DNA of 29,906 nt from IMG/VR virus record IMGVR_UViG_3300044711_000137, positions 1-29,906 of that record. The stretch is one strand, 5' to 3'. The DNA is from a virus (taxonomy: Duplodnaviria; Caudoviricetes). The notes under the pieces are model-generated. The model ran no database searches and was not told the DNA's origin. It worked only from the letters and a program-made list of their open reading frames with translations. Below are positions 1 to 29,906 of the stretch, piece after piece. The stretch's first letter is position 1. Each line of letters starts with the position of its first letter. A program made the translations under genes and the position numbers.

Positions 1-357
1 ACCGGCCGCCTGGATGCCGCCGACGCGAAAGAGAAAGACGACGCGAAGTTACTGGAGCAGTGGAGGCGCCAAGTGAAGACGCGCGATCGCGGGCGCTGCC
101 GGGTCTGCGGTGTGAAAACGATCGCCACGATGGAGCTCGATCCGAAGCGTGGCGAAGCGCATCACATCGTGAGCCGCGCCGATAAATCCGTGCGCTACGA
201 CGTGCGCAACGGGCTGCACGTCTGCTTACGCGATCACCGACGGTTCAAGGGGCATCGGCTGCACGTCGTCGGCACGGCGGCGCAGATGTTTGTCGCGGCG
301 AATGGCAAGTCGTATCTCGATGCGAGCTGGCCGTTGACGTTCAAGGAGACACGCTGA
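1..357 (+). CDS. HNH endonuclease (5'-truncated by window edge)
   Basis: Frame is open from base 1 (TGRLDAADAKEKDDAKLLEQWRRQVKTRD). It carries RDxxxCxxCG, EAHHIVSR and NGLHVCLRDH, the Zn-binding HNH pattern. Confidence 0.8.
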   Translation, partial: TGRLDAADAKEKDDAKLLEQWRRQVKTRDRGRCRVCGVKTIATMELDPKRGEAHHIVSRADKSVRYDVRNGLHVCLRDHRRFKGHRLHVVGTAAQMFVAANGKSYLDASWPLTFKETR

Positions 358-566
358 TGCGCGCGGAACTGGTCGCGCTGGTGGCGCAGTGGCGGGCGAA
401 TGCTGACACGCGCGACTCGCAACCCAAGAATAAACGCGACGCCTCAGCGGCGGTCGTCTATCGGATCTGCGCGGACGAAATTGAGGCGTTGCTGACCAAA
501 GGCCCCCTGATCGACGACGAACGCGACAGTGTGCCAGAACCCGTTGATTCTGACGACATGCCGTGA
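357..566 (+). CDS. hypothetical phage protein
   Basis: AAGGAG RBS upstream; TGATG and GTGA overlaps with both neighbours. Confidence 0.7.
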   Translation: MRAELVALVAQWRANADTRDSQPKNKRDASAAVVYRICADEIEALLTKGPLIDDERDSVPEPVDSDDMP

Positions 567-1180
567 TGCTGATTCTCGTCTCCGGGGCGACGGCGACCAT
601 GCGAAGCGTAGACGATGCCCGCTTCGGCGTGCTCGTCGTGCCCGCGGCCGGGAATGATCCCGCGTCGTTGCCGTTGGTGCCGGGCCGCTGGGCGATGGAT
701 AACGGCGCGTATAGCGGCCTCGACGTGGCGGCCTTTGTCGGGATGCTGCAGGCATGTCACGGGCGCGCGGGGTGTCTGTTTGTGACCGCGCCGGATGTCG
801 TGGGCGATGCGACGGCGACGCTGGCGCTCTGGCCCTTCTGGTCGGCGCTGATTCGCGGCGTCGGCTTTGCGCCCGCCTTCGTCGCCCAGGACGGCATGAC
901 GGTCGCGCAGTTGCCCAGTGGCGTCGGGGCGCTCTTCATCGGCGGGACCACGACCTTTAAGTTGAGCGCCGACGCGCGGACGCTGGTGGCCTATGCGAAG
1001 GCGCGCGAGCTGTGGACGCATATGGGGCGGGTCAACACGCGGGGCCGGCTCCGGGAAGCGTATCGGTGGGGCATTGACAGTATCGACGGCACCAGTCGGT
1101 CGATGTTCCCCCAGATCCAAGTGACGAAAGATCAGCGATGGATGAACGAATGGCAGCAGCAACCCGCACTGTCACTGTAA
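563..1180 (+). CDS. TGT/DpdA-like TIM-barrel protein (putative DNA base-exchange/modification enzyme)
   Basis: Motifs WAMDNGAY, APDVVGD, FVAQDG, LFIGG, HMGRVN and DSIDGT occur in the order typical of phage queuine-tRNA-ribosyltransferase-like proteins. Confidence 0.55.
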   Translation: MMLILVSGATATMRSVDDARFGVLVVPAAGNDPASLPLVPGRWAMDNGAYSGLDVAAFVGMLQACHGRAGCLFVTAPDVVGDATATLALWPFWSALIRGVGFAPAFVAQDGMTVAQLPSGVGALFIGGTTTFKLSADARTLVAYAKARELWTHMGRVNTRGRLREAYRWGIDSIDGTSRSMFPQIQVTKDQRWMNEWQQQPALSL

Positions 1181-1347
1181 CGCGCGCGGAAGCGGCGCGG
1201 CGGGCGGTGTTCGCCGACTACGCCGCGAAGGCCGGGCGTCGGTCACAGGCGAGCGGGAAGGGCCATCGGTGGACGCGCGCGGATGCGGTCTGGTGGGGCC
1301 GGTTGGGCGGGCAGTGTTCACGCGGCAAGAAGGGCGCCGCGTTATGA
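1138..1347 (+). CDS. small basic protein with KGG-like motifs (start uncertain)
   Basis: AAKAGRRSQASGKGHRWT...GRLGG resembles KGG/stress-motif small proteins. Confidence 0.5.
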   Translation: MDERMAAATRTVTVTRAEAARRAVFADYAAKAGRRSQASGKGHRWTRADAVWWGRLGGQCSRGKKGAAL

Positions 1348-1479
1348 AGCTGGCCGACGGCGACGCGGTCGGCCCCCCTTCCGGCCATTCGCACGCGCGG
1401 CGGCGGCTTTCGCGGCGGAGGTGGTACGCCCCCCCTTGGTTCCGAGCGCGACGGCGTGCGGGTTCTTGCGTTTCGTCAT
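1342..1479 (-). CDS. small basic putative DNA-binding protein (KNPHAVALGxKGG...NGRKGGRP)
   Basis: ATG at 1479 overlaps the upstream stop (ATGA). Gives 45 aa MTKRKNPHAVALGTKGGRTTSAAKAAAARANGRKGGRPRRRRPAS, a motif recurrent in small phage proteins. Confidence 0.7.
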   Translation of the reverse strand: MTKRKNPHAVALGTKGGRTTSAAKAAAARANGRKGGRPRRRRPAS

Positions 1480-1694
1480 TGCGTGTGACCGGAGCGATTC
1501 GCTGGCGGCATGGGAACGACGACCGAGTCGCCCCCGTTCAGACTGCCGCAGCGCACGACCTGATGGGCCGCCATCCAGTCCCATTGCGGCATCTGGTCGA
1601 GCACCTCGCAGTCGATGACGACGCCGTCGTCCGGGTTCAGGGTCAGCACGATGTAGACCGTGCCAGGGTCAGTCGCAGGTGTGATGTTGTTCAT
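1476..1694 (-). CDS. hypothetical protein, probably near-leaderless
   Basis: Protein-like composition; ATG about 10 nt downstream of a -10 box; coupled to the next gene by ATGA. Confidence 0.65.
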   Translation of the reverse strand: MNNITPATDPGTVYIVLTLNPDDGVVIDCEVLDQMPQWDWMAAHQVVRCGSLNGGDSVVVPMPPANRSGHTQ

Positions 1695-1704
1695 GGTGAG
1701 CAAG

Positions 1705-1734
1705 ACTATAAACCGATGCGCTTGGGTTTGTCAA
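1705..1734 (-). promoter_or_regulatory. sigma70-type promoter with palindromic operator-like spacer
   Basis: Minus strand reads TTGACA (1734-1729), N18, TATAGT (1710-1705). The spacer holds the imperfect palindrome AAACCgAtGC|GCtTgGGTTT. Confidence 0.75.
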
Positions 1735-1744
1735 CTAGGGTGAA

Positions 1745-2365
1745 ATGCTAGGGAAAGGCATCGTGTTGAGTCTCTGTGATCGCACCGGCGTGATGGTGCA
1801 GCCGTGGCTCGCGGCGGGCCATAAGTGCTGGATCGTGGACGCCCAGCATCCGGCCGGCTATCACCGGGACGGATTGCTGACCCGCGTGGGCGGCGATGTG
1901 CGTGGGCTCCGTCATGCCTTCGTGGGTCCGCGCGTGATCACGTTCGCGTTTCCGCCCTGCACGAATCTCTCGGTGAGTGGCGCCCGCTGGTTTGCGGACA
2001 AGGGTCTCGAAGCGTTGCACGACTCGCTCGGCCTGGTCATCGCGTGCAAAGCGATCTGTGAGGCGAGCGGCGCGCCGTGGATGCTCGAGAACCCGGTGGG
2101 GATGCTCTCGACCTATTGGCGCAAGCCGGATTACACGTTCCAGCCGTGGCAGTACGGCGATACGTATACGAAAAAGACGTGCCTGTGGACCGGGGGCGGC
2201 TTCGTGATGCCGCCGGCCTGGCAGCGGACCAAGCCGGACGGGACGACGGCGACGATTCATCTGATGCCGCCGAGTGCGGATCGGGGCGACAAGCGGAGCG
2301 TCACACCGGCCGGCTTCGCGCAAGCGGTGTTCGACAGCAACCACCGACAGGCAGCGGTGGCCTGA
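1745..2365 (+). CDS. short phage-type C5 cytosine DNA methyltransferase
   Basis: LSLCD (motif I variant), FAFPPCT (catalytic PC), LENPVG, YTKKTCLW and RSVTPAGFA. Confidence 0.75.
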   Translation: MLGKGIVLSLCDRTGVMVQPWLAAGHKCWIVDAQHPAGYHRDGLLTRVGGDVRGLRHAFVGPRVITFAFPPCTNLSVSGARWFADKGLEALHDSLGLVIACKAICEASGAPWMLENPVGMLSTYWRKPDYTFQPWQYGDTYTKKTCLWTGGGFVMPPAWQRTKPDGTTATIHLMPPSADRGDKRSVTPAGFAQAVFDSNHRQAAVA

Positions 2366-2441
2366 CAAGGTTTCGGTCGGGGTCTTCTCGTGGAATAGGC
2401 CAGGGGGAGATCGCACAGTCAGGGAAGGGGAGGGTAGGCGC

Positions 2442-2777
2442 ATGAGTCTGAAACATCGGCAGCAGAACCCAGGGCTCGGAACACTCACACAGGGGCAGCA
2501 GGTCCAGCGCGGCGGCATGGTCGATAGCACGTCGGCGCCGTCATCTCCAGTGCGCCTCATTGGCGGGCGCGAATATTTCTCGGTCGTCGATGGGGAAATC
2601 CTCAACGTGATCGGCACGACCGATATTCCGGGGATGAGTCCGGCGTATTGGTTGCAATCGGATGAGGATGGATCGACGGCGCCGGTGTCGGTGAAAGAGG
2701 CGCCGATCTTCACCACGGCGCAACGGGCGCTCCAGTACTTGAATGAACAACGCGGCACCCGGCGGCCGTTGCAGTAG
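2442..2777 (+). CDS. hypothetical protein (start at 2442 or 2518)
   Basis: Globular-looking C-terminal half; GA-rich RBS-like sequence before ATG 2442. Confidence 0.5.
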   Translation: MSLKHRQQNPGLGTLTQGQQVQRGGMVDSTSAPSSPVRLIGGREYFSVVDGEILNVIGTTDIPGMSPAYWLQSDEDGSTAPVSVKEAPIFTTAQRALQYLNEQRGTRRPLQ

Positions 2778-2786
2778 GAGATGACC

Positions 2787-2891
2787 ATGTTTCTCATAGG
2801 ACTGCTCGGTTTCAGCGCGCCCTTGATCGGCGTCGCCTATGTGCGCGCCCTGGAATGGCTGATCGGCGATCCGGAGAAACGGCGACGGTAG
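2787..2891 (+). CDS. small single-pass membrane peptide (not in ORF track)
   Basis: AGGAG at 2776-2780; MFLIGLLGFSAPLIGVAYVRALEWLIGDPEKRRR is a hydrophobic helix with a basic tail. Confidence 0.6.
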   Translation: MFLIGLLGFSAPLIGVAYVRALEWLIGDPEKRRR

Positions 2892-2893
2892 AA

Positions 2894-2946
2894 GTTGGGG
2901 GGAGGCGCGCCGGGGACCCGCCGGGGCCGGCGCACCTCACCCAACA
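2894..2946. repeat. long GC-rich intergenic inverted repeat
   Basis: GTTGGG-gg-GAGGCGCGCCGG pairs with CCGGCGCACCTC-a-CCCAAC (one mismatch plus a small internal loop). No U-tract follows. Confidence 0.65.
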
Positions 2947-3071
2947 GTTAGAGGATCAGAAAGAAGATCACGCGCGCCGTGGCAGACGGGGGTCGTCAGG
3001 GAGGATTCGGTACCGCGTGGACGGACAGTGATGGCTACTAGCAACCGTTTCTCGTCTGAGTATGACCAACG

Positions 3072-3263
3072 ATGAGGGGTGGGCTTCGTCGAACGTGGCA
3101 TCACTTCTGGTTCGTGTGGCATGGCCGAAGGATCCGCGACTATCGAGAGTTGGTGGTGTTCCACGAGAGCGAGCAAGGTCGTCACATGGCGGCCGTTCAC
3201 AACATGGGTCTTGAGAACCCGTTCAACCGCGCGCTGGTCGAAGTGATGAAACGGCATTCATGA
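3072..3263 (+). CDS. hypothetical protein
   Basis: ORF coupled to the next gene by an ATGA overlap. Confidence 0.45.
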   Translation: MRGGLRRTWHHFWFVWHGRRIRDYRELVVFHESEQGRHMAAVHNMGLENPFNRALVEVMKRHS

Positions 3264-3460
3264 CCATGCGCGAGGCGATCACGCTGCTCGAGCGTAAATT
3301 AGCGCGCCGTCGGCGCTTGAATGCGCGCGATCCGTATCCGGGCGTGATGAAAGTGTCGAGTATCAGTCTCACGTTTCACGAGGCGGACGCGCTCGTGGCG
3401 TTGCTTCGTGGAGAAGGAGACAACGGACGGACAGACGACCACGAGCGGTCTTCGCGGTAG
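3260..3460 (+). CDS. hypothetical protein
   Basis: ATGA overlap; helical composition. Confidence 0.55.
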   Translation: MTMREAITLLERKLARRRRLNARDPYPGVMKVSSISLTFHEADALVALLRGEGDNGRTDDHERSSR

Positions 3461-3463
3461 CAA

Positions 3464-3769
3464 CGCCGAGGGGTGATGGCAACGCGTCCCAGAAGTGGTT
3501 GCAACGAGATGACCGGCCGATCCCTCGGCGGTCATGGCACGGGTCGGCGCGGTGGGGGGTCCTGTCAACGGTCATCCATCGCGTCGGCCCGGGCCGCATG
3601 AGGGAGACAACGGAACAACACGCGAGCCTGATGACGTACGCGGTAGCAAAGGCGACGGCCGGGTCACAGGCTGACACTTCGCGCAAGAGGCATTTGTTCT
3701 AACGCCACGGATCAGATCGGCTGCGGGTCGGGCCTCCCAGCCTCGATTCCGGATCAGCCGATCAGATCC
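3464..3769 (+). other. structured intergenic region upstream of the replication gene
   Basis: Stems 3464-3473/3521-3530, 3509-3520/3525-3535, 3541-3555/3576-3590 and 3709-3723/3755-3769. Confidence 0.5.
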
Positions 3770-3809
3770 AATTCAGTAGATCGGAGCGGGGCAGAGACGA
3801 CCGAGGCGG

Positions 3810-4574
3810 ATGGCCGCAGAGAAGTTACTGGCGGAATGGTTCTGGACGGATCGCTGGATGGGCTCGAGCGCGTTTCTGTTGCCGTTAGAGGCGCGCGGAC
3901 TGTATCGGGAAATGCTGACCCAGGCGTGGCGGCGCGGCGCGCGGTTGCCGAATGACCACGATGCGATTCGGCGGGCGGTTGGCTGCACCGATGAGGAATG
4001 GGCGCGCAGCTGGCCGCTGGTCGAGAAATATTGGCGGGTCAAACGCGACGCATTAGTGAATCAAACGCAGAGCGAAATCTATCGCCAAACGGTCGCGATT
4101 CGGACGGTGCGATCGAAGGCGGGACGACGCGGAGGCTTGACGGCTCAAGCACTTAAGGGTCAAGCAAAACCGCAAGCAAAGAGCGAAGCAAAATTCAACC
4201 CTCCGTCTCCGTCTCCGTCTCCGGATGTAGTTCCTACGGAACTACACAAAGAGCACACCGTGGAAATTGCACAAGAAACGCTCGACGCCAGAGCCGGGCG
4301 TCTCGTCGAGCGGTATGCCGAGTTGTTCTACCTCCATCGCAGAGGTGCTCGCTATCACAGCCGCATTCATCTGGATTTCATGAAAGCGCAGGAACTCGTG
4401 CGGACCTGGGCCGATGATGCGCGCTTGGAAAAACTCGCCATTATCGTGCTGGAAAGTGACGACGAGTGGATTAGTCACACCGACCGCGGGTTCGGGGTGT
4501 TCGCCGCGAAAGCCTCGTGGGCGGATGACCGGCTCGCGGCGTGGGAAGCGCAACAGAAAGCACAGGCGAATTGA
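3810..4574 (+). CDS. DUF1376/YdaU-like phage replication initiator
   Basis: N-terminal WFWTDRW...LEARGLYREML...W...LPND; RSKAGRRGG; PSPSPSP linker and separate C-terminal domain; GAGG RBS. Confidence 0.75.
   Translation: MAAEKLLAEWFWTDRWMGSSAFLLPLEARGLYREMLTQAWRRGARLPNDHDAIRRAVGCTDEEWARSWPLVEKYWRVKRDALVNQTQSEIYRQTVAIRTVRSKAGRRGGLTAQALKGQAKPQAKSEAKFNPPSPSPSPDVVPTELHKEHTVEIAQETLDARAGRLVERYAELFYLHRRGARYHSRIHLDFMKAQELVRTWADDARLEKLAIIVLESDDEWISHTDRGFGVFAAKASWADDRLAAWEAQQKAQAN
4146..4224 (+). repeat. iteron-like repeats, putative origin inside the initiator gene
   Basis: (C/G)AAGCA(AA) at 4146, 4161, 4173 and 4185 (12-nt period for the last three), followed by tandem CTCCGT. Confidence 0.55.
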
Positions 4575-5080
4575 CCGACGACGAACGCATCCGGCAGGCG
4601 GAAGCCGAACTGTGGGCGCTGCGCAAGAGCGTCAAACGGAAGCGCAAAGACGCCCACAAATCGGAAGGGAAATTAGCCGCCGCCTTCCGTGAAGCGATGC
4701 AGATGATTGACGCCCAGAAAGCCGAGGGCGTGCCGTTCGCGCAGCGGATTCAAGGGCTCGAGGCGGTGCTGCGGCAGGTGTGGCCGCAGACCCGCGCCTG
4801 GCACTACACCTGCGACGCCTGCAACGACTCCGGCCTCGTCATGCGCGTCTGTCAACGGGGCGCGCGGTGCAACGGCATCTCGACGCGCATCGATGGGCCG
4901 GGCGGGACGCCGGGCAAGTATCGGCGCCTGTGTGCGATCGATCCGCTGTCCGACTACGAACACGAGTATGGGACGCCGTGCTTTTGCGAGCGCGGCCGGC
5001 GGTTCCGCGATGCGCCCAAGGCGGGGCCTGACGATTTCAAAGACGCGGGCAAGAGCAAACCGACGAGAATTGGCCGATGA
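4571..5080 (+). CDS. Cys-rich Zn-binding protein following the initiator
   Basis: TTGA overlap with the initiator stop; CDACNDSG...PCFCERG plus additional Cys; no Walker motifs. Confidence 0.65.
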   Translation: MTDDERIRQAEAELWALRKSVKRKRKDAHKSEGKLAAAFREAMQMIDAQKAEGVPFAQRIQGLEAVLRQVWPQTRAWHYTCDACNDSGLVMRVCQRGARCNGISTRIDGPGGTPGKYRRLCAIDPLSDYEHEYGTPCFCERGRRFRDAPKAGPDDFKDAGKSKPTRIGR

Positions 5081-5460
5081 GTATCACACCAACCTGGGAG
5101 AACCCGTTCACGCTCGAGGGCGTCTTGGCGCGCTTCTGGAAACGGATCGCGTGCCGGCCTGACATGTGCGCGGACCACCGTCGCCACTTGCTCTACCTCT
5201 ACACCTACAGCTACGGCAACGAGCTCTGGCTGAAGCAACATCACAAGCGCGATCGCCGCGCCGAGTGGCACGCGATACGGGGGCAGAGGGCGTATCGCTT
5301 CCGCGGATCCTGCTGGGCGTGTGAAGCGGCCCCGCCGACCCACTGGCATCACATCGTGCCGCTCGCGCGCGGCGGCGATAATCGCTTCGATAATCTGGTG
5401 CCGCTGTGCCGGCGCTGCCATCACACCGTGCATCATCAGGAACTCGCGGTGCCGGCATGA
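5077..5460 (+). CDS. HNH endonuclease
   Basis: CWAC...HWHHIVPLARGGDNRFDNLVPLCRRCH. Confidence 0.9.
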   Translation: MSITPTWENPFTLEGVLARFWKRIACRPDMCADHRRHLLYLYTYSYGNELWLKQHHKRDRRAEWHAIRGQRAYRFRGSCWACEAAPPTHWHHIVPLARGGDNRFDNLVPLCRRCHHTVHHQELAVPA

Positions 5461-5558
5461 GCCCTTTAGGGCCCGGGTCGCTGCAGCGCCCCAATCGCAA
5501 CGAAGAAAACCAAGAACCGTTCAGCTTCGTTGCCTCTTCTGAAAGGAACGAGCGATGA
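5457..5558 (+). CDS. 33-aa peptide bridging two genes (not in ORF track)
   Basis: ATGA overlaps at both ends; MSPLGPGSLQRPNRNEENQEPFSFVASSERNER. Confidence 0.4.
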   Translation: MSPLGPGSLQRPNRNEENQEPFSFVASSERNER

Positions 5559-5956
5559 GCCCGGCGCGTGCCCTCTCCGCTCGCGCGACGCGGACGTTCA
5601 CAGCCCGGTCGAAGTATGGCGCGGTCCCGACCGTGTCGCATGGGATCCGCTTTCACAGCGCCGCCGAAGCCCGCCGGTACGACGAGCTACTGCTGTTGGC
5701 GCGCGCGGAGCGGATTACGCATCTGGTGATTCAGCCACGGTTCGACCTCTGGGCGGCGTGTCCCATGGAGAACGGGCGGCGCGACATCGTCTGTGTCGGC
5801 ACGTATGTCGCGGATTTCCAGTATCGCGATCAAGACGCGGGCGGCCGGACGGTCGTGGAAGACGTGAAGGGCATGAAGACCCCGCTCTATAAGCTGAAGA
5901 AGAAGATCGCGGAAGCGTGTTATGCGATGGAGATTCGGGAGGTGCGCCGCCGATGA
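5555..5956 (+). CDS. DUF1064-like PD-(D/E)xK nuclease
   Basis: SKYGA, GIRFHSAAEARRY, QPRFDL, YVADFQY, VVEDVKG and TPLYKLKKK. Confidence 0.85.
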   Translation: MSPARALSARATRTFTARSKYGAVPTVSHGIRFHSAAEARRYDELLLLARAERITHLVIQPRFDLWAACPMENGRRDIVCVGTYVADFQYRDQDAGGRTVVEDVKGMKTPLYKLKKKIAEACYAMEIREVRRR

Positions 5957-6129
5957 ACTGCCCGCATTGCCATCTGCGCATTGAAACCGAAGCCGAGAAG
6001 ACCAAAGCCCGGCGCGTGCAAGCGAAGTTGTGCGTCGAGTGTGGCGCCCCGGCCCTCGGCTACTTCCGCTGTTTCGCCTGCCGCCGCAAGATTGCCGACC
6101 GCAAACGGAAGGGACACTCCACTACATAA
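5953..6129 (+). CDS. small Zn-finger protein
   Basis: ATGA overlap; three CxxC pairs (CPHC, CVEC, CFAC). Confidence 0.65.
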   Translation: MNCPHCHLRIETEAEKTKARRVQAKLCVECGAPALGYFRCFACRRKIADRKRKGHSTT

Positions 6130-6204
6130 CCGCGTCGCGTGAGTCACGTCAGAACCGGACAGGCGCATACTCGCAGGCACGTCCCCTAAATCCGTGCGTA
6201 ATCC

Positions 6205-6486
6205 GTGATTCGTAATACCCGCGGCCTCAAGCGCGGCGGCAGTCCTGGGCGCCCGAAAGGCGCGAAGTCCAAGGTGACCCGGGAAATGGCGGAATTCTGG
6301 CGCGAGTTCCTCGACTCGGAGGCCTACCGCCACTCCGCCATCAAGCGCGTGCTCGCCGGCACCGCGTCGCACCTCGAGAACTACTGGAACGCCAAGCTCC
6401 ACGGCAAGCCCACCGAACAACTCGACCCGGCCGGCAACATCCTGCAACCGCCGCGTGTGATCTTTGAGCTCCGCCCCAGCACCTAG
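6205..6486 (+). CDS. putative terminase small subunit
   Basis: GGSPGRPKGAKSK N-terminal motif; position directly before the large subunit. Confidence 0.7.
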   Translation: MIRNTRGLKRGGSPGRPKGAKSKVTREMAEFWREFLDSEAYRHSAIKRVLAGTASHLENYWNAKLHGKPTEQLDPAGNILQPPRVIFELRPST

Positions 6487-6499
6487 CGCCGACGTCCGG

Positions 6500-7966
6500 A
6501 TGGTCTTCTCGGGCGAGATGGCCGCCTTCATTCAGGACCAGACCCGCCTGATCGACCTCGAGGGCGCCTTCCGCTCGGGGAAAACGACGGCCGCGCTGTG
6601 GAAGGTGTATCAGTCCTGCATCGAGCATCCCGGCATCCAGTGGCTGGTGTGCCGCTATGCCGATGGCGATACGCAGAGCAAGCTGAAACCGCCGTGGCGC
6701 CAGGTGCTCTACACGGCCGGCGTGACGCCGCGCTGGGACCCCGCCGAGATGTGCGACACGCTGCCCAACGGCTCGGTGGTCTACATCTTCGGCTTGAAGG
6801 CGCAGGATCAGGTGAGCCGCTATGCGAAGCTGCGCGGCATGACCTTGGCGGGGATCTACGTCGACCAGGCGGAAGAGTTGCCCCATGACGTGTTCCTCGA
6901 GTTGATTGGCCGCTTGTCGCAGGGCGGGCATCCGCATCAGATGTTGATGACCCCGAACCCGCCGGACGAGAACCACTGGCTCGCCGCCGAATTTCCCGCC
7001 GAGAACACGCTGAGAGGCCGCAAGTATTACAGCGTCCCCATCTATGCCAACGCGCACAACTTGCCCCCCGAAGCCATTCTCGGCCTCGAGCAGGCCTATC
7101 CGGCGGCGCACCCCAAACATCGCAGCGCCGTCCTCGGCAAGCGCGGGCTCAATGTCATCGGCAAACCGGTGTATGGCGGCGACCCGGAGCGCGGGCTGGC
7201 GCCCATGTTCAACCGCCAGCTCCACGAGCGCCGGCTCTCGCTGAACCCGATGTTGCCGCTGTGTGAAGCGGTCGACTTCGGCAAGCACCATCCGTGTGTC
7301 GTCTGGGCGCAGTTCACGCCGTATGGCGGGATTCAGTTCCTCGGCGGCATTCTCGGGCAGAATCTCTTCCTGAAGGACTTCGTGCCGATCCTGCTGTCGT
7401 ATCGCGCGCGCTGGTTTCCCGACCATCTCGAGGTGTTCACCTGCTGTGACCCGGCGGGGAGCCATGACAACAGCCAGGGCATCGACCAGAACGGCGTCTC
7501 CGTGCTGCGGGACTACGGCCTCGCCCCGCGCCATGTCGACAATGCGAATGCGCCGCAGATCCGGGCCGCGATGGTCGAACGCCTCGCGGCCTACATGCGG
7601 CGACGGACGCCCCAAGGGGAAGCCTTCGGGGTGAATGACACGAACTGGCTGCTCGTGTCCGCCGAGGTTGTGCGCCCGTGGGGGTTCCTGACCGACGGCT
7701 TCGAAGCCGGGTATGTCTGGGACGAGCACTACGTGTCGGTGGGGAGCAAACAGATCCGCAAACCCAAGAAGGACGGGTGGTATGAGCACGGGCAGAACTG
7801 TGCGGAGTATCTCGAGTTGTCCTTCGGCGGGGCGCAGCAGAGCGTGCAGCAGATCGAGCGGCACGCGGAGCGGATGAGCCAGCAGGCATTGCGGCGGGCG
7901 CAGCGGGACAATGACCCGGCGGACCGGCGGTATCAACAGGTGCGGACGGGGCGGGCGGGCTACTGA
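6500..7966 (+). CDS. terL: terminase large subunit (start at 6464 or 6500)
   Basis: Walker A GAFRSGKT, Walker B variant GIYVDQAEE, coupling motif TPNP, RNase H-like nuclease motifs AVDFG and CDPAG. Confidence 0.9.
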   Translation: MVFSGEMAAFIQDQTRLIDLEGAFRSGKTTAALWKVYQSCIEHPGIQWLVCRYADGDTQSKLKPPWRQVLYTAGVTPRWDPAEMCDTLPNGSVVYIFGLKAQDQVSRYAKLRGMTLAGIYVDQAEELPHDVFLELIGRLSQGGHPHQMLMTPNPPDENHWLAAEFPAENTLRGRKYYSVPIYANAHNLPPEAILGLEQAYPAAHPKHRSAVLGKRGLNVIGKPVYGGDPERGLAPMFNRQLHERRLSLNPMLPLCEAVDFGKHHPCVVWAQFTPYGGIQFLGGILGQNLFLKDFVPILLSYRARWFPDHLEVFTCCDPAGSHDNSQGIDQNGVSVLRDYGLAPRHVDNANAPQIRAAMVERLAAYMRRRTPQGEAFGVNDTNWLLVSAEVVRPWGFLTDGFEAGYVWDEHYVSVGSKQIRKPKKDGWYEHGQNCAEYLELSFGGAQQSVQQIERHAERMSQQALRRAQRDNDPADRRYQQVRTGRAGY

Positions 7967-8008
7967 TGGCCTACCTCCGCCTCGGCCACGGCACACGAGG
8001 AGGCAGCA

Positions 8009-8155
8009 GTGTCGAACCAACTCTACAACGGCGGGCGGGGCGGCCGGACGCAGAACAACCCGACGATGAAGTCCGCCGCGAAGATCGGCGGGAGCCACAA
8101 GGGGAAGGGCGGCCAGATGAAGCCGGCCCCGGTGAAGGGGAGCCACGCGAAATGA
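8009..8155 (+). CDS. 48-aa Gly/Lys-rich peptide (not in ORF track)
   Basis: Strong GAGGAGG RBS at 7997-8003, GTG start; MSNQLYNGGRGGRTQNNPTMKSAAKIGGSHKGKGGQMKPAPVKGSHAK. Confidence 0.65.
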   Translation: MSNQLYNGGRGGRTQNNPTMKSAAKIGGSHKGKGGQMKPAPVKGSHAK

Positions 8156-8232
8156 CGCAGACCAGCGGCGTCAATCCGTCGCTCTACACGAATCAGCGGA
8201 AACCCAAGGCGCCGCGCAAGCCCAAGAAGTGA
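8152..8232 (+). CDS. 26-aa basic peptide
   Basis: ATGA overlap upstream and GTGA overlap with the portal; MTQTSGVNPSLYTNQRKPKAPRKPKK. Confidence 0.5.
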   Translation: MTQTSGVNPSLYTNQRKPKAPRKPKK

Positions 8233-10337
8233 CCCGACCGCCACGGGATGCGTTCGAGCTGAAGCTGAGCAAAGAGCAGCGCGAGAAGCTCGCCCTCTGG
8301 CTCTCGGTCGAGCTCGACAACGGCCTCAACGCCAAAGCCTCCGCCGACGCCGAGGTCGACTACTGGCACATGCTCTACGAACAGGCGCGCACCCGCACGG
8401 CCAAAAACCTCCCGTGGCCCGATGCGGCGGACCTGACCAGCTACCTCGCCTGTGAAAAGGTCGACGCCCTCCATGCCCGCGCGATGCGGACCATCTGGAC
8501 CGAACCGGTCTGCACGGTGGAAGGCTGGGGGCAGGCGGCCGACCGGGCGCCCTTTGTCGAAGAGTTCCACCAGTGGAAAGCGGAAGAGGAACGGCTGCAG
8601 AGCGTCCTCGACAAGCTGCTCCTCATCAGCCTGATCGAGCCCCGCGGCTTGCTCGAGGTCAGCGAAGGCAGCGAGTGGCGCACGGTGCGCAAGCGGATCA
8701 CGGCGCGCGTCGAGGCGGACCCGCTGACCGGCGGCCTGACCTACGACGAGAAAGGCGAACCCGTCTTCCTGAAGGACGAACAGGACCAATATCTGGAGAC
8801 GACCGACCAGGCGGTGCCTTCCGCCGAGGTCCTGATCGACTCGACCGAGAATCAGCGCGTGGGTCCGCAGTACCGGGTGCTGCCCTACCGGGACTCCGTC
8901 ATTTTGCCGGCCCACGCGCGCGAGAAAACCGAGATCTGGGCGTACGGGAAGCGCCTGTTCAAGCGGCACGGGGAGATTCTGGCGCTCGCCACCGGCCCGC
9001 GGGCCATCTACGACAAAGAGACGGCCGACCAGCTCACCAAGACGGGCGACAAAGAGCCGGATGCCGCGCTCGAACGCTCAAACACGGCCGTGGCGCCGCA
9101 GGATGAGACGACCGCGGAGAAAGAACTGTGGGAAGTCCTCGTCCTGATCGACTTGAAGGCGTTCTATGAGACGTGGTCGATCACGCCGCCGCGGGGGCTC
9201 ACCGAGGGCGCGCGCTGGTATGTGGCGACCCTGCACAAGGATCAGCACCTCTTGCTCCGGCTGCAGTATGACGACCTCGAGCGCGGGCGCTACGTCCCGG
9301 TGATTCTCTTCCCCCGGCCCGACCGGGTGACCGAAGGCTTCAGCTTCATCGGCCACAAGCTCGTCACCGTGATCGAAGAGCACACCGCGTATCGCAACAT
9401 GGCCGCCGATCGGAGCGCGATGGCGAATGCCGCGCCGGTGATGCGGATGCAGGGCGCCTTGTGGGACCCGGTCGAACAGCCCTGGGGACCCAAAGCCGTC
9501 ATCGACGTGCGCGACCCGCGCGAGTTGTCGCAGGTCGAGGTCAAAGACGTCCCCGCCAGTGTCTTTCAGCACATCCAGGCGACCGAACGCACGGCGGAAC
9601 GCCTCGCCGGGGTCAATGATGTCGCCTCGGGGCAGGTGTCGGAGACGGACCGCACCCTCGGCGAAGTGCAGATGGCGACGGAGCAGTCCTTTGTCCGCAT
9701 GGACCTCATCATCCACCGGTTTCAGGAGGCGCTCGAAGACCTCTACCAGATCCGGCACGCGATTCATAAGCGGGTCCTGGCCGAACAGGCGGGCGGGGTC
9801 GATGCGCCGCAGTCGCTGATTGTCGGCCTCGAGGGGCGCGGCGTCTCGATTGACGGGTTTCAGGACGGGAAGGTCACGGCATCGCTGCTCGAGGGCGCGT
9901 TCCGCTTCAAACCGCACGGGAGTGTGGAAACGGCCGATTTGGGCAAGCAGCGGGGCGATTTCGTGTCGGCGATGCAGTTTCTGCCGATGTTCCTGCAGGC
10001 GTTCCCCAGCCTCATGCTGCAGTTTCGGAGCATCGAAGCGGGGCGGGCGATGGGGCGGGAGTTCATCCGGTTGTTTCGCATCCCGAATCCGCAGGCGTTT
10101 CTCGGGTCGCCCGCGCAGGACTTGCAGCAGGGGATTCCCTTGGGGATGCCGCCGGGCCTGATGCCACCCGGAATGCCCCCAGGGATGCCCCCGGGACCGC
10201 CGGGGATGGCGCCACCGGCTGCGATGGCTCCTGGGATGCCCCCCGGTGCGCCGCCGATGGGCGCCGGGCCGGCCCCCGGCGTGCCACCGCTGCCCCTGCC
10301 GCCGGGGATGCCGCCGGGACCGCCGGGAGTCATGTGA
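8229..10337 (+). CDS. portal protein, podovirus/P22-like, with Pro-rich tail
   Basis: About 700 aa directly after terL; PWPDAA, AERLAGVND...G...RTLGEV motifs; low-complexity C-terminus. Confidence 0.85.
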   Translation: MTRPPRDAFELKLSKEQREKLALWLSVELDNGLNAKASADAEVDYWHMLYEQARTRTAKNLPWPDAADLTSYLACEKVDALHARAMRTIWTEPVCTVEGWGQAADRAPFVEEFHQWKAEEERLQSVLDKLLLISLIEPRGLLEVSEGSEWRTVRKRITARVEADPLTGGLTYDEKGEPVFLKDEQDQYLETTDQAVPSAEVLIDSTENQRVGPQYRVLPYRDSVILPAHAREKTEIWAYGKRLFKRHGEILALATGPRAIYDKETADQLTKTGDKEPDAALERSNTAVAPQDETTAEKELWEVLVLIDLKAFYETWSITPPRGLTEGARWYVATLHKDQHLLLRLQYDDLERGRYVPVILFPRPDRVTEGFSFIGHKLVTVIEEHTAYRNMAADRSAMANAAPVMRMQGALWDPVEQPWGPKAVIDVRDPRELSQVEVKDVPASVFQHIQATERTAERLAGVNDVASGQVSETDRTLGEVQMATEQSFVRMDLIIHRFQEALEDLYQIRHAIHKRVLAEQAGGVDAPQSLIVGLEGRGVSIDGFQDGKVTASLLEGAFRFKPHGSVETADLGKQRGDFVSAMQFLPMFLQAFPSLMLQFRSIEAGRAMGREFIRLFRIPNPQAFLGSPAQDLQQGIPLGMPPGLMPPGMPPGMPPGPPGMAPPAAMAPGMPPGAPPMGAGPAPGVPPLPLPPGMPPGPPGVM
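10133..10334 (+). repeat. GMPP/GPP low-complexity coding repeats
   Basis: Repeated GGGATGCC(G/C)CC units encoding GMPP. Confidence 0.8.
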
Positions 10338-10939
10338 TCGACGTTGTGAAGTTGGAACGCTCCCCGGCGCAAATCGCCGCGCTCCCGTATCAGACGGGTG
10401 GCGACCTCTGTCTCGGGTTCTGGGCGCTCGCGGTCGACCAGGGGTGGATCGCCTTCCCACCCGACGCGCAGGTGCTCGAAATCGGCTGCGCGGAAGCGGA
10501 CTGGCAGACGCCGATGCTGGCCTTGCGGCCGGACCTGCAGATCACGGGCGTCGATTGGCGCGCCTGCGAGCGGCCGGGGCGCACCATTCACGGGGATGTG
10601 CTCGCGCCGCAGCTCTTTCAGCCGGCGACGTTCGACGCGGTCGTCAGCATCTCGGCGATCGAACACGTCGGCCTCGGGGCCTATGAGGATGACCCGCTCG
10701 ACCGCAACGGCGACTGTCACGCGATGCGCAACGCGCACCGGTGGCTGAAACCCGGCGGCTGGCTCTACCTCGACGTGCCGCATGGGCCGACCTATGCGGT
10801 CGAGGGCGCGTATCGGCGCTACAACGATGCGGCGGTGCAGATGCGCCTCTTGCCGGGGTTCGCCGTGCGCGCGTGGGCGCATTGCGAAGTCAATCATCCC
10901 GACTCGCCGTATCTGGCCTTGCTGCTCGACAAGCTATGA
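10334..10939 (+). CDS. class I SAM-dependent methyltransferase
   Basis: VLEIGC, ITGVD, FDAVVSISAIEHVGLG and LKPGGWLYLDVP. Confidence 0.85.
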   Translation: MIDVVKLERSPAQIAALPYQTGGDLCLGFWALAVDQGWIAFPPDAQVLEIGCAEADWQTPMLALRPDLQITGVDWRACERPGRTIHGDVLAPQLFQPATFDAVVSISAIEHVGLGAYEDDPLDRNGDCHAMRNAHRWLKPGGWLYLDVPHGPTYAVEGAYRRYNDAAVQMRLLPGFAVRAWAHCEVNHPDSPYLALLLDKL

Positions 10940-11220
10940 CGGATGAAGCGCAGGACCTGGACAACTTGTTGAAGCATCCCGGCTGGCTGCGCGTGGTCGA
11001 CCATGGCCTCGCCGACATCGAAGGGCGCGTGCGGATCGCGATGGTCAATGCGGTGGGCGAACGCGACGACATCATGGCCTTGAATCTCTTGCGGCAATGT
11101 CTCGCGGCCAAGCAGGCGGTGGAGCAGTTCATCGCGTGGCCGGGGATGCGGTTGAAGGGCTTGCAGACGAATGCGACGGCGTCGACCGCGCCGCAGTTGT
11201 CACGGCGGGGGCCGCTCTAA
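10936..11220 (+). CDS. small helical phage protein of head region
   Basis: ATGA overlap; LLKHPGW motif and size typical of portal-adjacent genes. Confidence 0.7.
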   Translation: MTDEAQDLDNLLKHPGWLRVVDHGLADIEGRVRIAMVNAVGERDDIMALNLLRQCLAAKQAVEQFIAWPGMRLKGLQTNATASTAPQLSRRGPL

Positions 11221-11222
11221 AC

Positions 11223-11453
11223 ATGCCGCTGTTCAAGTGTGAGCAGTGCGGGTGCGTCGAAAATACGGCGCTGTCGAACTACTGGACGCGCAATCTGGTG
11301 TTCACGGACAACCACGTCACCGCCACGCCGCCGACCAACCCGGCGCTCTGCTCCGCGTGCGATCCGAAAATCGGCGCGTGGCACGGGGAGTTTCCGCAAC
11401 GCCCCTGGACCGACGAGGACGCGAAGCACTCGGGAATGCCGAGGGGGCTGTGA
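11223..11453 (+). CDS. small Zn-binding protein
   Basis: MPLFKCEQCGCVENTAL...LCSAC...WHGEF. Confidence 0.7.
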   Translation: MPLFKCEQCGCVENTALSNYWTRNLVFTDNHVTATPPTNPALCSACDPKIGAWHGEFPQRPWTDEDAKHSGMPRGL

Positions 11454-11830
11454 CCTTGAAGCCGCTCGGCGACCGCGTGCTCATCAAACCGGAGCTGCCG
11501 GCGGAGACGACCGAGAGTGGGCTCTATGTCGCGGAGCAGCGGAAACCGGAACAGACCGGGACCGTGATCGCCGTGGGGCCGTGCGCGCATCCGCGCAAAG
11601 CGGAAGCGGAAGAACTCGCGTCGCGGCTGGTGCAGTACCACCCGCAAGAAGAAGAGGTCGCGGAACTGTTGCTGGACCTTGTGCGGCGTGAACCGCAAGT
11701 GAAGCCCGGCGATTATGTCGTCTTCAGTTGGACCGCCGGCCAGGAAATCTGGGTCGAAGACGGCAGCGAACGCTACCTCCTGCTGCGCGAAGATGACCTG
11801 TTGGCCGTGGTGGAAGGGATCGAACCATGA
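11450..11830 (+). CDS. groES: GroES/Cpn10 co-chaperonin with roof insertion
   Basis: LKPLGDRVLIKP, TTESGLYV, GTVIAVGP, VKPGDYVVF and LLREDDLLAVVE. Confidence 0.88.
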   Translation: MTLKPLGDRVLIKPELPAETTESGLYVAEQRKPEQTGTVIAVGPCAHPRKAEAEELASRLVQYHPQEEEVAELLLDLVRREPQVKPGDYVVFSWTAGQEIWVEDGSERYLLLREDDLLAVVEGIEP

Positions 11831-12714
11831 GCGATGAAGAAGGCCTCGTCAATGTCGAAGATGACACGCCCGCAGAAGCGAGTGCAGAAGCGCCTCCGGC
11901 AGCAGCACCTGCAGCGCCAGCGGTGGCTGAACCAGTGGTTCAACCCGCCGCCGAAGACACCCCCGCCGAAGTCGAGTCGGTCGAAGTCGCCGGCAAGAAA
12001 TACGTCCCCGTCGGCGCCCTGATCGGCGAACGCAAACAACGCCAGGCGCTGCAGGACCGCGCGGCGAAGGCCGACGAACTGGAAGCCTACGTCCGCGACG
12101 CCCGGCCCTACGTCGAGTTCCTGAAGAACAATCCGGACCTCCTGAAGCCGCGCACCGCCCCGGCGCCGGCCGCGCCGCACGAGCCGGCGACCGACCCGCG
12201 CGCCGAACAACTGGCGAAAACGCTGGACCTCTACACCACCGACGGCAAACCGGACCTCGCGCGGGCGAACACCCTGCAAACGCTCATCACGCAGACGGCC
12301 CAAGCGATTGCCGACAAGGCGATCGGCCCCGTGCAGGAGCGCAATGCGCAGGACCAATCGGCGCGCAACTTCCAGATCGCGCTCACGGTGAAAGATGCCG
12401 ACGGCCGCAGCCCGAGTCAGGAAGCCTTGACGCAGATCTGGCGCACCATGCCGGCGCATCAGACCGCCGACCCGAACGTGGCGTCGATTCTCGCGCTCAC
12501 CGCGCTCGGACTCGACCGCGTGAGCCGGAAAGCCGCCCCCGCGCCCCCGGCGCACGCGCCGATCGTGACGGAAAGCCCCGGCGGTCCCGCGCGCCGGCCC
12601 TCGCTCTCGGCGCTCGAGACGAAAATCGCGCGCGATCGGGGCATCAGTGACAGCAAATGGCAGGAGTTGACCGTCGGCCACGTCCCCGGCCGCGCGGCGC
12701 AACTCGAGGACTGA
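11827..12714 (+). CDS. putative capsid scaffolding protein
   Basis: Acidic Pro/Ala-rich N-terminus, VPVGALIGERKQRQ coiled coil, C-terminal LSALETKIARDRGIS helix-turn-helix-like tail. Confidence 0.7.
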   Translation: MSDEEGLVNVEDDTPAEASAEAPPAAAPAAPAVAEPVVQPAAEDTPAEVESVEVAGKKYVPVGALIGERKQRQALQDRAAKADELEAYVRDARPYVEFLKNNPDLLKPRTAPAPAAPHEPATDPRAEQLAKTLDLYTTDGKPDLARANTLQTLITQTAQAIADKAIGPVQERNAQDQSARNFQIALTVKDADGRSPSQEALTQIWRTMPAHQTADPNVASILALTALGLDRVSRKAAPAPPAHAPIVTESPGGPARRPSLSALETKIARDRGISDSKWQELTVGHVPGRAAQLED

Positions 12715-12719
12715 GGATC

Positions 12720-13256
12720 ATGCCGAGAAAACCCCGCATCGAAGTGACCGAACGCGACAGTCAGACCTCGCTGGACGTGTTGATGAGCGATCCGCGCTAT
12801 GCGGCCCGCTTGCAGAACCCGTTCAACGAGCCGAGTGCCCCGATCGAGCTGAAAGACCCCTCGCGCGAGTGCCGCTGGTTCAATGCGGCCTTGGCGACCG
12901 ACCACATCTGGCGCAACAAGCGCAAAGGGTGGGACCAGGTGCGCCCCGGCGACGTGAAAGACCTCGAACAGATCGGCGGCTACAACAAATCGCCCGACGG
13001 GTTCATCACGCGCGGCGAACGCGGCCATGAAGTCTTGATGTCGATGCCGAAAGTCGTCAGAGCCGCGATTCAGATCGAGAAGACGAAGCAGAATCTGCGC
13101 AACGTCGGGAATCCGAACGCGACGAAGGCGGAAGTCGTGAATGCGGCGAGCGCGAAGTTGGGCGATGAAGCGGCGAGCTATCTCGACCAGCACATCGGGG
13201 CCGTGGGCGCGGTGACGGACACGTATGAACGGGTTGAACGCGTCGAGCCGGAATAG
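12720..13256 (+). CDS. hypothetical head-region protein
   Basis: GAGG RBS, ATG 12720; RWFN...KGWDQV...LMSMPK. Confidence 0.7.
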   Translation: MPRKPRIEVTERDSQTSLDVLMSDPRYAARLQNPFNEPSAPIELKDPSRECRWFNAALATDHIWRNKRKGWDQVRPGDVKDLEQIGGYNKSPDGFITRGERGHEVLMSMPKVVRAAIQIEKTKQNLRNVGNPNATKAEVVNAASAKLGDEAASYLDQHIGAVGAVTDTYERVERVEPE

Positions 13257-13659
13257 CGGCGTGCTCGCGGACGGGTGTTTCGACCCGCTGCACATCGGGC
13301 ATGTGCGCTATATGCTCGCGGCGAAAGCCCTGTGCGCCCGTGACGTCATCATCGACGATTTCGAGCGGTTCCTGGTGCGCGTGGCGCCGGACGCGGCGAT
13401 TCGGGCGAAAGGACGCGACCCGTTCCAGACGGCGGGGGAGCGCGCCGATTGTCTGACCGCGCTCGTGCCGTGTCAGTGCTACTTCACCGACACGCTGGCG
13501 CACGCCGTGACCGAGTTGAAGCCGCGCTTACTCGTGAAAGGGCTCGACTGGTACGGCAAACTGCCGCTCGACGTGATTGACGCGTGTCTCTCGACCGGCA
13601 CGCACATCGTGCATACCATGACGCAGGAGCGGACCAGCACGGAGCGGCTCACCGCATGA
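13225..13659 (+). CDS. HIGH-motif cytidylyl/adenylyltransferase (TagD/RfaE-II-like)
   Basis: GCFDPLHIGHVRY, KGRDPF...ER, LVKGLDW and TSTERL. Confidence 0.85.
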   Translation: MNGLNASSRNSGVLADGCFDPLHIGHVRYMLAAKALCARDVIIDDFERFLVRVAPDAAIRAKGRDPFQTAGERADCLTALVPCQCYFTDTLAHAVTELKPRLLVKGLDWYGKLPLDVIDACLSTGTHIVHTMTQERTSTERLTA

Positions 13660-14366
13660 CGAAGAAAGCGATCAAGCCAAAACCGAAAGCGAAGCCGAAC
13701 GCGCGCGCGAAGAGTCTCGCGCAAGCGGTCCTCGCCCCGCCGCGCGATCCGCTCGCGACCTTCGAAGCCCTCGTGCAGACGCAGCAGGCGGCCGACAAGC
13801 CGTGGCAGCCGGTCACGGACTACAGTGCCGACGCGCGCCGCCTCGCCGACGAACCGCAGGTACCGCTGATCGTGCAGGCGTTCGCGCCGACGCGCATCCT
13901 CGATGCCGGGTGTGGCGCCGGGCATCTGGTGCGCCTGTTGTGCGAAGCCGGCCTCGATGCGGTCGGCTGTGATGTCACCCGCTCCCCGGCCTGGCTGGAC
14001 GCGCCGCGCTTCGGCGCCGCCGATGTGGCGAATCCCAACAGCGTGCAGCCGTTCACGGGCGCGTTCGACCTGGTGATCTGCCGTGAAGTGCTCGAGCACT
14101 TGACGATCCGGCAGATCCGCCAGGCGGTGACCAACCTGTGTCACTGGACCACGCACTACGTCTATCTGACGACACGCTTTCATCCGGCGCCGACGCATCT
14201 GCTCGACGTGGCGACGAGCGACGACCTCGACCCGACGCACATCTCGATGCTCAATCAAGATTTCCTCCGCACGCTCTTCGTGCTGGAAGGGCTGACGCGC
14301 CGCGCGGATCTGGAACTGATCATGGATTGGAAGACGCTCGGGCGCGTGCTGGTGTATGCGCGATGA
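13656..14366 (+). CDS. class I SAM-dependent methyltransferase
   Basis: ILDAGCGAG, AVGCD, FDLVICREVLEHL and DPTHIS; ATGA overlap. Confidence 0.88.
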   Translation: MTKKAIKPKPKAKPNARAKSLAQAVLAPPRDPLATFEALVQTQQAADKPWQPVTDYSADARRLADEPQVPLIVQAFAPTRILDAGCGAGHLVRLLCEAGLDAVGCDVTRSPAWLDAPRFGAADVANPNSVQPFTGAFDLVICREVLEHLTIRQIRQAVTNLCHWTTHYVYLTTRFHPAPTHLLDVATSDDLDPTHISMLNQDFLRTLFVLEGLTRRADLELIMDWKTLGRVLVYAR

Positions 14367-15145
14367 TCGATGCCGTGTTGAGCTATCACCTGAATCCGTT
14401 GACCTGTGGCGTGGCGAAATTCAATCACGCGCTCGCGCGACGGCTGAAGGTGCCGCTGGAGTCATTGGAGAAGCATCCCGTCGCCCATCCGTTGATTTCG
14501 ATCAAGACGTCGGAATGTTACAACGAGTGGCCGGCGGTCACGGAGTGGTATCGCACGTATGATCTGTTTTTCCATGACCATCCGCGCGGCCTCTGTGCCT
14601 TCGGCATTGTGCAGAAGGCGCGACGGGTCTATGCCGCGAACGCGCTGATCGCCGAGGCTATCCGACCGCACAACCCCGACGTGATCACGGCGTTCTGTCC
14701 CTCGACGGTCGAGGGCAACCCAACCCGTGGCGCGTATCGCGTGCTCACCTTCGGCATGGCGCACAAGTTGGTACTCCCGCATTTCGTGCAATTGAAAGAA
14801 GACCTCGACCGCGATCATCCCGACTACACCCTGAGTCTCTCAACGGCGGTGCATGAAGGCTCGCCGTGGGACGAGGCGCTCACTCAGTCCGTGGAGGCGA
14901 TGCGTGGCATCTTCGGTGATCACTTACGTGTCCTCGGTTTTCTCGCGGATGATGCACTGGCGAAAGAACTCCAGGACTGCGACGCCGTGGCGGCGTTTTT
15001 CGTCCCGGCGTTCCGCGCCAACAACACCAGTGCGTGGGCCGCACTGGCCGCAGGTAAATTCCTCTACACGAATCTGGATCAGCACTCACCCGCACTAAAT
15101 CCTGAGCAATATTCCTGGGACGCGCTGCTGCAGGTGCTCGCGTGA
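14363..15145 (+). CDS. putative GT-B fold glycosyltransferase (GT4-like, divergent)
   Basis: TCGVAKFNHAL N-terminus, VLTFGMAHK, LGFLADDAL, AWAALAAG and terminal YSWDALL. Confidence 0.6.
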   Translation: MIDAVLSYHLNPLTCGVAKFNHALARRLKVPLESLEKHPVAHPLISIKTSECYNEWPAVTEWYRTYDLFFHDHPRGLCAFGIVQKARRVYAANALIAEAIRPHNPDVITAFCPSTVEGNPTRGAYRVLTFGMAHKLVLPHFVQLKEDLDRDHPDYTLSLSTAVHEGSPWDEALTQSVEAMRGIFGDHLRVLGFLADDALAKELQDCDAVAAFFVPAFRANNTSAWAALAAGKFLYTNLDQHSPALNPEQYSWDALLQVLA

Positions 15146-16089
15146 GAGAATTCTTCCTTGGCGCAAGGCGGATCGCGGACGACGCACCCTGCTATGTGAT
15201 CGCGGAGCTGGGGCACAACCATGGCGGGAGTGTCGACACCGCCGTCCAGATGATTAAAGCCGCCGCACGGTGTGGGGCGCACGCCGTGAAGTTCCAGAAG
15301 CGGGAGAACGCGACGCTCTACAGCGCCGACGTGCTCGCGCAGCCCTACGACCACGAGAATAGTTTCGGTCGCACCTATGGCGAGCATCGCGCCGCGCTCG
15401 AACTCTCGGCGCAGCACTACGTCACCTGTCGCACCGTCGCGAAAACCTTCAAGCTCGATTGTTTCGCGACCGCCTTCGATGAAGCCTCCGCCGATTTCCT
15501 GGTGCGGCTGGATGTGCCCGCGATCAAGATCGCCTCGGGCGGGCTGACCGACCACGCGCTGCTGCGGCATGTCGCGGGCCTCGGCGTCCCGGTGATCCTC
15601 TCCACTGGCGGCGGGACGTTCGAGGATGTCGATGCCGCGGTCAACGTGCTCGAGGCGGGCCGCGCGCCGTATGCACTCTTGCACTGCACGGCCGCGTATC
15701 CGGTCCTGAACTACGCGGAGTTGAACCTGCTGGCGATTGTCGCGATGCGCGCGCGGTATCCCGAGACGGTCATCGGGTGGAGCGGCCATGACTCCGGAAT
15801 CGCCATGAGTCTGGTGGCCTACGCGTACGGCGCGCGTATTCTCGAAAAACATTTCACGTTGAATCGTGCGATGAAGGGCACCGACCATGCGTTCAGCCTG
15901 GAACCCGCAGGACTTCGAAAGCTGGTTCGCGATCTTGAACGGGCGCACCTGGCCAATGGTGATGGCTGCAAGAGACTCTATGACTCAGAACGAAAACCCC
16001 TCAGTAAAATGCGACGCGTCGCCACCGCCGACGGCCCCCGCGTCACCGGCGTCCTCCAGGCCGACGATTCAGTTCTTCACCCCTCGTGA
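15142..16089 (+). CDS. neuB: N-acetylneuraminate/nonulosonate synthase family, without C-terminal AFP-like domain
   Basis: VIAELGHNHGG, AVKFQKR, IKIASG, PVILSTG, LLHCTAAYP, GWSGH and EKHFTL...GTDHAFSLEP. Confidence 0.93.
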   Translation: MREFFLGARRIADDAPCYVIAELGHNHGGSVDTAVQMIKAAARCGAHAVKFQKRENATLYSADVLAQPYDHENSFGRTYGEHRAALELSAQHYVTCRTVAKTFKLDCFATAFDEASADFLVRLDVPAIKIASGGLTDHALLRHVAGLGVPVILSTGGGTFEDVDAAVNVLEAGRAPYALLHCTAAYPVLNYAELNLLAIVAMRARYPETVIGWSGHDSGIAMSLVAYAYGARILEKHFTLNRAMKGTDHAFSLEPAGLRKLVRDLERAHLANGDGCKRLYDSERKPLSKMRRVATADGPRVTGVLQADDSVLHPS

Positions 16090-16405
16090 ACTCGGCCCGA
16101 AAGACTGGGGCACGGAACTGCTCGTCGCCGAGACGGATCAGTACATCGGCAAGGTGCTGACGATGAAAGCCGGGCGCGGCGGGCCGTTGCAGTATCACCA
16201 GCGGAAGGATGAAACCTTCTACGTGGTCAGCGGGCACGCGCGCCTGCGCTTCCACGACGCCAACAAAAACATCATCGTGCAACTGCTCGAGCCGGGGATG
16301 GCGGTGCATGTCCCGCCGGGGGCCGTGCATCAGGTGGAGGCAATCACCGATTGTGTGCTGTTCGAAACCTCGACGCCGGTCTTTGAGGATCGGGTCGCCG
16401 TATGA
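15980..16405 (+). CDS. cupin, mannose-6-phosphate-isomerase (type II)-like; start uncertain
   Basis: KDWG-E, LQYHQRKDETFYVVSG, VPPGAVHQV and ETSTP. Confidence 0.8.
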   Translation: MTQNENPSVKCDASPPPTAPASPASSRPTIQFFTPRELGPKDWGTELLVAETDQYIGKVLTMKAGRGGPLQYHQRKDETFYVVSGHARLRFHDANKNIIVQLLEPGMAVHVPPGAVHQVEAITDCVLFETSTPVFEDRVAV

Positions 16406-17160
16406 GGATGGTCGCGTTGATTCCGGCGCGGGCGGGATCGAAGCGCATCCCGGGGAAGAATACGCGGTTGCTCGCGGGCGAGCCGTTGCTCGCGTGGACG
16501 ATTCGCGCGGCCTACGCGAGCGGCGTCTTCGATGAGGTGATTGTCTCGTCCGAAGATAGCGCGATTGGGCAGATCGCGGAGCGCGCGGCGGCCTACTGGC
16601 TCCCGCGTCCGGCCGCGCTCGCCACCGACGAGAGTCCCGACATCGCCTGGGTGCGCGATGCGTTCAAGATGCAGATCGTCGAACGAGCGCAGGCGTTCGC
16701 GATCCTGCGTCCCACGTCGCCCTTTCGCACCGCCGAGACGATCAAGCGCGCGTTCAGGCAATTCACGCACGACGAAGCGCATTCGTTGCGCGCGATGCAA
16801 CCGGTGAAGGAACATCCGGGCAAGATGTGGCAGGTCGCGGGCGCGGGGTATCCGGCCGTGCCGCTCATTGGCGCCGGATGGCCGACGCCGACTGGCGCGA
16901 CATTCCGTGCTTCTGGTGACACGCCGTGGCACTCGCAGCCGACACAAGCACTGCCGAAGGTCTACGTGCAGAACGCCTCGCTGGAAATGGCGTGGAGCTA
17001 CGTGATCCACGCGTTCGGCACGATCAGCGGGACGAAAATCGCGCCGTTCTTCACGGAAGGCTACGAAGGCTTCGATTTGAACACTGAAGACGACTGGGAC
17101 CAGGCCGAACGCCTCATCGCGGAAGGGAAAGTTGCGCGCCCAGCTCTGGCCGCTCTATAA
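16402..17160 (+). CDS. neuA: acylneuraminate cytidylyltransferase (CMP-nonulosonate synthetase)
   Basis: ALIPARAGSKRIPGKN, RPAALATD, LRPTSPFR, QNAS and DLNTEDDW. Confidence 0.93.
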   Translation: MRMVALIPARAGSKRIPGKNTRLLAGEPLLAWTIRAAYASGVFDEVIVSSEDSAIGQIAERAAAYWLPRPAALATDESPDIAWVRDAFKMQIVERAQAFAILRPTSPFRTAETIKRAFRQFTHDEAHSLRAMQPVKEHPGKMWQVAGAGYPAVPLIGAGWPTPTGATFRASGDTPWHSQPTQALPKVYVQNASLEMAWSYVIHAFGTISGTKIAPFFTEGYEGFDLNTEDDWDQAERLIAEGKVARPALAAL

Positions 17161-18112
17161 ACGGCTCCTGCAGCACTCGTCGGCGCCGATTCTGGTCGGG
17201 CCGTGGCGCGGCGAAGTCGGCTTTGAAGTCCTCTACTGGATTCCCTTCGTCAAACGCCTCGCCAAACGCCTCCAGATCGACCCGCAACGGCTGATTCCCG
17301 TCACGCGCGGCGGCGCGGGGCAGTGGTACGGCGGTGCGCCAGGATTAGAACTCTACGATCTGCGCTCGCCGCAGGAGGTGCGGGTCGAAAACCGCGTCCA
17401 GCACGCGAAATCCGCGATGCTGAAACAAATCTGCTGGACGGCGTTCGATCACGCCGTGATCCGCGACGCCGCGACACGCCTCAATCTCCGGCGCTACCTC
17501 GTCCTGCATCCGGCGTGGATGTTTGCGCGCCTGACGCCCTTTTTTGCCTCCGCGATGGGCCTGACGCAGCTCGAAGAGGAGGCGCTGTTCGATCCGCTGC
17601 CCGCGCCGCCGCTCCCCGAGGGCCTCACGCTGCCGGAGCGGTTTGTGGCCGTGCGCTTCTATCTCCGTCACACCTATCCCGGCCTCCCGCAACTCGTGCA
17701 GTTCGCGCAGGAGACGATCCGCACCATCGCCAATCACACGCCGGTCGTGCTCCTGAACAGCGGCGTGCATGTCGACGAGCATCAGGACGTGCAGTTGCCG
17801 CCCACCGCCAACGTCTCGCGGCTCACGGACCTCTGCGCGGTGACCCCGGCGAACAATCTCGCGGTGCAGAGCGCGGTCCTGGGCAAGGCGCTCGGCTTTG
17901 TCGGCACCTACGGCGGATTGTCCCAGCTCGCGTTGCGGCTCGGGAAGCCCTCGGTGAGTTACTACCACGAGTGGAGCGGCACCGCGATGGCGCACAAGCA
18001 TCTCGCCGACGCCATTGCGCTGCAAAGCCAGCTGCCGTGTCTGGTGCTCAAGGTGGGGGAGTTGCCGATGCTGCAAAGCGTGGCGCCGGTCGTCGAAGTC
18101 GTCGAAGCGTAG
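17132..18112 (+). CDS. hypothetical protein, candidate glycosyltransferase
   Basis: GPWRGEVGFEVLYWIP N-terminus; FVAVRFY and ALGFVGTYGGLSQLALRLGKPSV resemble the GT9-like C-terminal pattern; last gene of the sugar cassette. Confidence 0.5.
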   Translation: MRAQLWPLYKRLLQHSSAPILVGPWRGEVGFEVLYWIPFVKRLAKRLQIDPQRLIPVTRGGAGQWYGGAPGLELYDLRSPQEVRVENRVQHAKSAMLKQICWTAFDHAVIRDAATRLNLRRYLVLHPAWMFARLTPFFASAMGLTQLEEEALFDPLPAPPLPEGLTLPERFVAVRFYLRHTYPGLPQLVQFAQETIRTIANHTPVVLLNSGVHVDEHQDVQLPPTANVSRLTDLCAVTPANNLAVQSAVLGKALGFVGTYGGLSQLALRLGKPSVSYYHEWSGTAMAHKHLADAIALQSQLPCLVLKVGELPMLQSVAPVVEVVEA

Positions 18113-18121
18113 CGATTTGTG

Positions 18122-18150
18122 TTGACGTCCCCATGAATAGCGCGTAGCGT
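18122..18150 (+). promoter_or_regulatory. sigma70-type promoter of the capsid operon
   Basis: TTGACG-N17-TAGCGT at the start of the only large intergenic gap in the late region. Confidence 0.65.
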
Positions 18151-18154
18151 GAAG

Positions 18155-18410
18155 ACTCGCTGTTCTCTCTAAAGCACGCCTCGCCCGGCGTGCGGGCTCC
18201 TCGGGCGTTCTTGGCGACCGGGTCATCGGATGCTGACCGGTCGCCTCGTAGCGGACAGCCTCTGCCATCGCGGGTCGCCGCCGCGTAAAACACCGGGCGT
18301 CGCGGATGCGGATCGGCTTCGGGTCAGCGATTCCGCGTCGGCTTCTTTCCTGACCTCCCAACAGCACCAACGCTGCGTGACACGCCTTCGCGTGCGCGCT
18401 GGGAGTTTCC
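18155..18410 (+). ncRNA. candidate structured 5' leader RNA
   Basis: Stems 18213-18225/18234-18245, 18269-18273/18281-18285, 18182-18188/18293-18299 and 18301-18306/18332-18337. Confidence 0.45.
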
Positions 18411-18983
18411 ATGGCAGACCTCGTCCTCAGTTCCGGGGCCATCTGCCGCCCGTTCCGTTCCCCGTGGGGAGCGTTTCCAACGCGCGGCATGGCCCTCTCG
18501 TCGGGTATCAGTTCCAACGCGATTCTCCTCGGGCGCGTCGTCGCGCTCGATGTCAACACCGACTCCAACGCGGGCCAGATCCTGCCGTCCAGCCAGACGG
18601 CCGGCGTCGTCATGTCGACGGCGATTGTCGGCATCGCCGCCGAAGCGGCGCAAGGGCCGGGCTCCACCAACACCCGCGGCACGGTCATCTCGGTCTGGGA
18701 AGCCAATCCCCTGATCGAATTCCGCGCCAACACGCAGGGCGCGAATCTCGGCTCCTCGCAGGTCGGGAAGATGAAAGCCCTGGTGTGGGATTCCACCCTC
18801 ACCATCCACAAAGTCGACCTCTCCAACTCGACGCTCATCAACGTGCGCGTGGTCGTCACGCAACTCATCGACAACGAAGGAGACAGCGGCGGTGCCGTGG
18901 CCTTCCGATTCCTCGCTCAGACCCCGCCGGCTGGTGATAGCACCGTCAGCCGCGGCGTCTTGGCCTTCTATGGAAGGGGCTAG
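18411..18983 (+). CDS. putative capsid decoration/minor head protein
   Basis: GGGAG RBS; beta-rich; immediately upstream of the major capsid gene. Confidence 0.65.
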   Translation: MADLVLSSGAICRPFRSPWGAFPTRGMALSSGISSNAILLGRVVALDVNTDSNAGQILPSSQTAGVVMSTAIVGIAAEAAQGPGSTNTRGTVISVWEANPLIEFRANTQGANLGSSQVGKMKALVWDSTLTIHKVDLSNSTLINVRVVVTQLIDNEGDSGGAVAFRFLAQTPPAGDSTVSRGVLAFYGRG

Positions 18984-18986
18984 TCC

Positions 18987-19907
18987 ATGGCTCAAGTCCG
19001 CGGCACCAACCCCGACCTCTACGACAATGTCGACAAGACGTTCTACGGGATCATGAAAGGGCAGCTCAAAGAACTGCCGAAGATCTACCCGAACGTCTAC
19101 AACATCAAAAGCTCGGACCGCAAGTTCGAGCGCGTCGTCACCTACGTCCCGTTCGGCGACACGGTGTCCAAGCCCGAGGGCGAACCCTTCGTGATGGACA
19201 CCCTGCGGCAGGGCAACACGAAAGACTTCACCCACACCGAAAACGGGTTGGGCTTCGAAGTCACGCAGACGGCGCTCGAAGACGACGCGGAAGGCTTGCT
19301 CAATCGCGCCGGCGAATGGCTCGCGTTTTCCGCCCGCTACGTCGAGGAAGGCCGCGCGGCGAATCCGTTCAACAACGGCTTCTCGACGGAAACCACCCCC
19401 GACGGCGTGTCGCTCTTCAACACGGCGCATCTGCTCAAAGGCGGCGGCACGGCGAAGAACCGGCCCTCGACCGACGCGGACCTGTCGGCGACCTCGTTGA
19501 CGCAGGCGCTCATCGACCTGCAGACCGACCAGAAGGATGAAGCGGGCCATCTGGCCTCGCCGATTCACGACTGGATTCTCTACATTCCGCCGCAGTTGGA
19601 ATTCCTGGCGGACCGCTTGATCAACTCGGTGGGCTTGCCCTCGAGCGCGGACAACGACCGCAACCCGATCAAGGCGCGGCGGCAGTGGACGATTGTCGTC
19701 AATCCGCGCCTGACCGATGCGGACGCCTGGTTCCTCGTCGCGGGGAGCAAGTCGCAGCATGGGCTGACGTTCTATCGGCGCGTGCCGATCAGCATGGAGC
19801 CGATGATGATCGATGCGCGCACCAACAACCGCATCTTCAAATGTCGGCATCGCTTCTCAGTCGGCGCCTGGACCTGGGTCGGAAGTTACGGGACTCAGGG
19901 GGCCTGA
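18987..19907 (+). CDS. major capsid protein (HK97 fold, Mu gpT-like family)
   Basis: SSDRKFE, KPEGE, EDD, DGVSLFNTAH, LYIPPQLEF-A-RL and NPRLTDADAWFL, ending YGTQGA. Confidence 0.88.
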   Translation: MAQVRGTNPDLYDNVDKTFYGIMKGQLKELPKIYPNVYNIKSSDRKFERVVTYVPFGDTVSKPEGEPFVMDTLRQGNTKDFTHTENGLGFEVTQTALEDDAEGLLNRAGEWLAFSARYVEEGRAANPFNNGFSTETTPDGVSLFNTAHLLKGGGTAKNRPSTDADLSATSLTQALIDLQTDQKDEAGHLASPIHDWILYIPPQLEFLADRLINSVGLPSSADNDRNPIKARRQWTIVVNPRLTDADAWFLVAGSKSQHGLTFYRRVPISMEPMMIDARTNNRIFKCRHRFSVGAWTWVGSYGTQGA

Positions 19908-20049
19908 TCGACCGCGCAACAGACGCGTGCAGTAGCAGTTGCAGCAAGTGGATGTGGTTTTGACTGCGTAAACGGATCGGCGGTGCCTGGAGCAGTCCCA
20001 GGTGCGTCCCTCACAACGTGCCGCCGATCCCTCTCGTGAGGAACAGCCC

Positions 20050-20532
20050 ATGGGTATTACCCGCTTCAACGGCCCGCTCTACGGGGCGAAGGCCAATCTT
20101 TTCTCCTTCGGCCCGACCCGCGGCGACGCCAACGCCTCGACCACCCTCCTCGGCTCGATCGTCGTCCCGCCCTACGAAACCTGGTACATCACGGAATTCT
20201 TCGCGGCCAACGCGGGCGCGTCGTCCAACTCCTCGACGCCCAAGATCGTGCTGAAAGTCAAAGGCACCTCGACCAGCGTGTCGTATCCCGGCCCTGGCCC
20301 CGACCCGGCGTTTCCGACCGGCAATCCCGGCACTGTCGCGACCATCACCGGTCCGACCTCGACGGCGGGGTTCAATCAGGTGACCACGCCGACGGCGAGT
20401 GCCGGCGAATCCGAAGGCTATGCGGTGCCCGCGAACTCCACGATCCGCGTGGTGAGTTCGGGGACGATCTTCGGCCTCCAGTGCCGCGTCAACGGCTTCA
20501 TCCGGTTCCTCGATTCCACCCGGAACATCTGA
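20050..20532 (+). CDS. putative virion structural protein
   Basis: GAGG RBS; MGITRFNGP start typical of post-capsid genes; S/T/G-rich. Confidence 0.7.
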   Translation: MGITRFNGPLYGAKANLFSFGPTRGDANASTTLLGSIVVPPYETWYITEFFAANAGASSNSSTPKIVLKVKGTSTSVSYPGPGPDPAFPTGNPGTVATITGPTSTAGFNQVTTPTASAGESEGYAVPANSTIRVVSSGTIFGLQCRVNGFIRFLDSTRNI

Positions 20533-20535
20533 GCC

Positions 20536-20904
20536 ATGGGGAATATCGCGTCACGCTTCAAATGGGTCTTTGGCACCGCCGAAGCGGCGAATTCGCCCGG
20601 CCGCGGCGTGGCGTCGAACGTCAAAGGCTCGACCGGCGCCGGGGTCGCCTTCAATACCCATGGCTGGGGCGAGTCGTTCAGCTTCGTCTGTGAAGCCGAC
20701 GCCGCCGCCACCTGCAGCTATCAGATCCGCTCGGCGCGGACGTCCTCGGGGCCGTGGGCGGTGCTCTCCAGCGGCACGCTGAGTACGTCCGGGTCGACGC
20801 TGGTGCAACTGTCGGGGCCGCTCTTCTGGCTCTCGCCGCGGTGCAAGACGCTCAATTCGACCGCGAATCAGTTCGTGATCGAAATGTCGGCGGTCGAATC
20901 CTGA
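20536..20904 (+). CDS. putative virion structural protein
   Basis: Beta-rich, S/T-rich, tightly packed in the operon. Confidence 0.65.
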   Translation: MGNIASRFKWVFGTAEAANSPGRGVASNVKGSTGAGVAFNTHGWGESFSFVCEADAAATCSYQIRSARTSSGPWAVLSSGTLSTSGSTLVQLSGPLFWLSPRCKTLNSTANQFVIEMSAVES

Positions 20905-20914
20905 GGCGCCGCTG

Positions 20915-21298
20915 ATGGGGGCCTTTGATAGTGGGCTGGGGAATCCGCCCATCAATAGCACGGGGTTTCTCCCGGTCGCCGCGCCGTCGACCTCCACCCT
21001 GCTCGCCGAACTCGACTCGACGCAACTGGGGACGAAAGACTTCCGCGCCGGCCAGAGCCGCTTGTATCGCGTGAACTGGATCCTCGGCGCCGATACCAAC
21101 GCGACGTGGCAGTGTGAATCGGCCACCGACACGAGTCTGGGGTCCGGCGTGGAGATCTTCTTTCCGAAAACGCCGTCAGGGCAATCGGCGCAGTATGTGA
21201 CCTCGCACAGCCTGAGCCGGGACATGCGCTTGCGCGCACGCTTGTTCTCCACCGCGGTGAATGCCGCGGCCTACATCTCCGCGGAGCCGGTGACCTAG
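20915..21298 (+). CDS. putative virion structural protein
   Basis: GAGG RBS; beta-rich, S/T-rich. Confidence 0.65.
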   Translation: MGAFDSGLGNPPINSTGFLPVAAPSTSTLLAELDSTQLGTKDFRAGQSRLYRVNWILGADTNATWQCESATDTSLGSGVEIFFPKTPSGQSAQYVTSHSLSRDMRLRARLFSTAVNAAAYISAEPVT

Positions 21299-21807
21299 TG
21301 CCCCTCATCGCCACGTTTCACACGGCCTATTGGGAGCATTCCGACACCGTTACCGTCGCCGTGGGGCGGATGATCGGCCACTATCCCGCGTGGCAGACGG
21401 CCGCCGTCACCTTGGGCACGCTCTTCGGCGGCGTGCTGCCCTTCTGGGAACGCTTCTGGGACCGCGTGGCGTGGTGGTGGAAAGCCCAGCCTCGCTGCGC
21501 GCGGCTCGACCGCGAACAACGGCAGGTGCTGCTCAAGACGCTCGATGCCCTGGAACATCCCGCGTATCCGCTCGCACGCTTGTCGGTGAGGAAAACCGCG
21601 ACGACCTTGGGCTTCAACCGGCCGGAAGCGTGGAAAGAACTCTCGCGTGAGCTGAAAGGCTCGGCGTGTCATGCCGAGAATGCGTTCCGGCATCTGGAAG
21701 CCTGCCGCTTGGTGCGCGCGAATCTCGTCAGCAGCACGCTGACCAATCCCGAATGCAATCTCCTCGTCGAACTCGCCTATCAAGGCTTCGCGGCGAGGTC
21801 GACGTAA
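21298..21807 (+). CDS. hypothetical Trp-rich protein
   Basis: Exactly fills the gap between neighbours; hydrophobic segment followed by FWERFWDRVAWWW. Confidence 0.6.
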   Translation: MPLIATFHTAYWEHSDTVTVAVGRMIGHYPAWQTAAVTLGTLFGGVLPFWERFWDRVAWWWKAQPRCARLDREQRQVLLKTLDALEHPAYPLARLSVRKTATTLGFNRPEAWKELSRELKGSACHAENAFRHLEACRLVRANLVSSTLTNPECNLLVELAYQGFAARST

Positions 21808-23196
21808 ATGGCGGCCTTCTCGCACATCAGCGGCGCCGAACCCTCGACGATCACGTTCAAAGCGGCCACGGTCACGCAGACGCGCAACAGCTCCGTCATG
21901 CATCAGGAGCTGATCTCGCTCGCCGATCCGGAGTCGTCGCTCGCGATTAGTGCGGTGCTGAATGCCGCGCCGGCGTCGACGACCTTCGGTCTCGCGGTAC
22001 GCCGCGTCGGCGACAAAGCGGAGACCAGCGCCTGGGCCGGCGGGTCGGTCGTGCCGATGGGCGCGCACGTGCAGAACAATCTGTCGATTGTCGGCGACGA
22101 AACCATCGTCATGCCGAAAGCGGACATCAACGGCGTCTTGTGGGTCACGTTGAACAACGCGGCCACCAACGTCGTGCGTGATGAAGCGACGCAGGTGGAC
22201 GATGCCGTCTTCGTGCCGGCGGGCAATCGCGTGATGATGGCCGGCGCGACCTTTGACGATACCGCGCCCGACAGTGTCGATGAAGGCGACGGCGGCGCGT
22301 TGCGCATGTCGTCCAATCGCGCGCTCTACACGATCCTGCGCGATGCGGCGGGCAACGAACGCGGCGCGAACGTCACCGCCGCGAAACAACTCTCCGTCTG
22401 GGCGCAGAACTCCAGCGCGGCCGATCTGCTCGTGCAGGCTTCGGGCAACTCGACCGTCTTCCAGGGCTCGTCCGCCTGGCAGGTCCAGGTCACCAATCAG
22501 GCGCGGGTGACGAATTCCTCGGCGGCGGATTTTGTCGTCACCGTGTCGGGCAACTCGACCGTCGCGCCGCTCGCCGGCTCGACCTGGAACACCCGCCCGA
22601 TTCAGTCCTCTGCCGCCGATCTGCAAATGACCGCGACGCCGCTCGCGGGGTCGACGTGGAATGTCCGCGCGTTGAACTCCAGTGCCGCCGATTTGCAAGC
22701 GACCGTCACGCCCGCCGCGGGGTCGACGTGGACCGTGCGCGCGCTCAATTCCAGTGCCGCCGACCTGCTCGCCACCGTCACCCTCGGCACGAACCTGCAA
22801 TCGACGCTGGCGCCCTCCAGCAACTCGTCGGGCCTCATCGTGCGGCAGGTCGTCGACAACATCCTCACGACCGCCAGCACCAATACCTTCACCTCGACGT
22901 CGTTTACGATTCAATCCTCCGGCGCCGCGCTGCGCAGTTACGTCACGGCCTATTCCATTACCACCACCAATGCCGGCCCGACGAAGGTGGCGTTTTACTC
23001 CAGCGCGGTCATGCTGTGGCCCGTCGTGCTGGCGGCGGTCTCGAGCGCCGTGTCGGGCGTCAATCTCGCGGTGAGCGCCCCCGGGTATCTCTTTCGCACC
23101 ATCGGCGCGGCCGATGCCTTGACGCTCAACATTCACGGCGGCGGTGCCACGGCGGCCGGGTGGCACGTCGGCGTCTCGTATTTCCGGGCCCCCTAG
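21808..23196 (+). CDS. fibre-like virion protein with internal repeats
   Basis: A/S/T/V-rich; five (N/Q)SSAAD repeats. Confidence 0.75.
   Translation: MAAFSHISGAEPSTITFKAATVTQTRNSSVMHQELISLADPESSLAISAVLNAAPASTTFGLAVRRVGDKAETSAWAGGSVVPMGAHVQNNLSIVGDETIVMPKADINGVLWVTLNNAATNVVRDEATQVDDAVFVPAGNRVMMAGATFDDTAPDSVDEGDGGALRMSSNRALYTILRDAAGNERGANVTAAKQLSVWAQNSSAADLLVQASGNSTVFQGSSAWQVQVTNQARVTNSSAADFVVTVSGNSTVAPLAGSTWNTRPIQSSAADLQMTATPLAGSTWNVRALNSSAADLQATVTPAAGSTWTVRALNSSAADLLATVTLGTNLQSTLAPSSNSSGLIVRQVVDNILTTASTNTFTSTSFTIQSSGAALRSYVTAYSITTTNAGPTKVAFYSSAVMLWPVVLAAVSSAVSGVNLAVSAPGYLFRTIGAADALTLNIHGGGATAAGWHVGVSYFRAP
22408..22779 (+). repeat. coding tandem repeats (two units 105 nt apart, then 3 x 72 nt)
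   Basis: NSSAAD..V..SGNSTV at 22408 and 22513; xP(L/A)AGSTWxxRxx(N/Q)SSAADL at 22564, 22636 and 22708. Confidence 0.85.
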
Positions 23197-23198
23197 CG

Positions 23199-23588
23199 AT
23201 GGCGAACCTCGTCGTGACTCCGGCGCTCCGCTCGACCACTGCGCTCCGCTTTCCGGCGGCGGGCCTCACGATTCCCGCCAACGCGAACAGCGCGTCGATT
23301 GCCTTCACGATGCCCGTCGATGCGGAACGCGCGTCCACGGCGGCCCGGCTGGACTTCGGCATCGACGTGTCGACCGACGGCGGCGCGACGTGGAAACCGT
23401 ACTTGCAAGCCAGTTGGACCGGCGGCTCCGGGGGCACCGGGAAAAACAGTACGGTCCTGAATCCCCCGCCGGGCGCCACGGTGGGCGGCGACTTCTTCGC
23501 GGCGTTTGCGGGGCAGAAAGCCAGTGTGAGTGTGAAGCTCGCGACCCCGATGACCTTGGGCGGCACGATCAGTTCGACGCGGATCTAA
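23199..23588 (+). CDS. putative virion structural protein
   Basis: ATG 23199; contains the Asp-box STDGGATW. Confidence 0.7.
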   Translation: MANLVVTPALRSTTALRFPAAGLTIPANANSASIAFTMPVDAERASTAARLDFGIDVSTDGGATWKPYLQASWTGGSGGTGKNSTVLNPPPGATVGGDFFAAFAGQKASVSVKLATPMTLGGTISSTRI

Positions 23589-23591
23589 GCC

Positions 23592-24299
23592 ATGGCGACC
23601 AACCTCAACCAGTTCATCTCCGGCACGGTGCTCAACGCGAGCTCGCTGAACGTGCTGTTTTCGTCGGCGGTGAGCTCGGGCAGTTTGATCGTCGTGCATG
23701 TCGGGCAGTTCAACGGGGCCGCGCGGACGTTCTCCGACATTGTCGACAACGTCAACGCGAACGCCTACACCGTGGGCTGTAACTCGACGATGACGAGCGA
23801 CACGGCGGCGCACGCCTTCATTGCCTACAAGGCGGGGATTTCCTCGGGCGGCGCGGCGAGTACCTATCGCGTCAGCGTGAATCTGGGCGGCTCGGGCAAC
23901 GGCGGGCTCAGTGCGGGGGCGTTCGAGTATACCGGGGGGCCGTGGACCGTCGGCTCCACCAAGAGCGCGAATGGCACGTCCTCGTCGCCCGCCCCGGGCG
24001 CCACGACGGCGTCGTCGACCCCCGTGCTCTTCGTGATGAGCGCGATTCAGAACTCCACGGCGACGTTCAATTCCACGATCAATACCGGGGCATGGCGCGT
24101 GACGATCGACCCGACCAATGCCAACCAGGTGATCGCCATTGCGGACAGTACGAATTCGTCGCTGACCCAGAATCCGACGTTCGGGCTGAGTGCCTCGACG
24201 CGCTGGCTGGCGAACTCGATGATCTTCATGGGCCTCGGCAGTGGCGGCGCGGCGGCGCGCCCGTTTGTCGACGGCTTCTCGCTGACGGGAGTCGTGTAG
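23592..24299 (+). CDS. putative virion structural protein (beta-sandwich)
   Basis: S/T/G/N-rich beta-strand pattern. Confidence 0.7.
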   Translation: MATNLNQFISGTVLNASSLNVLFSSAVSSGSLIVVHVGQFNGAARTFSDIVDNVNANAYTVGCNSTMTSDTAAHAFIAYKAGISSGGAASTYRVSVNLGGSGNGGLSAGAFEYTGGPWTVGSTKSANGTSSSPAPGATTASSTPVLFVMSAIQNSTATFNSTINTGAWRVTIDPTNANQVIAIADSTNSSLTQNPTFGLSASTRWLANSMIFMGLGSGGAAARPFVDGFSLTGVV

Positions 24300-25075
24300 T
24301 GCAGTTCAGCTCGCTCTACACCGCGCGCCTCGACGAAGAACTCGGCACCGACGATGCCGCGATCCTCTTCACCACGGCGCGGCGCAAAGCGGCGGTCAAC
24401 ATGGGCGTGCGGGAATTCGCCGAACAGACCGAATGCTTCCTGCGCGAATCGACGGTGACGCTCACCGGCGGGACGGCCGAGTACGACCTGAACTCGTCGC
24501 TGGTGATCCCCGGCGAAGACTTCGTCCGCCTTGCCGTGCAGCAGGTGGAATTCCGCTACATCGACGCCTCGTCGAACGTGACGGTCCTGACCGGCGACGA
24601 CTTGCCCCGGCGGGACATCGACTGGCTGAATCGCTATCAAGCGGGCTGGCAGACCTCCACCGTCGCGTCGAGCGTGGCCCAGATGCCGGAGTTCTACTAC
24701 GAACGGTTCGCGGCGGGCGGGCGGTTTCTCGGCTTCACGCCGACCCCGTCCACCGGGTCGAGCGCGAGTGCGACCGCGATTGTGCCCTATGTGGCGCGGC
24801 CCCCGGTCTTGACCTCCGACACGAGCGAACCGTATCAGGTGGGCGCGCTGGTGCGGCGCGATCTGCGCGACTACCACCAGGCGGCGGTGCATTACGCGGC
24901 GCACCAACTCGAAAAACTGCGGCGCGACGACCAGGCAAGCGACCGGCAGTTGCAGAAGTTTCTCGGCTACGTGACGCGGTGGCTGCAGAGTCACCGGGTG
25001 AAGAACGGGACGGCGATCACGATGGCGCGCAACTACTTCAAGACGCAGTCGAAAGTGCAGGACCCGAGAACCTAG
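24299..25075 (+). CDS. putative head-tail adaptor
   Basis: TAGTG overlap; helical N-terminus (AAVNMGVREF), GTAEYDL, PEFYY, FTPTP and YHQAAVHYAA. Confidence 0.7.
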   Translation: MQFSSLYTARLDEELGTDDAAILFTTARRKAAVNMGVREFAEQTECFLRESTVTLTGGTAEYDLNSSLVIPGEDFVRLAVQQVEFRYIDASSNVTVLTGDDLPRRDIDWLNRYQAGWQTSTVASSVAQMPEFYYERFAAGGRFLGFTPTPSTGSSASATAIVPYVARPPVLTSDTSEPYQVGALVRRDLRDYHQAAVHYAAHQLEKLRRDDQASDRQLQKFLGYVTRWLQSHRVKNGTAITMARNYFKTQSKVQDPRT

Positions 25076-25076
25076 A

Positions 25077-26756
25077 ATGCCGACGACCATCCGGAACCCG
25101 ATTCCCGACTGGCTGCAACCGCAGAACGCGAGTGTGCTCGACCCGGCATGGGTGACGGCGCTCCGCACGATTGCCTCGGTGATTGGCGCCAACGATCCGC
25201 AGGCGCAGGTGACGGCGCTCATGGCGCCGATGAACGTGGGCGAGGTGGAGAGTCCGATCGCGAAAGTCGTCACCGCCATTGCCGCCAAGGTCAAGAGCCT
25301 CCGCGCGTCGCCGCAGGACGTCGCGGCGCTCGCGGAAAAACTGAAGCTGGCGACCGGCGGCAAGCCGAAGGCCGTCGCGGAGGTCGTCGCGGATCGCACG
25401 CACGCCCTGGGCGGCTTTTCCGTCAATCCGCGCACGGGCGAGATCCCACAAGAAGGCGTCATGGTCGGACGGTATCCGAACCAGAGCCAGCGCACGGCCA
25501 ATATGCCGCCGCAGGATCTGACACCGGCCGCCGTGACGAAGTTCCTGAAAGCGAACGCCGACGTGCTCGCCAAAGAGGAGAGGCGCCCGACGCATGTCGG
25601 GGGCTGGATGAAGAAGGACGAGGCGGGGACGCCGCTCGAAGCGTTCCTCGACGTCTCCGAGAAGCACGACACGGTGCGGTCGGCGACCAAGCGCGGCGAA
25701 TTACAGACGGATCCCGCCATGGTCCGCAACGCGAATGACACCTGGCCGAACGGACAAGAACAAGTCTATGACGTGGCCTCCGGGACGGAGTCTCCGGTCG
25801 GCAATCTGGCCGATTTTCTCCGGGGCGTCACGCGCGACAGCGACGGGCGGACCTTCCAGCAGCGCCTGGACGAGATGTTCACGGCCGGCGAGCCGGTCAT
25901 GGCGGACAAGCAGGACTGGTGGGGGCTGCCGGGGGGTCCCTACGAGGACGTCTACGGCCCGGACCGGCTGCGACAGAACGCCGGGTTCCTCGCGGCCACC
26001 TCGCCGGAGACGAAACCGATCGAGAACGCGCGCGTGGCAAGCGAATACACGCGCCGCGCGATCAAGGGGGAGCCGATCATCCAGCCGGACTACCGCATCC
26101 CCGACGACGCCGTCGCGTTCACGCCGGGGAAGCAGATGAAATACGAGCAGTCGCGGATCGCGAACCTCGAGAAAGCGGCGGCCGGCGACCTCGATGCGAT
26201 GCGGATGGACAAGATCAACGACATGGCGCACGCCAACATCGGCGATGACGTCTCGGTGATCGATCGCCGGTTCGCGAAAGTCGCCGAAGACCCCAAGGCC
26301 GGGATCTACGCAGGCGCCGAACCGAACCTCGTCGAGCCGGCGATGGACTACCACCCCGAGGGCGGGCCTGGGGCGTATGCGTGGTTCAGCAATGCGGTCA
26401 TTGACGGCGCGAAGCGCAATGGCATGACGGTCAAGAAATATAGCGCGACCGTCTGGGAAGGGATCGGCGAGACGATTCGCACGACCGGCGAACTGTTCGG
26501 CGTACCGCACCCGGCGAGCGCGATTCCGGAAGCCGAGGGCGGATTCAACGACATCTTGCCGAAGCTGGTCGCGGAAAAAGCCAGCAAACTCGGGATCACC
26601 GTGCCGGAGATGGTGCAGCGCCTCCGCAGTGGAGACGCCAACCTCCTCGCGGCGGTGCTTAGCACTCCTGCGGGTTTACAGGCGTATCGGGCGTGGGCGG
26701 CTCGGACGGGGGCGCCTCAGCCAGAATCGCCGCCAGCGGGCGGGCTGGACGATTGA
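25077..26756 (+). CDS. multi-domain putative internal/ejected protein
   Basis: Low-complexity ends flank two globular domains: GGFSV...GGW...FLDVS...QVYD and LAATSP...N...KI...NI.D..VIDR...Y...ATVW. Confidence 0.7.
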   Translation: MPTTIRNPIPDWLQPQNASVLDPAWVTALRTIASVIGANDPQAQVTALMAPMNVGEVESPIAKVVTAIAAKVKSLRASPQDVAALAEKLKLATGGKPKAVAEVVADRTHALGGFSVNPRTGEIPQEGVMVGRYPNQSQRTANMPPQDLTPAAVTKFLKANADVLAKEERRPTHVGGWMKKDEAGTPLEAFLDVSEKHDTVRSATKRGELQTDPAMVRNANDTWPNGQEQVYDVASGTESPVGNLADFLRGVTRDSDGRTFQQRLDEMFTAGEPVMADKQDWWGLPGGPYEDVYGPDRLRQNAGFLAATSPETKPIENARVASEYTRRAIKGEPIIQPDYRIPDDAVAFTPGKQMKYEQSRIANLEKAAAGDLDAMRMDKINDMAHANIGDDVSVIDRRFAKVAEDPKAGIYAGAEPNLVEPAMDYHPEGGPGAYAWFSNAVIDGAKRNGMTVKKYSATVWEGIGETIRTTGELFGVPHPASAIPEAEGGFNDILPKLVAEKASKLGITVPEMVQRLRSGDANLLAAVLSTPAGLQAYRAWAARTGAPQPESPPAGGLDD

Positions 26757-26895
26757 GCGAGGCCAGAAACCGATGGTAGGGCAGCAGCTTCCAGATCGCC
26801 TGGGCGGTCTGGTCATCCAGCGTCTCGCCGAAGAAGCGGCAGCGTTGTTTGACGAATTCGATCGTCTCGCTGGGGAGATGCGGCCAGTGTTTCAC
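26659..26895 (-). CDS. small antisense protein, probably leaderless
   Basis: TATACT (26907-26902) lies 6 nt before GTG; natural-looking N-terminal 45 aa occupying the + strand gap. Confidence 0.5.
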   Translation of the reverse strand: MKHWPHLPSETIEFVKQRCRFFGETLDDQTAQAIWKLLPYHRFLASLNRPARPLAAILAEAPPSEPPTPDTPVNPQEC

Positions 26896-26909
26896 AGACG
26901 GAGTATACC

Positions 26910-27074
26910 GTGATTACCGTGCGCTTTGCTTGCGGCCACACCGTCACCCTCGACGCGAACGTCTCGTCCGCGCCGGTCTGTCCGACCTGCGGCGAACGGC
27001 GGGTGAGTCGGGTGGACGCGCCCGCGCCGCGCTTCTCTGGGAGCTGCAGTGGTCCCTTGGTGACAAATCCATGA
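26910..27074 (+). CDS. 54-aa zinc-ribbon protein, FmdB-like (not in ORF track)
   Basis: GGAG RBS, GTG start; CGH...CPTCG...RV.AP..F.GS; ATGA overlap with the next gene. Confidence 0.7.
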   Translation: MITVRFACGHTVTLDANVSSAPVCPTCGERRVSRVDAPAPRFSGSCSGPLVTNP

Positions 27075-27589
27075 TGAATGATGCCCTCGGCGTCTCGTTC
27101 TCCCCGACCGGTAACGGCGGCCCCAACGCCCAGAAACCGACCCCGGTCCAGCAGGCGATTCAGACGTTGAGTCTCCGTGTGCCGTCCCATGTGGGCGCGA
27201 GCGCGTTCACGCCGCAAGCCTTGCTGCCCTCGCCGACGGAAAGCGGCGGCAGTGTCGGCGGCGCGCCGGACATGCTCCTGGAAGCCATCAAGCGGCTGCT
27301 GTTCGGGCCGGCGCAGCAAGGCACGCAGCCGGTGCCCGGCGGCGGGCCGGTGCTGCCCCCCGACGGGCAGGGGCCGATCCTCGGCACGCAGCCGGTCCCC
27401 GGTGGGCGGACCTTCGCGCCCGGGCCGCGCCCCGGGGTGGTCGTGAATCCAGGGGCAGGCCCCGGAGAGCCGCGCGCCCCGGCGCCGCCGCGCACCCTCG
27501 ACAACGCGCCCGCCGCGCAGCCGAGTGAAACCGCGATGCCGTCGGCGACCTTTCCCGTCCGCCCCCCGCGTCCGGATAACCGCGTATGA
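27071..27589 (+). CDS. Pro/Gly-rich protein
   Basis: ATGA overlaps at both ends; GTQPVPGG duplicated at 27320 and 27383. Confidence 0.7.
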   Translation: MMNDALGVSFSPTGNGGPNAQKPTPVQQAIQTLSLRVPSHVGASAFTPQALLPSPTESGGSVGGAPDMLLEAIKRLLFGPAQQGTQPVPGGGPVLPPDGQGPILGTQPVPGGRTFAPGPRPGVVVNPGAGPGEPRAPAPPRTLDNAPAAQPSETAMPSATFPVRPPRPDNRV

Positions 27590-29499
27590 GCAACCAGGCG
27601 AAGACGCAGAAAGGCACCCAGACGCGGGCCTACCAGCTCGTGCCGGTGGAAGACCCCTCCGGCGGGGTCGACCTGCGCACCTCGCCCACGTTGCTCCCCG
27701 CGAACCGCGCACGCTCGCTCATCAACTTCAGCCTGGAAGAACCCGGCGCGCTCGTCGTGCGCCCCGGCTATGTCCGCTTCTCGACCACGAGTCTCGGCGC
27801 CTCGCGCATTCAGGGCGGCGCGCGGATCTATCTCAATACGGCACTGCCGGCGCCGGCCTCCACGACGTTCACGCTCGTCGGCTGGAACGGCAGCGTGTAC
27901 ACCCTGTCGGATGCCGGGGTCTGGGGGACCCCGGGTCTGTCGGGGTTGTCCTCGACGAGTGAACTGCACTTTGTCACCGACCGCGATCTGGTCGCCGTCT
28001 TCGATGGCTCCACGACGCCGTGGAAGTCGACCAACGGCTCGAGCTGGACGCGGCTCGGGATCGCGGCGGGTCTCGTCTCCTCGACGGCCTCGAGCAAAGC
28101 GGGCGGGAGTCTGAGCACGTCGGAGTTCGAATTCGGCTACACCTACAAGGATCGCGACTTGGCGGTGGAGTCGAACGGCTCGACCGCGCTCTCGACCCTC
28201 AGCTTGGCCTCAACCGGCGCGGCGGAACTGCAGATCCCCAACAGCACCGATCCGCAGGTCGACGCGATTGTCGTCTACGCGCGCAACAAGACCTCCGGTG
28301 AAAGCGTGCGGCGCAAAGCCTCGAGCTTCGCCATGCAGGGCGGCGCGCATTCGACGGTGACGATCACGAGCTCGAACTGGACGACCAACGACGAGGAACC
28401 GACCGACCACGACGCGCCGCCGATTCTGAGCTTCGGCGTGGTGTGGAAGAACCGCTGGTGGGCGCGCTCGGGCACGCGCACCAACCGGTTGCACTTCACG
28501 CAACTCTTCCAGCCGCAAAGCTGGCCGGCGCTCTTCTACATCGACATCCCGTTCGAACGCGGCGACAGCATTCAAGCCTTGGTGCCGCTCGGCGATGCGC
28601 TGCTCATCTTCGGCAACACCAAAGTCTTCATCATCATCGGCACCTCGTCGCTCGATTTCACGGTGCGCCCGAGTATCGGCAGTCTCGACGGCGCGTTCGG
28701 CCCGCGCGCGGTGGCGATCATCGAAAACGGGGTCGTCCATGCCTCGGCCTCCGGCATCTACATCTTCGATGGCACCTCCGACAAGTTGTTGTCGTTCGAC
28801 CTCGACCCGGCGTGGCGCGATCTGACCTCGGCCTCGCAAGCGGATCTGGCGCGGCTCGCGATGGTCGCGCATCAGACGCGGAAGGAACTCCGGGTCAGTG
28901 TGCCGCGCTTGTTCCCGACCGGCGCCGAGGGGGAATGGGTGCTCGACCTGAACCGCACGCGCGTCAAGGGGGAAACCGCGTGGACCGCGACCGACCGCCA
29001 GATTGGCGGCTACATTCTGTGGGACGGCCCGGAGACCCTCGCCGCGAATCGCGGGCGCCTCTTCTCGTGGCACTCGACCGCGGCGCTCGTCTTCGAGGAA
29101 GCGATCGGCACGACCGCGAACAGTTCGAACATGACGGCCTCGTATGAAGGCCCGGGGCTGACCCTGGGCGCGTATCGCGGGCGCTGGGTGGACCTGCGCG
29201 GCGAGTACGAACCGCACGGCGGCGCCGCGTCGATTGAACCGGTGGTCGACAACGTCTCGCAGGGGATTCAAGCGTTGACCATCGGCAGTGGCCTGGCGAC
29301 CTACGACAGCACGGCGACCTATGACGCGGCGGTCTATGCGGGGGCAGGCCGGCGGCAGTGGGCGAAGACCCTCCCGCTCAGTGCCGACGGCCGCACGTTC
29401 GTCCTGAAGTTGAATTACAGCGGCCTCGAGCCGTTCCGGCAGTTCAGTTATCACGTCGGCCTGGTGCCGGAAAGCCGCAGCCGACTGTTCTCGGAGTAA
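27586..29499 (+). CDS. putative tail nozzle/stabilisation protein (P22 gp10/T7 gp12-like beta-propeller)
   Basis: GGVD...P...N...GAL..RPGY N-terminus, WKNRWW...NRLHF, GDSIQAL, LLIF and GIYIFDG; 637 aa. Confidence 0.7.
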   Translation: MSNQAKTQKGTQTRAYQLVPVEDPSGGVDLRTSPTLLPANRARSLINFSLEEPGALVVRPGYVRFSTTSLGASRIQGGARIYLNTALPAPASTTFTLVGWNGSVYTLSDAGVWGTPGLSGLSSTSELHFVTDRDLVAVFDGSTTPWKSTNGSSWTRLGIAAGLVSSTASSKAGGSLSTSEFEFGYTYKDRDLAVESNGSTALSTLSLASTGAAELQIPNSTDPQVDAIVVYARNKTSGESVRRKASSFAMQGGAHSTVTITSSNWTTNDEEPTDHDAPPILSFGVVWKNRWWARSGTRTNRLHFTQLFQPQSWPALFYIDIPFERGDSIQALVPLGDALLIFGNTKVFIIIGTSSLDFTVRPSIGSLDGAFGPRAVAIIENGVVHASASGIYIFDGTSDKLLSFDLDPAWRDLTSASQADLARLAMVAHQTRKELRVSVPRLFPTGAEGEWVLDLNRTRVKGETAWTATDRQIGGYILWDGPETLAANRGRLFSWHSTAALVFEEAIGTTANSSNMTASYEGPGLTLGAYRGRWVDLRGEYEPHGGAASIEPVVDNVSQGIQALTIGSGLATYDSTATYDAAVYAGAGRRQWAKTLPLSADGRTFVLKLNYSGLEPFRQFSYHVGLVPESRSRLFSE

Positions 29500-29502
29500 C
29501 GG

Positions 29503-29906
29503 ATGCCTGCATCGTTTCCCTCCGCCGCGAAGACCTTCACCAGCCGCGCCGCCGGGCAGGTGATTGCCTCGGCGCACCTCAACGACCTGCAGGACGAAGT
29601 CAACGCGGTGGAAACCGACCTCGTGGCCGGCAAGGTCGGCGGCGTCGCCGCGGCGCGCTTGACGGCGCAGACCTTCACCGGGATCCAGCAGGTCCCCGGC
29701 GGGGCGGTGGCCGCCGTCGGCCTCGGCGTCGGCGCGGCGAATGTCGGCCTCTATGCCTCGAGCACGAGCACGCTGGAAGTGGCCGCCGCGGGCGTGAAGG
29801 CGATCGGCATCACAGCCACGGCGATTAGTTCGCCGGTCCAGCCGCGGTGTTCCGTGTTCCACAGTGTCGCGCAAACCGTCCAGACGAGCAGCGCCACGGC
29901 GCTGAC
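29503..29906 (+). CDS. tail fibre/spike N-terminus (3'-truncated)
   Basis: GGAG RBS; MPASFPSAAKTF...IASAHLNDLQDEVNAVETDL, a typical fibre anchor motif; frame open to the window end. Confidence 0.7.
   Translation, partial: MPASFPSAAKTFTSRAAGQVIASAHLNDLQDEVNAVETDLVAGKVGGVAAARLTAQTFTGIQQVPGGAVAAVGLGVGAANVGLYASSTSTLEVAAAGVKAIGITATAISSPVQPRCSVFHSVAQTVQTSSATAL

What the first reader, a model, noticed from the sequence alone, without database searches (positions are those of the whole stretch)
20050..29499. Virion proteins are loaded with N-x-S/T sequons and S-[S/T] pairs, while the major capsid protein has none
Manual counts of N-x(not P)-S/T per Asn: nozzle 27586 12/21; fibre 21808 10/28; protein 23592 6/20; adaptor 24299 3/6; protein 20050 3/10; protein 20915 2/5; major capsid 0/18. 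NST/NSS dominate, and DST, GST, AST and QSS also recur, so the selected motif could be S-[S/T] (O-linked) rather than the Asn sequon. Inference: these are acceptor sites co-evolved with the cassette, either cytoplasmic N-glycosylation (HMW1C/NGT-like logic) or flagellin-type O-linked nonulosonylation.
Basis: partly seen in the sequence, partly recalled or inferred. Interest (0 to 1): 0.88.

Follow-up and report, generated by a model that had tools for sequence, protein, structure and literature searches.

The report
Ser-Thr tags track phage sugar enzymes
The predicted outer coat and tail proteins of this uncultured short-tailed phage carry about twice too many Ser-Thr and Ser-Ser pairs, a bias seen only in relatives that also encode two predicted sugar-transferring enzymes, so the pairs likely mark where the phage attaches sugars to its own particle (untested chemically).

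Summary
In nine predicted outer virion proteins, S-[S/T] occurs 106 times against 56 expected. T-S and T-T are not enriched, and sequons without a middle Ser are not enriched (18 vs 20). Nineteen other proteins show nothing.

Among 31 near-complete relatives, 19 carry a GT9-like GT-B gene (17132) plus a weakly Cst-II/Maf-like gene just beyond the window, and 12 carry neither. S-[S/T] counts separate the two groups without overlap: nozzle 12-26 vs 4-9, adaptor 5-13 vs 0-3, cement 7-14 vs 0-1. Capsid, portal and ejection proteins do not differ. Nozzle N-x-S/T is about 2x enriched in both groups.

Best reading: phage-encoded cytoplasmic O-glycosylation at a directional Ser-[Thr/Ser] motif, probably using a CMP-nonulosonate from NeuB/NeuA. 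Confidence 0.6.

Caveats: there is only one phylogenetic split, no chemistry, and siphoviruses with distant copies of both enzymes lack the bias. This scan noted similar virion motifs (other sequences, other phages) before.

The parts
13225..13659 (+). HldE-domain-II-like nucleotidyltransferase (predicted to make an NDP-sugar)
   Evidence: PF01467; TIGR02199 E 4.7e-14, below cut-off; in 18 of 19 GT+ and 0 of 12 GT- genomes
13656..14366 (+). SAM methyltransferase of the cassette (a second one lies at 10334-10939)
   Evidence: PF13489
14363..15145 (+). GT4-like GT-B glycosyltransferase (GT14363)
   Evidence: Atlas structure matches to GT4, TM about 0.77; 18 of 19 GT+, 0 of 12 GT-
15142..16089 (+). 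NeuB-family nonulosonate synthase
   Evidence: PF03102 E 1.8e-71; 17 of 19 GT+, 0 of 12 GT-
15887..16405 (+). cupin (open frame; true start not fixed)
   Evidence: PF07883
16402..17160 (+). NeuA/PseF-like CMP-nonulosonate synthetase
   Evidence: PF02348; PseF E 1.5e-30; 17 of 19 GT+, 0 of 12 GT-
17132..18112 (+). GT9-like GT-B glycosyltransferase (GT17132), core cassette gene
18411..18983 (+). probable capsid cement/decoration protein, 10 S-[S/T] (3.7 expected)
   Evidence: sits just before the MCP gene; homologues hit phrog_122 head decoration and phrog_1731 only weakly; 7-14 vs 0-1 pairs in GT+ vs GT-
18987..19907 (+). major capsid protein; no sequon, no S-[S/T] excess (4 vs 2.4)
   Evidence: PF25209
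20050..20532 (+). small presumed virion protein, S-[S/T] 9 vs 4.0
   Evidence: role inferred from position
20536..20904 (+). small presumed virion protein, S-[S/T] 6 vs 4.8 (not significant alone)
20915..21298 (+). small presumed virion protein, S-[S/T] 5 vs 3.5; family 68 vs 31
21808..23196 (+). fibre-like repeat protein, S-[S/T] 24 vs 12.4; four N-S-S repeats and one Q-S-S repeat
23196..23588 (+). small presumed virion protein, S-[S/T] 6 vs 2.4
23592..24299 (+). presumed virion beta-protein, S-[S/T] 16 vs 9.0
24299..25075 (+). SU10-type adaptor, S-[S/T] 8 vs 3.1
   Evidence: PF24175
27586..29499 (+). podovirus tail nozzle/hub, S-[S/T] 22 vs 13.9, N-x-S/T 12 vs 4.0
   Evidence: model pLDDT 82; Foldseek hits to P22 gp10 and the tail complexes of SU10, T7 and Pa223
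29503..29906 (+). start of a post-nozzle fibre gene, cut by the window end. In the same phage's longer contig (L237) it is followed by a small gene and then the Cst-II/Maf-like gene F11 (L237:13040-13930, 1.1 kb past the nozzle)
   Evidence: L237 is identical to the window from the nozzle start to the window end

Best explanation
The outer virion proteins of this podophage carry a directional Ser-[Thr/Ser] motif (Asn preferred but not required before it) that likely serves as the acceptor signal for a phage-encoded cytoplasmic O-glycosylation system, whose core is predicted to be the GT9-like GT17132 and the Cst-II/Maf-like F11 gene just beyond the window. Shown: the motif bias, its restriction to cement, adaptor, nozzle and fibre-type proteins, its perfect co-occurrence with the two genes, and extra conservation of the first Ser. 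Inferred: during late infection NeuB and NeuA make a CMP-nonulosonate, and the HldE-II-like enzyme makes a second NDP-sugar. GT17132 and F11 would then add sugars to the Ser/Thr hydroxyls of newly made structural proteins, with GT14363 and the methyltransferases extending or capping them. The result would be a dense, probably anionic glycan coat on the cement and tail, with capsid, portal and ejection proteins left bare. Which residue of the pair is modified is open.
For: S-[S/T] 106 vs 56.4 in nine outer proteins; T-S and T-T not enriched; 22 vs 24.6 in 19 other proteins. Same 19 of 31 near-complete genomes carry GT17132 and F11. In a gene-content screen of 5 GT+ vs 7 GT- whole genomes, only these two families are in all GT+ and no GT-. 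Non-overlapping counts: nozzle 12-26 vs 4-9, adaptor 5-13 vs 0-3, cement 7-14 vs 0-1; MCP, portal and ejection protein do not differ. 41 F11+ vs 20 F11- nozzles: 12-26 vs 3-9. First Ser retained 0.65 vs 0.36 for lone Ser in GT+ pairs, 0.36 vs 0.34 in GT-. The bias is strongest in the coding frame (1.88 vs 0.6-1.3 where counts allow) and uses both Ser codon blocks. G037 lacked GT17132 (74% complete) but had a high count, and proved to carry F11. GT17132 has a GT9-type fold that includes the protein O-heptosyltransferase TibC among its hits. The F11 profile's best PDB hits are Cst-II sialyltransferases, 7 of 8 hits at E 0.036-0.17, and it aligns to PF01973-positive proteins at hhalign 73%. GT17132+F11 co-fold: weak support, score 0.41 vs best control 0.01, one of three runs 0.00; at 0.60 or under, 18 of 157 solved complexes and 2 of 215 mismatches passed.
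Against: GT+ versus GT- is a single split in the nozzle tree, so this is one evolutionary contrast; MCP and portal trees do not force more. Siphoviruses with distant GT17132 and F11 homologues show no S-T bias (S-T 0.95, S-S 0.82; 7 cassette MCPs 31/27 and 21/29). Several lineage-specific fibres of GT+ G026 are not enriched (17/19.1, 11/12.2). G026 keeps the motif without NeuB, NeuA, GT14363 or the nucleotidyltransferase, so the sugar need not be a phage-made nonulosonate. The F11 fold call is weak: no Pfam hit in 14 members, 1 weak CST-I hit in 101 distant relatives. The window nozzle keeps an unexplained N-[not S]-[S/T] excess (10 vs 3.0). Surface exposure was not computed; the first Ser is in coil in 17 of 22 sites vs 29 of 47 other Ser, a modest difference.
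Confidence: 0.6

Rival explanations
1. Lineage effect: the S-[S/T] bias arose once in the GT+ clade for structural or host-related reasons (ST-turns, host change, a host enzyme), and the phage transferases act on something else such as the host surface (superinfection exclusion) or DNA.
For: One phylogenetic split only. Siphoviruses carry both enzyme families without the bias. G015 has apparently host-like genes at its contig end (identity recalled, not tested), which would fit a temperate lifestyle where surface conversion is common (my knowledge).
Against: Homologous folds in GT- phages do without the pairs. The bias is order-specific (S-T 2.3-2.4x, T-S 0.8-1.0x), confined to outer proteins, and comes with extra Ser conservation only in GT+. 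The cassette sits among the late structural genes, not in a lysogeny module.
Confidence: 0.2
2. The pairs are acceptors for a non-sugar or host-supplied modification (phospho-glycerol, phosphonate, methyl, or a host cytoplasmic O-glycosyltransferase), with the phage genes contributing only part of the chemistry.
For: The cassette holds a cytidylyl/adenylyltransferase-like gene and two methyltransferases. F11's fold call is weak. G026 lacks all donor-making genes.
Against: The only two genes that track the motif perfectly both look like glycosyltransferases.
Confidence: 0.12
3. Cytoplasmic N-glycosylation of Asn sequons (HMW1C/NGT logic), perhaps restricted to N-S-[S/T], alone or alongside O-glycosylation.
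For: N-S-[S/T] is 5-7x enriched and GT+-specific, still 21 vs 6.5 when pairs are kept glued. Asn of non-Ser sequons is better conserved in GT+ nozzles (0.60 vs 0.40; GT- 0.46 vs 0.40).
Against: 85 of 106 pairs lack the Asn and are still 1.6x enriched. Nozzle sequons are about 2x in GT- too. One fibre repeat has Gln for Asn while S-S is kept. No GT41 domain in 4 complete relatives.
Confidence: 0.08

Closest known systems
Mycobacteriophage virion glycosylation (Freeman et al. 2023, Cell Host Microbe, PMID 37329881; not held, seen only as citing passages in PMC12619734, PMC11256854, PMC10955285)
   Same: Phage-encoded glycosyltransferases proposed to decorate the phage's own particle
   Different: There the glycans are reported on capsid and tail-tube subunits (C-termini). 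Here the major capsid lacks the motif and many internal sites of cement, adaptor, nozzle and fibres carry it. This phage also encodes nonulosonate synthesis (NeuB/NeuA), and its host is probably Acidobacteriota.
Maf flagellin nonulosonyl O-transferases and Cst-II (GT42) (passages of 10.1101/2022.03.25.485807 and 10.1101/2020.06.03.131540)
   Same: Soluble cytoplasmic enzymes using CMP-nonulosonate on Ser/Thr; F11 has weak profile similarity to Cst-II and to PF01973-type proteins; NeuA and NeuB are present
   Different: F11 is a roughly 290-aa protein with no direct PF01973 hit; the acceptors would be virion proteins; the words 'consensus', 'sequon' and 'motif' do not occur in the 2020 Maf preprint's main text
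Bacterial autotransporter heptosyltransferases TibC/Aah (PMC4358343, passages)
HMW1C/NGT cytoplasmic N-glycosyltransferases (GT41; search listing and abstracts)
   Same: Cytoplasmic glycosylation at many short motifs in adhesin-like proteins
   Different: No GT41 found here; the cassette-linked motif is S-[S/T], not N-x-S/T

Membership tests
HMW1C/NGT N-glycosylation | GT41/HMW1C-type enzyme encoded | tested here: not met
   PF13844 absent from the window's proteins and from 4 complete relatives, control rang in 2 of 14. The PF18071 search was uninformative. About 8 kb of this phage's longer contig was not seen.
HMW1C/NGT N-glycosylation | N-x-S/T enriched for any x, linked to the enzyme | tested here: not met
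   N-[not P,S]-[S/T] 18 vs 20.3; nozzle 1.66x in F11+ vs 2.06x in F11-
Maf-type nonulosonyl O-transferase | PF01973/DUF115 GT42-like domain | tested here: inconclusive
   No direct Pfam hit; hhalign 73%, E 3e-5 to PF01973-positive proteins; Cst-II best PDB hits at E 0.036-0.17
Maf-type nonulosonyl O-transferase | CMP-nonulosonate supply (NeuB + NeuA) | tested here: met
   17 of 19 GT+ genomes
Maf-type nonulosonyl O-transferase | Flagellin acceptor | tested here: not met
   No flagellin among 33 window proteins; the motif lies in virion proteins
Maf-type nonulosonyl O-transferase | Nonulosonate O-linked to Ser/Thr | not testable with these tools
   needs mass spectrometry
BAHT (TibC/Aah) | WaaC-like GT-B catalytic domain | tested here: met
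BAHT (TibC/Aah) | N-terminal beta-barrel and four-Cys iron finger | tested here: not met
   The model begins with a helix; no Cys among invariant or near-invariant columns of A2
BAHT (TibC/Aah) | ADP-heptose donor | tested here: inconclusive
   HldE-II-like gene scores below the equivalog cut-off and is absent from G026
Mycobacteriophage-type virion glycosylation | Phage-encoded glycosyltransferases | tested here: met
Mycobacteriophage-type virion glycosylation | Glycans demonstrated on virion subunits | not testable with these tools
   uncultured phage; no proteomics available

The most novel reading that the evidence does not exclude
A family of podophages, probably of Acidobacteriota, has evolved a true O-glycosylation sequon, Ser-[Thr/Ser]. 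It is read by a two-enzyme phage machine (GT9-like plus Cst-II-like, possibly one complex) that coats cement and tail proteins at dozens of sites with a sialic-acid-like sugar the phage makes itself, leaving the major capsid bare.
Probability: 0.3. Interest if true: 0.88.

Novelty: new variant of a known kind. Interest (0 to 1): 0.74.

Why it matters
Virion glycosylation in phages is documented, in the papers I could see, only for mycobacteriophages. A multi-site, motif-directed system with phage-made nonulosonate in a widespread phage family would show that phages reshape their structural proteins to carry a glycan coat. It would also supply small, soluble, cytoplasmic O-glycosyltransferases with a two-residue tag for glycoengineering. 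The natural GT+/GT- pair and the minimal genome G026 make the idea directly testable by co-expression. F11 belongs to a large unannotated family (4125 clusters at 50% identity).

Tried and rejected
1. Asn sequon as the cassette-linked signal: rejected.

2. DNA-level cause such as a codon-pair or TCNWC motif: rejected. The excess is in frame 0 of outer GT+ genes only (9.4 vs 1.1-1.6 per kb), and first-Ser codon use equals the same context in inner genes (0.76 vs 0.76).

3. Simple S/T richness: rejected by composition shuffles and by S-T vs T-S asymmetry.

4. A G-S-P motif in siphoviruses carrying the same two enzyme families: seen but also present in relatives without them, so not supported.

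5. Independent contrasts: a rebuilt alignment and three collections added no second GT transition.

6. Direct family names for F11, GT17132 and GT14363 by Pfam or PDB sequence search: none or weak. The first hhalign of F11 to PF01973-type proteins failed (1.7%) and passed only with the wider alignment.

7. Cultured relatives: none for GT17132; one weak F11 hit and two weak nozzle hits.

8. The count for L234 was taken in the wrong frame and is not used.

9. Literature: nine searches listed no paper on an S-[S/T] virion motif or phage NeuB-linked virion glycosylation. I saw listings and abstract starts only, the library lacks most subscription journals, and no supplements were read.
Full report
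WHAT THE WINDOW IS. The window is 63% of a tailed phage genome. It runs terminase, portal, a sugar cassette, a probable cement gene, major capsid, small and fibre-like genes, SU10-type adaptor and nozzle. The nozzle model (pLDDT 82) matches podovirus tail hubs and nozzles of P22, SU10, T7 and Pa223. Relatives are 41-49 kb genomes, many with direct terminal repeats. The only two nozzle matches in GTDB genomes are contigs of Acidobacteriota MAGs, one of them Vicinamibacterales. This suggests, but does not prove, the host. No cultured close relative exists in the phage collection.

THE OBSERVATION. All seven N-x-S/T counts reproduce. Only the nozzle is clearly above its shuffle (12 vs 4.0), and the capsid's zero has P=0.074. 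I pooled nine predicted outer proteins, chosen. N-x-S/T is 39 vs 23.3, but this splits into N-S-[S/T] 21 vs 2.9 and all other sequons 18 vs 20.3. S-[S/T] is 106 vs 56.4, and the 85 pairs without Asn are still above 53.2. Order matters: S-T 60 vs 26.3, S-S 46 vs 30.3, T-S 25 vs 26.6, T-T 14 vs 22.7. Nineteen other proteins give 22 vs 24.6. The signal is therefore a directional Ser-[Thr/Ser] pair. Asn is preferred before it (21 vs 6.5 when pairs are kept glued) but not needed. One fibre repeat has Gln in place of Asn and keeps S-S. The bias is at protein level: it is specific to the coding frame and has ordinary codon context.

THE NATURAL CONTROL. Of 31 relatives at least 90% complete, the same 19 carry GT17132 and F11, and 12 carry neither. 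GT14363 and the nucleotidyltransferase are in 18, NeuB and NeuA in 17, and none are in the 12. In an unbiased screen of 5 GT+ and 7 GT- whole genomes, only GT17132 and F11 were in all GT+ and no GT-. S-[S/T] counts per protein do not overlap: nozzle 12-26 (n=19) vs 4-9 (n=12), adaptor 5-13 (19) vs 0-3 (11), cement 7-14 (18) vs 0-1 (12). MCP (0-4 vs 2-4), portal and an ejection-type protein do not differ. In shared outer families, S-T is the top dipeptide in GT+ (609 vs 269) and flat in GT- (1.01x). Of 105 distinct nozzles, 41 had F11 nearby, 20 had none within at least 6 kb, and 44 could not be scored. The scored ones give 12-26 vs 3-9, while N-x-S/T is 2.04x vs 1.94x. In the cement alignment the GT+ proteins carry extra S-S/S-T-rich loops that GT- homologues lack. 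At matched divergence the first Ser is kept in 0.65 of GT+ comparisons against 0.36 for lone Ser; in GT- it is 0.36 vs 0.34. The second position swaps between Thr and Ser. The complete genome G026 keeps the motif (nozzle 18 vs 9) with only GT17132, F11 and one methyltransferase.

RESULTS AGAINST. GT+ and GT- differ by a single split in the nozzle tree, and MCP and portal trees do not force more than one change. Group p-values therefore overstate the evidence: it is one contrast, repeated over three proteins. HK97-like siphoviruses carry distant homologues of both enzymes yet show no S-T bias. Some lineage-specific fibres in GT+ genomes are unbiased. The window's nozzle retains a non-Ser sequon excess (10 vs 3.0) that is shared with GT- nozzles and probably fold-related. 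However, those Asn are better conserved in GT+ (0.60 vs 0.46), so a minor N-linked role is not excluded. Surface exposure could not be computed; 17 of 22 first Ser lie in coil against 29 of 47 other Ser. Co-folding GT17132 with F11 gave only weak support (0.41 vs best control 0.01; runs 0.00, 0.46, 0.41; partner pLDDT at least 78).

MECHANISM. Shown: the motif, its restriction to outer proteins, its coupling to two genes, and purifying selection on the Ser. Inferred: the two genes are glycosyltransferases that act in the cytoplasm on structural proteins. The donors would be a CMP-nonulosonate (NeuB, NeuA) for F11 and an NDP-sugar, perhaps a heptose, for GT17132, with GT14363 and the methyltransferases as optional extenders. 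G026 would borrow host donors. A strict Ser first and an exchangeable Thr/Ser second fits either Ser as the acceptor (TibC modifies Ser only; PMC4358343 passage) or the second residue. A possible purpose, which is speculation, is a hydrated anionic coat that limits sticking to soil minerals or host glycans, or shields against proteases and grazers. Confidence 0.6. Rivals: lineage effect 0.2, non-sugar or host modification 0.12, N-linked 0.08.

COMPARISON AND NOVELTY. It works like mycobacteriophage virion glycosylation (seen only through citing passages), combined with Maf and BAHT logic. It is not a member of the NGT or BAHT families by tested features, and Maf membership is inconclusive. My nine literature searches listed nothing on such a motif. 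This scan's earlier notes report other Ser/Thr motifs in outer proteins of unrelated phages with sugar cassettes. These are unchecked AI notes on other DNA that I did not test; look-ups for this genome, its relatives and GT17132 returned nothing. Verdict: the bias is real, the N-linked reading is mostly wrong, and the O-linked reading is well supported by comparative genomics but chemically unproven. New variant of a known kind, interest 0.74.

Noticed in passing
L177-L195 (e.g. L180:7413-11654): HK97-like siphoviruses carry a different sugar cassette between a collagen-like gene and the neck genes: a PF01973/MptE-like protein, an F11 homologue, a distant GT17132 homologue and FkbM-type methyltransferases. 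G/S-S-P strings recur in their neck and tube proteins but also occur in relatives without the two enzymes.
   Followed up: partly
window 11246-11830 (true start later): GroES/Cpn10-like gene between portal and scaffold, conserved in both GT+ and GT- relatives
   Followed up: no
window 21808-23196: Fibre-like protein with five roughly 24-35-residue repeats; the family was found only in GT+ loci (14 vs 0)
   Followed up: partly
G017 (L229:660-1295, minus strand): A second, divergent F11 paralogue near the portal
   Followed up: no
G005, G006, G009 (L054, L056, L028): The sugar cassette is relocated away from the capsid gene yet kept intact, while F11 stays behind the nozzle
   Followed up: partly
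G015 (L217:1429-3249): The record ends in apparently host-like genes (a translation-GTPase-like ORF, identity recalled, not tested) next to a cassette lacking NeuB/NeuA; possibly an integrated copy
   Followed up: no
window 25077-26756: A 559-aa gene of no known family between adaptor and nozzle, absent from most relatives, with no S-[S/T] bias
   Followed up: no
P0121-P0270: F11 belongs to a very large unannotated family (4125 clusters at E<=0.001); a cultured Microcystis phage has a weak homologue, annotated as a methyltransferase, just before its terminase
   Followed up: partly
window 18987-19907 family: N-x-S/T is depleted in GT+ major capsid proteins (15 vs 46 expected; GT- 13 vs 21)
   Followed up: no
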